DNA from: Candidatus Peribacteraceae bacterium
GTDB lineage: Bacteria; Patescibacteriota; Gracilibacteria; Peribacterales; Peribacteraceae
Direction of reading: 5' to 3'
Assembly (NCBI GenBank): GCA_028703835.1
Contig: JAQVMB010000001.1
Span: 15,455-79,454 of the forward strand
DNA length: 64,000 nucleotides
Shown here: positions 1-64,000 of the stretch, one piece after another
How the letters are laid out: each line of letters opens with the position of its first letter
Numbering within the stretch: the first letter of the stretch is position 1
The notes under the pieces: generated by a model
The model's input: only the letters and a program-made list of their open reading frames with translations
Databases searched by the model: none
What the model was told of the DNA's origin: nothing
Translations under genes and position numbers: made by a program

Positions 1-262
1 GACCGTCGCGGGAACGAGCTGACGGCGTTCCATCCGTGTCCCATGCTGGTTCCCGCCTTTCGCGGCTTCCGGACGCTGCTTCGGCGCTTCCTCTCGCCGT
101 AAAGACGGGCGGGTAATCCGTTTGCAGTCCAAAGCCCTTTCCTGTAAAGTTTCGCCGCTTTGGATGCAGACAGGTTTCCCTTCCAGCATCCGACGGTTGG
201 GTGTGTTCTTTTGGGAATAATCCGCACCTATCCTCACCCTTATCCTTCACCTCCCCGGAACC

Positions 263-2362
<2,100 letters not shown>

Positions 2363-2405
2363 GCCCTTCTTCAAGCCATGCAGCAAGCCGTAGTAAGCCA
2401 TGTAG

Positions 2406-2431
2406 CCGCACCCCTTCGTGGGTGCGGTTTT
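2406..2431. terminator. GC hairpin (CCGCACCC...GGGTGCGG) followed by TTTT, between convergent genes
   Basis: Read directly from the sequence. Lies between the fusA stop (2362) and the end of the minus-strand ORF (2436). Confidence 0.5.
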
Positions 2432-2435
2432 AGTG

Positions 2436-2987
2436 TCACATCTTCTTCACCGCCCCTTCCGCCTCCTTCAACTTTCGCTGCAACAGGCGCAGGCAGAGCT
2501 TGTTGATTCGGAGCAATTCCCCGGAATGCCGTTCCAGGATCGCGTGCGGTTCCTCCGTGGCGAGGAAGAGATTGCGAACCACGACCGGTGTCTCCCCGTG
2601 CAGCCGCAGCAGCCGGTCGCGCGTCGCCGCGTCCAGGAGACCGTGTTCCAGCGCGGCCCCGAACAGTTCCGTATCGGGTACCACGGCCGGAAGCAGACGC
2701 TCGGGGTGCAGGAGGAGCCGGTACAGGAATCGGTCGCCCGCGGATCCCTCCATTGCCACCGCCTCCTCCTGCGCCGCCAGCCACAGCCCTTTGCGGAGGA
2801 CCAAGTGGATTTGGTGCAGGGAGAGGTACGATGATTCCACGAAGTATCCCTCCCGGTGGGCCTTCGCCGCATGCATCAGCCACGGCTTCTGGATCTCGAC
2901 GAACGAGGCCATGGAGAGCAGCGTCTCCTGCAGGCGCGAGAGCGCTTTTGATCGCAGGGCCTTCACATCCGTTTCCAAGAGTGCCAT
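2436..2987 (-). CDS. Hypothetical protein (183 aa)
   Basis: Only frame in this interval with normal amino-acid composition; the competing ORFs are Arg/Pro/Gly-rich GC artefacts. TAGAAT lies 6 nt upstream of the ATG. Confidence 0.45.
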   Translation of the reverse strand: MALLETDVKALRSKALSRLQETLLSMASFVEIQKPWLMHAAKAHREGYFVESSYLSLHQIHLVLRKGLWLAAQEEAVAMEGSAGDRFLYRLLLHPERLLPAVVPDTELFGAALEHGLLDAATRDRLLRLHGETPVVVRNLFLATEEPHAILERHSGELLRINKLCLRLLQRKLKEAEGAVKKM

Positions 2988-3127
2988 CCGATCATTCTAG
3001 GTCGCCCTTTTTCCGTTCTCCAGCATCTGCCCGAGATTCCGTTATTATGTTTATGGAAGATATATTCGTCTCCCGTCAATTGTCACAATGTGGTAGGACA
3101 GTAATACTGAGACTCCTTCCTCTCCCT

Positions 3128-3583
3128 ATGCCCACCAAGAAACGTTTCACCGACGACAGCTACCGCAAGGAACCCTGGTTCCGTGCGCTCTGCTCAGCCT
3201 TCCTCTCCTGCAAGAATGAAGAAGAGATGGGCAGCCTCTTGCGGGATATCGGCACCCTCTCCGAATTGCAATCATGGGGAGAGCGCCTGGAGGTGGCAAA
3301 GCTCCTCGTGCAGGGGTGGAGCTATCGGGAAGTGGCGCGGAGGACGGGAGCGAGCACCACCACGGTTACCCGCGTTGCGCGGTTCATCGAGAATGGGGAG
3401 GGAGGATATCGCAAAATCCTCCACGCCCATCGGCACCACCGCACACAAACAACCGTTAAAACCAGAGACAATACAAACAACATCAATACAAGTTCAGCCC
3501 TTACAGAAAACAAAAAGTCTGAACAAATTTCTATCCTTCATAAGTATCTGCACCGGAAGCAGTCCCCTTCTTCCCATGAGTGA
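3128..3583 (+). CDS. TrpR / YerC-YecD family helix-turn-helix protein
   Basis: The sequence from the ATG at 3128 (WFRALCSAFLSC..EEEMGSLLRDIGTLSELQSWGERLEVAKLLVQGWSYREVARRTGASTTTVTRVARFIENG) resembles the Trp-repressor-like family. Overlaps the ribD start by 8 nt. Confidence 0.7.
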   Translation: MPTKKRFTDDSYRKEPWFRALCSAFLSCKNEEEMGSLLRDIGTLSELQSWGERLEVAKLLVQGWSYREVARRTGASTTTVTRVARFIENGEGGYRKILHAHRHHRTQTTVKTRDNTNNINTSSALTENKKSEQISILHKYLHRKQSPSSHE

Positions 3584-5096
3584 TGAAGCAGTCCATCACC
3601 GGTGGATGCAGGAATGTCTTCGTATCGCGGGAGAGGCAAGAAAGAATGTAGGAAATGGTGCTATGGCAGGGGCTGTACTCGTTCATGAGAACAAAATAAT
3701 TGCACAAGGAGTTCATCGTGGATTTGGGCAGGTGCATGCGGAGCGGGATTTGCTGCTCAGCTTCGGCGAGGAGATCCCTTCCGGTGCCATCCTGTACGTC
3801 AATCTCGAGCCGTGCTGCCATCAGGGAAAAACGCCGCCGTGCACGGACATCATCCTGGAGCGGGGAGTGAAGCGGGTGTGTTTCGGCATGCGGGATCCGG
3901 ATTCGCGTGTGTCGGGGAAAGGGATTGAGGTCTTGCGGTCGGCGGGTGTCGAAGTCATCGGGCCGACGGCGCGTGCGTCCTGTGAGCGTTTCAACAGGGG
4001 ATTCGTCTCCGTGCGGACGAAGGGGAGGCCGTGGGTGACGCTGAAGAAGGCGATGACGAAGGACGGACGGATCGCAAACGAAGACGGCTCGACATTGAAG
4101 ATTACGAGCGAGGAGCAGGACTGCTGGGCGCATACTTTTCTCCGTTCGCGCCACGATGCCATTCTCGTCGGCGCGGAAACGGTGGTGCGGGATGATCCGA
4201 AGCTTGATGTGAGGCGGGCATCAGCCCCCTTCCCCCAAGCTCTTCCCCCCGCCGTTCCCTCATCCCCTGACCCCTTCCCCCACGGGGGGAAGGGGAACAC
4301 GGAAGAATGGCCTGATCCCTATTCGAAGATTCCCGTCCATGCCTCCGTCCTGCACCATGCGCGGAAAATGAGAAAGAACCCTACGCCGGCGGAACTGAAG
4401 CTCTGGGAGGAATTACGTGATAACAAATTGGGATGCTGGTTCCGCAGGCAACATCCCATCGGCTGTTACATCCTGGATTTCTACTGTAATGACTTTCGCC
4501 TGGGCATCGAGATTGACGGCTCCATCCATGATGATCCGGAGCAACGAAAGCAGGACGAGGAGAGGACGGCAGCGCTTGAGGAGATCAAGGATGTGACGTT
4601 GCTGCGCTTTTCGAACGATCAGGTACTTCAGGATCTCCCCGCCGTTCTCCAAACAATAAAAGAACAATTAACAAAAGCCCCTCCCCTTATGGGGGAGGGG
4701 ATGGGGGTGAGGGAAAAAGAGGGACGAGCAGGGCCGGAGGTAACAACACACAATACCTATCAACCTTGGCGCATCATCCTCGATCCTAGTCTACGTATCC
4801 CGTTGGATGCACAGGTTGTCACGGACGAAGCCCGTACGGAAACGATCATCATCACGGACGCGTCGCGCGCGGGAAGCGAAACGGCGGAGCTCTTACGAGG
4901 GAGGGGAGTGCGCGTCTTCGGCGTCCCGGCGAGCGGCGGACGCTTCGACCTGCCGTCCCTCTGGCGCGTCCTCACGACGCCGACGGAGGATTTTCACGGT
5001 CTCACGAGCATCCTGGTGGAAGGAGGCGCGCGGACATGGCAGATATGTATGGACGCAGGAGTCGTGGATGAAGAGATCATGCTTATCGGTTCCTGA
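3576..5096 (+). CDS. ribD: Riboflavin biosynthesis protein RibD (deaminase/reductase), interrupted in-frame by a DUF559 module; C-terminus shorter than canonical
   Basis: Deaminase motifs HAERD and PCCHQGKTPPC. Reductase motifs GRPWVTLKKAMTKDGRIA, ILVGAETVVRDDPKLDVR ... PWRIILDPSLRIP ... ILVEGGA. About 183 extra codons in the middle. Ends soon after the EGG motif. Confidence 0.8.
   Translation: MSDEAVHHRWMQECLRIAGEARKNVGNGAMAGAVLVHENKIIAQGVHRGFGQVHAERDLLLSFGEEIPSGAILYVNLEPCCHQGKTPPCTDIILERGVKRVCFGMRDPDSRVSGKGIEVLRSAGVEVIGPTARASCERFNRGFVSVRTKGRPWVTLKKAMTKDGRIANEDGSTLKITSEEQDCWAHTFLRSRHDAILVGAETVVRDDPKLDVRRASAPFPQALPPAVPSSPDPFPHGGKGNTEEWPDPYSKIPVHASVLHHARKMRKNPTPAELKLWEELRDNKLGCWFRRQHPIGCYILDFYCNDFRLGIEIDGSIHDDPEQRKQDEERTAALEEIKDVTLLRFSNDQVLQDLPAVLQTIKEQLTKAPPLMGEGMGVREKEGRAGPEVTTHNTYQPWRIILDPSLRIPLDAQVVTDEARTETIIITDASRAGSETAELLRGRGVRVFGVPASGGRFDLPSLWRVLTTPTEDFHGLTSILVEGGARTWQICMDAGVVDEEIMLIGS
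4215..4763 (+). mobile_element. Hairpin-ended DUF559 (Vsr-like endonuclease) element inserted in-frame in ribD
   Basis: DUF559 core NPTPAELKLWEELR..FRRQHPIGCYILDFYC..LGIEIDGSIHD..RT..L.....LLRFSN. Local GC drop. Flanking hairpins at 4271-4295 and 4678-4700. The same ends recur at 32231-32347 and 36654-36787. Confidence 0.6.
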
Positions 5097-5099
5097 AAA

Positions 5100-5768
5100 T
5101 CATTTCGCGAATCCCTGTACGAACTTCCACGTGCGGACGAGGATTGTCTCGGTCATCGGGAGATTGCCGGTGGCGGCATAACGTTCCACCGCTTTCGCGA
5201 AGACGGCACCCTTGGCCGCGACGGCTTTGAGGGCTGCGGGGCGCTTGTCCAGGACGAGGCCGAACTTGCCCGCGCCAAGCGTGCAGCGTCCTTCGAAATG
5301 TTCGCCGAGCACGGAGCCGCCGAAGTAGCGGATCGACTGGCCGACGTGGCTCGTGGTGCGCTTGAGGAGTCCGTTCCATGCGGCAGCGGGCGCGCCGCCT
5401 GTGAAGAGCAGGTAGAACGGTTTCCCGTTCAGGGCGCCTTTTGCTTTCCGTTCGTCCATGGCGAAGCTTCCCATCCTGTCCAAAAGGTTTTTCAGATGCG
5501 CGGGTACGGAGAAGTTCCATACCGGTGAAGCGATGACGATGCCGTGCACCTCTTTCATCCGCTTCTCGATCCCCGGGAAATCATCCGAGACAGGTGCGGC
5601 GGGATCGTAATGCTTCAGGCTGAATTGTTCGAGTGTGACGGCCTTCAGGCGGATCTTTTCCACGATCGCATCGTTCATCCGCTGTTTGATTCCCGCAAGG
5701 AAAGCGTCGGCGAGCGTGTCGCTGTTGCTGGGCTCGTTCATACCGGCGACGAGGGCGAGAATCTTCAT
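5100..5768 (-). CDS. NAD(P)H-dependent FMN reductase / flavodoxin-fold protein
   Basis: Start at MKILALVAGMNEPSNSDTL... The segment HGIVIASPVWNFSVPAHLKNLLDRMG is typical of the FMN_red family. Confidence 0.7.
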   Translation of the reverse strand: MKILALVAGMNEPSNSDTLADAFLAGIKQRMNDAIVEKIRLKAVTLEQFSLKHYDPAAPVSDDFPGIEKRMKEVHGIVIASPVWNFSVPAHLKNLLDRMGSFAMDERKAKGALNGKPFYLLFTGGAPAAAWNGLLKRTTSHVGQSIRYFGGSVLGEHFEGRCTLGAGKFGLVLDKRPAALKAVAAKGAVFAKAVERYAATGNLPMTETILVRTWKFVQGFAK

Positions 5769-5967
5769 GGAGACGAGCGTACCAGCTTTCCCGATGCCGG
5801 CCCGTGTGCGGAAGGGAGAGAACAAAAATTTTGCTTTGCACGAGGTTGCGGAATGTGTCGGCACGGACGATTTTTCGCCTGTGGAAAAGTCGATTTGAAC
5901 AGGGTTCTCCGCTCGGGTATCGTCAGCCTCCTGCATACGCGACGAAGTGCTTGACCCTCTCCATCGC

Positions 5968-5983
5968 TCACAATATCTTGTGT
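5968..5983. promoter_or_regulatory. Candidate single NrdR box upstream of nrdJ
   Basis: TCACAATATCTTGTGT resembles the published 16-bp NrdR palindrome (acaCwAtATaTwGtgt); 6 of 8 positions are self-complementary. No tandem partner was seen. Confidence 0.3.
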
Positions 5984-5996
5984 TGTTGTACGCCCC

Positions 5997-8900
5997 ATGG
6001 GGCGACAGGTTGTGTTCCCCCTTGTTCTCATGAATCCTTCTTCGTCCTCACCCTCCCGCTCTTCCCATCCGGAGGAGGCCATATTGCCCCTGTCCGCGGA
6101 TGAGCACGCCGAGGGTGAATCGCATCGGGGGAAGGGTCTCTCGATCCCGCGCGTCTTCACGACGCCGGGCAACGACCCGCTGGAGGAAGTGCGGTACGAG
6201 AAGCGCACGAGCCGCATCGTGAACACGGACGGCTCCGTGGTGTTCGAGATGGAGGGCGCGGAGATCCCCGCCGACTGGAGCCAGGTGGCCACCGACATCA
6301 TGGTGAGCAAGTACTTCCGCAAGGCGGGCGTGCCGCAGTACGACGAGAAGGGGAACGTGGTCATGGACGCGAAGGGCAACGTGGTGACCGGCCCGGAGCG
6401 GAGCGTCCGGCAAGTGGTGCGGCGCCTGGCGGGATGCTGGCGTTTCTGGGGCGAGAAAGAAGGGTACTTCGAGACGGCGCAGGACGCGCAGGCGTTCGAG
6501 GACGAGCTATCCTCCATGCTCGTGCACCAGATGGCCGCTCCCAACAGCCCGCAGTGGTTCAACACGGGTCTCCACCATGCCTACGGCATCACGGGGCCGG
6601 CGCAGGGTCATTACTACTGCGATCCGAAGACGGGCGACGTGAAGAAGAGCGAGGACGCCTACACGCACCCGCAGCCGCACGCCTGCTTCATCCAGTCCGT
6701 CCGCGACGACATGGTCAACGAGGGTGGCATCATGGATTTGTGGACCCGGGAGGCGCGCCTCTTCAAGTTCGGCTCCGGCACGGGCACCAACTTCTCGCAG
6801 CTGCGCGGCTCCGCGGAGCCCCTCTCGGGCGGCGGACGCAGTTCCGGCCTGATGAGCTTCCTGAAGATAGGGGACCGCGCGGCGGGCGCCATCAAGTCCG
6901 GCGGCACCACGCGGCGCGCGGCGAAAATGGTGTGCCTGGACCTGGATCATCCGGACATCGAGGAGTTCATCAACTGGAAGGTCAACGAAGAGAAGAAAGT
7001 CGCGGCCCTGGCCAAGGCGGGCTACGACACGGATTTCAACGGCGAGGCGTACCTGACGGTGTCCGGCCAGAACAGCAACAACTCCGTGCGCATGCCGCAC
7101 GGCTTCTTCGAGGCGGTGGAGAAGGACGGCGAGTGGCACCTGTACTGGCGCACGGAGCTGCGAAAAGCGGCGCAGGAAGGACGGGCGCCGCAGTCGGCCA
7201 AGACGCTCAAGGCGCGCGCCTTGTGGGACCAGATCGCCTACGCGGCCTGGGCCTGCGCCGATCCCGGCGTGCAGTACGACACGACGATCAACGACTGGCA
7301 CACGTGCCCCGCGGACGGACGCATCAACGCGTCCAACCCGTGCTCGGAGTACATGTTCCTGGATGACACCGCCTGCAACCTGGCCTCGCTCAATCTCCTG
7401 AAATTTTTCGATGAGGAGCACGGGACATTCGACGTGGAGAAGTTCAAGCATGCGGCCCGCCTCTGGACCATCGTCCTGGAGATCTCGGTGCTGATGGCGC
7501 AGTTCCCGAGCCGGGAGATCGCGCGGCTGAGCTACGAGTTCCGCACGCTCGGCCTCGGCTACGCCAACCTCGGCGCCATGCTCATGCGCATGGGCATCCC
7601 CTATGATTCCCCGAAGGGCCGCGCCATCTGCGCGGCGATCACGGCCATCATGACGGGCGAGTCGTATGCCATGTCGGGGGAAATGGCGCGGTCGCTCGGC
7701 GCGTTCGCGGGATTCGCCCGCAACCGGGACCACATGCTGCGCGTGATCCGCAACCACCGCCGCGCCGCGTACGACACGCCGGTGCGGGAGTATGAGGGGC
7801 TGCACGTGACGCCCGTGGGCATCGACCGGCAGGTGTGCCCGTCCGAGTTGCTCACGGCCGCCAAGGAAGCGTGGGACCGCGCGCTGGCGCTGGGCGAGGA
7901 GCACGGCTACCGCAACGCGCAGGTGACCGTCATCGCCCCCACGGGGACGATCGGCCTCCTCATGGACTGCGACACGACCGGCGTGGAGCCGGATTTCGCG
8001 CTCGTGAAGTTCAAGAAGCTCGCGGGCGGCGGTTACATGAAGATCGCGAACCAGTCCGTCGCGCCCGCGCTGCACAAGCTCGGCTACGGCGAGACGCAGG
8101 TATGGGACATCATGAAGTACGTGATGGGCGCCCTCAGCCTGGAGGGCGCGCCGCACGTCAACCGCGCCGCGTTGCTGGAGAAGGGCTTCACCGCCGAGGA
8201 CATCGCGAAGGTGGAGAAGACGCTGCCGCAGGTGTTCGACCTCTCCTTCGCCTTCACGCGTTGGACGCTGGGCGACGCGACATTGCAGCGCCTGGGGTTC
8301 ACGAAGGAGCAGATCGACAAGCCGACGTTCCAGGTCCTGCCGGCGCTGGGATTCACCGCCGCACAGATCGAGGAGGCGAACGTGTACGTCTGCGGCCGCA
8401 TGACCGTGGAGGGCGCGCCGCTCCTCAAGCCGGAGCACCTGCCCGTCTTCGATTGTGCCAACCGCTGCGGGAAGATCGGCAAGCGCTTCATTTCGGCCGA
8501 AGGCCACATCCGCATGATGGCCGCGTCGCAGCCCTTCATCTCGGGCGCGATTTCCAAGACCATCAACCTCCCCAACGAGGCGACGGTGGAGGACATGAAG
8601 AGCGCGTACTTCCTCTCCTGGAAATTGGGCATCAAAGCGAATGCGCTCTATCGCGACGGGAGTAAGCTGAGCCAGGTGCTGAGCAACAAGTCCGACAAGG
8701 CCGAAGAAAAAGCGGAGAAAGTGGTGGAGAAGATCGTGGAGAAACTGGTCATCAAGGAGGTGCCGCGCCGCCGCAAGCTCCCCGAGGAGCGCATGGCCAT
8801 CGCGCACAAGTTCACGATCGCGGGCCATGAGGGCTACATCCACGTGGGCATGTACGAAGACGGGACGCCGGGCGAGATTTTCATCAAGATGGCCAAGGAA

Positions 8901-9440
8901 GGATCCATGCTTTCGGGCGTCATGGATACGCTCGCGCTCAGTCTCTCCATGAACCTGCAGTACGGCGTGCCGCTGGAGGTGCTGGTGGAGAAGCTCGTGA
9001 ACACGCGCTTCGAGCCGATGGGCATGACGGGCAACAAGGAGATCCCGATGGTGAAGAGCATCATGGACTACCTGGGCCGCTGGCTGGCGCTCAAATTCAT
9101 GACGAAGGACCAGGCCAAGCGCTTCCACAACGGCGATCTGGTGGAGAAGGCCTACGCGGAGGGCAGCAAGAGCAAGAGCGCCTTCGCGATGCGTCTCCAC
9201 GTGATCGACGAGGGCTCGCCCGTGGGGCATCTGGACCTGGGGACGATGGTGGAGGAGAAGACGAAGAAGGAGATGGACGCGGCGGTGGAGCAGGTCGTCG
9301 AGAGCCCCAGCAAAACGGCGCAGGCGAAGCTCCAAGGATTCACCGGCTCGCAGTGCTCGGGGTGCGGCAGCATGAAAATGAAGCGCAACGGTTCCTGTGA
9401 AGTCTGCCTGGATTGCGGCGCGACGAGTGGGTGCAGTTGA
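5997..9440 (+). CDS. nrdJ: Adenosylcobalamin-dependent (class II) ribonucleotide reductase
   Basis: Motifs NPCSEYMFLDDTACNLASLNL, VIAPTGTIGLLMDCDTTGVEPDFALVKFKKLAGGG and SKTINLPNEATVEDM, plus a C-terminal CxxC..CxxC tail. The start could be 5997 or 6030. Confidence 0.93.
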   Translation: MGRQVVFPLVLMNPSSSSPSRSSHPEEAILPLSADEHAEGESHRGKGLSIPRVFTTPGNDPLEEVRYEKRTSRIVNTDGSVVFEMEGAEIPADWSQVATDIMVSKYFRKAGVPQYDEKGNVVMDAKGNVVTGPERSVRQVVRRLAGCWRFWGEKEGYFETAQDAQAFEDELSSMLVHQMAAPNSPQWFNTGLHHAYGITGPAQGHYYCDPKTGDVKKSEDAYTHPQPHACFIQSVRDDMVNEGGIMDLWTREARLFKFGSGTGTNFSQLRGSAEPLSGGGRSSGLMSFLKIGDRAAGAIKSGGTTRRAAKMVCLDLDHPDIEEFINWKVNEEKKVAALAKAGYDTDFNGEAYLTVSGQNSNNSVRMPHGFFEAVEKDGEWHLYWRTELRKAAQEGRAPQSAKTLKARALWDQIAYAAWACADPGVQYDTTINDWHTCPADGRINASNPCSEYMFLDDTACNLASLNLLKFFDEEHGTFDVEKFKHAARLWTIVLEISVLMAQFPSREIARLSYEFRTLGLGYANLGAMLMRMGIPYDSPKGRAICAAITAIMTGESYAMSGEMARSLGAFAGFARNRDHMLRVIRNHRRAAYDTPVREYEGLHVTPVGIDRQVCPSELLTAAKEAWDRALALGEEHGYRNAQVTVIAPTGTIGLLMDCDTTGVEPDFALVKFKKLAGGGYMKIANQSVAPALHKLGYGETQVWDIMKYVMGALSLEGAPHVNRAALLEKGFTAEDIAKVEKTLPQVFDLSFAFTRWTLGDATLQRLGFTKEQIDKPTFQVLPALGFTAAQIEEANVYVCGRMTVEGAPLLKPEHLPVFDCANRCGKIGKRFISAEGHIRMMAASQPFISGAISKTINLPNEATVEDMKSAYFLSWKLGIKANALYRDGSKLSQVLSNKSDKAEEKAEKVVEKIVEKLVIKEVPRRRKLPEERMAIAHKFTIAGHEGYIHVGMYEDGTPGEIFIKMAKEGSMLSGVMDTLALSLSMNLQYGVPLEVLVEKLVNTRFEPMGMTGNKEIPMVKSIMDYLGRWLALKFMTKDQAKRFHNGDLVEKAYAEGSKSKSAFAMRLHVIDEGSPVGHLDLGTMVEEKTKKEMDAAVEQVVESPSKTAQAKLQGFTGSQCSGCGSMKMKRNGSCEVCLDCGATSGCS

Positions 9441-9453
9441 GCATGTCTGATTT

Positions 9454-9484
9454 CTTCTTTCTTTCCAGGGCGGAAAGAAAGAAG
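9454..9484 (+). terminator. 13-bp stem hairpin just after the nrdJ stop
   Basis: CTTCTTTCTTTCC-agggc-GGAAAGAAAGAAG read directly. No T-run follows. Confidence 0.4.
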
Positions 9485-9693
9485 CAAAGAAACGCTCACG
9501 CGCCAATGACTCCTCCTCCCGGCCCTGCGCCTTCTCGCCGGCAGCTCCAAGGTTTCGCTGCCGTCTCGTCGGCGTTGTGCTGTCGCACAGGGCCTTCTCC
9601 TTCACCCCCCGTGGCGCGCGTCCTCGCCGATTGTTTGTTCTCCGTGTTTATTCTGCATTCTCAATTCTTCATTCTCCATTTATCATTCCCCCG

Positions 9694-10134
9694 ATGTCAG
9701 ATTCCTATTTAGACCACATTCCATCGAAAGAGCGCGAGAAGATCCGCAAGCGCATGCGCAGTCCGGAAGCGTACGAAAAATTGCGCGAGAAAGTGAAGGG
9801 TCCCGAGGACCTGGAGCGGGAGTTGGAACACGGTGAGAAGATGGCCGAGGTGGGCTTCGCGCTGGAGACGGAGCCGCGCGCGCAGGAGCGACTGAAAAAC
9901 GCCGTGGAGCAGGATTTGAAAGAGCAGGGAATTGAGGAGATCCTGGAAAAAACGCCGGATCCCGAGACGAGGAAAACGCTGGAGAAGGGGAAGTTCCGGC
10001 TGGCCGTATCATCCCATCCTTCGACGCATGCGGATCAGATTATGATTGTCCCCGAAGGGACGGTGCAGGAGAAATTGCCCGTTAAAACGACGCACAGTGA
10101 ACGGTATGCGGGGATGCTGCAAAAGGGGGAATGA
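9694..10134 (+). CDS. Hypothetical charged protein (146 aa)
   Basis: Protein-like composition from MSDSYLDHIPSKEREKIRK. Preceded by a 7-nt tandem repeat (ATTCTnn x6). No family recognised. Confidence 0.5.
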   Translation: MSDSYLDHIPSKEREKIRKRMRSPEAYEKLREKVKGPEDLERELEHGEKMAEVGFALETEPRAQERLKNAVEQDLKEQGIEEILEKTPDPETRKTLEKGKFRLAVSSHPSTHADQIMIVPEGTVQEKLPVKTTHSERYAGMLQKGE

Positions 10135-10395
10135 GCATCTGTCGTATGGAACACACGGGCGCTTTGTGAGAGCGCATGCGGACGGATCAGGTGTTTAAAA
10201 CGTGACAAACAGGATCCCGAAGAGTGCGATGAGGAAGAACGTCGTACGCATGGAAGAGACGAAAAAGGCGACCGCGCGAGGGGTGCTGAAGCAACCGTGG
10301 ATGCTATCCCTTCTTTCTTCATCTGCAACATGAGTTCGAAAAAAGCCCTCGACAGAGAGCAGGAACTTGAACATTTTATTAGTACAAGCGAGCGG

Positions 10396-10692
10396 CTATT
10401 CTTTCGAAAGCGCCGTCATATCATCGTCCGGAGCCGTCTTGTTCGGGATCGTTTTTCCGCAGACGGTACAGCGGTGCAGCACCATCCATCCCTTTTTTCC
10501 GTCGTAATCGAGGTGGACCGGTTCCATCAACCCGCCGCAGAGAGATGCGCGGTCGCCGGGGCCGATGTCATCCACATGCTTGCTCCAGAGGCAGCGGGGA
10601 CAGTGATTGCGGTAGCTGCCCTTTTCCAGAGGCGCCACGGCGGAGCCGCAGTGTTCGCAGACGAAGGGTTCTTGGCGGGCGAGGAAGACCAT
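10396..10692 (-). CDS. RNHCP-domain zinc-binding protein
   Basis: MVFLARQEPFVCEHCGSAVAPLEKGSYRNHCPRCLWSKHVD...HRCTVCGK. Contains a literal RNHCP motif and CxxC pairs. Confidence 0.6.
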   Translation of the reverse strand: MVFLARQEPFVCEHCGSAVAPLEKGSYRNHCPRCLWSKHVDDIGPGDRASLCGGLMEPVHLDYDGKKGWMVLHRCTVCGKTIPNKTAPDDDMTALSKE

Positions 10693-10696
10693 GATG

Positions 10697-10739
10697 GAGG
10701 AAACCGAGGAAGCCGAGGAGACCGAAGAGACCGAGGAAC
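10697..10739. repeat. Left arm of a GAGGAAWCC 9-mer word array (5 units)
   Basis: GAGGAAACC GAGGAAGCC GAGGAGACC GAAGAGACC GAGGAAC. An 18-nt block is exactly complementary to 11229-11267. Confidence 0.8.
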
Positions 10740-10869
10740 TATATACGAAGCGTTCTGCATGGGTATAGAACGTTTTCCGGCTGAATCTAAAGCCACGATT
10801 ATTGTCACAACACTTTGTCACATTTACTTGGATATCACACGAAAATATACGAAACAATACTGTACGTTC

Positions 10870-11226
10870 ATGCATCAACGTCCCCATGAGAAACTTGTTG
10901 TATGGCGAGAGGCGCACGCGCTCACTCTCTTGCTCTATCGCCTGACAGGCACATTTCCGCAAGAAGAACGTTTCGGTCTGGTATCACAGATGCGCCGTTC
11001 CAGTGCCAGTGTTCCGACGAATATTGCCGAAGGAAACGCAAAGAAATCCAATAAGGAAAGGCATCAGTTCTTCGAGCGATCATTGGCTTCACTGGAGGAA
11101 CTGCATTATCAGTGTCGACTTTCTCGGGATCTTGGTTACTTGTCTCAGGAGTATTTCGAACGTTTGGATGATCACATGCAACGTGTGAGTTACCTGCTCA
11201 CAAGGCTGAAAGTGAGTATTTCCTGA
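10870..11226 (+). CDS. Four-helix-bundle protein (23S rRNA intervening-sequence protein family)
   Basis: EKLVVWREAHALTLLLYRLTGTFPQEERFGLVSQMRRSSASVPTNIAEGNAK...ELHYQCRLSRDLGYL is typical of this family. The gene is AT-rich and on the opposite strand to its neighbours. Confidence 0.8.
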   Translation: MHQRPHEKLVVWREAHALTLLLYRLTGTFPQEERFGLVSQMRRSSASVPTNIAEGNAKKSNKERHQFFERSLASLEELHYQCRLSRDLGYLSQEYFERLDDHMQRVSYLLTRLKVSIS

Positions 11227-11228
11227 TC

Positions 11229-11267
11229 GTCGGCTTCCTCGGTCTCGTCGGTCTCTTCGGTCTCCTC
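11229..11267. repeat. Right (complementary) arm of the 9-mer word array
   Basis: GTCGGCTTC CTCGGTCTC GTCGGTCTC TTCGGTCTC CTC. Overlaps the ychF stop codon. Confidence 0.8.
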
Positions 11268-12360
11268 AAACATTGAACCGAAAATGGAAGATATCCCCGT
11301 CCTTCACGATGTACTGCTTTCCCTCCGTCCGCATCTTCCCGGTTTCCTTCGCCTTCGCCTCCGTTCCCGCTGCGACGTAGTCCGCGTAGGCGATGGTTTC
11401 GGCGCAGATGAAGCCCTTCTGGAAGTCGGTGTGGATCACGCCGGCGGCTTCGGGGGCAGTGGCGCCCTTCGTGACGGTCCAGGCGCGCACTTCGTCCGGC
11501 CCCGCCGTGAAGAAGCTGACGTAGCCGAGCGCGTGGTAGGCGGCGCGGATGAGCCGGTCGAGGCCCGACGCCTCAATGGACAGCTCCTTCATGAATTCCT
11601 TCGCGTCGTCCTCCGACAATTCCTGCAGGTCCTCTTCAATTTTGGCGCAGATGATGACGATATCGGACGTCTCGGGCAGCTGGAGCTTCTGTCGCACATC
11701 TTCAGGCTTGAGTGTCTTCAGCTGCTCTTCGGATGCGTTGACCGCGAAGATGACGGGCTTCTGCGTGAGGAGCTGGAAATGGCGCGCCACATCCTGTTCT
11801 TCGGGCGAGAGGACGACGCCGCTCGCGGGCTTGCCTTCCTGCAAAGCGGCTTCCAGTTTCTGCAAGGCATGGAGTTCGAACGTGCCCTGCTTGTCGCCCG
11901 TGCGGGCTTTGCCTTCCACCTTGTCCATGCGCTTCTTGATATTGGCCAGGTCCGCGAGCGCCAGTTCCATCTCGATCGTTTCCCGGTCGCGTTTGGGGTC
12001 CACGGAGCCTTCCACATGGATGATGTCGCCCCCCTCGAAGACGCGCACGACGTGGCAGACGGCGTCCACTTCCCGGATGTGACTGAGGAAGGCGTTGCCC
12101 AACCCCTCACCCTTGCTTGCCCCCTTCACGAGTCCCGCGATGTCCACGAACTCCACCGCCGCGGGGATGGTCTTCTTCGGCCGGGCGAGCGCAGTGAGCG
12201 TCCGCAAGCGTTCGTCGGGCACTTCCACGATGCCGATGTTCGGATCGATGGTGCAGAAGGGATAATTGGCCGCCTGCGCCCCCTTGGTCTTCGTGAGCGC
12301 GTTGAAGAGGGTGGATTTTCCCACGTTGGGCAGGCCGACAATACCGATGCGAAGGGCCAT
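11266..12360 (-). CDS. ychF: Ribosome-binding ATPase YchF
   Basis: MALRIGIVGLPNVGKSTLFNALT, an FCTIDPNIG-like segment and the C-terminal TGS-like GFICAETIAY. Confidence 0.93.
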   Translation of the reverse strand: MALRIGIVGLPNVGKSTLFNALTKTKGAQAANYPFCTIDPNIGIVEVPDERLRTLTALARPKKTIPAAVEFVDIAGLVKGASKGEGLGNAFLSHIREVDAVCHVVRVFEGGDIIHVEGSVDPKRDRETIEMELALADLANIKKRMDKVEGKARTGDKQGTFELHALQKLEAALQEGKPASGVVLSPEEQDVARHFQLLTQKPVIFAVNASEEQLKTLKPEDVRQKLQLPETSDIVIICAKIEEDLQELSEDDAKEFMKELSIEASGLDRLIRAAYHALGYVSFFTAGPDEVRAWTVTKGATAPEAAGVIHTDFQKGFICAETIAYADYVAAGTEAKAKETGKMRTEGKQYIVKDGDIFHFRFNV

Positions 12361-12478
12361 AGGATGGGGAAAGTATGCAGGAGCGCGTAAGAAGAATGAA
12401 GGGGAAACGTCCCCCAATGGGGCAAATCCATGGAATTGACATTTACTGGAATATATGTAAACATCTTTTTACAGCGCC

Positions 12479-13864
12479 ATGCGACTCTTCCGTGCCGCCA
12501 TCGTCGCCCTGCTCCTGACGGCCGCCGTTCCGGCTGCCGTTGCCCAGACATTTTCGGACGCGACACAGACGCGCTATGGCGATGCATACCGGTACTTGTG
12601 GTCACGGCAGGCAGTGGAGGGTTTCGCCGACCGGAGCGGACGTCCGTTTGCGACCATCACCCGCGCCGAGGCGCTGAAGGTCGCCGTGGAGATGCGTCCC
12701 GCCTTCCGGGCGCGTGCGGAGTGGTTCCGAACGGCTCTCCCTCCTTTGCCGCTCTTTACGGACGTGGATCAGACTGCGTGGTATGCGCCCTATGTGGAAG
12801 CGGGGTTCGAGGCGGGGCTCCTCACGGGGTATGAGGATTTTTCCTTCCGTCCAAATGCGCCGATCGCCGCGGAGGAGGGGATCGCGCTCTTGATGCGCGC
12901 ATACGGTTTGGCTGCGACCGGGCAGCAGGTGGGCGAGGCGTGGTTCACCCGCGCCGCCGCGGAAGCGTTCGCCCGGAACATCGTGGATTCATCGGAGCGC
13001 CTGCAGGCCGGAGACCGTCTCATGCGGGGGCAGTTCTTCGATATGGCTTACCGTCTGGACGTCGTGGAAGGCAGGAAACTGGCGTCGTTCCCCGAGACGT
13101 CCCCGGCGGTCATCGTCCAAGTGCCGCGGGAGCCCGTCATGCTGCCGCCGCCCATTCCGTCCGTCTCCGCCGTTCCGTACGTTCCGCCTTCGGCGTCTTC
13201 GAAAGCCCTCCCGCCGAAAATCCCGCCCGTCTCCGTCCCTTCGCCGCAGCCACGGCCGCAGGCCGTCAGCGCTTCATCGGCGCGTGCCGTTGTGCCACCG
13301 CCTCCCGTGCAGCAGCCTGCGGTCATCCCGGTTGCCATCCCGCGCTTTTCATCATCTTCGCGGCCCGCAACGGTTGTGCCGCCCGTCGTGCCCGCGCAGC
13401 CGAAGCCGCCATCAACGGTCGCCTCCGGGAAGCCGTTCTCCCTCACCATTCCCACGCTCGGCATCACCGACCTCACCGTCACGCACCCCACCGATCCCGC
13501 GACCAGCAAGGGCCTCCTGTCCGTCCTCGGCGACGGCGTCGGGCACCTCTTCAGTTATCCGGGCGGGGAAGGGAAAGTGCTGATCTACGGCCACTCCAGC
13601 GGTTATCCGTGGGACGTGTCGAAGTACACGAAGATCTTCCGCACCGTGAACCAGCTCAATCCGGGCGACAAGGTCTATGTGACGTACCGGGGAACGCTCT
13701 ATACCTACGAAGTGTCATACAAGGAGACGGTTCCTTCCGGCGACATGTCGCGCTTATCCGGGCAGGGCGCGGAGCTGATTCTCTACACCTGCTGGCCGCC
13801 GGATTCGATCAAAGAACGCTACCTCGTCCACGCCGTGCCCGTCAGCAGCGTGGCGGCGAGGTGA
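12479..13864 (+). CDS. Sortase-family transpeptidase with N-terminal SLH-like repeats
   Basis: The C-terminal domain has His (LIYGHSSG), Cys (LILYTCWPP) and Arg (ERYLVHA) in sortase order. The N-terminus has signal-like and SLH-like segments (ITRAEALKV; GLLTGYEDFSFRP). A Pro-rich linker joins them. Confidence 0.6.
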   Translation: MRLFRAAIVALLLTAAVPAAVAQTFSDATQTRYGDAYRYLWSRQAVEGFADRSGRPFATITRAEALKVAVEMRPAFRARAEWFRTALPPLPLFTDVDQTAWYAPYVEAGFEAGLLTGYEDFSFRPNAPIAAEEGIALLMRAYGLAATGQQVGEAWFTRAAAEAFARNIVDSSERLQAGDRLMRGQFFDMAYRLDVVEGRKLASFPETSPAVIVQVPREPVMLPPPIPSVSAVPYVPPSASSKALPPKIPPVSVPSPQPRPQAVSASSARAVVPPPPVQQPAVIPVAIPRFSSSSRPATVVPPVVPAQPKPPSTVASGKPFSLTIPTLGITDLTVTHPTDPATSKGLLSVLGDGVGHLFSYPGGEGKVLIYGHSSGYPWDVSKYTKIFRTVNQLNPGDKVYVTYRGTLYTYEVSYKETVPSGDMSRLSGQGAELILYTCWPPDSIKERYLVHAVPVSSVAAR

Positions 13865-13983
13865 TCGGAATTCCCGTACTAGGACATGACGAATTGATCG
13901 ACATGTTGCAAGACACTGTTGAGAAGTGCAACAACGAATCGGACGGGGCGAAGAAAGAAGCGAGAGTGAAGATTTATTTGCGT

Positions 13984-14013
13984 CAAAAAACGGCCCCATG
14001 GAGAGGAGCCGTT
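13984..14013 (-). terminator. Intrinsic terminator (8-bp stem plus T6) after the small Cys-rich ORF
   Basis: Minus sense reads AACGGCTC-ctctccat-GGGCCGTT TTTTTG, directly downstream of the stop at 14027. Confidence 0.55.
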
Positions 14014-14026
14014 CATGCATCCGGTA

Positions 14027-14242
14027 TTACTTGCAGGGATAACACGTCGGACACCCGTAGTGGCAGCGTGCGCCATGCACGGCGGCGGCAACGGCCCTGG
14101 CCACGGGGCGGTAGACGCAGCCGCAGTTGACGTAGCCGCACGGCGGCGGCGGGGGATACCCTCCGGCGAAGGCGGAAGGGGCCACGGCCAATGTCGAACT
14201 TGCGATCGCGCCGAGCATCGCCCATTTGCGAACGAGGGACAT
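14027..14242 (-). CDS. Small secreted Cys-rich peptide (about 71 aa)
   Basis: Signal-like MSLVRKWAMLGAIASSTLAVAPSAFA, then a Pro run and 7 Cys (CGYVNCGC...CHYGCPTCYPCK). Has its own terminator. No family recognised. Confidence 0.4.
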   Translation of the reverse strand: MSLVRKWAMLGAIASSTLAVAPSAFAGGYPPPPPCGYVNCGCVYRPVARAVAAAVHGARCHYGCPTCYPCK

Positions 14243-14376
14243 AGGTTGGTTGGGAAAGAGATACAACAGTAAGAATGACGCGGGCGGGGATCAGGTCTTT
14301 CGACGAAAACAATGAATTTGGCGGGTGTCTGCGCCCTCTTTCGTACGATGCATCACGATGCCGCCGCACTTGCTCC

Positions 14377-16860
14377 TCACCCCCCGATCCTCCGTACGAT
14401 TTCCCGGTCCACGAATTCCTTCGCCCTGCCGTACTTCAGGCGGGACAATTGCTTGAAGGCTTCGGCCGCCTGCGCGTCCTTCGCGTAGCTCTTGTCGAGC
14501 CAGGGCCGCGGTACGTCGATCGAGAACGGGCGGGAGGGCTGTCCGTCGATGGAGAGCTTCATGCCGCCTTTGAAAGCGTCCATGTTCACAAGGTCCTGTT
14601 CGGAGAAGACCGGCGCCATCTCCTTGGCGCACACCTCCGCGTCCTGCGGGCCGATCTTGTAGAACATCATCGTACCCACATTGCCGAACACGGCGCCCTT
14701 GAGGGACACCGATCCGGCGATCTTGCTCTCCTTCTCCAGCTGGTCCAGGTACTGGTGGGCGAGGATGAGGCCGAGGCGGTACTTGCGCGCTTCGGAGAGG
14801 ATGGACTCGATGGACGGGGTCACGAAGTTCTGGAATTCGTCGATGTACAGGAAGAAATCTTTCCGCGTGGAGGCGTCCTGGCGCTGGCGGCGCATGGCGG
14901 CCACCTGGATCTTGTTCACGACGATGAGCCCCAGCAGCGTGGAGTTGATGTCGCCGATGAGACCTTTCGACAGGTTCATCAGGAGGATCTTGCCGCCGTT
15001 CATCACGTCGGCCACGTCGAAGGCGCTCTTGGTTTGCCCCACGATGTTGCGGATGAGGGTGTTCGTCGTGAACTGCCCGAACTTGGCGGCGAAGTAGGGG
15101 ATCATCTCCTGCTTCTCGCGCTGGCCGGTGGACGCCATCTGCTTCTCCCAGAAGGAGCGCACGATGGGGTTCTTCACCTTCGCGACCTTGTATTTCTGCC
15201 ACTCGTCGTCCGTGAAGAGGCGCACGAGGTCGGTGATGGCGCCCCCTTCCTCCTCGTCCTCCATCAGCGTCAGGCAGCCGTTGCGGAAGTAGTCCTGGAT
15301 GCGCGGGCCGAAGATTTCCTCGCCGAACATCTTCACCATCATGTTCATGGCGTCGAGGGCGATGAGGTCCTTCTCCTCCGGCGTCTTGCCTTCGAGGAGG
15401 TTCAGGCCGAGCGGGCGCTCCGTGTCCGCGGGGTTGAAGTAGATGACGTCGTCGGCGCGGGAGCGTGGGATGTACGGCAGGAGGTCCTCGATGAGCGAGC
15501 CGTGCGGGTCCACGATGCAGACGCCCCGGCCGTCGTTGAAGTCCTGGCGCGCCATGAGCTGGATGATCGAGGATTTGCCCGTACCGGTCTGCCCGATGAT
15601 GTAGAAGTGGCGGAAGCGGTCTTCCTGCTTCATGAAGACTTTCTTCTTCTCGCCGCGGAACGTGTTCCAGCCGAGGAAGAGGCCGTCGGGAGGGACGTTC
15701 TTCGGCGCGGGGGCGAGCTTGAAATTCTGCCACTTGATCGTCTCCACTTTGTTGTACTTGATGTTCGGGAGGTGGAAGAAGCTCGCCAGCTCGGAGGTTC
15801 CCAGCAGCAGCCGGCGCGTCGTGAGCCGGAGCCAGAGGGCGTGGCTCGGGCAGCGCCGGACGAACCGCTCGATGACGGATCCGCGCCGGAGGAAATGGGG
15901 CCGGTGGAACCGGTTGCCCCGCACGTCGTCGAACTGCGCGAACGACGCGGCGACTTCATCGAGGATCACGCGGGCGCGCGCGGGCGCCTTCGCCGACGCG
16001 ATGATGCGTATGACGGTGTGGTAGCCGTGGCTGCCCGCCTTCTCGTCGATGGCCTTGCTGTACTCCTCCGTCATCTGCGAGACGCGTTCGTGCGTGGAGG
16101 AGTCGTCGGGCATTTTCGGGGTCTCGCTTCCCGGCGTGAAGAGGTCGACCAGCGCGGCGATCCACGTGAGGGGATTGAACGGGTTGCCGTGCTTCTTCTT
16201 CGGGTTGATGAGGTTTTTCGCTTCCTCCTGCAGCTTGTTCTGCCACCCGCCGGCGGCGGGACGGAGCACGAATTGGACGGCGGCGCCTTCGTCGAGCTTC
16301 AGTTTGGAGAAGGCGTTCGTGATGTTGTTGAGCGGGTCGCTCTTGAGTTGCTGGTAGGTCTTGAAGACGGACGTCCAGGGTTTCGTCGGCACGAGGACGT
16401 CGGCGTCCGCCACCGATTCCTCCGTGAAAATGTTGTAATCCTCCACCTCGTCCACGATCGTGTCCGGGTAGAAAGACGTGATCTGTTTCTCCACGAGATG
16501 GGCGATGCGCCGGGGGCAAACGACGAAGAAGAGGATTTCGCCCGCCAGCGCCGCGTACTCCACCGAGAGGAAGTGCTGCCCGCGGTGGAACCGCGAGTAG
16601 CGGGAGTTGTAGATGCTGTGAAGCGACTGGAAGAGGTGGTCCGTCACCCCGAGGACTTCGCGAAAATCTTTTCCGGTGGAGAACTGTTCCGATTCCACTT
16701 CCTTGTCCTCTTTGCTCTCCTTTTTCGGGACGAGGAGCTGGAGGAACACCAAGTCGCGTTCCCGCGCCCCGTCCGCGCGCAGGCGCAGCAGCCAGAGCAG
16801 CGTCCACGCGCCCGCGCCGAGCGCGAGCAGCGCGCCGATGGTGACGAGGAAGTCCGTCAC
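14377..16860 (-). CDS. VirD4/TraD-like type IV secretion coupling-protein ATPase with N-terminal TM anchor
   Basis: Walker A IIGQTGTGKSS and Walker B FFLYIDEFQNF, then ARKYRLGLILAHQY. N-terminal hydrophobic helix. GTG start, with TATAAT 14 nt upstream. Confidence 0.8.
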   Translation of the reverse strand: MTDFLVTIGALLALGAGAWTLLWLLRLRADGARERDLVFLQLLVPKKESKEDKEVESEQFSTGKDFREVLGVTDHLFQSLHSIYNSRYSRFHRGQHFLSVEYAALAGEILFFVVCPRRIAHLVEKQITSFYPDTIVDEVEDYNIFTEESVADADVLVPTKPWTSVFKTYQQLKSDPLNNITNAFSKLKLDEGAAVQFVLRPAAGGWQNKLQEEAKNLINPKKKHGNPFNPLTWIAALVDLFTPGSETPKMPDDSSTHERVSQMTEEYSKAIDEKAGSHGYHTVIRIIASAKAPARARVILDEVAASFAQFDDVRGNRFHRPHFLRRGSVIERFVRRCPSHALWLRLTTRRLLLGTSELASFFHLPNIKYNKVETIKWQNFKLAPAPKNVPPDGLFLGWNTFRGEKKKVFMKQEDRFRHFYIIGQTGTGKSSIIQLMARQDFNDGRGVCIVDPHGSLIEDLLPYIPRSRADDVIYFNPADTERPLGLNLLEGKTPEEKDLIALDAMNMMVKMFGEEIFGPRIQDYFRNGCLTLMEDEEEGGAITDLVRLFTDDEWQKYKVAKVKNPIVRSFWEKQMASTGQREKQEMIPYFAAKFGQFTTNTLIRNIVGQTKSAFDVADVMNGGKILLMNLSKGLIGDINSTLLGLIVVNKIQVAAMRRQRQDASTRKDFFLYIDEFQNFVTPSIESILSEARKYRLGLILAHQYLDQLEKESKIAGSVSLKGAVFGNVGTMMFYKIGPQDAEVCAKEMAPVFSEQDLVNMDAFKGGMKLSIDGQPSRPFSIDVPRPWLDKSYAKDAQAAEAFKQLSRLKYGRAKEFVDREIVRRIGG

Positions 16861-16915
16861 GGGAGTATCGTACCATTATAGCACGGATTTCCGCTTTTGC
16901 TGAGGGGGTTTTTGT

Positions 16916-17002
16916 GAGGATTCCGACGAAGCCGTGGAAGCCGGGGGCCTCTTCGAGCCACTCTTCGGTTTCCTCGGATTCTTCGGTTTCCTCGGTTTCT
17001 TC
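16916..17002. repeat. Imperfect palindrome built from GAGGAAWCC / GGWTTCCTC words
   Basis: GAGGATTCCGACGAAGCCGTGGAAGCC ... CTCTTCGGTTTCCTCGGATTCTTCGGTTTCCTCGGTTTCTTC. Lies between divergent genes. Confidence 0.8.
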
Positions 17003-17052
17003 TCTCCGATCCTCCTTCCGTCTCCAACCGCCGCGTCCTATCCTTTTCCCGC

Positions 17053-18216
17053 ATGGCTTGGAGCGCCCTCTTCCACCACCGATCCCTGCGCGCCACGATG
17101 CGCGGCGCCGCCTCGTACCTCTTCGGCCGGAGGGAGCGCCGTCGCGTCGAGATGATGCGCCTGTCCTTTCGCCTGCGCCTGATGGTGCTGCTTTTTTCGC
17201 GGCGGCTCGTCCGCTTGCCGGATCTCCCTCGCGCGCGGGTCTGGGCGGACAGGGAGGCGTTCCCGCGCATCCGCAAGCTCCTCCGCGGCGCCCGTCACAC
17301 GATCATCATCCAGATGTTCATCTGGAAGGACGACCGGCTGGGAAGGGAGATGGCCGCCGCGCTCCTTGCCGCCGCGGACCGCGGGGTGAAGGTGTTCATC
17401 AGCAAGGAAGCCGTGGGTGATTTCTTCGAGACGAACGGCGATTTCCTCGCCACCCGTGACCGCGACGACGAGCCCGTCTGGCGGCGGTTCTGGCGCCATC
17501 CCAACATTCTCGTTTCCCACGCCGTGCAACGGGACCATGCGAAGGTGTACGTCATTGATGACCGGATCCTGCTGCTTACCGGCATGAACATCGCCGACGA
17601 GTACCACGATCGCTGGCACGATTATCTGGTCGAGTTGCGGGGGGAGCGGTACGTGCAGCAGTACCTCGCGCGCGGGGACATTGACGGCCGGACCGGCGGG
17701 ATTCGCATGGTGATGAACACGGAAGGCCACAAGGACATCCGGCCCGCCGTTATGGCATTGCTGCGCGGGGCGGAGCGGAGCATCGTCGTGGAACACTGCT
17801 ATCTCTCGGATCCCGCCGTGCTGCAGGCGCTGGTCAACCGCAGCAGGGAGGGCGTTTTTGTCACGGTCATCATCCCGTCCGTCGTCGATGTGCACTATTA
17901 CAGCAACATGCAGTCCGTGGCTTTTCTCCTGGCGAAAGGGTCGCCCCGGCACCTGCGCGTGTTCCTGTACCCCGGCATGTTCCATGCCAAGATCCTGCTC
18001 GCGGACAGGACGAAGGCGTTCCTGGGGTCCGCCAACCTCATCACGTCCTCCCTCGATGAGATGGGCGAAGTGAACGTGCTTATCGGGGGACGGATGAACC
18101 GTGCCGTCGCCACGTTGCGCATGGTCTTGCGGGCGGATTTGTTCCGGTGCCGCCCCCTCCGGTCGCCTCCCCATCTGGGTTGGCTCATGCGGCTGCTGGC
18201 GTGGATGCGTCTGTGA
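17053..18216 (+). CDS. Phospholipase D / cardiolipin-synthase-like protein (two HKD motifs)
   Basis: HAKVYVIDD and FHAKILLADRTKAFLGSANL. Confidence 0.8.
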   Translation: MAWSALFHHRSLRATMRGAASYLFGRRERRRVEMMRLSFRLRLMVLLFSRRLVRLPDLPRARVWADREAFPRIRKLLRGARHTIIIQMFIWKDDRLGREMAAALLAAADRGVKVFISKEAVGDFFETNGDFLATRDRDDEPVWRRFWRHPNILVSHAVQRDHAKVYVIDDRILLLTGMNIADEYHDRWHDYLVELRGERYVQQYLARGDIDGRTGGIRMVMNTEGHKDIRPAVMALLRGAERSIVVEHCYLSDPAVLQALVNRSREGVFVTVIIPSVVDVHYYSNMQSVAFLLAKGSPRHLRVFLYPGMFHAKILLADRTKAFLGSANLITSSLDEMGEVNVLIGGRMNRAVATLRMVLRADLFRCRPLRSPPHLGWLMRLLAWMRL

Positions 18217-18376
18217 GGAATCCGAGGAATCCAACGAAACCGAGGAAACCGAAGAAGGCTACAGGTGTTCGGTTCATGCTTTTGAAGGAGCGCTTTGTCC
18301 CTTTGTTCATGAAAATTTGTCATGGCAATGAACGTCCCTCGGATTCTTCGGATGCGTCGGTTTCTTCGGTTTCCTC
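18215..18376. repeat. 9-mer word palindrome with an ~80-nt spacer, overlapping both convergent stop codons
   Basis: GAGGAATCCGAGGAATCCAACGAAACCGAGGAAACCGAAGAAGG ... CCCTCGGATTCTTCGGATGCGTCGGTTTCTTCGGTTTCCTC. Confidence 0.8.
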
Positions 18377-18743
18377 ACTTCTTCAGCAGCCTCTCGACCA
18401 TTTCCAGCAGGCTCTTGATCGTCATGTCTTTCTTCACGAAGAAATCATCCGCGCCCAATTCCCGTCCCTTCTTCCGGTAGTCTTCGCGGTCGAAATTCGT
18501 CAGAAGGATGACGGGGTAGGGACGCTCTTTCGGCAGTTGCGCCAGCACCTGGAATCCGTCCATCTTCGGCATGCTGATGTCGCAGACGAGGAGGTCCGGC
18601 GGGTTCTGCAGCACCTGGCGCAACGCCTCTTCCCCGTCCGACGCCGGCACGACGTTGTACCCGGCGAGGGAGAACTTCTTCACGTAGATGCTGCGCAGCA
18701 ACGCATCGTCTTCCGCAAAGAGAATGGTCGGAATGTGGTTCAT
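18375..18743 (-). CDS. Single-domain CheY-like response regulator
   Basis: ILFAEDD...DLLVCDISMPKMDG...ILLTN..., 122 aa. TATAAT lies 9 nt upstream of the ATG. Confidence 0.85.
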   Translation of the reverse strand: MNHIPTILFAEDDALLRSIYVKKFSLAGYNVVPASDGEEALRQVLQNPPDLLVCDISMPKMDGFQVLAQLPKERPYPVILLTNFDREDYRKKGRELGADDFFVKKDMTIKSLLEMVERLLKK

Positions 18744-18867
18744 CAACCGTACATTATACGCCGTTTTTTGCGGGCGGTACAGGACATTCGGAAGGCTCCC
18801 CGCTTCCGGTCGGGGTTGCGGGAAGGGATGGCGAAGAAGGAGAAAATCTGCTAGAATAGAAGGAAAC

Positions 18868-20655
18868 ATGCACAACAGAAACGCCCTCGCCGTCGCGCTC
18901 CTGGGATGTTCGGTCCTGGCGCTTGCGGCTGTCCGTGCGGGGTCGTGGACGGCATCGGTGGACTGCGCCCTGGAACCGTTCGCCCCCGAATGCCTGTCGG
19001 GACTGTCGCAGGAATCGAGTTCCAATCCGCGTGTGCTTTGCGGGAACAGCCGGATCGATCCCGGTGAACAATGCGACGACGGCCGCATGAACGGCGCAAC
19101 GACGTGTTCGCTCACCTGCACGTTCTTCTCCTGCGGAGACGGCACGGTGTCGCTGCATCTGGGTGAACAGTGCGAGCCGGAGAGCGCGATCGTGACGGTG
19201 ACCGATCCCGTCACCGGGGAGACGGTCGAGGAGAAGATTTTCGATGCGCCGGCATGTGGCGTGTATTGCACCGTTCCCGTCTGCGCTCCCGGCGGCTCGT
19301 GCATCGGCGGCTGCAAGCGGCGCTATCTGTCCGCCTGCGCTTCCTCCGCTTCGTCCGCCCGCGCCGAGTACGTCCTGCCTCCTGCCGCACTCACGCCTGC
19401 GTCCTCTTCGTCGGCCGCCGCTGTGGCGGTTTCGTCTTCCGCCGCCCCGGCGCCGGTCATCCTGCAGGTTCCGGTCCCGGAAACCGTCCACAATGCGGCG
19501 CTTCCCGCATGCGGCAACGGCACGACGGAGAACCGGGAAGAGTGCGACGACGGCAACCGCAATTCCGACACGCGCCCCGACGCCTGCCGCACCAGCTGCA
19601 CGCTGCCCCGCTGCGGGGACGGGACGCGGGACCGCGGCGAACAGTGCGACGACGGCAACGGCGTGAACGACGATGCCTGCACGAACGACTGCCGCCTGCC
19701 GCGTTGCGGCGACGGCATCCCGCAGGAGCGGGAGGAATGCGACGACGGCAACAAGGTGGCGCACGACGATTGCACCAATGACTGCCGGTTCCCCGCGTGC
19801 GGGGACGGCATCATCCAGAAGAACGAACAGTGCGACGACGGCAACGGCGACAACGGCGACGGCTGCAGCAATGCCTGCCGCCTGGCGCGCTGCGGCGACG
19901 GCATCCTGCAGGAGGACGAAGAATGCGACGACGGGGCGCGCAATTCCGACATCCGCTCCGACGCGTGCCGCACGGAGTGCGTCCTGCCCCTCTGCGGGGA
20001 CGGCGTCCGCGACAAGGGCGAGGAGTGCGATGACGGGGCGGGCAATGCAAACGACCGTCCCGGCGCCTGCCGCGTCTCGTGCCGGCTCCCGCGCTGCGGG
20101 GACGGGATCATCGACCCCGGCGAGCGTTGCGACGACCTGAACGACGGCTCGGGGGACGGGTGCTCGTCCCGGTGCCAGGTGGAACGCGGGTTCTCCTGCG
20201 ACGGTGCTCCCAGCGAATGCGTGGAAATTCCGACAACGGCCGCTTCCTCTTCCTTCGCACCATCCGTTCTGTGCGGGAACGGAACGCTGGAGCAGGGCGA
20301 ACAGTGCGATGATGGCGCGCGCAATTCGGATACCCACACGGATGCCTGCCGCACCGATTGCCGCCTGCCGCGTTGCGGGGACGGCGTGAAGGACGGCGAA
20401 GAGGAGTGTGACGGCGGTGAGACGTGCACGCAGACGTGCAAGCTCGTGTCGTCCCTCGTGCTGTCGCTGGAGGACGGACAAGAGGACATGCGCGGGACGG
20501 CGGTCGTCGCGCTCACGGCGCTGGAAGCCGTCCTCGTGGTTCTCTTCCTCTTCCGCAAGACGCTCGCGCGTCTCATCGGCATCAAGGAGCCGCGGCAGAA
20601 GAAGCCGTCCTTGGACGACATCCCTCTGAGCGAGATCGAGATGCCGGGGAAGTGA
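18868..20655 (+). CDS. Cys-rich repeat surface protein (Myxococcus-type CxxCGDG...EQCDDGN repeats) with signal peptide and C-terminal TM anchor
   Basis: About 10 repeats of C(R/T)LPRCGDG....GE.CDDGN...D.C...C. N-terminal MHNRNALAVALLGCSVLALAA. C-terminal hydrophobic segment AVVALTALEAVLVVLFLF. Confidence 0.8.
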   Translation: MHNRNALAVALLGCSVLALAAVRAGSWTASVDCALEPFAPECLSGLSQESSSNPRVLCGNSRIDPGEQCDDGRMNGATTCSLTCTFFSCGDGTVSLHLGEQCEPESAIVTVTDPVTGETVEEKIFDAPACGVYCTVPVCAPGGSCIGGCKRRYLSACASSASSARAEYVLPPAALTPASSSSAAAVAVSSSAAPAPVILQVPVPETVHNAALPACGNGTTENREECDDGNRNSDTRPDACRTSCTLPRCGDGTRDRGEQCDDGNGVNDDACTNDCRLPRCGDGIPQEREECDDGNKVAHDDCTNDCRFPACGDGIIQKNEQCDDGNGDNGDGCSNACRLARCGDGILQEDEECDDGARNSDIRSDACRTECVLPLCGDGVRDKGEECDDGAGNANDRPGACRVSCRLPRCGDGIIDPGERCDDLNDGSGDGCSSRCQVERGFSCDGAPSECVEIPTTAASSSFAPSVLCGNGTLEQGEQCDDGARNSDTHTDACRTDCRLPRCGDGVKDGEEECDGGETCTQTCKLVSSLVLSLEDGQEDMRGTAVVALTALEAVLVVLFLFRKTLARLIGIKEPRQKKPSLDDIPLSEIEMPGK

Positions 20656-20765
20656 GGAGGATTCCGAGGAAACCAAGGAAGCCCCTCCTTCGCCAAGGCT
20701 TCGGAGGGCAGGCGAAGAAACCGAGGAGTGTTTTCAAGTACTCCTCGGAATCATCGGCATCGTGA
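20654..20765. repeat. 9-mer word arm plus nested hairpins between convergent genes
   Basis: GAGGAGGATTCCGAGGAAACCAAGGAAGCC ... CCGAGGAGTgttttcaaGTACTCCTCGG. Confidence 0.7.
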
Positions 20766-20772
20766 ATCTTCT

Positions 20773-21546
20773 TCAAATGACCACGCGCACGTACGCCGTG
20801 ATCTTCGCGCCGTCCAGGTACTGCTCCACGGTCTTCGTGTTGTCCTTCACGAACACCTGCTTGGCGAGCGCGTTCTCTTCGCGGAACTTCCTCTCCTTCC
20901 CGACCATGATCTTGTCCCAGATGGCCTCGGGCTTTTTCTCGTTCTTCAATTGCGCCTTCCAGATCTCGCGCTCCTTCACGAGTGCGTCCTCCGGCACGTC
21001 TTCCGGGTACACGTAGGAGGGGCTCATGGCGGCGGCGTGCATGGCCGCGTCTTTCGCCGCTTCGGGCGTACCCTTATCCAGCCCCACCACGACGGCGATG
21101 CGCTTGTTGCTGTGGACGTAGCTGCCCACGACGGGGGCGGCGACCTCCTGCGTTTCGCCCACCGTGATGTTCTCGCCCAGCTTCTGGACGGCGGCGGGGA
21201 TGGCGGCTTCCGCTTCCTTCTTGCCGGCATCGAGGCCGTTGGCCAGGACGCTGGCGGCGAGTTTCTCGCCGATGGCGGTGAAGTCGTCGTTGCGCGCGAC
21301 GAAGTCCGTTTCGCACTTGAGAGACACGACGGCGGCCTTGTCCTTGCCCTGCGCGATGAAGAGGGCGCCTGCGTTCTGCGCACGATCGGCCTTCTTCACG
21401 GCCTGCGCGAGGCCGCGCTTGCGGAGGATCTCGATGGCTTTGTCCATGTCGCCGCCGGCTTCATCCAGGGCTTCCTTGCAGGCCATCATGGAGACGCCCG
21501 TGCGGGCGCGGAGCGTGGCGACATCGGAGGCTGATACGGGACTCAT
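20773..21546 (-). CDS. tsf: Translation elongation factor Ts
   Basis: N-terminal UBA-like VATLRARTGVSMMACKEALDEAGGDMDKAIEILRKRG, then CETDFVARNDDF. Confidence 0.93.
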   Translation of the reverse strand: MSPVSASDVATLRARTGVSMMACKEALDEAGGDMDKAIEILRKRGLAQAVKKADRAQNAGALFIAQGKDKAAVVSLKCETDFVARNDDFTAIGEKLAASVLANGLDAGKKEAEAAIPAAVQKLGENITVGETQEVAAPVVGSYVHSNKRIAVVVGLDKGTPEAAKDAAMHAAAMSPSYVYPEDVPEDALVKEREIWKAQLKNEKKPEAIWDKIMVGKERKFREENALAKQVFVKDNTKTVEQYLDGAKITAYVRVVI

Positions 21547-21625
21547 TGGTAAGGGGGGGAATGGTAGCCGCGCCCCTTCGCGGGCGCGGAAAGATGAAAG
21601 CGCCCTTTCCGGGGCGCGGCGGAAA

Positions 21626-22393
21626 TTATTCCTGTTTCTGGCGAAGGTCGCCGGCCAGCGCGGGTGCGAGGAGCGGGTCCTTCCGTTCCTCGCCGGGCGC
21701 GTGCTGTCCGCGCTTGGACGTCACGTCGGCGAGCTCGGATTCGACGGCGGAGAGGATCAGGTGGATGCTCTTCACGGCGTCGTCGTTGGCGGGGACGAAG
21801 ACGGCGAAGTGGTCGGGATCGGCATTGCTGTCGCAGACGCCGAAGAGGGGGATCTTCAATTTTGCGGCTTCGAGGACGGCCACGCGGTCGCGGACGGCGT
21901 CCAGGACGAAGACGGCATCAGGCAGGCCCGTCATGCGGGACACGCCGGCCAGCGCGTTGTCGAGCTTTGCCAGTTTCTTGCGCAGGGCGGTCTGTTCCTT
22001 CTTGGTGTACTTCTCCACTTCGCCCGTCTGGAACGACCGTTGCAGTTCCAGGTAGTACTTGAGGCGGCGCTTGATCGTGGGCCAGTTCGTGAGGAGGCCC
22101 GGGATCCACTTCTTCGTCACCATCGGCTGGCCGAGGACGGAGGCGAGGTGCTCGATGAACGGGATGCTCTGCTGCTTGGTGGAGACGAAGAGGATGGTCT
22201 TGCCTTCGGCCTGGAGCTTCTTGAGGGCCGCGCACATGTTCTCCATGTGCTTGCGGGTGGTCCCGAGGTCGAAGATGTGGATGCCCTTGCGGTGGCCGTA
22301 GAGGTACGGCGCCATCTTGGGGTTCCACTTCTCCTTGCGGTGGCCGAAGTGGGAGGCGGCGGAGAGGAGTTCTTTCTCGGAAGGGATCGCCAT
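21626..22393 (-). CDS. rpsB: 30S ribosomal protein S2
   Basis: MAIPSEKELLSAASHFGHRKEKWNPKMAPYLYGHRKGIHIFDL. Adjacent to tsf, as in most bacteria. Confidence 0.95.
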   Translation of the reverse strand: MAIPSEKELLSAASHFGHRKEKWNPKMAPYLYGHRKGIHIFDLGTTRKHMENMCAALKKLQAEGKTILFVSTKQQSIPFIEHLASVLGQPMVTKKWIPGLLTNWPTIKRRLKYYLELQRSFQTGEVEKYTKKEQTALRKKLAKLDNALAGVSRMTGLPDAVFVLDAVRDRVAVLEAAKLKIPLFGVCDSNADPDHFAVFVPANDDAVKSIHLILSAVESELADVTSKRGQHAPGEERKDPLLAPALAGDLRQKQE

Positions 22394-22532
22394 AGGAATG
22401 AGGTGAGAAAAGGGAGAAAGGGGACAAATGGCAGGAAGGTGCATACGGACGAGCCGTATGATTCTTCAGGCGGTGAAAGGAATCCTTGGGGCTTGATTCC
22501 GGCGTCTTGTCGCTCGTTGCGGAGGATCCACG

Positions 22533-22590
22533 GGCCACCCTTCGATTCGTCCTTCGTCGCTTCGCTCCTCAGGACTCACTCAGGGTGACG
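22533..22590 (-). repeat. GTCAnnnnGAG...TCGAnnnnTGRC hairpin (large-loop copy)
   Basis: Minus sense reads GTCACCCT GAG...TCGA AGGGTGGC. Same frame as the copies at 29937 and 61149, but with covarying stem bases. Confidence 0.6.
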
Positions 22591-22763
22591 CTTCGCGTCA
22601 GGACCGCGCGATCAGTCGGAAGTGCGGAGATGTTATAGAGGAAAAGGGCGGACTGTGCAACGCATTTCGGGGACACTCGGCAGGCTCTCCACTTCCATGG
22701 ACCGTAAAGGATGGCTTACGGAAGAGGAAAGAAAGTTGAACGATCCGCTCGGGATGCCATTGC

Positions 22764-24161
22764 TTACTGCTTCAGGGAGGCCACCAACGCATCGATCGAC
22801 AGTCGCTCCTGTTTCAGCGTATCGCGATCCCGGATGGTGACGGTGTCCTTCCCGCCCTGCTTCTCATCTTCGCCGAGCGTCCCGAAGTCGACCGTAACGG
22901 CACGCGGCGTGCCGATCTCGTCCTGACGGCGGTAGCGTTTGCCGATGGATCCGGTGACGTCGAAGTCGCAGACGAGGTCTGTTTCCTGAACAATTCTGTT
23001 GTACAGTTCTTTGGCCTTGGCAACAAGGTGTTCTTTCTTCGAGAGTGGCAAAATTGCGATGTCCACGGGCGCGAGTTCCGGTGCGAATTTCATCACCGTC
23101 CGTGCCTCGCCGTTGGGCAGCGTCTCTTCCGTGTACGCCTCGATGAGGAATGTGAGCACGGAACGGTCGCAGCCGAAGCTCGGTTCGACGACGAAGGGGA
23201 GGAATTTCTTCGTGGCGTCATCCGGGTCGGTGTACTTCAGGTCTTGGCCGGAGAATTTCTCGTGCTGCGACAAGTCGTAGTCCGCGCGGTTCGCGAGGCC
23301 GAAGAGTTCGCCCCATCCCCACGGGAACAGGTACTCGATGTCGATGGTGCGTGAACTGTAGAAAGAAAGTTCATCCTTGCCGTGCTCGCGGATGCGGAGC
23401 CGTTCTTTCGAGATCCCCAATGAAAGGAACCAGTTCCACACCGTGTCCTTCCATTCCTCGAATGACGCGGCCTCTTTCCCGGGTTCCACGAAGTACTCGA
23501 TCTCCATCTGCTCGAATTCTCGTGTGCGGAACGTGAAGTTGCCCGGCGTGATCTCGTTGCGGAACGCTTTCCCGATCTGCGCCACGCCGAAGGGGAGACG
23601 CAGGCGCATGGTGTCCAGGATGTTCTTGAAGTTCACGAAGATGCCTTGCGCCGTTTCGGGGCGGAGGAAGATGTCTTCGCCTTCGCCTTCCACCACGCCC
23701 TGCTGTGTCTTGAACATCAGGTTGAACTTCTTCGCGGCCGTCCACTCGACGGAGCCGCACTTGGGGCAGGGGATTTTCTCCGCCATGAGCATCGGCTGGA
23801 TCTGGTCCAGCTTCAGGACAGCGGCCGCCGCCGTTCCCAATTTCTCTTCCAGGAGCTTGTCGCCCCGGAAGCGTTCCTTGCACTTCTTGCAGTCCACGAG
23901 GGGATCGGTGAACGAACCCACGTGGCCGCTCGCTTCCCACGTTTTCGGGTTCATCAGGATCGCCGCGTCCAGGCCCACCATGTCTGGTCGCCTGTGGACG
24001 AACGTGCGCCACCAGTGGTTCTTCACGCGCCGCTTCAGTTCCGCGCCGAGCGGGCCGTAGTCCCAGGTGTTCGCCAGCCCTCCGTAGATGTCGGAACCGG
24101 GGAACACGAACCCCCGGCGCTTGCAGAGGGAGACGATCTGGTCGAGGGAGGTGGCGGGCAT
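22764..24161 (-). CDS. glyQS: Glycine--tRNA ligase (dimeric class II type)
   Basis: RRGFVFPGSDIYGGLANTWDYGPLGAELK and the C-terminal anticodon-binding-like VTIRDRDT. Confidence 0.95.
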   Translation of the reverse strand: MPATSLDQIVSLCKRRGFVFPGSDIYGGLANTWDYGPLGAELKRRVKNHWWRTFVHRRPDMVGLDAAILMNPKTWEASGHVGSFTDPLVDCKKCKERFRGDKLLEEKLGTAAAAVLKLDQIQPMLMAEKIPCPKCGSVEWTAAKKFNLMFKTQQGVVEGEGEDIFLRPETAQGIFVNFKNILDTMRLRLPFGVAQIGKAFRNEITPGNFTFRTREFEQMEIEYFVEPGKEAASFEEWKDTVWNWFLSLGISKERLRIREHGKDELSFYSSRTIDIEYLFPWGWGELFGLANRADYDLSQHEKFSGQDLKYTDPDDATKKFLPFVVEPSFGCDRSVLTFLIEAYTEETLPNGEARTVMKFAPELAPVDIAILPLSKKEHLVAKAKELYNRIVQETDLVCDFDVTGSIGKRYRRQDEIGTPRAVTVDFGTLGEDEKQGGKDTVTIRDRDTLKQERLSIDALVASLKQ

Positions 24162-24225
24162 GGGCGGGGAGGGATGCGGGCATCATGATGCAATATCCCA
24201 TCCGTGTGCAATGGCTGACCCGATT

Positions 24226-24253
24226 GTAGAGACGCGGCATGCCGCGTCTCTAC
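24226..24253. repeat. 28-nt perfect palindrome GTAGAGACGCGGCATGCCGCGTCTCTAC
   Basis: Read directly. A second copy of the 20-nt core is at 36188-36207. Confidence 0.9.
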
Positions 24254-24319
24254 CATGCATTTACGGCGTCCGTAACCGCATCCCTCCCCTTCAAAATTAA
24301 CCATAAATATGATATAATC

Positions 24320-25675
24320 ATGGGAATGCTCGATGCCCTCCTGGCGACCGGCTTGCTGCCGTCCAAAACGGCCGTGGTGCTGCTGGCGGTGGCCATCGTG
24401 GCGTCGCTGGACCTGATGGGCAGGGCGAAGCGCCGGAGCGGGCACTACGTCTTCGGCGTCCTCTTCGGGACGGCGTTGTCCGTGGGCATCATGGAATTCC
24501 TGGAGGTGCTGTTCAACCGGGCGATGACTGACAGCCCGGCCATGATGGGGCTGGGCGTCCTGCTCGTCGTGGTCGCCTGGCGCTTCCTCTTCGGCCCGTG
24601 GGAGGCGCACGTGAAGGCGACGGTGCTCGGCACGTTCCTCTTCTGGATCGCGTTCCAGACGCTCTTCCGCGAGACGCCCCAAGAACGGGCGGCGCACGTG
24701 ATCGCGCTCCTCATCGCCGCCATCCCGGCCGCGGTATGGTGCGCGCTCTTCCTGCCGTACCACCGCGAGCGCCGGAGCGTGGTGCTCCTCATGTTCTTCT
24801 CGGGCATGGCGTCCACGGCGCCCATCCTGTTCTATGACGCGCTCGTGAAGCGGAAGGTCGAGCTGCAGTTCTTCGTGTTCCGCCTCGTGCCGGAGAGCTT
24901 CAACGCCAACATCCAGGCGACCGTGCGCGACATGGGCCTGCCGTCCCTCAAGGCCACGCTCATCGCGCTCTTCGTCTCCTTCGTGATGGTGGGGATCCTG
25001 GAGGAGGGGAGCAAGTACTGGGTGCTCCGGAAGAACGGCGGGTCGTTCTTCTCCAGCATCGACGACGCCATGCAGTTCGCCATCCTCGTGGCCATCGGCT
25101 TCGCGTTCGCCGAGAACGTGACCCGGACGGGGTACTTCTTCAACTTCGTGAAGGAATTCCTCCTGTCGCCCGGCAAGCCGGACTGGCCGGGGTTCCTGGG
25201 CAACATTGCGGGACGGTCCATCCTCACGAGCATGGTGCACATCGTGTCCACGGGCATCCTGGGCTACTTCGTGGGCCTCGCCATTTTCGCCGACCCGCGC
25301 CTTCGCGAGGCGGAGCGGCGCGGAAAGACGTTCGTCGTGGGGGGGGTGCTCCGGCGCCTGCTGGGGGCGCGGCCGACGTCGGTGTACCGCACGCAGATGG
25401 TTGCCACGGGTTTCCTGCTGGCCATCCTCCTCCACGCGCTCTCCAATTTCCTCGTCACGCTCCCCGACGTCCTGCCCGGCAACCCCCACACGTTCGGCGA
25501 GCTCTTGGGTGCGCCCGCCGGTTCGTTCACCCACTACGTCGCGCTCCTCCTGCCGCCCGCCCTCCTCTATGTGGTGGGCGGATTTTGGCTGCTCACGATG
25601 CTTTTTTCCCGCAAGGAGAACATGAAGGAGCGCGGACGGGTGATTTCCACCGAAGTGTTTGTCATGGGGGAATGA
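24320..25675 (+). CDS. PrsW-family intramembrane protease
   Basis: Polytopic membrane protein with the EEGSKYW and HALSNF motifs. TATAAT at 24313-24318 suggests the real, leaderless start may be the ATG at 24326. Confidence 0.75.
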   Translation: MGMLDALLATGLLPSKTAVVLLAVAIVASLDLMGRAKRRSGHYVFGVLFGTALSVGIMEFLEVLFNRAMTDSPAMMGLGVLLVVVAWRFLFGPWEAHVKATVLGTFLFWIAFQTLFRETPQERAAHVIALLIAAIPAAVWCALFLPYHRERRSVVLLMFFSGMASTAPILFYDALVKRKVELQFFVFRLVPESFNANIQATVRDMGLPSLKATLIALFVSFVMVGILEEGSKYWVLRKNGGSFFSSIDDAMQFAILVAIGFAFAENVTRTGYFFNFVKEFLLSPGKPDWPGFLGNIAGRSILTSMVHIVSTGILGYFVGLAIFADPRLREAERRGKTFVVGGVLRRLLGARPTSVYRTQMVATGFLLAILLHALSNFLVTLPDVLPGNPHTFGELLGAPAGSFTHYVALLLPPALLYVVGGFWLLTMLFSRKENMKERGRVISTEVFVMGE

Positions 25676-25726
25676 GGACCGTAGAATGCGGCCAACGCAT
25701 TCCGCGTCCCCGTTCCACACTTCCCC

Positions 25727-27379
25727 ATGCGGTCTTCCACCCGCGCACGCGCTTCATCTGCCGTCGTTTTCGACCCCACGCGCGCCGCCGTCCGGGTCTT
25801 CACCGGATCCGTCCTCACGCTCGCTGTCTTCGTGCTGAGCGCGCTCGGGGGTGACGTCGCCGGAGCGCAGCAGGGCGTGGCGCGCGGGGACTTCCTGCGG
25901 GCGGCCGTCGAGGCGCTCCGTCTCCCGCTCGACCAAGCGGACGTGCCGTACCCCGACGTGCCGGCTTCGCTCCTCCCCTACGTGGGGGCGGCGCAGAAGC
26001 GCGGGGCGTTGGCGGCGTTCTCGCCCGGCGCGACGATCGACCTCCAGCGTGCGATCACCCGCGGCGAAGCGTTGCAGGTGCTGGTGAAGCTCACGGGCGA
26101 AAAGACATCCGGCAAACTGACGCGGTCGTATTCCGACGTGCGGACCGCCGCCCAGAAGGAGGCGGTGCTCGTGGCGTTGCGCCAGCGGTGGATGCGGCCC
26201 CTTCGCAACGCCCTCTTCGGCATGGACGTGACGCTGACGCCCTCCGAGCAGCGGACGCTCCTCAAGAAGGCGTCGACGAGCGGCACCGTGCGCGTGGTGC
26301 CCCCGGAGCCGCAGACCATCCGGATCAACATCGACGGGTCGGCGCAATCCTTGCCGAAGGAGGAAGTGCTGCAGACGGTGTGGGATCTCCTGAACAGGCA
26401 GTACCTCTACAAGGAAAAGATCAACGGGAACGAGGCGGGCTACCGTTCCGTGGAATCGCTGGTGGAGAGCCTGGAAGACCCGTACACCGTCTTCTTCCGC
26501 CCCAGCACCGCGAAGGAATTCCAGACGCAGCTCCAGGGCGAAGTGACGGGCATCGGCGCCCAGGTGGACCAGAAGGACGGCATCCTCATCATCATCGCGC
26601 CGTTGCACGGGTCCCCGGCGGAGCGCGCCGGGCTGCAGGGCGGCGACGAGATCCTGTCGGTGAACGGGGAGTCGATCACCGGCCTGCCGTACGAGGAGGC
26701 CGTGTCCAAGGTTCGCGGCCCCAAGGGCACCGCCGCGAATTTGCACATCCGCCGCAACGGCACCGAGTTCGACGTCCAGGTGGTCCGCGACACCGTGCGC
26801 ATCGACGACTTGCGGGTGACGTATGAGGGGGACATCCCCGTGGTGAAGCTCACGCAGTTCGGCCAGTCCGTGGACCGCGATTTCCGCAAGCTCATGCAGG
26901 ACGTCGCGCTGAAGAACCCCCGCGGCCTCGTGCTGGACCTGCGCAACAACCCCGGCGGGTACCTGGATGCGGCCGGCACCGCGGTGAGCGCGTTCCTGCC
27001 CGACCGCACGCCCTACGTCGTCATCGAGACCGCGACCAGCAGCGAGCCCGAGGTGACGAACGGGAAGCCCGTGATCTCATCGGATACGCGCATGGTGGTG
27101 CTCGTAAACAAGGGCTCCGCCAGCGCCGCGGAGATCGTGGCGGGCGCGCTGCAGGACCACAAGCGGGCGACCGTCGTGGGGGAGACGACCTTCGGCAAAG
27201 GCACGGTGCAGCAGCTCATCTCGTTCACGGACGGCTCCAGCCTGAAGATGACCATCGCCGAGTGGAAGACGCCCAACGGTCGCAAGATCGACGGCACGGG
27301 CGTCACGCCGGACATTGCCATCGCATCCTCCACGACCACCGACCTGCAGTTGCAGAGGGCGCTGGAACTCCTTCGCTGA
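25727..27379 (+). CDS. S41 carboxy-terminal processing peptidase with N-terminal SLH-like region
   Basis: PDZ segment SPAERAGLQGGDEILSVNGESI. Catalytic region VVLVNKGSASAAEIVAGALQD...TFGKGTVQ. N-terminal signal sequence. Confidence 0.85.
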   Translation: MRSSTRARASSAVVFDPTRAAVRVFTGSVLTLAVFVLSALGGDVAGAQQGVARGDFLRAAVEALRLPLDQADVPYPDVPASLLPYVGAAQKRGALAAFSPGATIDLQRAITRGEALQVLVKLTGEKTSGKLTRSYSDVRTAAQKEAVLVALRQRWMRPLRNALFGMDVTLTPSEQRTLLKKASTSGTVRVVPPEPQTIRINIDGSAQSLPKEEVLQTVWDLLNRQYLYKEKINGNEAGYRSVESLVESLEDPYTVFFRPSTAKEFQTQLQGEVTGIGAQVDQKDGILIIIAPLHGSPAERAGLQGGDEILSVNGESITGLPYEEAVSKVRGPKGTAANLHIRRNGTEFDVQVVRDTVRIDDLRVTYEGDIPVVKLTQFGQSVDRDFRKLMQDVALKNPRGLVLDLRNNPGGYLDAAGTAVSAFLPDRTPYVVIETATSSEPEVTNGKPVISSDTRMVVLVNKGSASAAEIVAGALQDHKRATVVGETTFGKGTVQQLISFTDGSSLKMTIAEWKTPNGRKIDGTGVTPDIAIASSTTTDLQLQRALELLR

Positions 27380-27407
27380 GGCTGGCGAAGATTGAGGATA
27401 GTCGTTC

Positions 27408-27556
27408 GAAGGAATACGGGAATACAGGAGTACAGGAATACGGGTAATGCATCCGTACATGCTGGCCGGCCGTCCCCGTACTCCCGTATTCTCGCCTGCC
27501 CTGCATAGCTTCAGCGAAGGAGGGTGCTCCCGTATTCCCAATCCTGTACACTTCCG
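27408..27556. repeat. Imperfect palindrome built from GGAATACRG-type words
   Basis: GGAATACGGGAATACAGGAGTACAGGAATACGGG ... CCCCGTACTCCCGTATTC ... CTCCCGTATTCCCAATCCTGTAC. Confidence 0.75.
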
Positions 27557-27558
27557 TC

Positions 27559-28188
27559 ATGGCTCCGGACGCTTCGACACTTCTCCCGCGGAAACCCGGC
27601 CCCCTCAAGCGGCTGTATCTCTGGGTGCTGCACTGGGCGGAGACGCCCTATGGCACGCCCGCCCTGGCCGTGCTGGCCTTCGCCGAGAGCTCCTTCTTCC
27701 CCATCCCGCCCGACGTCCTGCAGATCGCGCTGTCGGTTTCCAGGCCCAAGCGATCCTTCTTCTATGCGGCGGTCGCCGGCGTGGCGTCGGTGCTCGGCGG
27801 GGTGTTCGGCTGGGTGATCGGGTTCGTGTTCTGGGCGGCGGTGGGCGACTTCTTCATGCGGGTCATCCCCGGCCTGACGCCGGAGAACATGGCGTACGTG
27901 GGCAACCTCTACAACGACAACGCGTTCCTCGCCATCGTCACGGCGGCGTTCACGCCCATCCCGTACAAAGTGTTCACCATCAGCGCGGGCGTCTTTTCCG
28001 TGCCGCTCGGCATCCTCATCGCAGCGTCGGTTGTCGGCCGCTTCGGACGCTTCCTGTTGCTGGGGACGCTGATCTACTTCTTCGGCCCCGGCATCAAGCG
28101 TTTCATCGACCGGTACTTCGAGTGGGTGAGCATCGCGTTCTTCGCGCTGCTGGTCGGGGGGTTCCTGGTCATCAAGTACGTGTTGTAG
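27559..28188 (+). CDS. DedA/YqaA-family membrane protein
   Basis: LAFAESSFFPIPPDVLQIAL plus multiple TM segments. Confidence 0.8.
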   Translation: MAPDASTLLPRKPGPLKRLYLWVLHWAETPYGTPALAVLAFAESSFFPIPPDVLQIALSVSRPKRSFFYAAVAGVASVLGGVFGWVIGFVFWAAVGDFFMRVIPGLTPENMAYVGNLYNDNAFLAIVTAAFTPIPYKVFTISAGVFSVPLGILIAASVVGRFGRFLLLGTLIYFFGPGIKRFIDRYFEWVSIAFFALLVGGFLVIKYVL

Positions 28189-28263
28189 GGATGAACATGT
28201 TGGAAGCGGCGCAAGGACGAGGGATATTCCCATCATTTTCCATTTTCAATTTTCCATTTACAA

Positions 28264-29934
28264 TTGGTATGGATGCAGAAAACCTGCAAACAATGTGCAA
28301 TGGCATTCAGCGTCACCGCTGATGACCTCGCCTTCTACGACAAGGTCTCGCCCGTTTTCAATGGAAAGAAAGAATCCATCCCGCCGCCGCCGTTGTGTCC
28401 GGAGTGCCGCATGCGGTCGCGTCTCACCTTTCGAAACGAACTCAGCCTGTTTCGTCGTCCTTGCAGCAAATGCAAGAAGGAAATGATTTGCATGTTTGCA
28501 TCGGACGCATCGTATTCCGTCTACTGTCACGATTGCTGGTGGAGCGAAGATTTCGATGCCTTGCATTCCGGGAGAGATATTGATTTATCGAGGTCATTCT
28601 TTGCCCAACTGTCAGAACTGATTGCTCTGACGCCTCTTCCGCATCTCGTGATCGGCGATTGTGAGAACAGCGATTTTACCAATTATTCATGGCAGAATCG
28701 AAATTCATATCTTCTTTCAAGCTCCGATTACAACGAGGACTGCTATTTCTCCACGTACCTGTTCCGTTCTGTCTCCTGCACGGACTGCACTTTCGTGAGT
28801 GATTGTGAACTCTGTTACGAATGTGTGGATGTGAAGCAATGCTATCGTTCCTCTTTCCTGCAGAATTGCCAAAATTGCTCGGATTGCCTGCTTTGCTACG
28901 ACTGTCATTCCTGTACGGATTGCATCGGATGCGTCGGGCTGCGCAATAAACATCATTACATTCTCAACAAGCAATACTCGAAGGAGGACTTTGAACGAGA
29001 GAAGGGAACAATGAAACAGGAGCGACTGCAGTCACGTTTCGAGACGTTGAAGATGTCATTTCCCCGCGAGTATGCCGATATTGAACAGTGCGAGGCATCT
29101 TCCGGAGATCATTTGCGTTCATGCAAGAATGCAAGACATTGTTTCGATCTCGTGGAAGCGCAGGACTGTGCATATTGCGCACTCGGGCTCAAGCCAAAGG
29201 ATTGCCAGGATTGTACGGGTGTACCGGGGAGCGAACTCAGTTACCAAGTGGCAGCGTGTCCGGAAAATTATTCTCTGCAATTTTCGGCAGTGATATGGCC
29301 AAAATCCGCATTTCTTCAATACTGTCTGTTTTCGCGGTCATCGAACCGTTGCTTCGGCTGCATTTCACTTCACAAGAATGAATACTGCATCCTCAACAAG
29401 CAGTACACAAAAGAAGAATATGAAAAATTGGTGCCGCAGATCATCGAGAAGATGCGGGGGGACGGAGAGTGGGGCGAGTTCTTCCCCGTGGAACTTTCGC
29501 CGTTTGCCTACAATGAGACGGTGGCGCAGGAATACTTCCCGCTGACGAAGGAGGAAGTGTTGAAGAGGGGATGGAAGTGGAGAGATGAAACGGATGAAAT
29601 GCCGAAAGTCTCGAAAGTCATTCCCGCTTCCCAACTGCCCGATTCCATCGACGATATTCCCGATGATATTCTCAACTGGGCCATCCGGTGCGAAGCAACC
29701 AAGAGGCCGTTCAAGATCATCAAGCAGGAATTGGAGTTCTACCGAAAGATGCGTTTCCCCGTCCCGCATTTCCATCCCGATGAACGGCACAAGCGAAGAA
29801 TGGCGCTCCGCAATCCTCGCAAACTCTGGCAGAGGAAGTGCGCGAAGTGCCGGAAGGGGATCGAGACCACCTATGCACCTGATCGTCCTGAAATTGTTTA
29901 TTGTGAGGAATGCTATCTCAAAGAAGTGTATTAA
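28264..29934 (+). CDS. Cytoplasmic multi-zinc-ribbon, Cys-rich repeat protein of unknown function (paralogue 1)
   Basis: About 42 Cys. N-terminal CKQC...CPEC and CSKC...CHDC pairs. Two internal Cys-repeat blocks, each ending in ILNKQY(S/T)KE(D/E). C-terminal [14 protein letters not shown]...VYCEECYLKEVY. No signal peptide. Confidence 0.7.
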   Translation: MVWMQKTCKQCAMAFSVTADDLAFYDKVSPVFNGKKESIPPPPLCPECRMRSRLTFRNELSLFRRPCSKCKKEMICMFASDASYSVYCHDCWWSEDFDALHSGRDIDLSRSFFAQLSELIALTPLPHLVIGDCENSDFTNYSWQNRNSYLLSSSDYNEDCYFSTYLFRSVSCTDCTFVSDCELCYECVDVKQCYRSSFLQNCQNCSDCLLCYDCHSCTDCIGCVGLRNKHHYILNKQYSKEDFEREKGTMKQERLQSRFETLKMSFPREYADIEQCEASSGDHLRSCKNARHCFDLVEAQDCAYCALGLKPKDCQDCTGVPGSELSYQVAACPENYSLQFSAVIWPKSAFLQYCLFSRSSNRCFGCISLHKNEYCILNKQYTKEEYEKLVPQIIEKMRGDGEWGEFFPVELSPFAYNETVAQEYFPLTKEEVLKRGWKWRDETDEMPKVSKVIPASQLPDSIDDIPDDILNWAIRCEATKRPFKIIKQELEFYRKMRFPVPHFHPDERHKRRMALRNPRKLWQRKCAKCRKGIETTYAPDRPEIVYCEECYLKEVY

Positions 29935-29936
29935 GT

Positions 29937-29960
29937 GTCATCCCGAGCGGAGTCGAGGGA
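29937..29960 (+). repeat. GTCAnnnnGAG...TCGAnnnn hairpin (short copy)
   Basis: GTCA TCCC GAGCGGAG TCGA GGGA. Followed by two further perfect hairpins: GCATGTGCttcaGCACATGC and GCGCGGGTTTAAACCCGCGC. Confidence 0.6.
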
Positions 29961-30139
29961 GACAAAACAGCAAACAGAAACCGTCGCATGTGCTTCAGCA
30001 CATGCAAGCGCGGGTTTAAACCCGCGCAGCGCACCTTGAAAGGCGCGCCACCATCATGTTTGTTGTTTCTGTAACCTTCCCCTCCTTCCGGCGTAGTATG
30101 TGTCGGAAACAACGCTGTTTTCCCCCTTCCGGCTTTTCC

Positions 30140-30718
30140 ATGGAAACCACAGACGAGCACCTGATCATTGAAGCCTGCCAGCAGTCACGGCTGGAGGACT
30201 TCGCCCTCCTCTACGACAAGTACCACGTCCCCATCTACCGGTACGTGTACTACCGCACGTTCGACAAGGAGACCGCGGAAGACCTCACCAGCCAGACCTT
30301 CCTCAAGGCCCTGGAGCGCATCCGCACCTTCGATCCGCAGCGCGGGAACTTCGGCGCCTGGCTGTACCGCATCGCCCGCAACGCCGTCATCGACCACGTC
30401 CGCGCGAAGCGTCCCGTCGAGCGCATGGACGAAGACTGGGACCGTGCCTCCGGCGAGAACGTCGCCGGCGACGTCGCCACCCGCATGGAGTTCCGGCGCA
30501 TCCGCGAAGCCCTCGACGGCCTCGATCCCCTCAAGCGGGACATCGTCCTGCTCCGGCTGTGGGACAACCTCAGCTACAAGGAGATCGCCGCGATCGTCGG
30601 CAAGACCGAAGGCAACTGCAAAGTGATCTTCTCCCGCACGGTCGAAGGGCTCCGCTCCCGCTTCGGGCCGCAGGCTCTCCTCGCCCTGCTTCTGCTGCTT
30701 TCCTCCCTCCACCCATGA
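30140..30718 (+). CDS. ECF-type sigma-70 family RNA polymerase sigma factor
   Basis: Region 2 IYRYVYYRT.DKETAEDLTSQTFLKA. Region 4 LRLWDNLSYKEIAAIVGKTEGNCKVIFSR. Confidence 0.85.
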   Translation: METTDEHLIIEACQQSRLEDFALLYDKYHVPIYRYVYYRTFDKETAEDLTSQTFLKALERIRTFDPQRGNFGAWLYRIARNAVIDHVRAKRPVERMDEDWDRASGENVAGDVATRMEFRRIREALDGLDPLKRDIVLLRLWDNLSYKEIAAIVGKTEGNCKVIFSRTVEGLRSRFGPQALLALLLLLSSLHP

Positions 30719-32202
30719 ATCCCCAGCTCACCTCCATCCTCGACGAGCTCTACAAGATCGATCCGGACCTCCGGAGCCATGAAGCCGAACTCATCCCGCT
30801 CCTCGAACGGCTCCTGCGCCACCGCCCGGACGTGTCGCCCGACCCCGCCTTCGTCTCCGAACTGCGCACGATGCTCCTGCGGGAAGCGGCTGCGATGAAG
30901 GAACGGCCCGCGCGTTCCGTCGCATCGTTCTTCTCCTTCCTCGCCTCGTCGCGCGCGCTGTACGCGGTGACGGGCGCCGTGCTCGGCATCCTCGTCACCG
31001 TACCCGTCGTGACTTCGTTCCTGGGGTCCGACGGCGTGAATATCCCCGCGCCGACGGGCGAGAGAAATTCGTCGCAGAAGGCGCTTGCTCCATTTTTTGC
31101 GCCATCCGTACGTGAGGAGGGCGACCATGCGTTCGGCGACCTCTCCGCGATCCCGCAGGGCGCGGAAGCGACGCTCGGCCGCGGCGGCGGAGGCGGAGAC
31201 GCCGCCACCATGGATGCCCCCGCCGGGATGATCTATCCGCCCGAGGGGATCACGCAGCTCGAGTATGTCTTCGAGGGCGAGCTGCCCGCGTTGCCGGACG
31301 GCACCGTGGACGTTCTTCGGCGCGAGAAGAAGGTGACGGGCCCCTCGCTCTCGTCGGTCATCAACACGTTCGACATCGGCATGGTGAACCTGACGAGCTT
31401 CCAGGGATCCGCCGTCAACCTCCTCACGTTCATGCAGGACCGGCCGTTCGGCTACCTCGTCAGCGTGATGTTCAACGACGGGGAGATCGGCATTTCGCCC
31501 CTCTGGGAACAGTGGCCGCATCCCGAGCAGAACTGCAAGGATGAAGCGTGCTTCCAGCGGTATCGCGTCACACTCGATGATGTCCCGGCTGACGATGTCC
31601 TCATCGGCATCGCGCAGGATTTCGTGACGGCGCACGGCATCGACAGTGCGAAGTACGGGACGCCCGAAGTCGACAAGACCTGGCGCGACGAGTACGCGCG
31701 CGCCGAGGACAAGACCCAGTTCTACATTCCGGAGAGCCAGCGCGTCATTTTCCCGCTCCTCATCGACGGCAAGCCCGTCTACGAGATGGGCGGGAGCAAG
31801 ATGGGCATCAGCGTGGGAGTGAACGTCCGGGAGAAAAAAGTGGCGGACGTGTGGGGCATCAAGAGCCAGACCTACGCGAGCTCCGCGTATGACGCCGTGG
31901 CGGACGCCGCCGCGGTGAAGGAATACCTGGAGAACTTCGAGCGGTATCCGACGGAGCCGCTTGCCGCGCGGGGGCTGGAGGTGAAGAAGCTGACGGTGAA
32001 GCTGGGCGCGCCGGAAAGCGGGTACGCGATGTTCTACAAGCAGGACGGGAACCGCACGGACGAACTCATCATCCCGTCCCTCATCTTCCCGGTGGAGGAG
32101 ATGCCTGAGGGCGTGCCCTACTATTCCCGCCGCACCGTGGCCGTGCCGCTCGCGAAGGACATGCTGGAGCGGGGGCAGGGAGGGCCGGTGTTCAGGCAAT
32201 AA
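30715..32202 (+). CDS. Putative anti-sigma-like single-pass membrane protein
   Basis: ATGA start/stop overlap with the sigma gene. Short cytoplasmic N-terminus, one TM helix (LYAVTGAVLGILVTVPVVTSF) and a large external domain. The function is inferred from position only. Confidence 0.45.
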   Translation: MNPQLTSILDELYKIDPDLRSHEAELIPLLERLLRHRPDVSPDPAFVSELRTMLLREAAAMKERPARSVASFFSFLASSRALYAVTGAVLGILVTVPVVTSFLGSDGVNIPAPTGERNSSQKALAPFFAPSVREEGDHAFGDLSAIPQGAEATLGRGGGGGDAATMDAPAGMIYPPEGITQLEYVFEGELPALPDGTVDVLRREKKVTGPSLSSVINTFDIGMVNLTSFQGSAVNLLTFMQDRPFGYLVSVMFNDGEIGISPLWEQWPHPEQNCKDEACFQRYRVTLDDVPADDVLIGIAQDFVTAHGIDSAKYGTPEVDKTWRDEYARAEDKTQFYIPESQRVIFPLLIDGKPVYEMGGSKMGISVGVNVREKKVADVWGIKSQTYASSAYDAVADAAAVKEYLENFERYPTEPLAARGLEVKKLTVKLGAPESGYAMFYKQDGNRTDELIIPSLIFPVEEMPEGVPYYSRRTVAVPLAKDMLERGQGGPVFRQ

Positions 32203-32230
32203 ATCTTCCATCCTCATCCTCGCTGATTTT

Positions 32231-32347
32231 CCCTCATCCCCCTGTCCCCCTTCCCCCGATGGGGGAAGGGGGAACGAGGATATTGTTGATCGGAGTGCCC
32301 TGTTTGTTGCCCCCTCTCCCGTGGGAGAGGGGTGCGGGGGTGAGGGT
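32231..32347 (+). mobile_element. Miniature cargo-less copy of the DUF559-element ends
   Basis: CCCTCATCCCCCTGTCCCCCTTCCCCCgatGGGGGAAGGGGGAAC ... CCCCTCTCCcgtgGGAGAGGGGTGCGGGGGTGAGGG aligns with both ends of the ribD insert. Confidence 0.6.
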
Positions 32348-32371
32348 AAATAACCAGGAAGGAGGATAGGA

Positions 32372-33643
32372 TCATTTCGCCGCCACCGTCTTCAAGCTCC
32401 GGTAGAGCCACACGGCGACGTCCGCCCTGGTGGCGGGGACTTCGGCGGGGAATTGCGGTTCCAGAATGAGGCCGTTCGCGTAGCCCGCCCGGACATACGG
32501 GGCGAACCAGGTTTCCGCGGCATCGGGGGCATCGGGGGCCAGGCCCGAGGCGAGGACCGCCATCTTCATGGCTTCGGAGCGCAACACCTCTCCCTCCGGC
32601 CGGTAGCGCCCGTCGTCGTACCCGCGGACCCAGCCGAGACGTTTTGCCGCGCAGACGGCGGCACTGAACCACTGTCCGCCGATATCCGGGAAGCATTGTT
32701 CTTCCATGCCAAGTTCATCCTTTCCCAATGACCGCACGAGGAGCGCCGCGAACTCCGCGCGGGTGACGGGTGCGGCGGGGCGGTACGTCCCGTCGGGGTA
32801 TCCCCGGATGATGCCGAGCGCGGCCAGGTTCATGATCGCCGTGTAGCCGTACTTTCCCTCTTCCACGTCCGGAAAGGCGAGAATCGTCCCCGAAGAGGAA
32901 GTCGCGCCCGAGGATGCGGAACCGACCGCCCCGGACGACGAGGGTGCGACGGAAGATGCGCTCATCCGCGCGATGGCATTGCGGCGCACGTCCGCTTCGT
33001 CGCTGCGCTGGGGGATGGTGCACTGGAGCCCGTCGGCGGTGCGCCAGTCCTCGATGCAGGTGTTCTGTCCCGAATAGTACGGATAGCGCCCCAGTTCGTC
33101 GCATTCGTACCCTTCGCCCGCGAGCATGTCGAAGCGGAGGACGTAGAAGGGTCGGCAGCGGATGGCGGCCAATTCTTCCATGCGCTGTCGCATCGCGGGC
33201 GTCTGTTCGTCGTCGGGATAGGAGGAGAAATATTTCCGTTCATCGTTGATCGTCACGAGGCCGAGCCGCCGGTTCATTTCCACGATGCCGCCGTACGGGT
33301 TGCCGTCGCGGTCTTTGCACTGTTTCGGCCCCTTCTGGAAGCCGACGCAGTAGAAGGTGGCGCAGTTGTAGCCCATTTCCTCCACGAGGCCTTCCTTCAT
33401 GACGTAGAAGGGGTAACAGCCGACCGGCTCGTACTTCTTGCGCACGGCCGATTCGATGTCGGTCAGCGAACCGATCTCGTTGAAATAGAGGACGGTCGCA
33501 TCCCCGAAACCGAGCGCGCGCAGGACGGACGCGTCGAAATCATGCGTGTGGAAATCCGTGAACCGCAAGGGGCTTGCGGCGGACGCTTCTCCGCTTGCGC
33601 CCAGGAGGACGACGGAGAGGAAGGAAAGCAGCAGGGTGCGCAT
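32372..33643 (-). CDS. Secreted protein with C-terminal SLH repeats
   Basis: Signal peptide MRTLLLSFLSVVLLGASGEASA. Three SLH-like repeats (GIIRGYPDGTYRPAAPVTRAEFAALL etc.). Confidence 0.7.
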   Translation of the reverse strand: MRTLLLSFLSVVLLGASGEASAASPLRFTDFHTHDFDASVLRALGFGDATVLYFNEIGSLTDIESAVRKKYEPVGCYPFYVMKEGLVEEMGYNCATFYCVGFQKGPKQCKDRDGNPYGGIVEMNRRLGLVTINDERKYFSSYPDDEQTPAMRQRMEELAAIRCRPFYVLRFDMLAGEGYECDELGRYPYYSGQNTCIEDWRTADGLQCTIPQRSDEADVRRNAIARMSASSVAPSSSGAVGSASSGATSSSGTILAFPDVEEGKYGYTAIMNLAALGIIRGYPDGTYRPAAPVTRAEFAALLVRSLGKDELGMEEQCFPDIGGQWFSAAVCAAKRLGWVRGYDDGRYRPEGEVLRSEAMKMAVLASGLAPDAPDAAETWFAPYVRAGYANGLILEPQFPAEVPATRADVAVWLYRSLKTVAAK

Positions 33644-33671
33644 GGGAAAAATGGGGGAGGGGATAGGGGGA

Positions 33672-34595
33672 TCATTGGATGACGGTCAGGTCATTGCCGG
33701 ACGATCCGTTGATCACGGCGTCGACGGCGGAAGAGGCAGTGGCGACGGCATCGGCATCCTGCTCGGCATCGGCGCCTGTCTGCTGCGTCAAGGCAGTGTT
33801 GCCGGAGAGTGCATTCTGATCACTCTGAACGTCCGTTGTTGCATCAATGTCTGCTTCGATGCCGGGAGATGTGACGGAGCCGGAGCCCGTGGAGGGGGTG
33901 CCGTTGCTCTGCTGGATGATGACGCCGCTGTTCGTCGCGTCCGCATCGATGATCTGTCCGCCGTTGGACACGGCCGAGCCGGAGGCGTTCGCGTTCTGGG
34001 TGCATCCGCCCCCTTCGCAATATTGCACGATGTTGATGACGTTGGAGGTGTTGATGGTCTGCTGGGCGTTCACCGTGGTCGTCGCGGTCGTTTCATACCG
34101 GATGTAGTTGCCGTACCACGCGTAGGATTCCGTCGCCTGCGCGATGGGTTCGCCCGCGTAGATGTTCGTGACCCGCAAGGGCGAAACGGATGCGTCGGGT
34201 TCGGCATACACGGGCGGTTGCACGTCCTGTTCGATCCCTTGCGGGAGCGTTGCCGGCACGGACGCGTCTGCGGGAGGAGGAGGCGCATCCAGGTCGGCCG
34301 GATCGGGAAGGTCCAGCGCGCCGGTTCCCGTGCCGCCGATCAGGAGGTCGGTCATGCCGGCCACTTCGGGGACGAAAGACGGCACGGAAGAAGATGCGGG
34401 CAGGGGTGCGACGATGATCGTCACGCCCCACCCCGGCGGGAGAGGCTCCGCCGTCGCAGGGATGCTGAGGTACTGCCAGGGGAACGGGGCGGTCGCCTGC
34501 GCACCCGCCGGAGAAGCGAAGAGGAGGAGCGTCAGCAGGCTGAAGACGGAGAGGAAGGCCGGACGCCGCAGTCGCGGGGAAACCGTCGCATGCAT
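33672..34595 (-). CDS. Secreted hypothetical protein
   Basis: Signal-like RRPAFLSVFSLLTLLLFASPAGAQA. Ser/Thr/Asn/Gly-rich mature part. Confidence 0.5.
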   Translation of the reverse strand: MHATVSPRLRRPAFLSVFSLLTLLLFASPAGAQATAPFPWQYLSIPATAEPLPPGWGVTIIVAPLPASSSVPSFVPEVAGMTDLLIGGTGTGALDLPDPADLDAPPPPADASVPATLPQGIEQDVQPPVYAEPDASVSPLRVTNIYAGEPIAQATESYAWYGNYIRYETTATTTVNAQQTINTSNVINIVQYCEGGGCTQNANASGSAVSNGGQIIDADATNSGVIIQQSNGTPSTGSGSVTSPGIEADIDATTDVQSDQNALSGNTALTQQTGADAEQDADAVATASSAVDAVINGSSGNDLTVIQ

Positions 34596-34726
34596 GGGGA
34601 AAGGGGTGAAGGTGCCAACTGTGACGCATAGCCGCCCGCTCTTCTTACAGCAACAGTGCTTGCCATACGTCAAAAAGTATTCAGAGAAATGCTTTCTTCG
34701 ATGCGGACCGCATTCCCCGGCGTTGA

Positions 34727-36160
<1,434 letters not shown>

Positions 36161-36187
36161 CGCGTCGCCCTCGTGCAATTGTCGTAC

Positions 36188-36207
36188 AGACGCGGCATGC
36201 CGCGTCT
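36188..36207. repeat. 20-nt perfect palindrome AGACGCGGCATGCCGCGTCT (second copy)
   Basis: Same core as 24226-24253. Lies between atpD and atpC. Confidence 0.9.
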
Positions 36208-36223
36208 CTGCACCACCCCATCA

Positions 36224-36649
36224 ATGACCATGTTGCACTTCCAACTCATCACCCCCGACCGCGTCCTCTACGAGGGCGACGCGGATGCCGTGTCGCTGCC
36301 CACGCCGGACGGCGAGATCACGGTCCTGCCGCACCACATTCCCCTGATTTCCATCGTGCGGCCGGGGTCCATTCTCGTGCGGAGCGGGTCGGAAGAGAAA
36401 GTCTTCGCCGTGTCGCGCGGCGTCGTGGAAGTGGACGGGGCATCCTTGCGCGTGCTGGCCGACACGGCGGACCGTGCGGAGGAACTGGAGGAGGCGGCAA
36501 TCGAGAAGGCGAAGAAGGAAGCGGAGAAACTCCTGACCGAGCGTCGGCAGGATGCGACAGGCTTCGCCGAAGCCACGGCGATCCTGGAGAAGGAATTGGC
36601 GCGGTTGCAGACGGTGCGGAGGCATCGGTCGAAGACGAGGAGGCCGTAA
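36224..36649 (+). CDS. atpC: F1 ATP synthase epsilon subunit
   Basis: MTMLHFQLITPDRVLYEGDADAVSLPTPDGEITVLPHHIPLIS. Follows atpD. Confidence 0.85.
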   Translation: MTMLHFQLITPDRVLYEGDADAVSLPTPDGEITVLPHHIPLISIVRPGSILVRSGSEEKVFAVSRGVVEVDGASLRVLADTADRAEELEEAAIEKAKKEAEKLLTERRQDATGFAEATAILEKELARLQTVRRHRSKTRRP

Positions 36650-36653
36650 TTTT

Positions 36654-36787
36654 CCCCCATCCTCCTGTCCTCCTTCCCCCGATGGGGGCAGGAGGGACGA
36701 AGCCGTTCATGTATTGAGCTGTTTCAGTGATTCTGCCTCTCCTCGCAGGGGGAGGGTGCCCCGAGCGCGTCGAAGGGCGGGTGGGGG
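36654..36787 (+). mobile_element. Second miniature copy of the DUF559-element ends (more diverged)
   Basis: CCCCCATCCTCCTGTCCTCCTTCCCCCgatGGGGGCAGGAGGGACGAAG ... CTGCCTCTCCTCGCAGGGGGAGGG...GGGTGGGGG. Confidence 0.5.
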
Positions 36788-36845
36788 AAAACGAGGAGCA
36801 GACAAAGGGGTCTTGGGAACTAAATAATTGAGCTATTATCTCTTC

Positions 36846-37106
36846 ATGTCTCCCGACGCCCCGCCACCCCCGGAGAAAGAAACCAAAGCCGACTGGAAAG
36901 CCGCCTGGCTCGCGCTGCAGCTGGCCTGGGACCTGGGGTGGATCATCGCGCTTCCGGCCGCCGCTTTCGGCTTCGGCGGGGCCTATTTGGACAAATACCT
37001 CGGTACCTCACCGCTTTTCCTCCTCCTGGGCTTCGCCCTAGCCATCACGCTGTCGTATCTGGGTGTCCGGCGGAAGTTGAAGGCAATAATGAAGAAAAGG
37101 TTTTGA
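36846..37106 (+). CDS. AtpZ/AtpI-like small membrane protein
   Basis: Two TM helices (WIIALPAAAFGFGGAYLD; LFLLLGFALAITLSYLG), directly upstream of atpB. Confidence 0.6.
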   Translation: MSPDAPPPPEKETKADWKAAWLALQLAWDLGWIIALPAAAFGFGGAYLDKYLGTSPLFLLLGFALAITLSYLGVRRKLKAIMKKRF

Positions 37107-37107
37107 C

Positions 37108-37195
37108 GGAGGATTCCGAAGAGACCGAGGAATCCGAGGATGTTTTGCTGGTATCCTCGGACTCCTTGGCTTCGTCGGCTTCGTCGGATTCTTCC
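37108..37195. repeat. 9-mer word palindrome between the atpZ-like gene and atpB
   Basis: GGAGGATTCCGAAGAGACCGAGGAATCCGAGGAT-gttttgctggt-ATCCTCGGACTCCTTGGCTTCGTCGGCTTCGTCGGATTCTTCC. Confidence 0.85.
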
Positions 37196-37243
37196 CATAT
37201 TTCCCATTTTCAATTTTCCATTTTCCATTAAAATCCTCCCGCT

Positions 37244-38047
37244 ATGGCTGCGATTGAAGCCCCAACACTGGCCTCCGAAACGATCGCCCATCTCGGGTCG
37301 TTCGAGATCCGCAACACGCTCATCATGGCGTGGCTGGCCATGCTCGTGCTCTTCGGCGTCGGCTTCGCCACGCGTCGGACGGGCTACAAAGACGTGCCCG
37401 GCCGCTTCCAGGCGCTCATGGAGATGATCGTGGAGGGGTTCTTCAACTTCTGGGATTCCATCGTGGGTGACCGCGCGCAGACGCGCCGGTTCTTCCCGCT
37501 CGTCACCACCATCTTCATCTTCCTCGCCGTGGCGAACTGGATGGGCATTTTCCCGGGCGTGGGCAGCATCACCGTCGAGGGGATGCACAACGGGCACCTG
37601 ATCCCCATGCCCATCTTCCGCTCCATGAACGCGGACGTGAACATGACGCTCGCGGTCGCCCTCATCTCCGTGGTCATGACGCAGGTCTTCGGCATCGCGG
37701 CGCTGGGCATCCTTCCCTACGCGGGCAAGTTCTTCGTGGCCCCGTGGCGCGATCCCATCGGCAGTTTCATCGGCATCCTGGAATTGATCGCGGAATTCGC
37801 CAAAGTCATTTCCTTCACCTTCCGTCTCTTCGGCAACATTTTCGCGGGTGAAGTGCTCCTGGTCGTCATCTCCTTCCTCATGCCGTACGCCGCCCCGATT
37901 CCTTTCCTGGGATTGGAAATCTTTGTCGGATTCATCCAGGCATTGGTGTTTTCATTACTTACACTCGTTTTCGTCAAGATGGCGACAGCGGCGCATGGGG
38001 GGCACGAAGGAGAGGGGCACGGGAGCCATGCTGCGGCGCATGCCTGA
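37244..38047 (+). CDS. atpB: Fo ATP synthase a subunit, with a His/Gly-rich C-terminal tail
   Basis: Conserved FTFRLFGNIFAGEVLL (essential Arg) and polytopic membrane topology. Tail is AAHGGHEGEGHGSHAAAHA. Confidence 0.9.
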   Translation: MAAIEAPTLASETIAHLGSFEIRNTLIMAWLAMLVLFGVGFATRRTGYKDVPGRFQALMEMIVEGFFNFWDSIVGDRAQTRRFFPLVTTIFIFLAVANWMGIFPGVGSITVEGMHNGHLIPMPIFRSMNADVNMTLAVALISVVMTQVFGIAALGILPYAGKFFVAPWRDPIGSFIGILELIAEFAKVISFTFRLFGNIFAGEVLLVVISFLMPYAAPIPFLGLEIFVGFIQALVFSLLTLVFVKMATAAHGGHEGEGHGSHAAAHA

Positions 38048-38074
38048 AAGAGCCGTCAGAAGCAAAAAAGACGA

Positions 38075-38103
38075 TTGATATTGCGCCGAGAAAGTGGTAT
38101 AAT
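38075..38103 (+). promoter_or_regulatory. Near-consensus sigma-70 promoter for Cys-rich gene A
   Basis: TTGATA, 17-nt spacer, TGgTATAAT (extended -10), about 18 nt before the ATG at 38121. Confidence 0.6.
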
Positions 38104-38120
38104 CATTGCACATACAAACA

Positions 38121-40601
38121 ATGCACAAGATCAATGTTCGTCTCGGCATAACCTTGTTGTTGCTCCTGTCCGGCACGGTCATCATCCTGCGGTACGGTTC
38201 CAATGTCAGCCTGAGGGCATGCGATCCGGGTGACTCCGAAACGTGGACGGAGTGCGATGTGCCTTGGTGCGGCCAGGACGGCGAATGCCACGACGGTTGC
38301 ACCGAGGACGATGACTGCACGTACGCGGGAGAATGGTGCACCAGGGTCGGTTCGTGCGTATCGAATTGTAATTCGGACGATGAATGCCCTCTCGGAACAA
38401 TATGCAGTGCACCTGATTGTATTGCAGATCCTTGCGGCGACGGTTCCTGCGACAGCGGGGAGGGATGCGCCGCCGACTGCGCCACCGAACTGTTCTGCGA
38501 CGATCTGGCGGACAACGACCAGGACGCGAGCATGGACTGCGACGACTCCGATTGCGCCGAGGACCCCGCCTGCATCTGCGGCAACGGCCAGATCGACGAG
38601 GGTGAGAACTGCCATACTTGTGAAGCTGATGCCGGCTGTACTTCACCGGACGTCTGTCTGGAATCCTCCGAGGGCGCCGGTGACTGGTCTTGCACTGCTT
38701 GCGGCAACGGCCAGGTCGATGAGGGTGAGGATTGCGCCAACTGCTCCGCCGATGCCGGGTGCGACGAGGGGGAATCCTGCGTTGATATCGCGAACGAGCA
38801 AACCTGCGTCGATACCTGCACCATCCTCACCTGCGGCGCCTGTGAATCGTGCAGTGAAGGAGTTTGTCACACGGATTGTACGGGGAGCGAAGTGTGCGAT
38901 GAGAATACCAATAGTTGTACCCTCTGCGGCAACAGCCAGATGGATGAAGGCGAAAACTGCGAAACCTGTCCCGCCGATGTTGGTTGTGCAGGTAACGAAA
39001 CTTGCGATACGGGGATATGCGTCAGTAACTGCTCTTCCACGTGTGCTGCCGACGAGACTTGTGCATACTCGAATGATACTTGGATCTGCGTCAGCAACTG
39101 CGCAGGCGGGGCAGGCTGTGCCTCTGACGAGACTTGCACGGACAGCGAGGGCACTTGGACCTGCATCAGTAACTGCGCAGGCGGGGCCGGCTGTGATGAA
39201 TGCTCCACCTGCGGTTATGACGCAGTCGAAGGGTGGATATGCGATTCCAGCTGTCAGGACAATGAGATCTGCGCTCAAAATAACAACACTTTTTCCTGCA
39301 CCATCTGCGGCAACGGCCAGATCGACGAGGGTGAGAACTGCCATACTTGTGAAGCTGATGCCGGCTGTACTTCACCGGACGTCTGTCTGGAATCCTCCGA
39401 GGGCGCCGGTGACTGGTCCTGCACTGCTTGCGGCAACGGCCAGGTCGATGAGGGTGAGGATTGCGCCAACTGCTCCGCCGATGCCGGGTGCGACGAGGGG
39501 GAAACTTGCACGGACGATGGCGCGGGGGATTACAGCTGCGTCTCGGATCCTTTCTGCGGCGACGGCATCGTCAATGCCGAAGAATCATGCGATGACGGCG
39601 ATACGGACACGAGCGACGGTTGCTCGGCAACGTGTACCGTGGAAACGGGATGGGCATGTGCCGGAAGTTCGCCGAGTGTCTGTTACACGACGTGCGGTGA
39701 CGGATTCATGATGGGTGGGGAAGAGTGCGATGACGGTGATGCGGCGAACGGCAACGGTTGTTCGGCCACCTGTACGGTGGAAGCAGGCTGGTCCTGCACC
39801 GACACTTCACCCAGCGCCTGTTCCACCGGCTGCGGTGATTCGATTACCGCCGGCAACGAAGAATGTGACGACGGGAACCAGACGGATGGCGACGGGTGCT
39901 CCGCCGCTTGCGACCGGGAGGAGTGCGGGGACGGCGCCGTCAACAACGGCGGAACCGAGACATGTGATGATGGGAACGTGACGGCGTCCGACGGATGCTC
40001 TTCGATGTGCGCCATCGAAACGGGGTACGCCTGCTCGGGAACACCCAGCAGATGCTTCGTTTCTGTTCCTGCTTCTTCTTCCTCTTCTTCGTCGGCGCGC
40101 GAACAGAGCGCAGGGGGCGGAAGAGGCGGGAGCGGCGGCACGAACGCGCAGACCATCGGCGGGGCGGGGGAGAGTGCGGTCCGCGGCCGCCAGGAACAGT
40201 TGCCATCCGGCGCAAGCGGAACGTCATCCGCCTCGAGTGTCCCGGGTGTCACGGTTCCCGTCTCCGGACCGAACCCATGGCTTCTCCCGCCCGTCCGCGA
40301 AACCGTGAGCGTGCGCGAACTGCGGGAAAAAGTGGGGACGGGCATCCACGCGGCCGCTTCCGCGAACACCGACGTGACGCGCGGCGAAGCGGTGGCGGCG
40401 GTGCTGGGGCGTTACGGCTTCGATGTGCCTGCCGCCGATGACCGCGCCCTGGCCGGCGTGGCACGTTCGCTCGGCATCCTCCGCGGCTATGACGGCAAGG
40501 TCCTGGCCCTGGACCGTCCCGTGTCCCCGAGAGAGCTCTCGACGCTGATGCTCCGTTCGCGCGTGGCGGTGCGCAGGGTGGAGCGGCGGCAGGGGCGGTA
40601 A
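38121..40601 (+). CDS. Cys-rich repeat surface protein A (N-terminal anchor/signal, C-terminal SLH-like module)
   Basis: MHKINVRLGITLLLLLSGTVIIL, many CGNGQ(I/V)DEGE(N/D)C and CDDG..... repeats, and the C-terminal GILRGYDGKVLALDRPVSPRE. Confidence 0.8.
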   Translation: MHKINVRLGITLLLLLSGTVIILRYGSNVSLRACDPGDSETWTECDVPWCGQDGECHDGCTEDDDCTYAGEWCTRVGSCVSNCNSDDECPLGTICSAPDCIADPCGDGSCDSGEGCAADCATELFCDDLADNDQDASMDCDDSDCAEDPACICGNGQIDEGENCHTCEADAGCTSPDVCLESSEGAGDWSCTACGNGQVDEGEDCANCSADAGCDEGESCVDIANEQTCVDTCTILTCGACESCSEGVCHTDCTGSEVCDENTNSCTLCGNSQMDEGENCETCPADVGCAGNETCDTGICVSNCSSTCAADETCAYSNDTWICVSNCAGGAGCASDETCTDSEGTWTCISNCAGGAGCDECSTCGYDAVEGWICDSSCQDNEICAQNNNTFSCTICGNGQIDEGENCHTCEADAGCTSPDVCLESSEGAGDWSCTACGNGQVDEGEDCANCSADAGCDEGETCTDDGAGDYSCVSDPFCGDGIVNAEESCDDGDTDTSDGCSATCTVETGWACAGSSPSVCYTTCGDGFMMGGEECDDGDAANGNGCSATCTVEAGWSCTDTSPSACSTGCGDSITAGNEECDDGNQTDGDGCSAACDREECGDGAVNNGGTETCDDGNVTASDGCSSMCAIETGYACSGTPSRCFVSVPASSSSSSSAREQSAGGGRGGSGGTNAQTIGGAGESAVRGRQEQLPSGASGTSSASSVPGVTVPVSGPNPWLLPPVRETVSVRELREKVGTGIHAAASANTDVTRGEAVAAVLGRYGFDVPAADDRALAGVARSLGILRGYDGKVLALDRPVSPRELSTLMLRSRVAVRRVERRQGR

Positions 40602-40701
40602 AGATGCGCAGCAAGCGCTCCAGCTTTCCGTATGCGAGCGGCGGACGCTATTCGTCTCCCATTCCGTTTCGGGAATCGAGGGTTTGGTCGACTTCAAAAC
40701 A

Positions 40702-40804
40702 GGTGTTCTCCCTGCTGACGCTGGTCTTCGTAAAAATGGCCACGGCGGCGCATGGAGGGCACGAAGGAGAGGGACACGGGAGCCATGCTGCGGCGCATGC
40801 CTGA
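40702..40804 (+). pseudogene. Displaced duplicate of the last 33 codons of atpB
   Basis: Encodes VFSLLTLVFVKMATAAHGGHEGEGHGSHAAAHA*, identical in protein to atpB 37946-38047, but 13 codons differ synonymously. Similarity decays upstream of 40702. Confidence 0.7.
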
Positions 40805-40832
40805 ACGAGCAAACGGAAGCCAAAAATCAAAG

Positions 40833-40861
40833 TCGATACTGTGCCGAAAAAGTGGTATAAT
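40833..40861 (+). promoter_or_regulatory. Duplicated sigma-70 promoter for Cys-rich gene B
   Basis: TCGATA, 17-nt spacer, TGgTATAAT. Homologous to 38075-38103. Confidence 0.55.
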
Positions 40862-40878
40862 AATTGCACATACAAACA

Positions 40879-42438
40879 ATGCCCAAAATGAGCATTCGCA
40901 TCGGCTTCCTGCTGCTGTTGCTCCTGTCCGGCACGGTCATTATCCTGCGGTACAGTACCAATCTCAGCCTGAGGGCATGCGATCCGGGTGACGAAAGCAC
41001 ATGGGCGGAATGCGATGTGCCTTGGTGTGGCCAGGACGGTGAATGCCACGACGGTTGCACCGAGGATGATGACTGCACGTATGTGGGAGAATGGTGCGCA
41101 CAGAACGGCGGCTGCTATTCCTCCTGTACCACGGACGACGAATGTCCCCTTGAAACCATTTGCTCGGATTCGGCCTGCATTGAAGATCCTTGCGGCGACG
41201 GTTCCTGCGGCAGCGGGGAGGAATGCGCCGCCGACTGCAGTTCGGAAACGTACTGTGATGACGGCGTGGACAACGACCAGGACGTGTACACGGACTGCGA
41301 CGACTCCGATTGCGAGGGGGAGCCTGCCTGCGATCCCTGCGGCGACGGTTCCTGCGACCCCTTGGAACAATGCGCCGCCGACTGCAGTTCGGAAACGCAC
41401 TGTGATGACGGCGTGGACAACGACGAAGATACCGGCATCGATTGCGACGATTTGGACTGCGAAGCGAACCTTGTTTGCATGTGCGGTAACGGCTCCTGCG
41501 ATGACGGCGAGGTCTGTGCCGCCGACTGTCCTGATGAAGCGTACTGCGAGGACGGCGTGGACAATGACGAAGACGGGGATACGGACTGCGACGATTCCGG
41601 TTGTGCAGCCGATTCCGCCTGTATTCCGGATTGCGGCAATGGCAGTCTCGATGACGTCGAGGAATGCGATGACGGGAATACCTCGGATTATGATGGCTGT
41701 TCGGCGGATTGCATCGTCGAGGAGGGATACGAATGCACCGTCGTGGGCGAAGCATGCAATCTCATTTGCAGCAACGGTTTGATCGATGATGGGGAGGCCT
41801 GTGATGACGGCGACGCGGATGCCGGTGATGGCTGTTCGGCAGCTTGCGCCATTGAGGACGGCTACGAGTGCACGGGTGAACCGAGCGTCTGTACGGAAGA
41901 GGAGGAAGAAATTTCCTCTTCCTCGTCATCGTCGTCTTCGGCCTCTTCCGTCCTTCGTCCGCAGAGCATGGGCGGGGGCAGGGGCGGAGCCGGCGGCACG
42001 AATGCGCAGACCATCGGCGGGGCGGGGGAGAGTGCCGTTCGCGGCCGACAGGAACAGATGCAATCCGCCTCAAGCGCGCAACGCATCACGGTTCCCGTCT
42101 CCGAGCCGAACCCATGGCTTCTCCCGCCCGTCCGCGAAACCGTGAGCGTGCGCGAACTGCGGGAAAAAATGGGGACGGGCATCCACGCGGCCGCCCCCTC
42201 CGACGTTCAAGTGTCGCGTGGCGAAGCGGTGGCGGCGGTGCTGGACCGGTACGGCTTCGACATGCCGGCCGCCGATGACCGCGCCCTGGCCGGCATGGCG
42301 CGTTCGCTCGGCATCCTCCGCGGCTATGACGGCAAGGTTTTGGCTCTGGATCGTCCCGTGTCCCCGAGCGAGCTCTTAACGATGATGCTTCGTTCGCGCG
42401 TGGCGGTGCGCAGGGGAGAGCGGCGGCAGGGGCGGTGA
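40879..42438 (+). CDS. Cys-rich repeat surface protein B (paralogue of A)
   Basis: N-terminal ~70 aa and C-terminal ~160 aa are colinear with protein A. The central Cys/Asp-rich repeats differ (DCSSETxCDDGVDNDxD units). Confidence 0.8.
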   Translation: MPKMSIRIGFLLLLLLSGTVIILRYSTNLSLRACDPGDESTWAECDVPWCGQDGECHDGCTEDDDCTYVGEWCAQNGGCYSSCTTDDECPLETICSDSACIEDPCGDGSCGSGEECAADCSSETYCDDGVDNDQDVYTDCDDSDCEGEPACDPCGDGSCDPLEQCAADCSSETHCDDGVDNDEDTGIDCDDLDCEANLVCMCGNGSCDDGEVCAADCPDEAYCEDGVDNDEDGDTDCDDSGCAADSACIPDCGNGSLDDVEECDDGNTSDYDGCSADCIVEEGYECTVVGEACNLICSNGLIDDGEACDDGDADAGDGCSAACAIEDGYECTGEPSVCTEEEEEISSSSSSSSSASSVLRPQSMGGGRGGAGGTNAQTIGGAGESAVRGRQEQMQSASSAQRITVPVSEPNPWLLPPVRETVSVRELREKMGTGIHAAAPSDVQVSRGEAVAAVLDRYGFDMPAADDRALAGMARSLGILRGYDGKVLALDRPVSPSELLTMMLRSRVAVRRGERRQGR

Positions 42439-42524
42439 GTGAGCGCTGCGACCGTCGGAGACGGGCGGCTATTGTGTTGCACGTTTCCCGTTCGGTACAC
42501 TCGGACCCGTCTTTCCCTTCCTTC

Positions 42525-43181
42525 ATGATGTTTCGTCACCGTCTTCCCCTGCTCTTGCTCTGTCTCGGGCTCCTCTCCGCGTGCGACCGCCTCGGGGAGA
42601 ACTCCTGGCGCGCAGCCGTGTCGTCCTGCGGCAACAAGCTGGTCGAAGACGGGGAGCAGTGCGACGACGGCAACACGGCCCCAGGAGACGGATGCGACCC
42701 CGCCTGCATCACGGAGTACCGCTGCACTTGCGTGGGGCAGCCGAGCAAGTGTTCCTGCACGTGCGGTGACGGCGTCGTGCAGAAAGGGGAGCAGTGCGAT
42801 GATGCCAATGTCAACGAAGAAGACGGTTGCGATCTGTTCTGCCGCGTGCGGACGGGATGGGCCTGCCGGGGGGCGCCGAGCGCGTGCCATTTGAAACGTT
42901 GCGGCGACCAGTTGGTGGATCCTGGGGAGAAGTGCGATGACGGGAATGATATGTCCGGCGACGGGTGTTCGGGCATATGCGCGACGGAGAAGGGGTGGGC
43001 CTGCGCCGGAGAGCCGAGCGTGTGCCATCCCGTGCTGTGCGGCGACGGCATCAGGGACGGTGCGGAAAAATGCGATGACGGGAACGGGGAGGGAGGGGAC
43101 GGGTGCGGCATGAATTGCACGGTGGAGAAGGGGTGGACATGCGCCGGTTCGCCCAGCGCGTGCACGCAGAAAGGGAAATAA
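42525..43181 (+). CDS. Cys-rich repeat lipoprotein C
   Basis: Lipobox-like LLLCLGLLSAC, then five CGDG....GE.CDDGN..(G/S)GDGC repeats. Confidence 0.75.
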   Translation: MMFRHRLPLLLLCLGLLSACDRLGENSWRAAVSSCGNKLVEDGEQCDDGNTAPGDGCDPACITEYRCTCVGQPSKCSCTCGDGVVQKGEQCDDANVNEEDGCDLFCRVRTGWACRGAPSACHLKRCGDQLVDPGEKCDDGNDMSGDGCSGICATEKGWACAGEPSVCHPVLCGDGIRDGAEKCDDGNGEGGDGCGMNCTVEKGWTCAGSPSACTQKGK

Positions 43182-43351
43182 GGACGGCACGTTGCAGTCC
43201 ACCTGCGCTACACCCGACGGCGCTCCATCAGGAGCCAGAGCCGGATCACGACCTCCGGAGCTCCAAGGGCTGCCCTGTTTCCATAATGTTAGAATAGAAT
43301 TAAACGTAAAATAGTCAACGTCTCTGCAGCCGCCTCAAAGCGCGTGAACCC

Positions 43352-43380
43352 TTGATTCCTTTTGCGCATGTCTTTACAAT
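43352..43380 (+). promoter_or_regulatory. Candidate sigma-70 promoter for atpEFHAG
   Basis: TTGATT, 17-nt spacer, TACAAT, about 40 nt upstream of the atpE ATG. Confidence 0.45.
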
Positions 43381-43420
43381 CCGCGCGCTTTTTCTTCCCT
43401 TACCCTTTTCCCCGTTTCGT

Positions 43421-43690
43421 ATGCCCGCGACCGAAGTTGCCCAAGCAGCAGGAGCCGTCACCGGTTCCATTTTCTCGGATAAGAACACCCTCGTAGCCGC
43501 CACCATGGCGCTCGGCTCCGCCGTTCCCGCCTTCTCCATCGGTTGGATCGCAAGCAAGGCCATGGAGGCCATCGGCCGCAATCCGGAAGCGGGGGCCAAG
43601 ATCCAGACGTCCCTCGTTCTCTCCGTCGCCTTCGCCGAGGCCATCGCCATCTACGCGCTCGTCGTCTCGCTCATCATCAAGTTCGTCTGA
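43421..43690 (+). CDS. atpE: Fo ATP synthase c subunit
   Basis: Two-helix hairpin protein with GRNPEAG loop and the carboxylate helix SVAFAEAIAIYALVV. Confidence 0.9.
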   Translation: MPATEVAQAAGAVTGSIFSDKNTLVAATMALGSAVPAFSIGWIASKAMEAIGRNPEAGAKIQTSLVLSVAFAEAIAIYALVVSLIIKFV

Positions 43691-43806
43691 TCGTCCGTTC
43701 TTTGTTCGCGGCTTCGCCGCGACGCGCACCCCGAAGGAGCGCGCCTGACGTGAAAAAATTTTGATGAGGGGATGCGTCCCCCTCGTTCATCCGTACACTT
43801 CCTCTC

Positions 43807-44313
43807 ATGGAACTCCTCGCCAAACTCGGCATCAACTGGCAGCTGCTCCTCGCGCAGATCGTCAACTTCGGCATCGTGCTCGGGGCGCTCACGCTCCTCG
43901 TGTACAGGCCGCTCCTGAACCTGCTCGATGAACGGCGCGAACGCATCCGCAAGTCGCTGGAAGACGTGAAAGAAATTGAGGGACAAAAGAAGGAGATGGA
44001 ACTCTTCCGCCTTGAGCAGATGAAGAAGATCGACCAGGAGATCGGCCAGATGCTGGAGCGGTCGAAGAAAGAAGCCGAGGCGACGAAGCAGCAGATCCTC
44101 GCGGCCGCCCAAGAGGAATCCGCGCGCATTTTGCAGCGCGGCGAAAAGCAGCTTGCGGAGGAGCGTACGCGCGTCCTCGGCGAGGTGCAGGCCACCGTGG
44201 CGCAGGTCATCGTCCGCGCCACCGAGAAGATCCTGCAGCGCGAACTTTCCGCAACCGACCAGAAGAAGTGGATGGCCGATCTTTCCCAGCACCTTACCAG
44301 CGACCTCCGATGA
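43807..44313 (+). CDS. atpF: Fo ATP synthase b subunit
   Basis: N-terminal TM helix (LLLAQIVNFGIVLGALTLLVY), then a long charged helix. Confidence 0.85.
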   Translation: MELLAKLGINWQLLLAQIVNFGIVLGALTLLVYRPLLNLLDERRERIRKSLEDVKEIEGQKKEMELFRLEQMKKIDQEIGQMLERSKKEAEATKQQILAAAQEESARILQRGEKQLAEERTRVLGEVQATVAQVIVRATEKILQRELSATDQKKWMADLSQHLTSDLR

Positions 44314-44720
44314 AGATCACCCCGCAGGACGCGGCCCTCGCTTTCCTGGAGACGTGCAAGTCTCTGCCGGAGAGCGAGCACGCGGCCGTCGCGGATGCCG
44401 TCACGGACATCCTCCGTCGCCACGGGCTTGGCAAGCACGTGCGCACGTTCCCGCGGCTCGTCCGTGACCTGCTCGAGAAGCGCGAGGGCATCGTTGCCGC
44501 CCGCTTGGTCACCGTGACGGGAGACGCCGGGGCCGCGAAAGAAGAGATCCTGGCCGCCCTCGAGCATTCCCTGCGGAAGAAGGTGCTGCTGCGGGAGGAC
44601 AAGGATCCGTCGCTCCTCGGCGGCGCCCTGCTCGCCGTCGGCGACGAACGCTTCGATGCCTCCGTCCGCGGCGCCCTCACACACCTTCGTCATCAACTCA
44701 CTCTCAGCCCTGCGTCCTGA
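44310..44720 (+). CDS. atpH: F1 ATP synthase delta (OSCP) subunit, short form
   Basis: ATGA overlap with atpF. C-terminal [25 protein letters not shown] is typical of delta. Confidence 0.75.
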
Positions 44721-44746
44721 GTCCTAGTCCCTCATCCCTCCTTCCC

Positions 44747-46297
<1,551 letters not shown>

Positions 46298-46357
46298 AGC
46301 TGGCCACTGATCACTGACCACTCCCCAGATTCTACCTCACCTTTCTCCCGCACTCCC

Positions 46358-47290
46358 GTGGCAAGAAGCCTCCGCGATCTCCGGCGCAAGATGAAGGCGA
46401 TCAAGTCGACCCGCCAGGTGACGAAGGCCATGGAGCTTGTCGCCGGATCCAAGATGCGTCGCGCGGTGCAGAACGCGGAGATGCTTCGCCACTACGCGCT
46501 CACGTCCTGGCGCATCCTGCAGCGGATCGCCGTCGTGCATCCCGGCGTGCACCCGTACCTTGCGGAGAAGGAGGTGAAGAACATCCTCGCCATCTTCTTC
46601 AGTTCCGATCGGGGATTCTGCGGGAGCCTGAATGCGCAGATGTTCCAGGCGGCCGAACGATACGTGAAGGGCCTCGGGGGCATCGCGTCGTTCCGCAACG
46701 TGGATTTCGTGGTGGCGGGGCGCAAGGGCACCCATTTCCTGCAGCGTCTCGGCCAGAAAGTGATTGCGTCGTTCCCGGCTCTATCCAACCATCCCGCCTT
46801 CAAGGATGTCCTCCCCATCGCGCGGATGGCGACGGAGGGGTTCCTCAACGGCACCTACGACCACATCGTGCTGCTGTATCCGGATTTCGTTTCGCCGCTC
46901 GTGCAGGATCCTGCGGTGAAGGTGGTCCTGCCGTTCTCCAAGTCTGCGCTGAAGGACATGATCGGTTCGCTCGGCATCCGTCACCGCGGAAAGACGGTCG
47001 ATGGCGATGCGGCCGTTCCCGGGCATGAAGTGGCCGAATACAAGTTCGAGCCGTCGCAGGAGGAAGTGCTGAAGACCATCCTTCCGCAACTGACCGAGAT
47101 GCAGATCTACCAAGGCGTGTTGGAAGCTGCCGCGTCGGAGCATTCCGCGCGCATGGTCGCCATGCACGCCGCCACGGACAACGCCACGGACCTGCTCGAC
47201 GACCTTACGCTGACCTACAACCAGACGCGCCAGGCGAAGATCACGGCGGAGCTCTCGGAACTGAGCGCGGCAAAGGCGGCACTGGATTAA
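46358..47290 (+). CDS. atpG: F1 ATP synthase gamma subunit (GTG start)
   Basis: (M)ARSLRDLRRKMKAIKSTRQVTKAMELVAGSKMRRA, and the C-terminal TYNQTRQAKITAELSE. Confidence 0.9.
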   Translation: MARSLRDLRRKMKAIKSTRQVTKAMELVAGSKMRRAVQNAEMLRHYALTSWRILQRIAVVHPGVHPYLAEKEVKNILAIFFSSDRGFCGSLNAQMFQAAERYVKGLGGIASFRNVDFVVAGRKGTHFLQRLGQKVIASFPALSNHPAFKDVLPIARMATEGFLNGTYDHIVLLYPDFVSPLVQDPAVKVVLPFSKSALKDMIGSLGIRHRGKTVDGDAAVPGHEVAEYKFEPSQEEVLKTILPQLTEMQIYQGVLEAAASEHSARMVAMHAATDNATDLLDDLTLTYNQTRQAKITAELSELSAAKAALD

Positions 47291-47295
47291 TATGA

Positions 47296-47332
47296 GGGTT
47301 AGGGATAGGAGGGGTAGGGTTAGGTTTTTTTT
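47296..47332 (+). other. Telomere-like G-quadruplex motif followed by T8
   Basis: GGGTTAGGGATAGGAGGGGTAGGG, then TTAGG and TTTTTTTT, immediately after the atpG stop. Confidence 0.5.
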
Positions 47333-47418
47333 GCGTGCGGGGAACAGCGCTTGATCAACCCCCCTGCCATTCGCTTGAACAGCAGGGGGTGGTGTCGTGC
47401 AGGGGGTGAGTGCGGCGG

Positions 47419-47790
47419 TCAGAAGGATGTCAAGGCATCGGTTTTGTTCTCCGTGATGTGGAACAAACGGTTGAGCTTTGTGATGTCGAAGACCTGGTAG
47501 ATCTCCGGCGACATCGTGGAGAGGACCAGCTTGCCGTTGATTCCACGCACGAGCTTTTCGAGCGTTATGAGCTTGCCGAGCATCTGTGAGTCCATATAGG
47601 TGACCGATTCGAAGTTCAGGATGAGCTTCCTGTATCCGTCTACCCTAACGAGATCCCATAGCTCATTCCCGATCTCATTGACGCGATGTTTATCGTCTCT
47701 CGTGTCCGTCAGCCTTGCGTCAGAAAACGTGACGACCCAAACATCTCCCACTTCCGCAATGGAGATACGTTTCCGCTGTGTCGTAACCAT
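47419..47790 (-). CDS. STAS-domain anti-sigma-factor antagonist-like protein
   Basis: KLILNFESVTYMDSQMLGKLITL..KLVLSTMSPEIYQVFDITKL. One of the few genes here with a canonical GGAGGA Shine-Dalgarno sequence. Confidence 0.75.
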   Translation of the reverse strand: MVTTQRKRISIAEVGDVWVVTFSDARLTDTRDDKHRVNEIGNELWDLVRVDGYRKLILNFESVTYMDSQMLGKLITLEKLVRGINGKLVLSTMSPEIYQVFDITKLNRLFHITENKTDALTSF

Positions 47791-47877
47791 ATGTTCGATC
47801 CTCCGATGATGGAAAGAACCGTTCCTGTCGTTCAGACCCCCTGAACTATTCAAATTATGATATAAGAAAAATATATG

Positions 47878-48237
47878 TCAATGATCGCGGGATTCAGGGG
47901 CAAGTGAAGGGTCCGCGGATGGGAAAGATGGCGTGTCCTGGAGGAGGTTCGTCACCACCAGATGGACTGCCGAGCGGACGGCTATGAGTGCATGATTGAG
48001 ATCACCCCCGTTCTCCGGCTGCTGCGCCCTCCTGTCCAAGTCTGCCAAGATTTCTTCGCTTGTTTCGAGGAGATGTTCCCTTCCCCGTATGAGGCGCGAT
48101 CCAACTTCTTCCGTGATGGCTTGGATTTGCCGTACTGGAATCGGCTCGTCTTGAAACAGATCGCCGAAGAGTACCTTGGCTTGGTCTTCGAGAGCGGTAG
48201 GGGTGATTTCCCTGTTCCTGTTCCTGGTGCCGGACAT
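47878..48237 (-). CDS. Hypothetical protein
   Basis: Normal composition, same strand as and upstream of the STAS gene. No family recognised. Confidence 0.4.
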   Translation of the reverse strand: MSGTRNRNREITPTALEDQAKVLFGDLFQDEPIPVRQIQAITEEVGSRLIRGREHLLETSEEILADLDRRAQQPENGGDLNHALIAVRSAVHLVVTNLLQDTPSFPSADPSLAPESRDH

Positions 48238-48250
48238 GTATATATTATAA

Positions 48251-50800
<2,550 letters not shown>

Positions 50801-50801
50801 C

Positions 50802-50894
50802 GAGGGGAATCCAAGGAAGCCAAAGAATCCGAGGAATCCAAGGAATTGAGCCTATGCATTCCTTGGCTGCGTTTGGGTCCTTGGATCCTTTTGG
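50802..50894. repeat. 9-mer word palindrome immediately after the gyrB stop
   Basis: GAGGGGAATCCAAGGAAGCCAAAGAATCCGAGGAATCCAAGGAAT-tgagcctatgc-ATTCCTTGGCTGCGTTTGGGTCCTTGGATCC. Confidence 0.8.
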
Positions 50895-51157
50895 TTACCC
50901 GACATAAAAACATGAGAAAATGAGTCAGACTGCAGCAAATTCCACGTCAGGGAATAGGTCATTTCCCCCACCACTATGGCTACCAAGAAAGGAGAAAAGC
51001 AGCGTGACGAAAGCCGAAAAGGCATGACGGAAGAGGAGGAGACGCGTCGAACGGGTATGGGTGAGACCTCGGAGGAGAACGCTGAAGAGTCCGGAACCAT
51101 GCGCGGTCAACAGGCGGATGCGGACGACGAAGAGCCGGGGATGGATCGGATGTGAGA

Positions 51158-51224
51158 AGTTCGTATACCGTATTTCGTATAACGAACGCTATACGAGATA
51201 CGTCATACGCTATACGGAATACGC
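51158..51224. repeat. Palindrome built from 7-nt words (CGTATnn / nnATACG)
   Basis: CGTATAC CGTATTT CGTATAA CGAACG CTATACG AGATACG TCATACG CTATACG GAATACG. Abuts the hisS stop. Confidence 0.8.
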
Positions 51225-51226
51225 AA

Positions 51227-52573
51227 TCAGTCCTCGTCCACCTCCCCGATCTGGTCCCGAAGCACGTATGTGTCCAAGTTCTTTTCGCCGAGGAGCTTGA
51301 TGACCTGCGGGATGGCTTGCCCGTACTTGATCTGCTTCTGCTTCCCGGCCTGCATGTCGCGGAGGATGATCGTGCCTTCCTTCACCTCCATCTTGCCGAG
51401 CAACAGGGCGTACTTGGCTTGGAACTTGTCCGCCAGGCGCATCTGGCTCTTCAGGCTCGCTTCGCCGAGGGCGCCGAGCGTGTGTACGCCTTTCTCACGC
51501 AATTCCGACACGAGCGCGAGGCACTTCTTCTTCGCTTCCGGCCCCAACTGCGCGACGAACACGTCCACCTGGTCCTTGTCGGGGACGCGCACGCCTGCTT
51601 CCTTCATGTGCCAAATCATGCGTTCCATGCCGCCCGCGAAGCCGACGCCCGGCGTGGGCTTGCCTCCGAGCAGCTCGATGAGGCCGTCGTAGCGGCCGCC
51701 TCCTCCGACGGCGTTCTGCGCGCCCGTCGATTGGTCCCACAATTCGAACACCGTCTGGTTGTAGTAATCCAAGCCGCGCACGAGGCCGGGATTGGGCACG
51801 TACCGCACGCCGAGCTCGTCCAGGTATTCCAAGAGCGTTTCGTGGAACTGCTTGCTTTCCCCGGAGAGGAATTGCTCCAATTTCGGAGCGTTGCGGACGA
51901 GTACCTGTGTATCCCCGTTCTTGCTGTCCAAGAGGCGCAGCGGGTTCGTCTGGAGGCGGCGTGCGTCTTCCTCGGGGAGGTTGCGCTCCTTGCCGATGAA
52001 GAAATCCTTGAGGGCGGCGACGTAGGCCTGGCGGTTCTCCGCCGTGCCGATGTTGTTGATCTGGAGCGTGAGGCGGTCGAGGATGCGGACGTCATTCAGG
52101 ATCTTGGTGACGACGTAGATCAGCTGCGCGTCCAGGCTGGGATCCTTCAGGCCGATCACCTCCAGGTCGATCTGATGGAACTGGCGGTAACGCCCTTTCT
52201 GCGGACGGTCGTAGCGGAAGCACTGGCCGATGCTGTATAGCTCCACGGGCTGCGGAAGCTGCTGCATGCCGTGTTCCACGTACGCGCGGCAGATGCCGGC
52301 GGTGAACTCCGGCCGCAGCGCGAATTCCGCCGCCTTTCCCTCATTGTCCTTTTTCCCTGTGACGGTGAAGAGTTCCTTCTCCACGATGTCCGTGTGCTCG
52401 CCGATGCCGCGCTCGAAGACCCCGCGGGACTCGAACATCGGCGTGTCGATGCGCTTGTAACCGGCCTGGCGGGCGCGGTGGCGCACGGCCTTCTTGATGT
52501 ACGTCATGTACTGGTGGTCCTGGGGGAGGACGTCGTGCGTACCTTTCGGGGTGCGGAACAAGGGTTCGGACAT
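51227..52573 (-). CDS. hisS: Histidine--tRNA ligase
   Basis: PKGTHDVLP, LRPEFTAG, QCFRYDRPQKGRYRQFHQ and GGGRYDGL. Confidence 0.95.
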   Translation of the reverse strand: MSEPLFRTPKGTHDVLPQDHQYMTYIKKAVRHRARQAGYKRIDTPMFESRGVFERGIGEHTDIVEKELFTVTGKKDNEGKAAEFALRPEFTAGICRAYVEHGMQQLPQPVELYSIGQCFRYDRPQKGRYRQFHQIDLEVIGLKDPSLDAQLIYVVTKILNDVRILDRLTLQINNIGTAENRQAYVAALKDFFIGKERNLPEEDARRLQTNPLRLLDSKNGDTQVLVRNAPKLEQFLSGESKQFHETLLEYLDELGVRYVPNPGLVRGLDYYNQTVFELWDQSTGAQNAVGGGGRYDGLIELLGGKPTPGVGFAGGMERMIWHMKEAGVRVPDKDQVDVFVAQLGPEAKKKCLALVSELREKGVHTLGALGEASLKSQMRLADKFQAKYALLLGKMEVKEGTIILRDMQAGKQKQIKYGQAIPQVIKLLGEKNLDTYVLRDQIGEVDED

Positions 52574-52669
52574 ACGGAAACGGGAGTCGGGAATGAGGAA
52601 AATGCTACCATCGCGGGTGCGTAATAACAAGGCTTCCCGCTGGGGGAAGCCTCTTCCGACACGGTTCGA

Positions 52670-53491
52670 TCAACGCTTCCGCAGCTTGTTGATGTAGCCG
52701 AGCGGTACGGAAACGGGGGACACAATGCCGCGCCCCATCGTTTTCAGGATGCCCGCGGGTTCGCTGTTCCAAACCTTCCCATGCCAGCGGCCGAGGCCGT
52801 AGAGGGCTCCTCCGGCTACCGCTGTACTCGCGACGAAAGGCAGTGCAGATGAAGCGGCACCGATGCCGCTCAGCGTGCTCAGGAATCCGCCCAATGGAGC
52901 CATGACGGCGGCGGTGCTCACACCGGATGCAACTGCCACCCCCACCGCCGTGCCCGTGAGAGCGCCGACAACGGGATGTCCCAGTTTCTTCCCTGCGTAG
53001 TATCCGGTCGCAGTTCCCAGCAGGGGAATACCAGACGAAATTCCCAACGACGATATCGTGAGAGCACCCGGGATTTGTGAAGCAAGAATGGTGTTCACAC
53101 CCGTGGCAACACCGTACGCGAGAACCGGTGCGGCCGCACCGGTTCCCAGCGCCGCGGCCACGGTCCCCTTCATGACCGTTTCCCGTGGGACGTCGGTTCT
53201 CTCCTGCGAAGGTGGCACGGCGAACGCGGGGAACATATCCGGCGGAATGTGGTTCTCCACGGCAGGACGCCGTGGCATTACCGGCTTCGGTTTCGGGGAT
53301 TCTTGGTTTGGTTCCTTCTGTACTTCCTCTTGTCGCAGGGCATTGGTTCCGATATCAATGAAGGGAGAGAGACGGTCACGGGTGTCGTAGCGCCGTCCTT
53401 CCAGGAGAAGGCGCACGTCTTCGCGCGGCGCATCCCTTTCGGGAGGACGGAGAGAATCGGTCTCTGACAGATGTTGATTATTGATGTGCAT
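52670..53491 (-). CDS. Hypothetical membrane protein (disordered N-terminus, Gly/Ala-rich TM C-terminus)
   Basis: Composition and hydrophobic Gly-rich segments. No family recognised. Confidence 0.45.
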   Translation of the reverse strand: MHINNQHLSETDSLRPPERDAPREDVRLLLEGRRYDTRDRLSPFIDIGTNALRQEEVQKEPNQESPKPKPVMPRRPAVENHIPPDMFPAFAVPPSQERTDVPRETVMKGTVAAALGTGAAAPVLAYGVATGVNTILASQIPGALTISSLGISSGIPLLGTATGYYAGKKLGHPVVGALTGTAVGVAVASGVSTAAVMAPLGGFLSTLSGIGAASSALPFVASTAVAGGALYGLGRWHGKVWNSEPAGILKTMGRGIVSPVSVPLGYINKLRKR

Positions 53492-53604
53492 GTTAAATAT
53501 ATTATACTATATTCATATCATATAGACAACTATAAACCTTTGGGCGACTATCCCCTCATATATAGAAAGTAGTACATGATTAATATGACATTATTTAGTC
53601 AAAT

Positions 53605-54894
53605 TTATTCATCCAATACCTCTGATGATTTTCCTCCGCCGATCATCAGAATGTATGGCAACAATAATGGATCTGAAAATCTATACTTATATGATCTCTG
53701 CTTGCCCACTTTTTCTAATATCTTTCCTCTGTCTTCACAAAATTCATTGATATGTTTTTGGAAGGTAGAAATCTTAATATTCTGCCGTTTTAATATTCGA
53801 CTAAGATGAGGAACAACATCTGATAAATAAAAATAGCCGAGATCATCTCGCTCTTTTGTGGAAGCAATTGCACAAGCGAGAAGAACGTCATCATAAAGAG
53901 CATCCTTATGTGCACTATGAATTGCTTTGTAGTATCTGTCTCTAATTGATTGTTCCGATTCATTTACAGCTTTGTGAAAAGAATCGAGTACATCTTTTCG
54001 AAATATTTTTCTGGAACCATGTGAAAGGGCTTCCCGTGTTGAATGCAATCCAATTAGATGTGTGTAATGGGGCATCCCCTGAGATGTGCGAACGATTAGC
54101 GAGGCGGCTGATTCGTCAAAACCTGTTCCTAGCGCATTTGAAGCCTTGCTCAATATTTCTCGCAGTTCCCTTTGATTCATTCTTGGGAGTTGTATTTGAG
54201 TAAGACATCTAACTATTGATGCATGATCTTTAACCAAATCATTTATTGTGTCCGCAACCCCCACAAGGATGATCGTGGTATCAATTCCATAATCAGATAA
54301 TGCTTTAATTAAATCTGTATAATTTTTTCTCACTGCGTGGTCTGCACGATCAAATTCATCAAAAATAAAAACTGATCCTTTCAGCCCCCTAAGCATGCGC
54401 CTCACATCATCAATGGAAAGCTTATCTCCTGAGTTAATGCCCATTTTCTTCTTTAATGAAATTAAATTCTTCTCCTGACCGATATCAAATCCAATAATAT
54501 CGTCGGCAACCAGCATTTCATCAAACGCCTTTTTCCATAAATCACTAAAAGAATCATCTGCGGTAGCATTCACTCGTACAACTAAACGACGATCCTGCCC
54601 TGATAATTCAGTTAGATTTAAAAGAATTTTCGCCATATTCGCTAGAGATGTTTTCCCAACTCCCCTCTCACCAAATAGAACTATATGGAATCCAGTTTGT
54701 CTAACCGAATCAGTAATACGAGTAAGCTGATCCCAGCGTCCCGCAAAGAACTCTCTTCCATTAATTGGAGTTCGTGGTTTAAAAATTGACCCAGCCTTTA
54801 TATGCAGTGCCAGGGACTCATCATCACTTAACTGAATCTCGCTCATGCTGTGCATAGTATCATAAGTTCTCCGACTATACAAAATAGAAGTCAT
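53605..54894 (-). CDS. AAA+ ATPase (archaeal-ATPase / ORC-Cdc6-like NTPase), passenger gene
   Basis: F.GRWDQL...IVLFGERGVGKTSLA (Walker A) and SVFIFDEFDR (Walker B). The C-terminal ~130 aa may be a winged helix. About 34% GC. Confidence 0.75.
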   Translation of the reverse strand: MTSILYSRRTYDTMHSMSEIQLSDDESLALHIKAGSIFKPRTPINGREFFAGRWDQLTRITDSVRQTGFHIVLFGERGVGKTSLANMAKILLNLTELSGQDRRLVVRVNATADDSFSDLWKKAFDEMLVADDIIGFDIGQEKNLISLKKKMGINSGDKLSIDDVRRMLRGLKGSVFIFDEFDRADHAVRKNYTDLIKALSDYGIDTTIILVGVADTINDLVKDHASIVRCLTQIQLPRMNQRELREILSKASNALGTGFDESAASLIVRTSQGMPHYTHLIGLHSTREALSHGSRKIFRKDVLDSFHKAVNESEQSIRDRYYKAIHSAHKDALYDDVLLACAIASTKERDDLGYFYLSDVVPHLSRILKRQNIKISTFQKHINEFCEDRGKILEKVGKQRSYKYRFSDPLLLPYILMIGGGKSSEVLDE

Positions 54895-54974
54895 ACTAAA
54901 GAACAACCTTCTCTAACTTATTGACATAGATGTATAACTATACTCTATTGAAAGAAACTCATTATCCGACTACT

Positions 54975-55163
54975 ATGAAATTCATGGCAAAGAAGAGAAT
55001 TACAACGACGGTTCTGGGCAAACAAGACAGCAAATTTGTTTATCAATTGCTAGTAACTTCCTCTGGCGAAAATACCTCCAGACTAGCAAGGTTAGCAAAG
55101 GAAGTAATACAATCAGAACATGGTGCTAATGCGCCCCTTTCAACCAACAGATCCAAGAGGTGA
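54975..55163 (+). CDS. Small ORF upstream of and overlapping the GNAT gene (possible RHH-type antitoxin)
   Basis: KKRITTTVLGKQDSKFVYQLLVTSSGENTSRLARLAKEVI has a strand-helix-helix-like pattern. This is weak and the start is uncertain. Confidence 0.3.
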   Translation: MKFMAKKRITTTVLGKQDSKFVYQLLVTSSGENTSRLARLAKEVIQSEHGANAPLSTNRSKR

Positions 55164-55728
55164 TTCTTTATTAAGAACAGAAGTGCGGACAGATGAGCAC
55201 AAGGGTCTGCTAGATTTTTATCTAAATGAGGCAAAAAACTGTGAGGAGAATCTAACATCTTTTACATACGATATTGTTTCAGACGATGGAAATTTCTTAG
55301 GTTTTTTCTGTGTCTCAAATAGCCTATTACTTTTAGATGAAAAAGAAATCATGACTGAATTTAAGCGAAAAAAGAACGTTTCATTTGCACCGCCAGCGAC
55401 GCTTCTTGGAAAGCTTTATATATGTAATTGTAATCGTGGAACTGGGATTGGCTCAGAGGTTATCTTATATATAGCAAAAGAAATTTGTTTCAAATCGAAA
55501 TCAGCCTCTCGCTTTATTATTATTGATATTAATGCTCGTAATCCTAATGCCGTTAATTTCTATACAAAAAGAGGTTGGCTACACCCTCGGACATATGCCA
55601 GAAAAATGTTTTTTGACCTCTTGAGATTTAAAATATTTTTGAAAGCTTATAAGGAGCAATGTCGGAACTCATCAGCCGCAGAAATATTGCGATTATTTGC
55701 AATATATCTCCAAGAAGAACAGAACTAG
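55120..55728 (+). CDS. GNAT-fold acetyltransferase-like protein, passenger gene
   Basis: Acetyl-CoA motif A R-G-T-G-I-G (LYICNCNRGTGIGSEVILY) and motif B NPNAVNFYTKRGW. Confidence 0.6.
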   Translation: MVLMRPFQPTDPRGDSLLRTEVRTDEHKGLLDFYLNEAKNCEENLTSFTYDIVSDDGNFLGFFCVSNSLLLLDEKEIMTEFKRKKNVSFAPPATLLGKLYICNCNRGTGIGSEVILYIAKEICFKSKSASRFIIIDINARNPNAVNFYTKRGWLHPRTYARKMFFDLLRFKIFLKAYKEQCRNSSAAEILRLFAIYLQEEQN

Positions 55729-55770
55729 TTTTCTTGCTGTTGAAAACCAAGAGTATAATACAAATTATGG

Positions 55771-56676
55771 CTAATCAAAGTACCGACAAGCACCGATTCT
55801 TTGAGATACTAAGACGTGCGGCAACCCCACACGCGAAAGTAAAAAATGAAAAAGATGCTGATCGGCAGAATGAGCGTAATTATAACGAAAAGAAAATTCT
55901 CCAAGATACAAAGGAAGATACTTTGCAGAAATAACATGGTAGGTTCCATCCAGTGACCGCTTCAACTGCGACCAGAACCCCTCAATGGTGTTCGTGTACG
56001 CGCCGCCTTTCCTATACTGCTTCTCCTTGTGCTTCACCGTCGCATGGCCGAGGCCTTCGACGTTGGTGATGCTCTTGTAGGCTCGAAGCTCGTCCGTAAG
56101 GAGGACTGACCCCTTGGCGATGTTGTTTCGGATGGGGTGCAGGAGGCTCTCTTCCGTCGTGTCCTTCACAACTTCCGCGTGAACCTTGCCCTTTCGCTGA
56201 ACCGATCCAAACACGATGGATTTGTTCTCCATCTTGTGGCGCATGTTCCTCTTCCCGCCAATCCACGTTTCATCCGCTTCCACTTCGCCAGACTGTAGGG
56301 CGGGTTCCTCGTTCATCATCTTCCGTATCTCCTTCGCCATTCTCCACGCGGTTTTGTAGGTCACGCCCACCTGTCGTTCAATCTCCTTCGCCGCAACTCC
56401 GTTCCTCGATTGAGACATGAGGAAGATCGCGTGAAACCACTTCACCAAGTCGGTGGAAGACTTCTCGAAGATCGTTCCCGCCTTCGGGCTGATCTGAGAC
56501 TTTCCGCAGTAGCAGACGTAGTGCGCTGTTTTCTTCTGGCGGTAATACTGTCCGATCAGACCACACTTCGGACATGCGCTCTTGCTGTGGAATTGCTGGA
56601 AAAGATGTTCCAAACAAGCCGCGTCGTCGGGGAAGAGCTTATGGAATTGGGAGATGGTGAACTTCGGAAGCTTCAT
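55771..56676 (-). CDS. IS1595-family DDE transposase
   Basis: N-terminal zinc ribbon (CPKCG...YVCYCG), an HTH region, and the DDE region ending in TNTIEGFWSQLKR. Starts about 40 nt inside the right IR. Confidence 0.9.
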   Translation of the reverse strand: MKLPKFTISQFHKLFPDDAACLEHLFQQFHSKSACPKCGLIGQYYRQKKTAHYVCYCGKSQISPKAGTIFEKSSTDLVKWFHAIFLMSQSRNGVAAKEIERQVGVTYKTAWRMAKEIRKMMNEEPALQSGEVEADETWIGGKRNMRHKMENKSIVFGSVQRKGKVHAEVVKDTTEESLLHPIRNNIAKGSVLLTDELRAYKSITNVEGLGHATVKHKEKQYRKGGAYTNTIEGFWSQLKRSLDGTYHVISAKYLPLYLGEFSFRYNYAHSADQHLFHFLLSRVGLPHVLVSQRIGACRYFD

Positions 56677-56930
56677 ATCTAGGGGGGAACTGCCCTAGAG
56701 ACTACTATTCGGCTTCCTATATGTCAAGGGATAGTCGCCAACCTTTGTGTCTCCTCAGCGAGAAATTACCTATCAATTTCACAAAATGAATCCAGAATGA
56801 GTGGGACGAGTGACGGGCCAGAGCCGGTTGGATTTTTGACATCTGACCCGAGAAAGGAAGGGGAAGGTTTGGAAGGTGGAACCGCAGGTTCCCCTTCCAA
56901 TACTAAAAAATGCGAGCGCGCAGCGTGAGC

Positions 56931-56970
56931 ACCAATCAAAAAAACCTACGCGTAGGTTCTTTTGATTGGT
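56931..56970. terminator. 40-nt near-perfect palindrome abutting the tRNA-His 3-prime end
   Basis: ACCAATCAAAAAAACCTACG|CGTAGGTTCTTTTGATTGGT, one mismatch. Confidence 0.45.
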
Positions 56971-57047
56971 GGGGCGAGCGATGGGATTCGAACCCACGAC
57001 CCTCTGGACCACAACCAGATGCTCTAACCAACTGAGCTACGCTCGCC
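56970..57047 (-). tRNA. tRNA-His (anticodon GTG) with encoded G-1 and CCA
   Basis: The reverse complement GGCGAGCGTAGCTCAGTTGGTTAGAGCATCTGGTTGTGGTCCAGAGGGTCGTGGGTTCGAATCCCATCGCTCGCCCCA folds as a cloverleaf. Anticodon loop is TTGTGGT. The extra 5-prime G pairs with discriminator C. Confidence 0.93.
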
Positions 57048-57178
57048 ATGTGAGAAAAGAATGAACGGAACTGTGCCGAGCCTGTCCCGAGTCAGGACTG
57101 CAAGTCGGGATGGAAGGACCCGTCACAGTGCGGATATCCTAAAGGGAAATGCCAAGGACTTCCAGCGTCTTTTGAAGG

Positions 57179-59617
57179 TCAGGATCGGCTGTTTCCGCCG
57201 TTCGCCGGGGGCTGATCCTTCCGCAGATTCGGCGCTTCCACCACGAACACGACGTTGTCGTCGTTCGGTTTCTTCTCGGGCGCGGCCGGCTCCGGCGTTG
57301 TCTGCGGCACGGAAGGAGCGGGTGCGGTCACGGGGGTTTGATCCGTTGTTTCGGTGTTTGTGCTTTCCTTTTCGACACCTTCGGTGTCGGCAACAGGCGG
57401 GAACGCCTGTTGCTCGGACGGGGCTTCCTGTTTGAGTGGGACTGCCGGGGAAGGAGGAGGCGCAGCGACGGGGCTTGCGCTTTCCTTTTCGGCTCCTTCG
57501 GAGCCGGCAACGGGCGGGAACGCCCGTTGCTCAGGGGTTTGCGATGGTGACGGGGCTACGGTTTCAGATTGTTTGCGTTTCTTCAGGTTCTCGCGGTAGC
57601 GCTTGCGCTTGATGCGGCGGCGCTCGCGTTCCTTCTCGGCGCGGGCCTGTTCTTCGGGCGAGGGTTGTGGCGGTGCGGAGGGTGTCGCGGCGGGGCTTTC
57701 GTTTTTCTTTCCGACGTCAACGGCTTCGGCAGTGGGAGGGAGGTTATTCATGCTTGTCCGTTGGTCTGTTCCTTCCTTTTCGACGCCTGCGGCGTCGGCA
57801 GCAGGCGGGAACGCCTGCTGCTGGGACGACGGGGCCTCCTGCTTGAGCAGGGCTTCGGGAGCAGGGGGAAATTCAGCGACGGGGCTTTCGTGTTCCTTTT
57901 CCGGCGCGGGCGGTTCCGTGAAGAGCGGCGGCGGCGCGGGTTCGGGCGTCGCGGGAACGGGCGGTGCGGGCGTCGTGTCCGGAACGGAAGGAGCGGGTTC
58001 CTCCGGCGGGAAGAGGGGAGGGAATGCTTCCGGAGGAGGTTCGGGCGACGGCATCGGTGGGGGCGGAGCGGCCGGGGATTCCTCCTGCGCGGGAACAGCG
58101 GGAGCTTCCCGTTCGGTTTCCGGCGTTGGAGGCGTCGGTTCGGCGGGCGTATCGGCGGCATCCAATCCCTTCTTCAGCCATGCGGGCGCCTCGTCCAAAT
58201 CCACCGGCGGTTCCGGCGGAGGGGCGGGAGGCTCGGGCGGGGGCGCGGGTTCCGGAGGTGTCTCCTCTTCCCGTTCCGGCTCCTGCGCGACGGGCGCTTC
58301 CGGCGCGGGCGCTGAGCGGCGGATTTCCATCGGCGGCGCGATATCGATGGCTCCTTCCTTGCCGTTCCGCACGATTTTCGTTTCCATTTCTTCCAGCGTG
58401 CGCTGGAGGCCGCCGCCCTGCGACGTCAGGCGCGAGAGCAGCCGGACGCCCAGCGCGCCCAGGACGACGACGCCTGCGAGGAGTATGGCGATCGTGAGGT
58501 AGGCTACCCAGCGCCCGCCGATGCCGCGGCTCCCGCCGGAAATGCCGCCGGGCGCGCTCGAGGAGGCGGGGGCGGCCGACGATGCGGAGGACGTTTCCGT
58601 TCCGGGGACGTAGGCTTCCACGGCGAGGGAGCGGGTCGATTGGAACGTCACTTGGCCGTTGCGGAGGTCGCGGACCGTCACGGTGACGTCGTACGTCCCG
58701 CTGCGCGCGTAGAGATGCGTGGGTTCCGTCCGCAGGCTTTCCGTCCCGTCGCCGAAGGACCAGTGGAACAGCAGCGGCATGTCGGAGGGTTGTCCTGCGA
58801 GCGGGAGGGAGAAGCGGATGGCGCCGTCGGGCTGCGCCTGCGCGATGACGGGGCTCGCGGGTTCGGGCGGGATGTCCGAGGCCCCTTCGGGGATGACGGT
58901 GAGCGTTTGCGATGCGGACGTTCCGTCGCCGAGGATCTCGACGAGACGCATCTCGCGCGCCGCGTCGGGCGCGGAGAACCACAGGAAGAGGGGCGTTCCT
59001 GTCGTTGTGAAGAACGTGCCCGCACCCTGATCGTCGTTCGCGGGATCACCGTCGTCGTTCGCGTCGGTGCGTGCGTCGAGATCCAGGTAGCGTTGCGCGC
59101 CGATGCCGCGGAGGGGGAGCAGCCGCAGCACCTGCCGGTCCGGCGGGAGCAGGATGCGGCCTCCCGAGAGCGGAGGATCCGTCGCCACGATGCCGTCCTC
59201 CCCCGCATTCTCCGTCTCTCCTTCCGCAGGATCGCGCGGCAGGACGTTCAGGAAGATCGTGCGTCGTTGGAGCATGCCGTTGCCCAAGGCGGAAGCGTCG
59301 AGCCGGTACGTGCCTTCCTCCACGATACGTACGCGGAAGACTTGCGCCCGTCCCGCCTGGATGAAGGTGCGGTCGCGCGAAAGCACCCATGTGAACTGTG
59401 CCGTCGGATCGTCATGTACGCCGAGAAGCTCGACGATGTCCCCGGTCCGGACGGTCACGTCTTCGGTCGGGATGTCGTTCCGCGGAGGCCCGACCTGTGC
59501 GATCACCGACGCCGCTCCCGCCACGGAGAGCGCCGTGAGGATGACGAACGAGAGCATAACGATGCCCTGCAAAACGAGGGAGGGGAGCCGGAAGGGGCGG
59601 ATGGTGGGAGAGGCCAC
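57179..59617 (-). CDS. Large membrane protein with a PKD domain, a central TM helix and a Pro-rich repetitive tail
   Basis: PKD signature FHWSFGDGTESLRTEPTHLYARSGTYDVTVTVRD. TM helix WVAYLTIAILLAGVVVLGALGV. Tail has PEPP runs and three QQAFPP(V/A)A..G(V/A)EKE repeats. GTG start. Confidence 0.75.
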   Translation of the reverse strand: MASPTIRPFRLPSLVLQGIVMLSFVILTALSVAGAASVIAQVGPPRNDIPTEDVTVRTGDIVELLGVHDDPTAQFTWVLSRDRTFIQAGRAQVFRVRIVEEGTYRLDASALGNGMLQRRTIFLNVLPRDPAEGETENAGEDGIVATDPPLSGGRILLPPDRQVLRLLPLRGIGAQRYLDLDARTDANDDGDPANDDQGAGTFFTTTGTPLFLWFSAPDAAREMRLVEILGDGTSASQTLTVIPEGASDIPPEPASPVIAQAQPDGAIRFSLPLAGQPSDMPLLFHWSFGDGTESLRTEPTHLYARSGTYDVTVTVRDLRNGQVTFQSTRSLAVEAYVPGTETSSASSAAPASSSAPGGISGGSRGIGGRWVAYLTIAILLAGVVVLGALGVRLLSRLTSQGGGLQRTLEEMETKIVRNGKEGAIDIAPPMEIRRSAPAPEAPVAQEPEREEETPPEPAPPPEPPAPPPEPPVDLDEAPAWLKKGLDAADTPAEPTPPTPETEREAPAVPAQEESPAAPPPPMPSPEPPPEAFPPLFPPEEPAPSVPDTTPAPPVPATPEPAPPPLFTEPPAPEKEHESPVAEFPPAPEALLKQEAPSSQQQAFPPAADAAGVEKEGTDQRTSMNNLPPTAEAVDVGKKNESPAATPSAPPQPSPEEQARAEKERERRRIKRKRYRENLKKRKQSETVAPSPSQTPEQRAFPPVAGSEGAEKESASPVAAPPPSPAVPLKQEAPSEQQAFPPVADTEGVEKESTNTETTDQTPVTAPAPSVPQTTPEPAAPEKKPNDDNVVFVVEAPNLRKDQPPANGGNSRS
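57373..57821. repeat. Three copies of a double-hairpin unit inside the coding tail
   Basis: Copies at 57373-57413, 57490-57530 and 57781-57821. Each has a 7-bp stem with a 3-nt loop, then a 10-bp stem with a GGAA loop. Compensatory base changes occur between copies. Confidence 0.8.
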
Positions 59618-59628
59618 GGAAGCGGGAA

Positions 59629-59988
59629 TCAGAAGAAGTCGATGACCGTATTCACGACGAGCGCCGCGAGGGCGATGACCACGATACCGACGATCGCATA
59701 GATGATGCCTTTCTTTGCCGATTCTTTCGCACTGTCATCCCCTTGGGAAATGATGAGACGGATACCCGCCACGATGAAGGCGATCACCGCGAGGAGCGCG
59801 ACGAAGCTGAGGACGAAATTGATGACTTTGACGAGGGCGCCCTTGATGTCACCGGTGCCGGTCGGGACATTGATGCCGGACGTGTCGCCCAGATCGCCCG
59901 CCGCAAGCGCGACCGAAGGGGAAACGGATGCGAGGAGCGCCCAAGCGGCGATACACGCTGTACGATAACGGGAAACGAGGCGGTTCAT
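59629..59988 (-). CDS. T4SS-pilin-like (TrbC/VirB2-type) small membrane protein
   Basis: Signal peptide, then two long hydrophobic helices separated by SQGDDSAKESAKKG. 119 aa. Lies directly upstream of the PKD protein. Confidence 0.6.
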   Translation of the reverse strand: MNRLVSRYRTACIAAWALLASVSPSVALAAGDLGDTSGINVPTGTGDIKGALVKVINFVLSFVALLAVIAFIVAGIRLIISQGDDSAKESAKKGIIYAIVGIVVIALAALVVNTVIDFF

Positions 59989-60147
59989 ACGGCGGAGTGG
60001 TATGGATGTTATTGCATTTATTGTAGCATGAACCGCATTATTTGTCCACGGGTGAGACGATGGGAGAAATGGCTTCCCGCTGAGGAATGCGGACGTTCCC
60101 GTGCGGGCCGGGCATGCCGCCATCCTGCAGTTTGATAGGATGGACGC

Positions 60148-61143
60148 ATGAGACCCGTCACCCCCGCCGCGCTTCTCCGGCAAGCCGGGAGCGCCGTGCT
60201 CCTCGTCACCGACCTCGTGAACATCCGCTACCTCAGCGGCGTGGCGGTGAGCACGGGTGCCATGCTCGTGACGCCGCGGCGCTTCCTGCTCTTCGTGGAC
60301 GACCGGTACGGCCATCGCGCGGAGCAGACGGCGTTGCCCGGCGTGGCGGTGCGCGACCGTGATGAGATCGCGCAATTCTTGCGCGGGGAGCCGGAATGCG
60401 GCTTCGAGGCGGACAAGGTGAGCGTGGCGCGGAAGAGCGGGTGGAAGCGGGCATACCCGCGGACGAAATTCGTGCGGACCATCGGCGCCGTGGAAGCGTT
60501 CCGTCGTCAGAAGGATGAGGGGGAAATCCGGCTGCTCAAGCGCGCGCAGCGGATCACGAAGGAGATCCTGCGGCGGATTCCCGCCGCTCTGCGTGCGGAT
60601 ACCACGGAGGAGCGTCTCGCGCGGCAGCTGCAGATTTGGGCGCTGGAACTCGGCGCCGACGGATTGTCCTTCGATCCCATCGTGGCGTTCGGGACGAACA
60701 CGGGCAATCCTCACCACATGCCGTCGTCCCGCGCGCTGAAGAAGGGGCATCTGGTCCAGGTGGACGTGGGCGCGAAGGTGCGCGGCTATTGCGCCGACAT
60801 GAGCCGCGTCTTTTTTACCGCGACGCCGACGCCGCAACAGCAGATGGTCTACGAAGCGCTGCTTGCCACGCAACGGAAAGCGACGGCTGCGGCGAAGGCG
60901 GGGGTGACCAACCATGCGCTGGATGCAATCGCGCGGAAGGTGCTTGCCGCGAACAAATTGGACGGCGCATTCACGCACGCACTCGGTCACGGCGTGGGCC
61001 TCGACATCCACGAGGGCATCGTCCTCTCCGGCAAGCGCGAGAAGATGCCGCTGCTCTCCGGCGAAGTCGTCACCGTCGAACCGGGAGTGTATTTTGCGGG
61101 GAAATTCGGGATGAGGATCGAAGACATGGTTTTTGTGGAGTGA
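60148..61143 (+). CDS. M24-family Xaa-Pro aminopeptidase
   Basis: Metal-binding motifs [34 protein letters not shown] and RIEDMV. Confidence 0.85.
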
Positions 61144-61148
61144 GTCGG

Positions 61149-61183
61149 GCGTGTCATGGTGAGCTCGTCGAACCATGGCACGC
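61149..61183 (+). repeat. GTCAnnnnGAG...TCGAnnnnTGGC hairpin (third copy)
   Basis: GCGTGTCATGGT GAGCTCG TCGA ACCATGGCACGC. Confidence 0.6.
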
Positions 61184-61216
61184 GTGTCGCGTTTCGACGC
61201 GGCTCAACGTGACACG

Positions 61217-62881
61217 CTAATACACCTCCTTCAAATAACAACTATCACAGAAGACAATTTCCGGCCTCTCCGGCGCATACGTCGTCTGAATATCCTTCGC
61301 GCATTTCATACACTTCCTTTGCCAGAGTTTTCGGGGATTACGCAGGTCGAAACGGTCCATGCGGCGACAGTCGAAACAACGGCGGGGGAGGGGAATGGAT
61401 CGTGTCCGATAGAAGTCCAATTCCTGCGCGATGACCTTGTAGTTCCGTCGGCATTTTTCGCAGCGGAGAATTTTGTCCGTCACGTCGTCGGAGACGTCCC
61501 GGATACGGTCCGGGATGGCATCGAGCGTCTCCTTGCCTTCCGTTCTCGGCAGGTTGTCTTCCCACGGCCACCCTTGCCGCACGGCCTCTTCCTTCGTTAC
61601 CGGATACCACCACTGCGCGGTCGATTCATTGAAGCCGCTCGCGCAATGCTGCACGGGGAAGAACTCGCCGTACTCACCGTCGGCTTTCATCTTTGCGATG
61701 ATTTTCGTCCGCAGCGCGTGGTACTCGCTTTCCGTGTACTGCTTGTTGAGGATGCAGAATTTTCCGCGCTGCAGCTGGACGCATCCGAAGCAGTCAGACG
61801 TTCCGCCGAAGCAGTACATGCAGTACCGCAGGCGCGCGGCGTTCTCCATGCAGCAGGAACAGAAAGCCAGGTCGTAACTGCTGTAGCCGACGGACGTGCA
61901 GTCGTAGCAGAGTTCGATGCCGATGCCAAACTGGAAGATGTCACGACAGAAACGCGTTCCCAGCTGCAATTGGGTGCAGAACTTGGAATGTTCGATGTCG
62001 CTGCAATCAAAGCATTGCTTCGCGTCACGGGCGCGGTAGAGATAGTTTCCGAGAGAATCCTCCGTCATCTCCGTCTGGAGACATTTCCAGTGATGTCGGA
62101 GTTGCAGTTCCCGAAACTTCTTCAGTGCTGCCTGCATTTCCTTCCATGACCCGAACTGCACCTCCGCGAGGCGGCGCTTGTAATCCTCCGGCGTCAGCTG
62201 CTCGTTCAGGAAACAGTGTTTCTTGTTCCGCTGCCCCACGCAGAGGAAGCATTCGTGGCAGCCGATGCAGTCGCGGAGGAACCGTCCTTCGGAACAGTTC
62301 TGGCAGTCTTGGCACCACGAGAGGCCGTAGCAGCCCACGACGTCGATGCATTCGTAGCACAGTTCCGATTCGTGGCAGTAGTGCACGTCCATGCAGTTCG
62401 TGCTTTTCTTCACGCCGTAGCCGTAGTAGCAGTCCTCGCAGAGCGAGGTGTGGAACACCAGGTAGCAGTTCTTGCTATGGCCCGTCTGGTGCGTGTAGTC
62501 GCAGTTTTGCAGCACCGTGTCATTCGTCGTACATGCGTACGGCACTGCGAGCTCCAGATCTTGAAACTGCTCAAAGAAGGAACGGTTCGGATCGTACGGG
62601 CGGCCGTATGACAGCGGATTCCATTTGTCGCTCCACCAGCAATCGAGGCAGTACTGATTCTTTGCGCGGGGATTCGTCGGTGCGAACTGCGACATGACAT
62701 TCTTCTTGCAGAGCGTGCATGTGCCCGGGTACAGGTACCGCTCGGTGTACCACGACATCCGCCGCATCTCGCGGCAGGGCGGGCACCAGGTCGGAGGCGG
62801 GACCTGCATCTGTTCGTAGAATGCAAGGTCATCCTGTGTGATCTCGAAGGAAGCCGAACAATGTTTGCAGGAACGCTGCAT
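61217..62881 (-). CDS. Cytoplasmic multi-zinc-ribbon, Cys-rich repeat protein (paralogue 2)
   Basis: Colinear with the 28264-29934 product: [23 protein letters not shown], two Cys-repeat blocks ending [18 protein letters not shown], and [14 protein letters not shown]...[18 protein letters not shown] lies 7 nt upstream of the ATG. Confidence 0.7.
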
Positions 62882-62984
62882 GGCTTGGATTATATTCCCG
62901 GAGCGGAGGTTCGCGAACTTCCGGTGTGCAGGGGAAAATCCCCGCTGGCAAAACATCGAAAAACATGCTACAATAAGCGGAAAC

Positions 62985-64000
62985 ATGCATACACACATCG
63001 CTCGTCGGTTGGTCGGTGCAGTGCTGCTCGCGGCGCTTGCGATTCCGCAGGCGGCGTGGAGCGCTGAGGCCGGAAGTCCTTCCGGGAAGAAGGAGTACAC
63101 GCAGGCGTTCATGATCACCGCGTACTACTCACCGAAGCCGGACCAGTGTTGCTACGTGATGGGATCGTACGAGGCGGACATGGTCCTCAACGGCCGCGGC
63201 ACGAACGGCGCGAGCGGCAAAGAGGTGTATCCCGGCATGGCTGCGGCTCCGTCCGTCTACCCGTTCGGAACGAGGATCAGTCTTCCGGGGATCGGCGTCG
63301 TGACGGTGGAAGACCGCGGCGGCGCCATCCAGACGCTGGAGAGCGGCGAACATCGTTTGGATTTGTGGGTCGGGGAAGGGGAGGAGGGGTTGGCGCGCGC
63401 CCTGGCCTTCGGCGTGCAGCGCATGACCGGCACCGTGTATCCCGTCGGAACGACGCAGCCGGCGGACTCCCTGGACCTCGCCTCTCTCGCGTCGCCCGCA
63501 AACATGCTCAAGCCGTACACGGCTGCGGCGGCGGATCTCCTCGCGATCGAGCCGAAAAAGAATGACAGGACCTATGCCGCGCGCCTGCTGCAGGAAGCGC
63601 TCCGTGATGCGGGATACTTCGATGAGGAGCCCACCGGCTTCTTCGGGCCGCGCACCGAGCAGCGGTTGCGCACGTTCCAGCGCGAGCACGGCCTCATCGA
63701 GGAACCGGCAGACCGCCTGACGCGCCGCACGGCGGCGTACCTGCTTGCGTCCGCGCAGCTGAAAGATCATACGGAGTTGCTGCCCGTGAACGTGGGGCCC
63801 GAGAGTGATCCTTCCCTCGTCCGCGACGCACAGCGCACGCTCCGCTTCCTCGGTTTCTACCGCGGCCGCACGAACGGCGTCTACGACGAGAACCTGCGCA
63901 GCGCGATCTTCGGTTTCCAGAAAGACCAAGAGATCCTTGCCTCGTCCGACCAGAGCGGCGCGGGGCTGGTGGGGCCGCGCACGCGCAGCGCCCTCGTGCA
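62985..64000 (+). CDS. Secreted 3D-domain (MltA/RlpA-like) protein with peptidoglycan-binding repeats; runs off the window
   Basis: This open frame is absent from the ORF track because no stop is reached. Signal MHTHIARRLVGAVLLAALAIPQAAWS. 3D-like YPGMAAAPSVYPFGTRISLPGIGVVTVEDRGGAI. Two PG_binding_1-like repeats (LLQEALRDAGYFDEEPTGFFGPRTEQRLRTFQREHGL; AQRTLRFLGFYRGRTNGVYDENLRSAIFGFQ). Confidence 0.7.
   Translation, partial: MHTHIARRLVGAVLLAALAIPQAAWSAEAGSPSGKKEYTQAFMITAYYSPKPDQCCYVMGSYEADMVLNGRGTNGASGKEVYPGMAAAPSVYPFGTRISLPGIGVVTVEDRGGAIQTLESGEHRLDLWVGEGEEGLARALAFGVQRMTGTVYPVGTTQPADSLDLASLASPANMLKPYTAAAADLLAIEPKKNDRTYAARLLQEALRDAGYFDEEPTGFFGPRTEQRLRTFQREHGLIEEPADRLTRRTAAYLLASAQLKDHTELLPVNVGPESDPSLVRDAQRTLRFLGFYRGRTNGVYDENLRSAIFGFQKDQEILASSDQSGAGLVGPRTRSALV

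Follow-up and report, generated by a model that had tools for sequence, protein, structure and literature searches.

The DNA analysed here is a stretch of 64,000 nucleotides from a Candidatus Peribacteraceae bacterium (the window), and it contains members of a family of hairpin-ended repeats at three places. One member lies inside ribD and carries a nuclease domain of the DUF559 type, the single DUF559 of the window and the sole protein-coding family member seen there. The other two, here called mini1 and mini2, are short and free of open reading frames (ORFs). Mini1 is situated between the convergent stops of a gene for a 488-547-aa protein and a gene for an SLH-domain protein; mini2 is situated in the atp operon, between atpC and the atpQ/'gene 1' ORF. 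Coordinates are collected in Table 1.

Table 1. Positions of the repeat-family members and of the short coding repeats in the window
Feature	Position	Strand	Description
Host gene ribD	3576..5096	+	deaminase + RibD_C reductase; ~173-codon insert between LDVR and YQPWRIILDP
Left unit of ribD copy	4257..4303	+	translated as ...PSSPDPFPHGGKGNT
DUF559 nuclease domain	4338..4676	+	EDxHD / Vsr-like PD-(D/E)XK; in frame with ribD; catalytic D..E.DG..HD present
Right unit of ribD copy	4677..4713	+	translated as ...APPLMGEGMGVRE
Mini1 left unit	32231..32279	+	terminal motif CCCTCATCCCC (32231-32241), 12-bp C/G hairpin (32245-32273), tail AACGAGG
Mini1 spacer	32280..32309	+	30 nt, without ORF; not significantly similar to the ribD element's interior
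Mini1 right unit	32310..32346	+	hairpin CCCCCTCTCC-cgtg-GGAGAGGGG (32310-32333), terminal motif GGGGGTGAGGG (32336-32346)
Mini2 left unit	36654..36700	+	CCCCCATCCTCC, hairpin 36669-36695; directly 3' of atpC stop codon
Mini2 right unit	36733..36787	+	degraded: imperfect hairpin, ~22 nt extra, terminal GGGTGGGGG
GAGGAAACCGAGGAA-type repeats	10693-10746, 11218-11267, 16912-17011, 18211-18376, 37105-37203, 48625-48665, 50467-50520, 50800-50844		

Mini1 is a doublet of 116 nt (32231-32346; the preliminary description of this DNA had put the end at 32347), made of a left unit, a 30-nt spacer and an inverted right unit. The left unit opens with CCCTCATCCCC, followed after 3 nt by the hairpin arms CCCCCTTCCCC/GGGGAAGGGGG; the right unit presents the arms CCCCCTCTCC/GGAGAGGGG, 2-3 nt and then GGGGGTGAGGG. 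The same plan holds for the family in general: in left units the terminal C-tract motif CCCTCATCCCC precedes a CnTTCn/GnAAGn hairpin, and in right units, their inverted counterparts, a CnTCTCn/GnAGAGn hairpin precedes GGGGGTGAGGG. The ends had been described as two hairpins; hairpins they are, but that account was incomplete, as the ends are also true terminal inverted repeats, CCCTCATCCCC and GGGGGTGAGGG of mini1 being complementary at 10 of 11 positions and extended by TTTT/AAA. Folded as a single strand, mini1 forms an outer stem, in which the terminal motifs pair, and two inner hairpins; the energy, -37.2 kcal/mol (z = -6.05), was equalled by none of 200 shuffles. The notion that all six reading frames are open was tried and rejected: mini1 is open in four of six frames and mini2 in two of six, and only the hairpin arms are intrinsically stop-free.

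That the ribD insert and the two intergenic elements share their ends was the core of the preliminary description, and the hairpin ends are indeed found where it placed them, at the 4257, 32231 and 36654 loci. In global alignments the left unit of the ribD copy matches that of mini1 at 40/49 positions and that of mini2 at 37/47, and the right units of the ribD copy and mini1 match at 29/37. Mini1 lacks the nuclease ORF, as had been claimed, with the 30-nt spacer (about 30 nt in the original estimate) in its place. Mini2 (36654-36787) is, as reported, a more diverged third copy: its left unit agrees with that of mini1 at 41/49 positions, and its right unit is degraded and aligns poorly. The degraded right-end variant, with its GGGTGGGGG end, recurs in the metagenome contigs. 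Within the window, the terminal 11-mer in its exact form, CCCTCAYCCCC, is restricted to 4257+, 4703-, 32231+ and 32336-, the two ends of the ribD copy and the two of mini1; if one mismatch is tolerated, the number of matches is 15, where 3.45 would be expected. Exact matches to CCTTCCCCCNNNGGGGG are confined to the ribD copy, mini1 and mini2, and a whole-window scan for homopyrimidine/homopurine hairpins returned only these three and, at 9455, a site that is unrelated. Four sub-motifs keep their order, polarity and spacing. Judged by exact termini and unit identities, mini1 and the degraded mini2 are ORF-less doublets of one hairpin-ended repeat family, the same that forms the ends of the DUF559 insert, and the claim of cargo-less copies holds good to that extent.

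The preliminary description was right that a DUF559 insert lies within ribD and needs the correction that the gene reads through it: the frame is uninterrupted, and DUF559 is no separate gene. The order along RibD (P0080 in the homologue search) is deaminase, first part of RibD_C, a Pro-rich segment (the left unit), DUF559, a Gly-rich segment (the right unit) and the remainder of RibD_C. DUF559 is the only domain detected in the insert; there is no Hint domain, the flanks (RRASAPF... and ...THNTYQPW) show no intein splice-junction residues, and no Rfam intron matches at the site. No protein splicing is to be expected of the insert, because it lacks the Hint domain and splice-junction residues that inteins have. 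An AlphaFold2 model of RibD with its insert, built from an 8-row alignment, reached a pLDDT of 54 and is unusable. A second RibD, P0081 (L004/L005), is 53% identical to that of the window and syntenic, and carries DUF559 at the very same position, with the same end architecture, within an otherwise lower-GC gene. Occupation of the site is patchy: among the 120 RibD homologues in the matches listed, 118 are without the insert, many of them closer to the RibD of the window than P0081, and the filled sites are those of the window and L004.

By the names given to the closest homologues of its RibD and AtpC, the organism is a CPR bacterium of the Peregrinibacteria/Peribacteria type. The source sample is a landfill metagenome, and one public run holds the sequence, as Logan contigs. 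These contigs end precisely within the left hairpins of both mini1 and mini2, and the depth summed over the left unit is ~100 against ~8 for the genome. At least 10 further contigs, at 7-13x depth, carry the left unit with unrelated flanks, their assignment to the same genome being by depth only. The multi-copy character proposed for the family is supported by these same-depth contigs, read with the proviso that depth alone assigns the extra copies to the source organism. One of these contigs, 2189 nt long, bears another doublet, in whose 16-nt spacer an interior stretch of the ribD element (4341-4352) is matched at 12/12 nt, a match that 0/500 shuffles equalled. The spacers of mini1 and mini2 hold no relics of the DUF559 interior beyond chance (257 and 272 of 500 shuffles, respectively, are as good). 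Both had been called deletion derivatives. That label is not supported for mini1 and mini2, because their spacers bear no trace of the DUF559 interior, the 12 nt being kept only by the other mini just described.

The closest relative found, L206, is syntenic and has an AtpC 81% identical to that of the window. Its atpC-atpQ spacer is just 12 nt, without mini2; an ordinary hairpin-plus-T-run terminator stands at the mini1 site, without mini1; and its RibD (P0088), encoded on the same contig as the atp genes, has no insert. Since all three sites are empty in L206, the ribD copy, mini1 and mini2 are present in one and absent from another of these related lineages, rather than sitting at identical sites in all relatives, a pattern that the preliminary description had named as telling against mobility. 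No C/G hairpin units were found in ~60 kb of relatives' DNA. The mini1 and mini2 doublets have been gained or lost since the split from the nearest sequenced relative.

The window has other irregularities of its own. Its atp operon is split by ~5.1 kb (38106-43181) between atpB (37244-38047) and atpE (43352-43690), genes that lie 200 nt apart in L206; the splitting stretch contains three genes for DUF4215 Cys-rich repeat proteins, whose internal duplications are nearly identical (for example 38573-38780 vs 39302-39509, 99%). Three copies of a 65-nt repeat (57356-57828), each with two hairpins (GACACC-TTCG-GGTGTC; GGCAACAGGCG-GGAA-CGCCTGTTGC), stand beside tRNA-His (56970-57046) and make up a second small repeat family, unrelated to the DUF559 units. 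A low-GC island (54000-56000, 38% vs ~61% for the window) adjoins the same tRNA gene and was possibly acquired horizontally. Many gene ends, on both strands, carry 9-nt coding repeats of the GAGGAAACCGAGGAA type, which give acidic Glu/Thr/Ser tails (Table 1).

The union of hairpin units and DUF559 extends far beyond one genome. A search with a 7-sequence alignment (an 18-sequence alignment was too diverse) supplied 80 DUF559 loci, taken from one-genome-per-species contigs of Bacteroidota, several CPR groups, Chloroflexi, Proteobacteria and Cyanobacteria. At each locus the best inverted repeat bracketing the DUF559 gene was scored, with windows displaced by 1.5-2.2 kb at the same loci as controls. 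Scores of at least 16 were obtained at 49/80 loci vs 0/263 displaced windows, and scores of at least 20 at 37/80; 31/80 are without a clear bracketing repeat. The common architecture of the bracket is a terminal CTCACCCC/ACCCC, 2-4 nt and a C-rich/G-rich hairpin; an extreme is L002, a JGI contig, with a 62-nt terminal inverted repeat that is 61/62 complementary and has CCCCTCACCCCC ends. The elements are 420-740 bp long and consist of the nuclease and two ends, nothing else. A check for flanking duplications, suggested earlier, gave a negative answer: no target-site duplications accompany 28 DUF559 elements or the three window copies, and mini1 and mini2, first described as MITE-like, are not classical MITEs for this reason.

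The association can also be read from the side of the repeats. The left-unit pattern matches at least 120 metagenome stretches, of which 80 loci were examined (508 kb, 88 units). Within these 508 kb, 7/8 DUF559 genes lie 18-109 nt from a unit, and ORF-less doublets are common, measuring 73-120 nt and having spacers of 8-12 nt. Extra solo or doublet units occur near 8/28 DUF559 elements (reversed-sequence control, 0), and many DUF559 elements have no further unit within 6 kb. Beside none of the copies was another candidate enzyme seen. The preliminary description had allowed that the end motifs might prove to be generic repeats, common and indifferent to DUF559; common they are, yet positionally linked to it, by bracketing (49/80 vs 0/263) as by proximity (7/8). 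The linkage of DUF559 with hairpin units is general across bacterial phyla, and it is both statistical and physical.

Residence within host reading frames is likewise recurrent. At 13/80 loci the DUF559 frame continues in both directions for 150 codons or more without a stop, where ~1.6 loci would be expected by chance; at 13 further loci of the 80 it does so on one side only. According to Pfam, the hosts interrupted in frame are MetH, LeuRS, ValRS, MnmE, RibE and Type ISP/MmeI-like enzymes (DNA methylases/RM), with at least 13 elements among them; one MetH gene has two inserts, RibE inserts are found in two CPR genomes (L001, L006), and LeuRS has two sites. Site 1 of LeuRS is occupied in a Saccharibacteria genome (L048) and in one of the Bacteroidota (L064); at site 2, L030 has a full element and L064, exactly there, an 87-nt ORF-less doublet. 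Palindromic units also lie in frame within ORFs of L064, L046 and L006, and 18/67 evaluable left units of the metagenome loci are contained in long open frames. The element ends translate as Pro/Gly linkers of the SPPTPEGG.../...PPSGAGGA type. Because the arms are homopyrimidine/homopurine, they can contain no stop codons, as loops and spacers can, and are translated as Pro-rich and Gly-rich segments; full and mini copies can therefore be maintained not only in intergenic DNA but also, in frame, within essential genes. For annotators this is a caution, as 'fusions' of DUF559 to MetH, LeuRS, RibD and the like are insertions and not domain architectures. It would also account for the very common Pro/Gly-rich 'PSPxGEG' insertions and spurious ORFs of bacterial and CPR proteomes.

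As a separate observation, DUF559 cassettes are strikingly frequent in or beside restriction-modification and DNA methyltransferase genes, both between hsdM and hsdS and inside Type ISP/MmeI-like enzymes (L002 2096-2830; L046, L052, L025, L029, L022, L032, L050, L210).

DUF559 is among the commonest nuclease domains of 'unknown function' in bacteria, and we know of no strand-transfer or transposase activity for a DUF559 nuclease of ~110 aa. The domain in the window matches Pfam at E = 1e-27 and has all the invariant residues, DF...E.DG..H.D...RF.N, with the motifs IEIDGSIHD and DF conserved. The DUF559 profile matches PDB 3hrl (E = 2e-31) and 3r3p, the catalytic domain of I-Bth0305I, a homing endonuclease from a group I intron (E = 2.5e-5). 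EDxHD/Vsr-like nucleases are recognised as a family of homing endonucleases that reside in introns and inteins (PMC2677866, PMC3239194, PMC3384342, PMC9403480). The opinion that DUF559 had never been tied to a mobile element was in consequence half right: it overlooked that the related EDxHD/Vsr-like enzymes are established homing endonucleases (PMC3239194, PMC2677866, PMC9403480). The Caulobacter DUF559 protein VsrA, by contrast, has been interpreted as a Vsr-type mismatch-repair nuclease and not a mobility factor (PMC12907096). In the literature searched, what comes nearest to the elements seen here is an inverted-repeat-based screen in which 'DUF559 domain-containing protein' was enriched 14-fold among the predicted targets of programmed inversion (PMC9881135).

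The position of the nuclease gene relative to the units is not constant. DUF559 lies inside one doublet in the window, L004 and L126 (L-gene-R), between two doublets in L090 and L158 ([L R]-gene-[L R]), and after a doublet in L164 and L210 ([L R]-gene); in L120, L037 and L059 the units are inside out. This variation disfavours a simple transposon bounded by terminal inverted repeats and resembles REPtrons; it fits a relation of the REP/RAYT kind, or homing into repeats, as well as it fits an autonomous element with derivatives. The ends themselves are asymmetric, the left terminus reading CAT and the right CAC, in the window copies (4257/4703, 32231/32336), in L004, L126 and L064, and in 12/13 metagenome doublets. 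If the ends pair, a T.G mismatch results, which is the type of substrate that Vsr acts on, and the mismatch of paired ends could be the cleavage signal; the asymmetry may also be a mere mark of polarity, since other DUF559 lineages have symmetric ends.

Two of these loci have peculiarities. In L210 a doublet and DUF559 are inserted where an MmeI/Eco57I-like gene ends (3'), and 35 nt of this host-gene end are perfectly repeated, in direct orientation, on either side of the insertion (2786-2820 and 3404-3438); no other long flanking duplication was seen, and this one is a hint of insertion through repair. In L164 (1907-2520) four tandem 177-nt repeats, each with a complete doublet, lie in an open frame of 637 codons with DUF559 directly after it, so that the doublet is here amplified within a protein-coding tandem repeat.

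One way to understand these facts together, ranked first and given about even credence here, is that the doublets are non-autonomous partners, REPIN- or MITE-like, of a nuclease-only element, the DUF559 protein (EDxHD, Vsr-like) being supplied in trans. The nuclease would find its target in the terminal motif, the extruded hairpins or both, and cleave the DNA at that place; copying would be the work of host break repair or of replication via the repeat ends, in a homing-like manner, without DDE-type strand transfer. The missing target-site duplications would follow from this mechanism, because its copies would arise by break repair and not by DDE strand transfer. We infer that DUF559 acts on the units, and that copies are made via break repair rather than by transposase chemistry. 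The occurrence of a full and a mini copy at one LeuRS site speaks for mobilisation in trans, as do the 12/12 nt of interior kept by the third mini; the relic-free spacers of mini1 and mini2, the varied unit arrangements, the 31/80 loci without brackets and the reading of VsrA as a repair nuclease (PMC12907096) speak against it.

A second perspective, ranked next and judged possible rather than probable, reverses the roles. The doublets might be an independent REP-like repeat and DUF559 a homing endonuclease gene that targets it, cutting ORF-less units and being copied into or beside them with the repeat units as homology arms; mini1 and mini2 would then be vacant targets, not derivatives. Proven homing endonucleases in the EDxHD/Vsr-like family (PMC3239194, PMC3384342) make such a role plausible, and several features of the repeats agree with it: doublets far outnumber DUF559-bearing copies and are uniform (73-120 nt, spacers of 8-12 nt), DUF559 relics are absent from the spacers of mini1 and mini2, the position of DUF559 relative to complete doublets varies, and distant lineages have identical host sites filled (the ribD site: the window and L004; LeuRS site 1: L048 and L064). 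The spread of the doublets is left unexplained by such homing, however, with no alternative enzyme seen beside any copy, and it is hard to see why one inverted pair should so neatly bracket DUF559 in 49/80 loci or why many DUF559 elements should stand without another unit within 6 kb.

A host function for the hairpins seems improbable. The units would be selected as stabilisers of transcript ends, as attenuators of the atp operon or as protein-binding sites, and their likeness to the flanks of DUF559 would be coincidental. The location of mini1 between convergent genes, where L206 has its ordinary hairpin-plus-T-run terminator, and that of mini2 between atpC and atpQ invite this idea, and REPs are known to acquire such roles (PMC3733652). 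The scan for intrinsic terminators, however, was negative at both mini copies: no hairpin-plus-T-run was found, the hairpins being followed by the tails TAAATAA and AAAACGA and not by a U-run. Nor did a search of the window against Rfam find any family at the mini copies, its only match in the whole window being tRNA-His. The sites are empty in L206, like units lie in frame inside coding regions of other genomes, and a statistical link to DUF559 is not to be expected of a regulatory motif of the host.

Chance resemblance of low-complexity C/G tracts in a genome of 61% G+C, suggested by the compositional simplicity of the units and the poor alignment of the mini2 right unit, is effectively refuted by exact 11-mer termini and a hairpin pattern that are confined to these loci and that shuffles do not reproduce, by the conserved order, polarity and spacing of four sub-motifs, by bracketing at 49/80 loci against 0/263 controls, and by recurrence of the left unit in at least 120 metagenome stretches.

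To return to mobilisation in trans, a bolder form of it would see in DUF559 a pan-bacterial, nuclease-only selfish element: a ~110-aa DUF559/EDxHD enzyme set in hairpin repeats, translated through without splicing, that spawns ORF-less doublets and mobilises them in trans. This extension is offered tentatively. If true, it would provide a nuclease-based counterpart to the pairs of REP with RAYT and of MITE with transposase. Its use might also be practical, as the elements could serve as markers of recent gene flow and as a source of compact structure- or motif-specific nucleases. The consistent context of DUF559, in which hairpin repeats and ORF-less partners go together with in-frame insertion into housekeeping genes, gives the domain a testable role. 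The original observation was right in substance, though the phenomenon is broader than it suggested, and it put the specifics, MITE status and descent by deletion, too strongly. In the full-text literature searched, a body outside which most subscription journals lie, no description was found of DUF559 cassettes with hairpin repeats or ORF-less partners, and the family, widespread as it is, is apparently undescribed.

Several known systems offer partial parallels. Elements of the IS200/IS605 type have hairpin ends and, like the window family, make no target duplication; their hairpins are subterminal, without terminal inverted repeats, and they rely on an HUH TnpA, often with TnpB, neither of which is present here. 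Inteins resemble the DUF559 cassettes in lying in frame in conserved housekeeping genes and in carrying an endonuclease. The Rickettsia palindromic elements (Ogata et al. 2000, cited in PMC3733652) are reportedly palindromic repeats tolerated in frame in protein genes; the in-frame insertion is shared with relatives of the window family, mini1 and mini2 themselves being intergenic. They differ in that their sequence is unrelated and, as far as is known, limited to one genus, whereas the present family spans many phyla, and we know of no nuclease gene associated with them.

The EDxHD homing endonucleases (I-Bth0305I; Dassa 2009, Taylor 2011) have the nuclease fold and catalytic motif of the DUF559 found here, and show the same patchy occupation of identical sites in conserved genes. 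No intron or intein is involved here, though: the insert is retained in the mRNA and, it appears, in the protein as well. DUF559 is, moreover, flanked by hairpin inverted repeats, which exist also in ORF-less form, and it does without the large DNA-binding region of I-Bth0305I.

MITEs are small (under ~500 bp) and non-coding, with terminal inverted repeats, as mini1 is; they are multi-copy, as the window family seems to be by contig depth, and they share their ends with a protein-coding relative, as the mini copies do. The doublets here differ in lacking target-site duplications, in having in DUF559 a partner that is no known transposase, and in that each terminal repeat contains a hairpin of its own. 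The REP/REPIN-RAYT system provides a parallel in organisation: short imperfect palindromes, either single or paired as inverted doublets, scattered in many copies, for the most part 3' of genes and sometimes inside them, without target-site duplications, and with one or a few enzyme genes flanked by such units in a variable arrangement. There, however, the enzyme is an HUH tyrosine transposase and the units bear a GTAG or CGTC tag (PMC3733652); here the linked enzyme is a PD-(D/E)XK nuclease of the DUF559/EDxHD kind, neither tag occurs, the units are homopyrimidine/homopurine, and the enzyme cassette is itself inserted at many places, in frame as well. The window family resembles REP/REPIN-RAYT and MITEs most, yet departs from each in features that help to define it.

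Follow-up and report, generated by a model that had tools for sequence, protein, structure and literature searches.

The ATP synthase operon of an uncultured bacterium of the Peribacteraceae (CPR), contained in the 64,000-nt stretch of DNA analysed here (the 64-kb window), follows the order atpI-atpB-atpE-atpF-atpH-atpA-atpG, and its sole interruption lies between atpB and atpE, where a 5.3-kb block (38048 to about 43340) holds three DUF4215 genes, referred to as CysA, CysB and CysC, together with an orphan atpB end (Table 1). Two units in the same orientation can be delineated, each composed of the last 33 codons of atpB, a strong promoter and a Cys gene. The left atpB end (unit A) completes the working gene, which gives a full-length match to PF00119 and TIGR01131, and the right end (unit B) is the orphan. 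The spacing from unit A to unit B is 2757–2758 nt, in a head-to-tail repeat with a single novel junction (40602–40702). Among 24 loci of relatives that reach past atpB, atpE follows directly in all, save that Ca. P. riflensis has one small, unrelated ORF in between, and a second atpB end occurs in none (0/24). Given this adjacency, the sequence from 38048 to about 43340 is a lineage-specific insertion. The alternation of one- and two-cassette states that the first-pass annotation had envisaged across strains and relatives did not appear: the relatives show plain atpB–atpE, and no one-cassette state was found among them.

Table 1. Features of the atpB–atpE region, in positions of the window
Feature	Position	Strand	Remark
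AtpI-like small membrane protein (PF09527)	36828..37106	+	upstream of atpB, likewise in relatives
atpB (F0 subunit a), complete working copy	37244..38047	+	≤86% amino acid identity to Peribacteraceae subunit a
Stretch of rare AT-ending codons in live atpB	37892..37987	+	synonymous divergence from all relatives unusually high
Live last 33 codons and stop of atpB, start of unit A	37946..38047	+	
Near-identical block: His-rich tail codons, stop and one more base	37988..38048	+	97% identical to 40745–40805
CysA promoter-like site TTGATA-17-TGnTATAAT	38075..38103	+	11/12
CysA, 826-aa DUF4215/TIGR02232 cysteine-rich acidic repeat protein	38121..40601	+	N-terminal hydrophobic segment
Junction filler	40602..40652	+	no detectable homology to atpB or post-CysB sequence
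66-aa ORF	40604..40804	+	ATG 2 nt past CysA stop, via remnant, into orphan end; no family
Decayed atpB remnant, internally frameshifted	40653..40702	+	about 64% identity; three deletions of 1, 3 and 2 nt
Orphan last 33 codons and stop of atpB, start of unit B	40703..40804	+	
CysB promoter-like site TCGATA-17-TGnTATAAT	40833..40861	+	10/12
CysB, 519-aa DUF4215 protein	40879..42438	+	CysA paralogue/allele
CysC, 218-aa DUF4215 protein	42525..43181	+	third gene of inserted block
atpE promoter TTGATT-17-TACAAT, then CCGCGCGC	43352..43380	+	kept in relatives; right edge of insertion
atpE (c subunit)	43421..43690	+	directly after atpB in relatives

All three Cys proteins match the DUF4215/TIGR02232 repeats above curated cut-offs, and these repeats, with the N-terminal hydrophobic segment, suggest that they are secreted or surface proteins. 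Strains of Peribacteria vary mainly in their cysteine-rich extracellular proteins (PMC4736985). As had been noticed earlier, the promoter and the start of the Cys gene are repeated after both atpB ends; the two promoter-like sites share a strong extended −10 element, with TG upstream of each TATAAT, and an exact copy of the 5′UTR comes next. The homology between the units runs on over roughly the first 450 nt of the Cys genes and resumes over their last 500 nt or so, with nothing significant beyond the Cys stop codons. At the protein level, CysA and CysB are alike at their N- and C-termini (60 and 52% identity, respectively) and differ in their central repeats, as the first reading had it. Between units A and B, patches of 93–100% identity alternate in a mosaic with patches of 45–70%, exact runs reach 63 nt, and CysA carries an internal repeat that is 99% identical (38573–38780 and 39302–39509). 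Judging from this repeat and from the A/B mosaic, the locus is recombinationally active. Searched against 5.8 billion proteins, CysB gave, besides CysA, only repeat-level DUF4215 matches, none of them with the common N- or C-terminus.

The live and the orphan atpB ends have an identical translation, VFSLLTLVFVKMATAAHGGHEGEGHGSHAAAHA followed by the stop, and differ at 14 nt in 13 codons, all 13 of them synonymous and exactly the codon pairs listed at first. The argument of the first-pass annotation that such a record cannot result from drift of a dead fragment is upheld: only 25.9% of single substitutions there are synonymous, an all-silent outcome for 14 random changes has P about 6e-9, and polarisation with nine relatives places about five changes on the orphan's own lineage (CTG, GTA, AAA and two GGA), all silent (0.259^5 = 1e-3). 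At the age given by the synonymous divergence of CysA and CysB (46 of 241 same-amino-acid codons), about 11 neutral changes would be expected, some 8 of them non-silent; the number of non-silent changes seen is zero. The DNA of the orphan end is also nearer to that of the relatives than is the DNA of the live end. The view that the two ends diverged under coding constraint is thus supported by their sequences, and the orphan end probably belonged to a working atpB until recently.

The differences are unevenly distributed, since 11 of the 13 differing codons fall within the first 14 (Fisher P = 1.6e-4). In this part, 12 of 42 nt (29%) and 79% of the codons differ while the same peptide is encoded, which is more than the saturation expectation of 6.1/14 codons under host codon usage (P = 1.8e-3). 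The His-rich tail, in contrast, is identical at 58 of 60 positions between the two copies and includes a 31-nt exact run (38018–38048); among relatives, the tail is the hypervariable and least constrained part of subunit a. A 6-nt sequence, GGTGTT, is common to both junctions (37945–37950 and 40702–40707), and the 97% block begins 42 nt further on; each is a candidate crossover site.

Codon usage also sets the two ends apart. The first 14 codons of the live end lie at the 0.1 percentile among 14-codon windows of ATP synthase genes and those of the orphan are typical, in agreement with the earlier description of the live end as AT-rich and atypical. The atypical stretch starts near 37892, some 54 nt before the repeat begins, and its extent (37892–37987) coincides with that of the orphan's homology ahead of the tail. 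In the closest relative (L082), GC3 is low at that same place. That the AT-rich codons betray an origin in a related genome, as had been proposed, is therefore weakly founded, because the stretch begins outside the perfect repeat and because the relative has low GC3 as well. Three further candidates were rejected: a foreign 3′ third of atpB, where GC3 falls from 37754, is ruled out by the same fall in L082; a foreign low-GC donor of the rare-codon patch conflicts with low GC3 of L082 just upstream and with the near-identity of the adjoining tail between the copies; and a mechanism resembling that of diversity-generating retroelements (DGR) is at odds with substitutions that are not adenine-specific.

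Upstream of the orphan end, the homology had been described as collapsing into frameshifted remnants at 40702, and these prove to be a real decayed atpB remnant. Its collinear alignment scores above 5000 of 5000 shuffles (z = 4.4) and is exceeded by only 3 of 5000 genomic controls. About nine disabling events (six first- or second-position substitutions and three indels) are found in 40653–40702 versus none in 40703–40804, and the switch from decayed to intact sequence at 40702/40703 is abrupt. No further significant atpB remnant was detected after CysB or after CysC, and RNA structure at the tail and junction regions did not rise above shuffles.

The sequence comes from a short-read metagenome and occurs in one landfill metagenome run only (SRR22315503), which was examined as assembled contigs. 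At this contig level, the tandem junction near 40600–40700 is supported, as the independent Logan contig 9555030 corresponds exactly to 40472–40804 and unites the CysA end, the filler, the remnant and the orphan end. Its depth is 10, against 8.4–9.7 for its flanks and 6.6–10 overall. Elsewhere in the run, atpB lies only on a 1.4-kb Logan contig, and among the contigs of the run neither an intact atpB joined upstream of the orphan version, nor a second haplotype, nor an alternative joint was found. The Logan k = 31 graph splits precisely at the exact 31-nt repeat; four contigs come together there, and their pairing rests on the original assembler.

We give a probability of about 0.5 to the reading that two diverged haplotypes of the atpB-end/Cys locus came to be stacked through recombination, by which a working end was recently displaced. 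Units A and B would be diverged haplotypes of one such locus, originating from separate chromosomes of the population, and each end would have been part of a functional atpB in its own chromosome during the divergence. A single event, either an unequal or homeologous crossover or a homology-anchored insertion of taken-up DNA, would then have stacked the units, with its downstream junction at 40702/40703. One end would have stayed in service and the other would have been displaced, so recently that the orphan bears no disabling change; the decayed 50 nt before the orphan would represent an older, unconstrained atpB remnant carried along with the CysA unit. The agent would be general recombination at a hypervariable surface-protein locus and not a self-encoded integrase.

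The arrangement itself, the purely silent divergence of both lineages, the original atpB–atpE neighbourhood and the junction in an independent contig are established; that two haplotypes existed, that the event is recent, what kind of recombination took place and which way the transfer went are inferred. No one-cassette or cassette-free sister strain and no second copy of the cassette were found in 5.8 billion proteins and related loci, so the two presumed haplotypes have not been observed; a degenerate DNA pattern of the tail likewise had no match among JGI metagenome contigs. Moreover, a uniform history of divergence does not leave a tail that is 97% identical beside codons of which 79% differ; the contrast needs either a local synonymous hot region, as hinted by L082, or further exchange within the tail. 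A decayed remnant beside an intact orphan also demands the extra assumption that unit A carried an older remnant. The original proposal, in which unit A came in from a related genome and pushed a resident unit B downstream, is retained as regards the divergence of two ends but not as regards direction, since the same structure results from an unequal crossover by which the B end was captured downstream of CysA. A plain donor of this kind fails, besides, to explain why a 97% tail adjoins 42 nt that diverge by 29% and why 50 nt of decayed sequence precede an intact orphan.

Appreciably less probable, but the strongest of the competitors, is a tandem duplication in situ whose unit of about 2.76 kb began within atpB and ended with an ancestral Cys gene. 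The copies would then have diverged in the same genome under repeated short gene conversion, which would keep islands identical (the tail, the promoter and the conserved Cys modules). The near-identical islands of the A/B mosaic, with exact runs of at most 63 nt between strongly diverged patches, are in its favour, as is the 97% tail island with diverged sequence on both sides; the recent internal repeat of CysA indicates that local duplication occurs here, and a donor, an integrase and a second haplotype are neither needed nor seen. However, duplication with neutral decay of one copy is rejected for 40703–40804 because all differences are silent, on the orphan lineage too: the mix of silent and non-silent changes expected of a decaying copy is replaced by 0/14 non-silent. 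Nor have the first 14 codons been converted recently, because they differ at 12/42 nt, and yet they encode the same peptide. The duplication could be reconciled with this if the orphan were under indirect purifying selection, its changes being copyable into live atpB.

It is unlikely that unit A represents a non-autonomous integrative cassette of small size, inserted site-specifically at the atpB 3′ end by a recombinase acting in trans and bringing its own replacement end, the attachment region upstream of the crossover having decayed because it was never used. Such a cassette would suit the abrupt change at precisely 40702/40703 from decayed to intact sequence, the GGTGTT at both junctions, the foreign-looking rare codons of the replacement end and the equal pattern measured for e14, where 9 silent changes stand beside 2 conservative ones and homology breaks off upstream of icdC. 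Against it, Pfam scans that covered the unit and 30 more ORFs of the window revealed no integrase or excisionase in or near the unit, which bears out the earlier remark that none is visible, and the sole transposase of the window is IS1595-like (55771–56676) and 15 kb off. No further copy of the unit exists in the 5.8 billion proteins or related loci, the rare-codon stretch starts upstream of the supposed crossover, and the cargo CysA is homologous to its neighbour CysB, the supposed host gene, in promoter, N-terminus and C-terminus, which fits allelic units better. Slightly more doubtful still is the notion that unit A is a new kind of minimal, integrase-less CPR cassette made of a promoter and a surface-protein gene at the atpB end, whose silently recoded replacement end, with rare codons only over the stretch that it has in common with the displaced copy, would limit recombination with that copy.

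We regard it as improbable that the 66-aa ORF encodes a genuine small protein made by translational coupling to CysA, with its C-terminal 33 residues under selection and its upstream part free. The ORF is intact, the three remnant deletions totalling 6 nt so that the frame is regained, its ATG closely follows the CysA stop, and a protein of this kind would account for upstream decay together with perfect downstream conservation. Yet it has no exact match on record, no Pfam family and only two marginal matches (E > 1e-4, HMMER) in 1.84 billion representatives, and the possibility of a conserved small protein, raised at first, thus finds no homologues in other genomes. Its hydrophobic run VFSLLTLVFV is too short for a lone membrane helix, and the tail, where subunit a of the relatives is under the least constraint, is the best conserved part here, even in DNA. 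Least probable is an assembly artefact, either a concatenation of two strain alleles, as the first-pass annotation had suggested, or a mispairing of contigs at the 31-nt repeat: although contigs and not reads of a short-read metagenome were examined and the k = 31 graph splits at this repeat, concatenating two intact alleles could not create the CysA end, filler, remnant and orphan joined in contig 9555030, no contig joins an intact atpB to the orphan version, depths are similar, and 31 nt is shorter than ordinary reads and assembler k-mers.

The locus offers a clean natural example of a hypervariable surface-protein locus expanding into an essential operon without damage: of two copies of a gene end, one stays in service and the other is a molecular fossil, and as the two differ only silently, the event can be dated and oriented. 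With more strains, it could show how CPR bacteria, which rely on cell-surface contacts, shuffle whole promoter–gene units, and could tell general recombination from an unrecognised site-specific system. It also calls for caution in annotation and binning, since at sites of this kind a short direct repeat makes a k-mer assembly break precisely where the gene ends.

The strain-variable proteins of Peribacteria are cysteine-rich, with Myxococcus-type repeats and export signals, and vary by insertions and deletions (PMC4736985). The paralogues described here, with their conserved ends, reshuffled central repeats and 99% internal duplication, resemble them, but the published variation concerns tens of base pairs inside genes (PMC4736985), whereas here a whole promoter–gene unit is repeated. 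The repeat also differs in that it extends into the neighbouring essential gene and lies within the ATP synthase operon. In homology-facilitated illegitimate recombination after natural transformation, foreign DNA enters via one homologous anchor and one microhomology joint. With atpB as anchor and GGTGTT as joint, such a process could keep both the incoming and the resident anchor-proximal copies; it would require a donor, and the competence of the organism is presumed. The nearest parallel is provided by e14 and phage 21 in E. coli icd, where inserted DNA likewise brings a replacement 3′ end, so that an essential or central gene goes on functioning, and leaves the former end downstream. The ends differ almost only silently in both cases (9 silent plus 2 conservative changes in the last 165 nt of icd versus icdC of MG1655, 13 plus 0 in 102 nt here), and in both, homology stops abruptly upstream of the orphan fragment and persists past its stop. 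The earlier likening to target-restoring integrative elements accordingly stands for the replacement end and the displaced fragment, but not for a self-encoded integrase or for mobility, as neither the same unit in other genomes nor an alternative joint was found in protein searches, related loci and the contigs of the run. Indeed, e14 spans 15 kb, encodes an integrase and an excisionase of its own and has a cargo unrelated to host genes beyond icdC, whereas the present unit measures 2.76 kb, lacks a recombinase and carries a paralogue or allele of the next gene. The orphan is preceded here by about 50 nt of decayed homology to the target gene, and no second instance of the arrangement is known. 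With no integrase seen, the atpB/Cys structure looks like an e14/icd-like outcome and not like a new kind of system.

The last 33 codons and stop of the working atpB (37946-38047, the live end) and their second copy (40703-40804, the orphan end) both encode VFSLLTLVFVKMATAAHGGHEGEGHGSHAAAHA followed by a stop, and lie 2757-2758 nt apart. Fourteen bases, in 13 codons, distinguish the two, every change being synonymous; with a silent share of 25.9% among single substitutions in this stretch, the probability of 14/14 silent changes is ~6e-9. The codon pairs are precisely those listed in the first-pass annotation, and its observation of silent-only divergence is correct and statistically solid. 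Each end heads a larger unit, consisting of the atpB end, a promoter and a cysteine-rich gene (CysA in unit A, CysB in unit B). Past the atpB stop, homology takes in the spacer (~60% identity), a promoter-like site with an extended -10 and an exactly repeated 5' leader (promoter and leader together ~95%) and ~450 nt of the Cys genes, and it resumes over their final ~500 nt. The two proteins have unique N- and C-terminal regions in common, while the central repeats differ.

Features of the insert between atpB and atpE (window positions)
Feature	Position	Description
Promoter-like site of CysA	38075-38103	strong, extended -10; predicted from sequence
CysA	38121-40601	DUF4215 / TIGR02232 cysteine-rich acidic repeat protein
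Zone 1	40653-40702	decayed atpB remnant, ~64% identity to live gene; deletions of 1, 3 and 2 nt, internally frameshifted
Zone 2	40703-40744	14 codons; 12/42 bases and 11 codons differ from live gene, all silent
Zone 3	40745-40805	His-rich tail, stop and one extra base; 97% identity to live copy
Promoter-like site of CysB	40833-40861	strong, extended -10; predicted from sequence
CysB	40879-42438	DUF4215 / TIGR02232 cysteine-rich acidic repeat protein
CysC	42525-43181	DUF4215 / TIGR02232 cysteine-rich acidic repeat protein

Units A and B form a mosaic in which islands of 93-100% identity (exact runs up to 63 nt) alternate with patches of 45-70%. Within CysA, 208 nt at 38573-38780 recur 729 nt downstream at 39302-39509 with 99% identity, a very recent intragenic duplication involving two Cys-repeat modules. 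This repeat and the mosaic argue that the locus is clearly recombination-prone. For Peribacteria, strain variation has been reported to centre on cysteine-rich extracellular proteins (PMC4736985). A fourth DUF4215 cysteine-rich gene (18688-20655, 655 aa) precedes the atp locus by 17 kb and encodes a protein that resembles those of CysA, CysB and CysC at the repeat level only.

The ATP synthase operon of this host, a member of the Peribacteraceae, in the Peregrinibacteria of the Candidate Phyla Radiation (CPR), is ordered atpD, atpC, atpI-like, atpB, insert, atpE, atpF, atpH, atpA, atpG. Among 24 Peribacteria loci extending beyond atpB, including the closest known relatives (subunit-a identity 82-86%), atpE directly follows atpB after a spacer of 48-330 nt, with the single exception of Ca. 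Peribacter riflensis, where an unrelated 121-aa membrane ORF lies within that spacer. A conserved atpE promoter closes the spacer in the relatives, its equivalent here being at 43352-43380, and no second atpB end was found in any relative's locus examined. Because atpB adjoins atpE in the relatives, the promoter stands at the end of the spacer and a second atpB end is absent there, the stretch from 38048 to ~43340 is, on this comparative evidence, a lineage-specific insertion in a spacer tolerant of insertions. Unrelated small genes also occur in atp spacers of other Peribacteria (Ca. P. riflensis, locus L087, 4756-5178 and 6887-7252; the closest relative, L082, 7109-7522), namely a 23S-rRNA-IVP family gene (atpD-atpC), the 121-aa ORF (atpB-atpE) and a 137-aa ORF (atpC-atpI); judged by gene order, the spacers of this operon are recurrent insertion points in the family. 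The atpI-atpB spacer of the window holds a long imperfect palindrome at 37105-37190 (arms GAGGATTCCGAAGAGACCGAGGAATCCGAGGAT / ATCCTCGGACTCC...TCGTC, with a T-rich run to 37235), followed by TTTCC(C)ATTTTCAATTTTCCATTTTCCATT; folded as single-stranded DNA, it reaches -22.4 kcal/mol (z = -3.2, 0/200 shuffles as good). By eye, it is like the CCGAAGAA/TTCTTCGG palindromes with a TTTCCATTTTCAATTT motif in atpB-atpE spacers of other Peribacteria (loci L006, ~4080-4230, and L005, 8848-8863), and may be a small palindromic element of these spacers.

One public run only, the landfill metagenome SRR22315503, contains the sequence, there as Logan contigs. The independently assembled contig 9555030 (333 nt, depth 10) is an exact match to 40472-40804 and runs from the CysA 3' end through a 50-nt filler and the decayed remnant into the orphan end. 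The first-pass annotation had offered as its alternative an assembly that concatenated two strain alleles; joining two intact alleles could not yield this sequence, and an intact atpB 5' of the orphan's version was not found among the run's contigs at 80% likeness. Four contigs (depths 8.4, 9.7, 10 and 6.6) meet at an exact 31-nt repeat (38018-38048 = 40775-40805), where the pairing of incoming and outgoing contigs is that of the original assembly, made with reads and k-mers longer than 31 nt. The Ca. P. riflensis genomes are each reported to carry one direct repeat of about insert size flanking a ~3-kb segment, which would be lost under an alternative assembly path (PMC4736985); the topological problem is the same as for the tandem here. 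In that species the repeat apparently lies away from atpB.

The orphan region is sharply zoned. Upstream of zone 1, 40602-40652 has no likeness to atpB nor to the sequence 3' of CysB, while the collinear alignment of zone 1 itself to atpB outscores 5000/5000 shuffles. Codon differences are concentrated in zone 2 as against zone 3 (11/14 versus 2/19, Fisher P = 1.6e-4), and the divergence of zone 2 exceeds both the CysA/CysB synonymous background (46/241 same-amino-acid codons, P = 2.5e-6) and the expectation at full saturation under host codon usage (6.1/14 codons, P = 1.8e-3). Since the atpB tail is hypervariable among relatives in both sequence and length, the near-identical tails here mean that the two ends are of recent common ancestry or that sequence was exchanged there. 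About nine disabling events fall within the 50 nt of zone 1 and none in the following 102 nt (~1e-4 under a uniform process, by our estimate), a break that marks 40702/40703 as the place where DNA of two different origins in time meets: a remnant long free of constraint, and an end on which coding constraint probably acted until recently.

Polarised against nine relatives, ~7 changes lie on the live lineage, and on the orphan lineage three (CTG, GTA, AAA) plus two tail GGA codons; the latter lineage's changes are 5/5 silent (0.259^5 = 1e-3). The earlier proposal that both ends evolved within working genes is thereby supported, on the orphan lineage too. The live copy of zone 2 carries seven rare codons (TTT, TCA, TTA, CTT, ACA twice, GTT) and falls at the 0.1 percentile among 14-codon windows of the ATP synthase genes, in contrast to the typical codon usage of the orphan; GC3 of these 14 codons is 0.86-1.0 in all relatives except one, 0.86 in the orphan and 0.50 in the live copy. 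Over 37892-37987, the span of zones 1 and 2, the live gene shows an excess of synonymous divergence from its three closest relatives, at 0.58-0.64 against 0.25-0.35 elsewhere. The atypical codons had been taken as a sign of foreignness, a reading that finds only partial support: because L082 likewise has low GC3 at the zone 1 equivalent, the excess divergence appears to be partly a local property of atpB in the clade and is not proof of foreign DNA.

Composition also varies elsewhere in the window. A low-GC island at ~53000-56700 (0.38-0.46 versus ~0.62 elsewhere) holds an IS1595-family (ISXO2-like DDE) transposase (55771-56676, minus strand) and is likely to be a recent insertion sequence or else a foreign island. 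An ORF at 3183-5096 (GC3 0.63, below neighbouring genes) encodes a RibD-like deaminase/reductase with a DUF559 (very-short-patch-repair-like endonuclease) domain between two RibD_C matches, which may reflect gene fusion or the insertion of an endonuclease. The 556-aa ORF at 28264-29934, without Pfam match, is compositionally atypical (regional GC ~0.50, GC3 0.59) and possibly foreign.

Neutral decay after an old in-situ duplication was rejected: scaled by CysA/CysB synonymous divergence, a dead 102-nt fragment is expected to have ~11 changes of its own, ~8 of them non-silent, whereas the orphan has ~5 and 0. The reading we prefer, at a probability of about one half, is that the orphan and live ends come from two haplotypes of the atpB-end/Cys locus that had diverged and were then stacked by a single recombination event. 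This event, with its downstream joint at 40702/40703, would have been an unequal or homeologous crossover involving two chromosomes, or the insertion of imported DNA via a homology anchor; zone 1 would represent an earlier remnant, already 3' of CysA before the stacking. The incoming cassette from a related genome proposed at first pass is supported in part only; its direction, with A incoming and B displaced, is one of two equivalent readings as to which unit was resident.

Gene conversion within an in-situ duplicate, which is rather unlikely, would account for the identical islands, the tail included, at the price of indirect selection, itself a conjecture, to hold zone 2 silent-only. Doubtful to a greater degree is a site-specific, non-autonomous cassette: the sharp junction and decayed arm would follow from it, and it fits the pattern measured for E. 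coli e14 (icd versus icdC), but there is no recombinase within or near the unit, no second copy was found anywhere searched, and the cargo and the adjacent gene are homologues. That 40604-40804 is a functional 66-aa ORF is improbable, for although its frame is intact (the three deletions total 6 nt) and its ATG lies only 2 nt past the CysA stop, it has no family among 1.84 billion representatives, no Pfam match and a hydrophobic run too short for a membrane helix.

The interest of the stacked locus is moderate to low unless further strains show mobility. In E. coli, the last 165 nt of icd differ from icdC by nine silent and two conservative changes, and homology ends abruptly upstream of icdC. 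As with e14 at icd, the end of a target gene is duplicated here and a displaced pseudo-end is left; unlike e14, the locus is without an integrase and consists of stacked, putative surface-protein units that interrupt a CPR bacterium's ATP synthase operon, and is in this sense a known phenomenon in a new form.

Follow-up and report, generated by a model that had tools for sequence, protein, structure and literature searches.

A probable cargo-carrying transporter IS of the IS1595 family in the genome of a Candidatus Peribacteraceae bacterium

Within the 64,000-nucleotide stretch of Candidatus Peribacteraceae DNA analysed here (the window), a segment of some 3.2 kb departs sharply in composition from its surroundings, raising the question of what it is, how it arrived and what the genes within it do. 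GC content is ~0.62 in the flanks, drops to 0.32-0.41 between 53.45 and 55.9 kb and stands at 0.51-0.56 between 55.85 and 56.75 kb, a profile that bears out the abrupt drop described in a first-pass annotation, which had proposed a recently inserted, cargo-bearing IS1595-family transposon. Direct reading of the window places the element at 53543-56739 (3,197 bp). It is bounded by 27-nt inverted repeats, the distal IRL (GGCGACTATCCCCTCATATATAGAAAG; 53543-53569, plus strand) and the transposase-proximal IRR (GGCGACTATCCCTTGACATATAGGAAG, reverse complement; 56713-56739, minus strand), which match at 23 of 27 positions, including the first 12, and form the top-scoring inverted repeat of the region. 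The terminal tips read GGCGACTATCCC, and a scan of the 64-kb window finds the 12-nt tip nowhere but at the two ends of the element, once at each. Immediately outside both repeats lies a perfect 8-bp target-site duplication, AACCTTTG, at 53535-53542 and 56740-56747. IRL shares homology with the distal ends of two related elements (loci L002 and L003) and fits the family consensus for that end, gGnaanTATcCCcT. The coordinates of the repeats, their degree of identity and the flanking duplication are all as the first-pass annotation had read them.

The element encodes an intact DDE transposase of 301 aa (55771-56676, minus strand), whose ATG at 56676 lies 36 nt from the inner edge of IRR, close to the initial estimate of about 40 nt. 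The protein aligns full length with relatives 298-303 aa long, and its C-terminus is conserved. Its placement in the IS1595 family, also claimed at the outset, is upheld by matches above curated cut-offs to Pfam DDE_Tnp_IS1595 (PF12762; E = 5.8e-38, profile positions 3-153 of 153) and NCBIfam transpos_IS1595 (NF033547; 192.7 bits, cut-off 75), by the catalytic residues and by the 8-bp duplication. Residues D135 (EADETW), D195 (LLTDE), E232 and K239 (NTIEGFWSQLK) are invariant in a 12-sequence alignment, with K239 seven residues past E232, as in the catalytic D, D, E plus K of IS1595, and they fit the catalytic motif quoted for IS1016/IS1595 (PMC12561309). The same source gives the target duplication of IS1595 as 8 bp, and as 7-9 bp in the IS1016 group (PMC12561309). 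The Pfam zinc-ribbon model PF12760 scores 16.3 bits, under its cut-off of 25.4, and four cysteines (C35, C38, C55 and C57) are invariant in the alignment. Every plasmid-borne relative with an annotation is named 'IS1595 family transposase', and one transposase relative carries the source name 'ISSpo3, transposase'. Within the family, the gGnaanTATCCC ends and DDEK residues are consistent with possible membership of the ISNwi1 subgroup, which is marked by ends of the form ggnnatTAT, by DDEK and by transposases that cluster with the ISNwi1 type; in the scheme of ISfinder and of Siguier et al. (2009), ISNwi1-type elements make up an IS1595 subgroup with passenger genes. A candidate -35 element of the transposase promoter, TTGACA, lies within IRR at 56722-56727; TTGAC is found in 45 of 53 proximal ends and TTGA in 14 of 53 distal ends, and TAnnCT stands 17 nt downstream in six of six close relatives.

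The class of the element emerges from comparison with these relatives. The ends gGnaanTATCCC, which are the family consensus at both termini, recur with perfect 8-bp duplications of their own and with differing cargo in three close relatives and in 51 of 80 distant ones. The element at L002 measures 2,350 bp and is flanked by the duplication GAGAAAAT, and that at L003, L004 and L008 measures 2,708 bp with CAAAATTG; DNA homology to the window ends at the transposase stop (nt 1-962). The 51 distant loci, in which the ends and an exact 8-bp duplication were both delimited, come from many phyla and range from 1,379 to 6,643 bp, with fewer than one chance match expected by our own estimate. Extra DNA is present in all 51, and the 119 cargo ORFs of the relatives group into 106 clusters and represent 70 Pfam families. 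The cargo of the window was sought in the 52 other delimited elements and is absent from all of them. Targets are AT-rich in 48 of 49 elements; the family strongly favours AT-rich insertion sites. It is homology, and not a statistic, that sets the structure of the element beyond chance, the same inverted-repeat tips recurring in independent relatives, each with a perfect duplication of its own. Since these relatives share ends and duplication length and swap cargo, the element belongs with the transporter IS (tIS), a passenger-carrying form already known in IS1595 (bioRxiv 10.1101/2021.05.26.445724). The cargo-bearing layout is the rule in this clade and is both known and common across many bacterial phyla.

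In common with other IS1595 tIS, the element possesses a single DDE(K) transposase with a Cys-rich N-terminal region, inverted repeats starting GGnnAnTAT, an 8-bp duplication and passenger genes, here three ORFs, in the interval from the transposase stop to the distal repeat, and its 3.2 kb falls inside the 1.4-6.6 kb of its relatives. It differs in its host lineage, which the nearest transposase relatives mark as probably Peregrinibacteria-like (candidate phyla radiation), in a cargo set found in none of the other elements examined and in a composition break internal to the transposase gene. Taken together, identity and structure make a cargo-carrying tIS of the IS1595 family a highly probable description. 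On this description the single transposase would recognise both terminal repeats and move all of the DNA between them as a unit, with target cuts staggered by 8 bp giving rise to the AACCTTTG duplication, and the 2.2 kb of AT-rich DNA would be a foreign passenger that plays no part in transposition.

The first-pass annotation had also described the element as a mosaic, with a transposase of ~52% GC and a cargo of ~34%. Two compositions are indeed present, measured at 54% and 37%, but the boundary does not separate transposase from cargo: the maximum-likelihood change point of the element is 55938, at codon ~246 and so inside the transposase gene. The proximal repeat and codons 1 to ~245 are of ~54% GC; a value of ~37% holds for codons ~246-301 together with cargo and distal repeat. 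An AT-rich patch of codons 241-280 (55837-55956, minus strand) has G or C at only 8 of 40 third positions, against 181 of 240 upstream (Fisher p = 2.8e-11); the same codons of L001 have a GC3 of 0.65-0.85 and the protein is conserved. The position of the break thus implies a single AT-rich origin for the 3' part of the transposase gene, for the cargo and for the distal repeat, and the mosaic is therefore not simply one of transposase and cargo. At the protein level, the ranking of relatives by residues 1-240 and by residues 241-298 shifts by only two residues, and the case for recombination therefore rests on codon composition. This composition suggests that a crossover between two family members within the conserved transposase gene exchanged the cargo, so that the present element would be a recombinant.

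Such a break also admits a different history, in which a plain family member was already present at this site and gained the AT-rich 3' part and the cargo there, in a second step, or in which the contig is an assembly chimera that passes from one to another of two related elements within the conserved 3' region of the transposase gene. The sharpness of the transition and its location speak for this, as the conserved 3' region of the gene is where homologous recombination or assembler switching would fall, and an exchange in place would leave the target duplication looking unchanged. However, the AT-rich and the 54%-GC sides both join the same host locus through homologous inverted repeats and a matching 8-mer, and the flanks, once joined, restore the spacing between tRNA-His and HisRS seen in relatives. 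A second switch would also be needed in the 27-bp distal repeat, which we judge too short for efficient recombination or for typical assembly k-mers. This history is accordingly improbable, though it fares best among the alternatives, and insertion of a complete tIS remains preferred.

The insertion site itself is an AT-rich intergenic position in a host of ~62% GC, between tRNA-His(GTG) (56970-57046, minus strand; found by ARAGORN, and by Rfam with 69.6 bits), which lies 223 nt away from the element, and the promoter of an operon comprising a 273-aa ORF and HisRS. In most relatives, tRNA-His likewise lies upstream of HisRS. A promoter-like site for the operon, TTGTCT-17-TATAAT (53501-53529, minus strand; 10/12, by consensus match only), stands 5 nt from the duplication and is intact after insertion, and the insertion probably spared the core promoter. 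The event had been called recent and single-step; the perfect duplication and the intact transposase gene are consistent with this, but a search for the empty site found none, and no relative is near enough for alignment across the junction. A second copy of the element was likewise sought and not found, so its mobility is putative. A recent, single-step insertion is plausible; activity, recency and the route of recombination are inferred, as are the functions of all the cargo genes.

As the first-pass annotation had it, the remaining 2.2 kb encodes an ATPase and a small ORF paired with a GNAT ORF. These form two divergent units separated by an intergenic region (54847-54983) with a promoter-like site for each, TTGCCA-18-GATAAT on the minus strand (54990-54961; 10/12) and TTGAAA-17-TACTAT on the plus strand (54948-54976; 9/12). 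Both are consensus matches only, and the number of such sites is not above shuffled expectation.

The plus-strand unit begins with a small basic protein of 59 aa (54984-55163, from an ATG at 54984 in a frame open from 54930), a putative antitoxin or partner, which overlaps by 44 nt the start of a GNAT acetyltransferase (55120-55728) of a branch that is rare, divergent and akin to GNAT toxins. All six loci with relatives of the GNAT have a homologous ORF of 58-71 aa that runs 38-77 nt past the GNAT start; the pair is a conserved two-gene module, with the small upstream partner in one operon that is expected of toxin-antitoxin systems, and it is found in varied surroundings, as an AT-rich islet. 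The acetyltransferase matches Pfam Acetyltransf_1 (20.8 bits) and phrog_1758 (E = 7e-11). As a single sequence its best match in the PDB is KacT (E = 0.0065), and a profile of 32 relatives matches KacT and AtaT first, at 1e-27 to 5e-29; the top 16 PDB matches, these toxins among them, span 5e-29 to 4e-11 and the next GNATs follow from 7e-7. Entries 6GTP and 7CHD are AtaT (PMC7595197). Known GNAT toxins acetylate aminoacyl-tRNA and thereby block translation (PMC9177977, PMC6698736).

The module thus resembles the GNAT/DUF1778 type II systems KacAT, AtaRT and TacAT, in which a small upstream gene overlaps a GNAT gene of ~170-200 aa, and its family profile finds KacT and AtaT far ahead of ordinary GNATs. 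Unlike those systems, its partner protein has no Pfam match and no detectable similarity to DUF1778 or ribbon-helix-helix antitoxins, and a profile of the six partners retrieves nothing from the PDB even at E = 10. The GNAT branch also differs, lacking the FDCG motif that the wider family bears at the N-terminus, carrying a ~35-aa C-terminal extension and being very rare: a search of 1.84 billion representatives yields five relatives at E < 1e-20. Given the partner without DUF1778 or ribbon-helix-helix similarity and the missing FDCG, it is the gene organisation and a remote homology that carry the toxin-antitoxin reading, and such a function is about as likely as not. The two genes are translationally coupled and would most likely constitute a toxin-antitoxin-type addiction module, in which the GNAT would acetylate charged tRNA and the small basic protein would neutralise it, thereby stabilising the element.

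The minus-strand unit is an Orc1/Cdc6-like AAA+ ATPase (53605-54846; 413 aa in the form starting MSEIQL, in an ORF that stays open back to a TTG at 54906), with a GC3 of 0.30 and the codon composition of foreign cargo. It is matched by Pfam nSTAND1 (43.3 bits, cut-off 27.1), by AAA_22 and by phrog_6841 (E = 5.6e-49). In the AlphaFold model (pLDDT 90) an AAA+ base and a lid are joined by a winged-helix-like domain at the C-terminus, and Walker A (GERGVGKT) and Walker B (DEFD) are invariant among its relatives, so that the hallmarks of such a P-loop NTPase are all present. Walker motifs and three-part layout are shared with the Orc1/Cdc6-type AAA+ proteins (Pfam nSTAND1, AAA_22 and ATPase_2 models). 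The top Foldseek matches are full-length and to archaeal Cdc6/Orc1 and eukaryotic ORC subunits (E down to 3.5e-11), but at identities of only 12-17% and TM-scores of just 0.40-0.55, and the ATPase of the window differs further in being bacterial or phage-borne, solitary and located in a transposon, and in showing no sign of an origin or replication role. It also lacks the effector domain typical of STAND conflict systems. Relatives occur in 48 viral contigs; they are solitary, in unrelated contexts, and neither a conserved neighbour gene nor a transposase was found beside them. Most likely, this protein acts as a DNA-binding ATP switch in a mobile-element or conflict function; the attribution of any specific role is doubtful.

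An ATPase encoded within a transposon recalls the transposition helpers IstB of IS21 and TnsC/TniB of Tn7-type and Tn5053 elements, which are likewise members of the broad AAA+ initiator clade, and the element might accordingly be a two-protein IS1595 derivative. A weak Pfam TniB match (22.9 bits, cut-off 22.4), TnsC structures at Foldseek ranks 47-48 and the shared orientation of the ATPase and transposase genes point in this direction. Against it, no relative of the ATPase occurs in any of the 52 other delimited elements, its relatives stand alone, without the conserved transposase linkage of such helpers, and are common in prophage contigs, its best structural similarity is to Orc1/Cdc6 and its codons are those of foreign cargo. 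IS1595 elements are not known to require a helper, and a helper role is very unlikely; the ATPase is better regarded as a passenger. Least tenable of all is a plain IS lying beside an unrelated AT-rich islet, with the distal repeat and duplication coincidental, which would account for the difference in GC that sets the transposase part off from the remaining segment but is refuted by the homology of the distal repeat to those of relatives and its fit to the family consensus, by an exact 8-mer flanking the entire 3,197-bp unit, by the duplications of the relatives and by the same layout at the 51 census loci.

A broader proposal joins these observations: that the clade is a general cassette shuttle in which cargo is swapped by recombination within the conserved 3' end of the transposase gene, and that the copy in the window carries two undescribed conflict modules. 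As a whole this is a long shot. If true, the shuttle would have spread from candidate-phyla-radiation bacteria to Proteobacteria and Acidobacteriota, the GNAT would be a toxin with a new, non-DUF1778 type of antitoxin, and the solitary Orc1/Cdc6-like ATPase would be a single-gene anti-phage or element-maintenance factor. Neither the element nor the census overturns current understanding. More immediately, a 3.2-kb composition anomaly of this genome is explained and three genes are flagged as horizontally acquired passengers. With its universal and varied cargo, the AT-rich target preference and the -35 built into the proximal repeat, the census depicts small single-transposase elements as a widespread vehicle of miscellaneous accessory genes, putatively including toxin-antitoxin genes in the small genomes of the candidate phyla radiation, a group whose mobile elements are little catalogued. 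The composition break within the transposase gene offers a testable route by which such cargo may be exchanged.

The AT-rich segment between the tRNA-His gene and the HisRS operon is a transposon delimited by two 27-nt inverted repeats (IRs), a distal IR at its cargo end (53543-53569) and a proximal IR at its transposase end (56713-56739), with 23 of 27 positions matching and the first 12 nt identical. This 12-nt tip, GGCGACTATCCC, occurs only twice in the 64-kb window, both times at the IRs of the element, and a perfect 8-bp direct repeat, AACCTTTG, abuts the IRs on the outside (53535-53542 and 56740-56747), so that the element measures 3,197 bp. Flanking GC content is about 0.62, against 0.32-0.41 from 53.45 to 55.9 kb and 0.51-0.56 from 55.85 to 56.75 kb. 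The element encodes a 301-aa transposase (55771-56676, minus strand), an ATPase of 413/433 aa (53605-54846/54906, minus strand), a small ORF (54930/54984-55163, plus strand) and a 202-aa GNAT acetyltransferase (55120-55728, plus strand). The first-pass annotation had described these IRs, 12-nt tips, duplication, GC drop and ORFs, all of which were found as described, and its boundaries are borne out by the closest relatives, whose elements are delimited by the same IR tips.

The IS1595 family, to which the element had been assigned at first pass, is also indicated by profile searches, the transposase matching the whole of Pfam DDE_Tnp_IS1595 (E = 5.8e-38) and NCBIfam transpos_IS1595 at 192.7 bits (cut-off 75). 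A zinc-ribbon model scores under its cut-off; four cysteines are invariant among the aligned relatives, as are D135, D195, E232 and K239. The element ends and this DDEK motif would fit the ISNwi1 subgroup of ISfinder. The same four residues agree with the catalytic motif of IS1016/IS1595 transposases, and 8-bp duplications are documented for IS1595-type elements (PMC12561309). Relatives of the transposase number in the thousands, the three closest at 89%, 80% and 74% identity; the closest and most of the named ones are found in assemblies of Candidatus Peregrinibacteria/Peribacteria, and all annotated plasmid relatives are named 'IS1595 family transposase'. As these relatives are 298-303 aa long and alignable to the extreme C-terminal end, the gene is intact. 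The first-pass interpretation is supported, and the element is an IS1595-family transporter IS, a further member of an already known type.

The closest transposase relative lies, with the same proximal IR, on a 24.7-kb Logan contig from SRR29243427 (L001:1-11978) that stops short of the distal IR. The content of this contig is phage-like, with a GP3_package match and many small unknown ORFs, which suggests that IS1595-type elements of this kind are carried by phages. The last ~15 transposase codons (55783-55836 and the equivalent positions in L001-L003; SRVGLPHVLVSQRIG) are near-identical in DNA across four relatives, synonymous sites included, despite their AT-rich surroundings. A conserved RNA hairpin at this 3' end (codons 281-290) was considered and rejected, being absent from two further comparison loci (L009 and L010).

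The first-pass annotation had also regarded the element as a compositional mosaic of transposase and cargo. Two differing compositions are indeed present, but the boundary lies inside the transposase gene rather than between it and the cargo. The maximum-likelihood GC change point falls at 55938, at codon ~246, separating 54.1% from 37.0% GC, and third positions are G or C in 181/240 of codons 1-240 versus 8/40 of codons 241-280 (Fisher p = 2.8e-11). Third-position GC is 0.29-0.30 in the cargo genes, and 0.65-0.85 over codons 241-280 of the closest relative, where the protein is identical or nearly so. On the simplest interpretation, the 3' gene end, cargo and distal IR have one AT-rich origin within the family and were joined by intragenic crossover. 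An AT-rich family member would have donated all three together, the crossover taking place within the conserved transposase gene, possibly through a nested or tandem insertion that placed two transposase genes in direct repeat, between which a deletion then occurred. Compared at the protein level, the ranking of relatives for the two transposase parts changes by two residues only, a shift too weak to carry recombination alone. The main alternative, a switch by the assembler at a conserved spot in the transposase gene, would place the break in the same position; it is unlikely because both halves of the element are joined to one host site.

The larger cargo gene encodes an ATPase matching Pfam nSTAND1 and AAA_22, one of a family of ~430-aa proteins found across many phyla, the best relative being 60% identical. 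It is strongly related to phage family phrog_6841 (E = 5.6e-49), to which no phage function is assigned, and 48 viral or prophage contigs (L168-L215, IMG/VR) carry a member of the family, which is a candidate prophage accessory ('moron') gene. Membership of a known defence system was rejected, the PADLOC matches being weak only (E of at least 0.0014). A confident structure model (pLDDT 90, pTM 0.86) resembles Orc1/Cdc6 proteins over its full length, with TnsC first appearing at rank 47, and a conserved neighbour or partner gene was looked for among the ATPase relatives and not found; on this basis, the protein is predicted to be a solitary DNA-binding-type AAA+ switch, outside the transposition machinery. 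One relative (L007:4616-7642) is flanked on one side by the gene of a 400-aa Y-family polymerase (IMS) and on the other by an IMS-like fragment of 83 aa, and may have entered, or landed beside, a duplicated polymerase gene.

The 202-aa product of the second cargo module gives a weak match to Pfam GNAT and a clear one to the phage acetyltransferase family phrog_1758 (E = 7e-11). A word-indexed search returned zero relatives of this protein; HMMER, run exhaustively over 1.84 billion representatives, returned 82, five of them at E < 1e-20 and 33-39% identity. Searched against solved structures, a profile built from 32 of the 82 yielded a top block (5e-29 to 4e-11) that includes KacT (5zgn) and AtaT (6gtp and 7chd; PMC7595197), with ordinary GNATs starting at 7e-7. 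Toxins of the KacT/AtaT type acetylate aminoacyl-tRNAs and are neutralised by DUF1778/ribbon-helix-helix antitoxins (PMC9177977, PMC6698736). In all six close-relative loci, a homologous basic ORF of 58-71 aa shares 38-77 nt with the start of the GNAT gene, which makes the two a conserved module with translational coupling. The expected ribbon-helix-helix/DUF1778 antitoxin was not recovered in this ORF, which resembles neither a Pfam family nor a solved structure. The module is thus like GNAT/DUF1778 modules in its acetyltransferase but unlike them in its partner, and from these sequence comparisons we class it as toxin-antitoxin-like, with a partner of another type, and keep it outside that family.

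Relatives of this module form AT-rich islets in varied places: between gyrB and HisRS (L236), in an island (L238) and after a release-factor gene (L239). The first, with ~35% identity, lies between convergent gyrB and HisRS genes (L236:3652-5841, GCA_964628345.1), a synteny that the window shares at 48290-52630 without the module there. That a rare tRNA-toxin-like module was placed twice, independently, within 3 kb of HisRS may be fortuitous, as further relatives sit elsewhere. The gene beside the L236 acetyltransferase is HisRS and not the ATPase, and a single system of ATPase and GNAT was accordingly rejected. The second (L238:1-4708) adjoins a methylase, a ResIII/SWI2-SNF2 helicase, a TnsA-like endonuclease and a PD-(D/E)XK protein, and these surroundings are a restriction/defence-type island.

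The distance from the element to tRNA-His is 223 nt, and a 273-aa ORF situated ahead of HisRS starts 51 nt downstream of the element. Between the duplication and this start codon, 5 nt from the former, is a promoter-like site identified by consensus match (TTGTCT-17-TATAAT), so the core promoter of this ORF seems to have been spared. In most of 77 related loci tRNA-His is upstream of HisRS, often by 1.1-1.3 kb, which is also the spacing in the window once 3,205 bp are subtracted; none of the 77 holds the transposase. The empty site that the first-pass annotation had proposed as a check, with the flanks joined directly (...CTATAAACCTTTGTGTCTCC...), was found neither by a junction-spanning 28-mer in metagenome and genome collections nor among 80 HisRS-syntenic loci, the best of which is 87% identical and none of which aligns across the junction. 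Rfam detected only the tRNA over 52-58 kb. Directly 3' of tRNA-His, a near-perfect palindrome (56930-56971), whose two 21-nt arms are 95% complementary and abut without a spacer, probably serves as terminator of the tRNA gene. Just beyond tRNA-His is an 812-aa ORF (57179-59617; ~70% GC), very rich in proline and alanine, with internal repeated segments (...QQAFPPVA..EGVEKE...). The gyrB/HisRS spacer ends with a series of short repeated motifs (51150-51226; CGTATAC, ACGCTATACG and similar) right after the HisRS stop.

The end consensus over 53 elements is gGnaanTATCCC, in which TATCCC is invariant. TTGAC is present in 45/53 transposase-proximal ends versus TTGA in 14/53 distal ends, and six close relatives have TAnnCT 17 nt downstream of the proximal TTGAC (56699-56727 in the window), which points to a promoter-like arrangement at one end only, with a predicted -35 inside the proximal IR. 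For 48/49 elements, the 50-nt flanks are richer in AT than the genome around them (0.45 vs 0.57, p = 7e-15), a target pattern with which the insertion site in the window agrees (0.27 vs 0.62).

Elements with the same IR tips measure 2,350 bp in L002 (duplication GAGAAAAT) and 2,708 bp in L003, L004 and L008 (duplication CAAAATTG). DNA similarity between the window and its closest relatives covers nt 1-962 only, beginning at the proximal IR and ending with the transposase stop, beyond which these hold unrelated cargo and then a homologous distal IR. In a census of 80 loci in species-representative genomes, IR tips together with an exact 8-bp duplication marked out 51 elements of 1,379-6,643 bp (fewer than one chance match by our estimate) in Peregrinibacteria, Saccharibacteria, Acidobacteriota, Chloroflexota, Alpha- and Gammaproteobacteria and other groups. 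Every one carries at least 0.5 kb of DNA in addition to the transposase. The 119 main cargo ORFs of these elements make up 106 sequence clusters and represent 70 Pfam families, including PemK/MazF, SocA/Panacea, M78+HTH, CdiA_C, N6 methylase, DUF3800 and Replic_Relax; this clustering rules out a conserved second gene hidden in the 'cargo', and none of the delimited relatives carries the cargo of the window. To the known type, this analysis thus adds an identified cargo, a break inside the transposase gene and a cargo-bearing architecture that is widespread and, among the delimited elements, always present in the clade.
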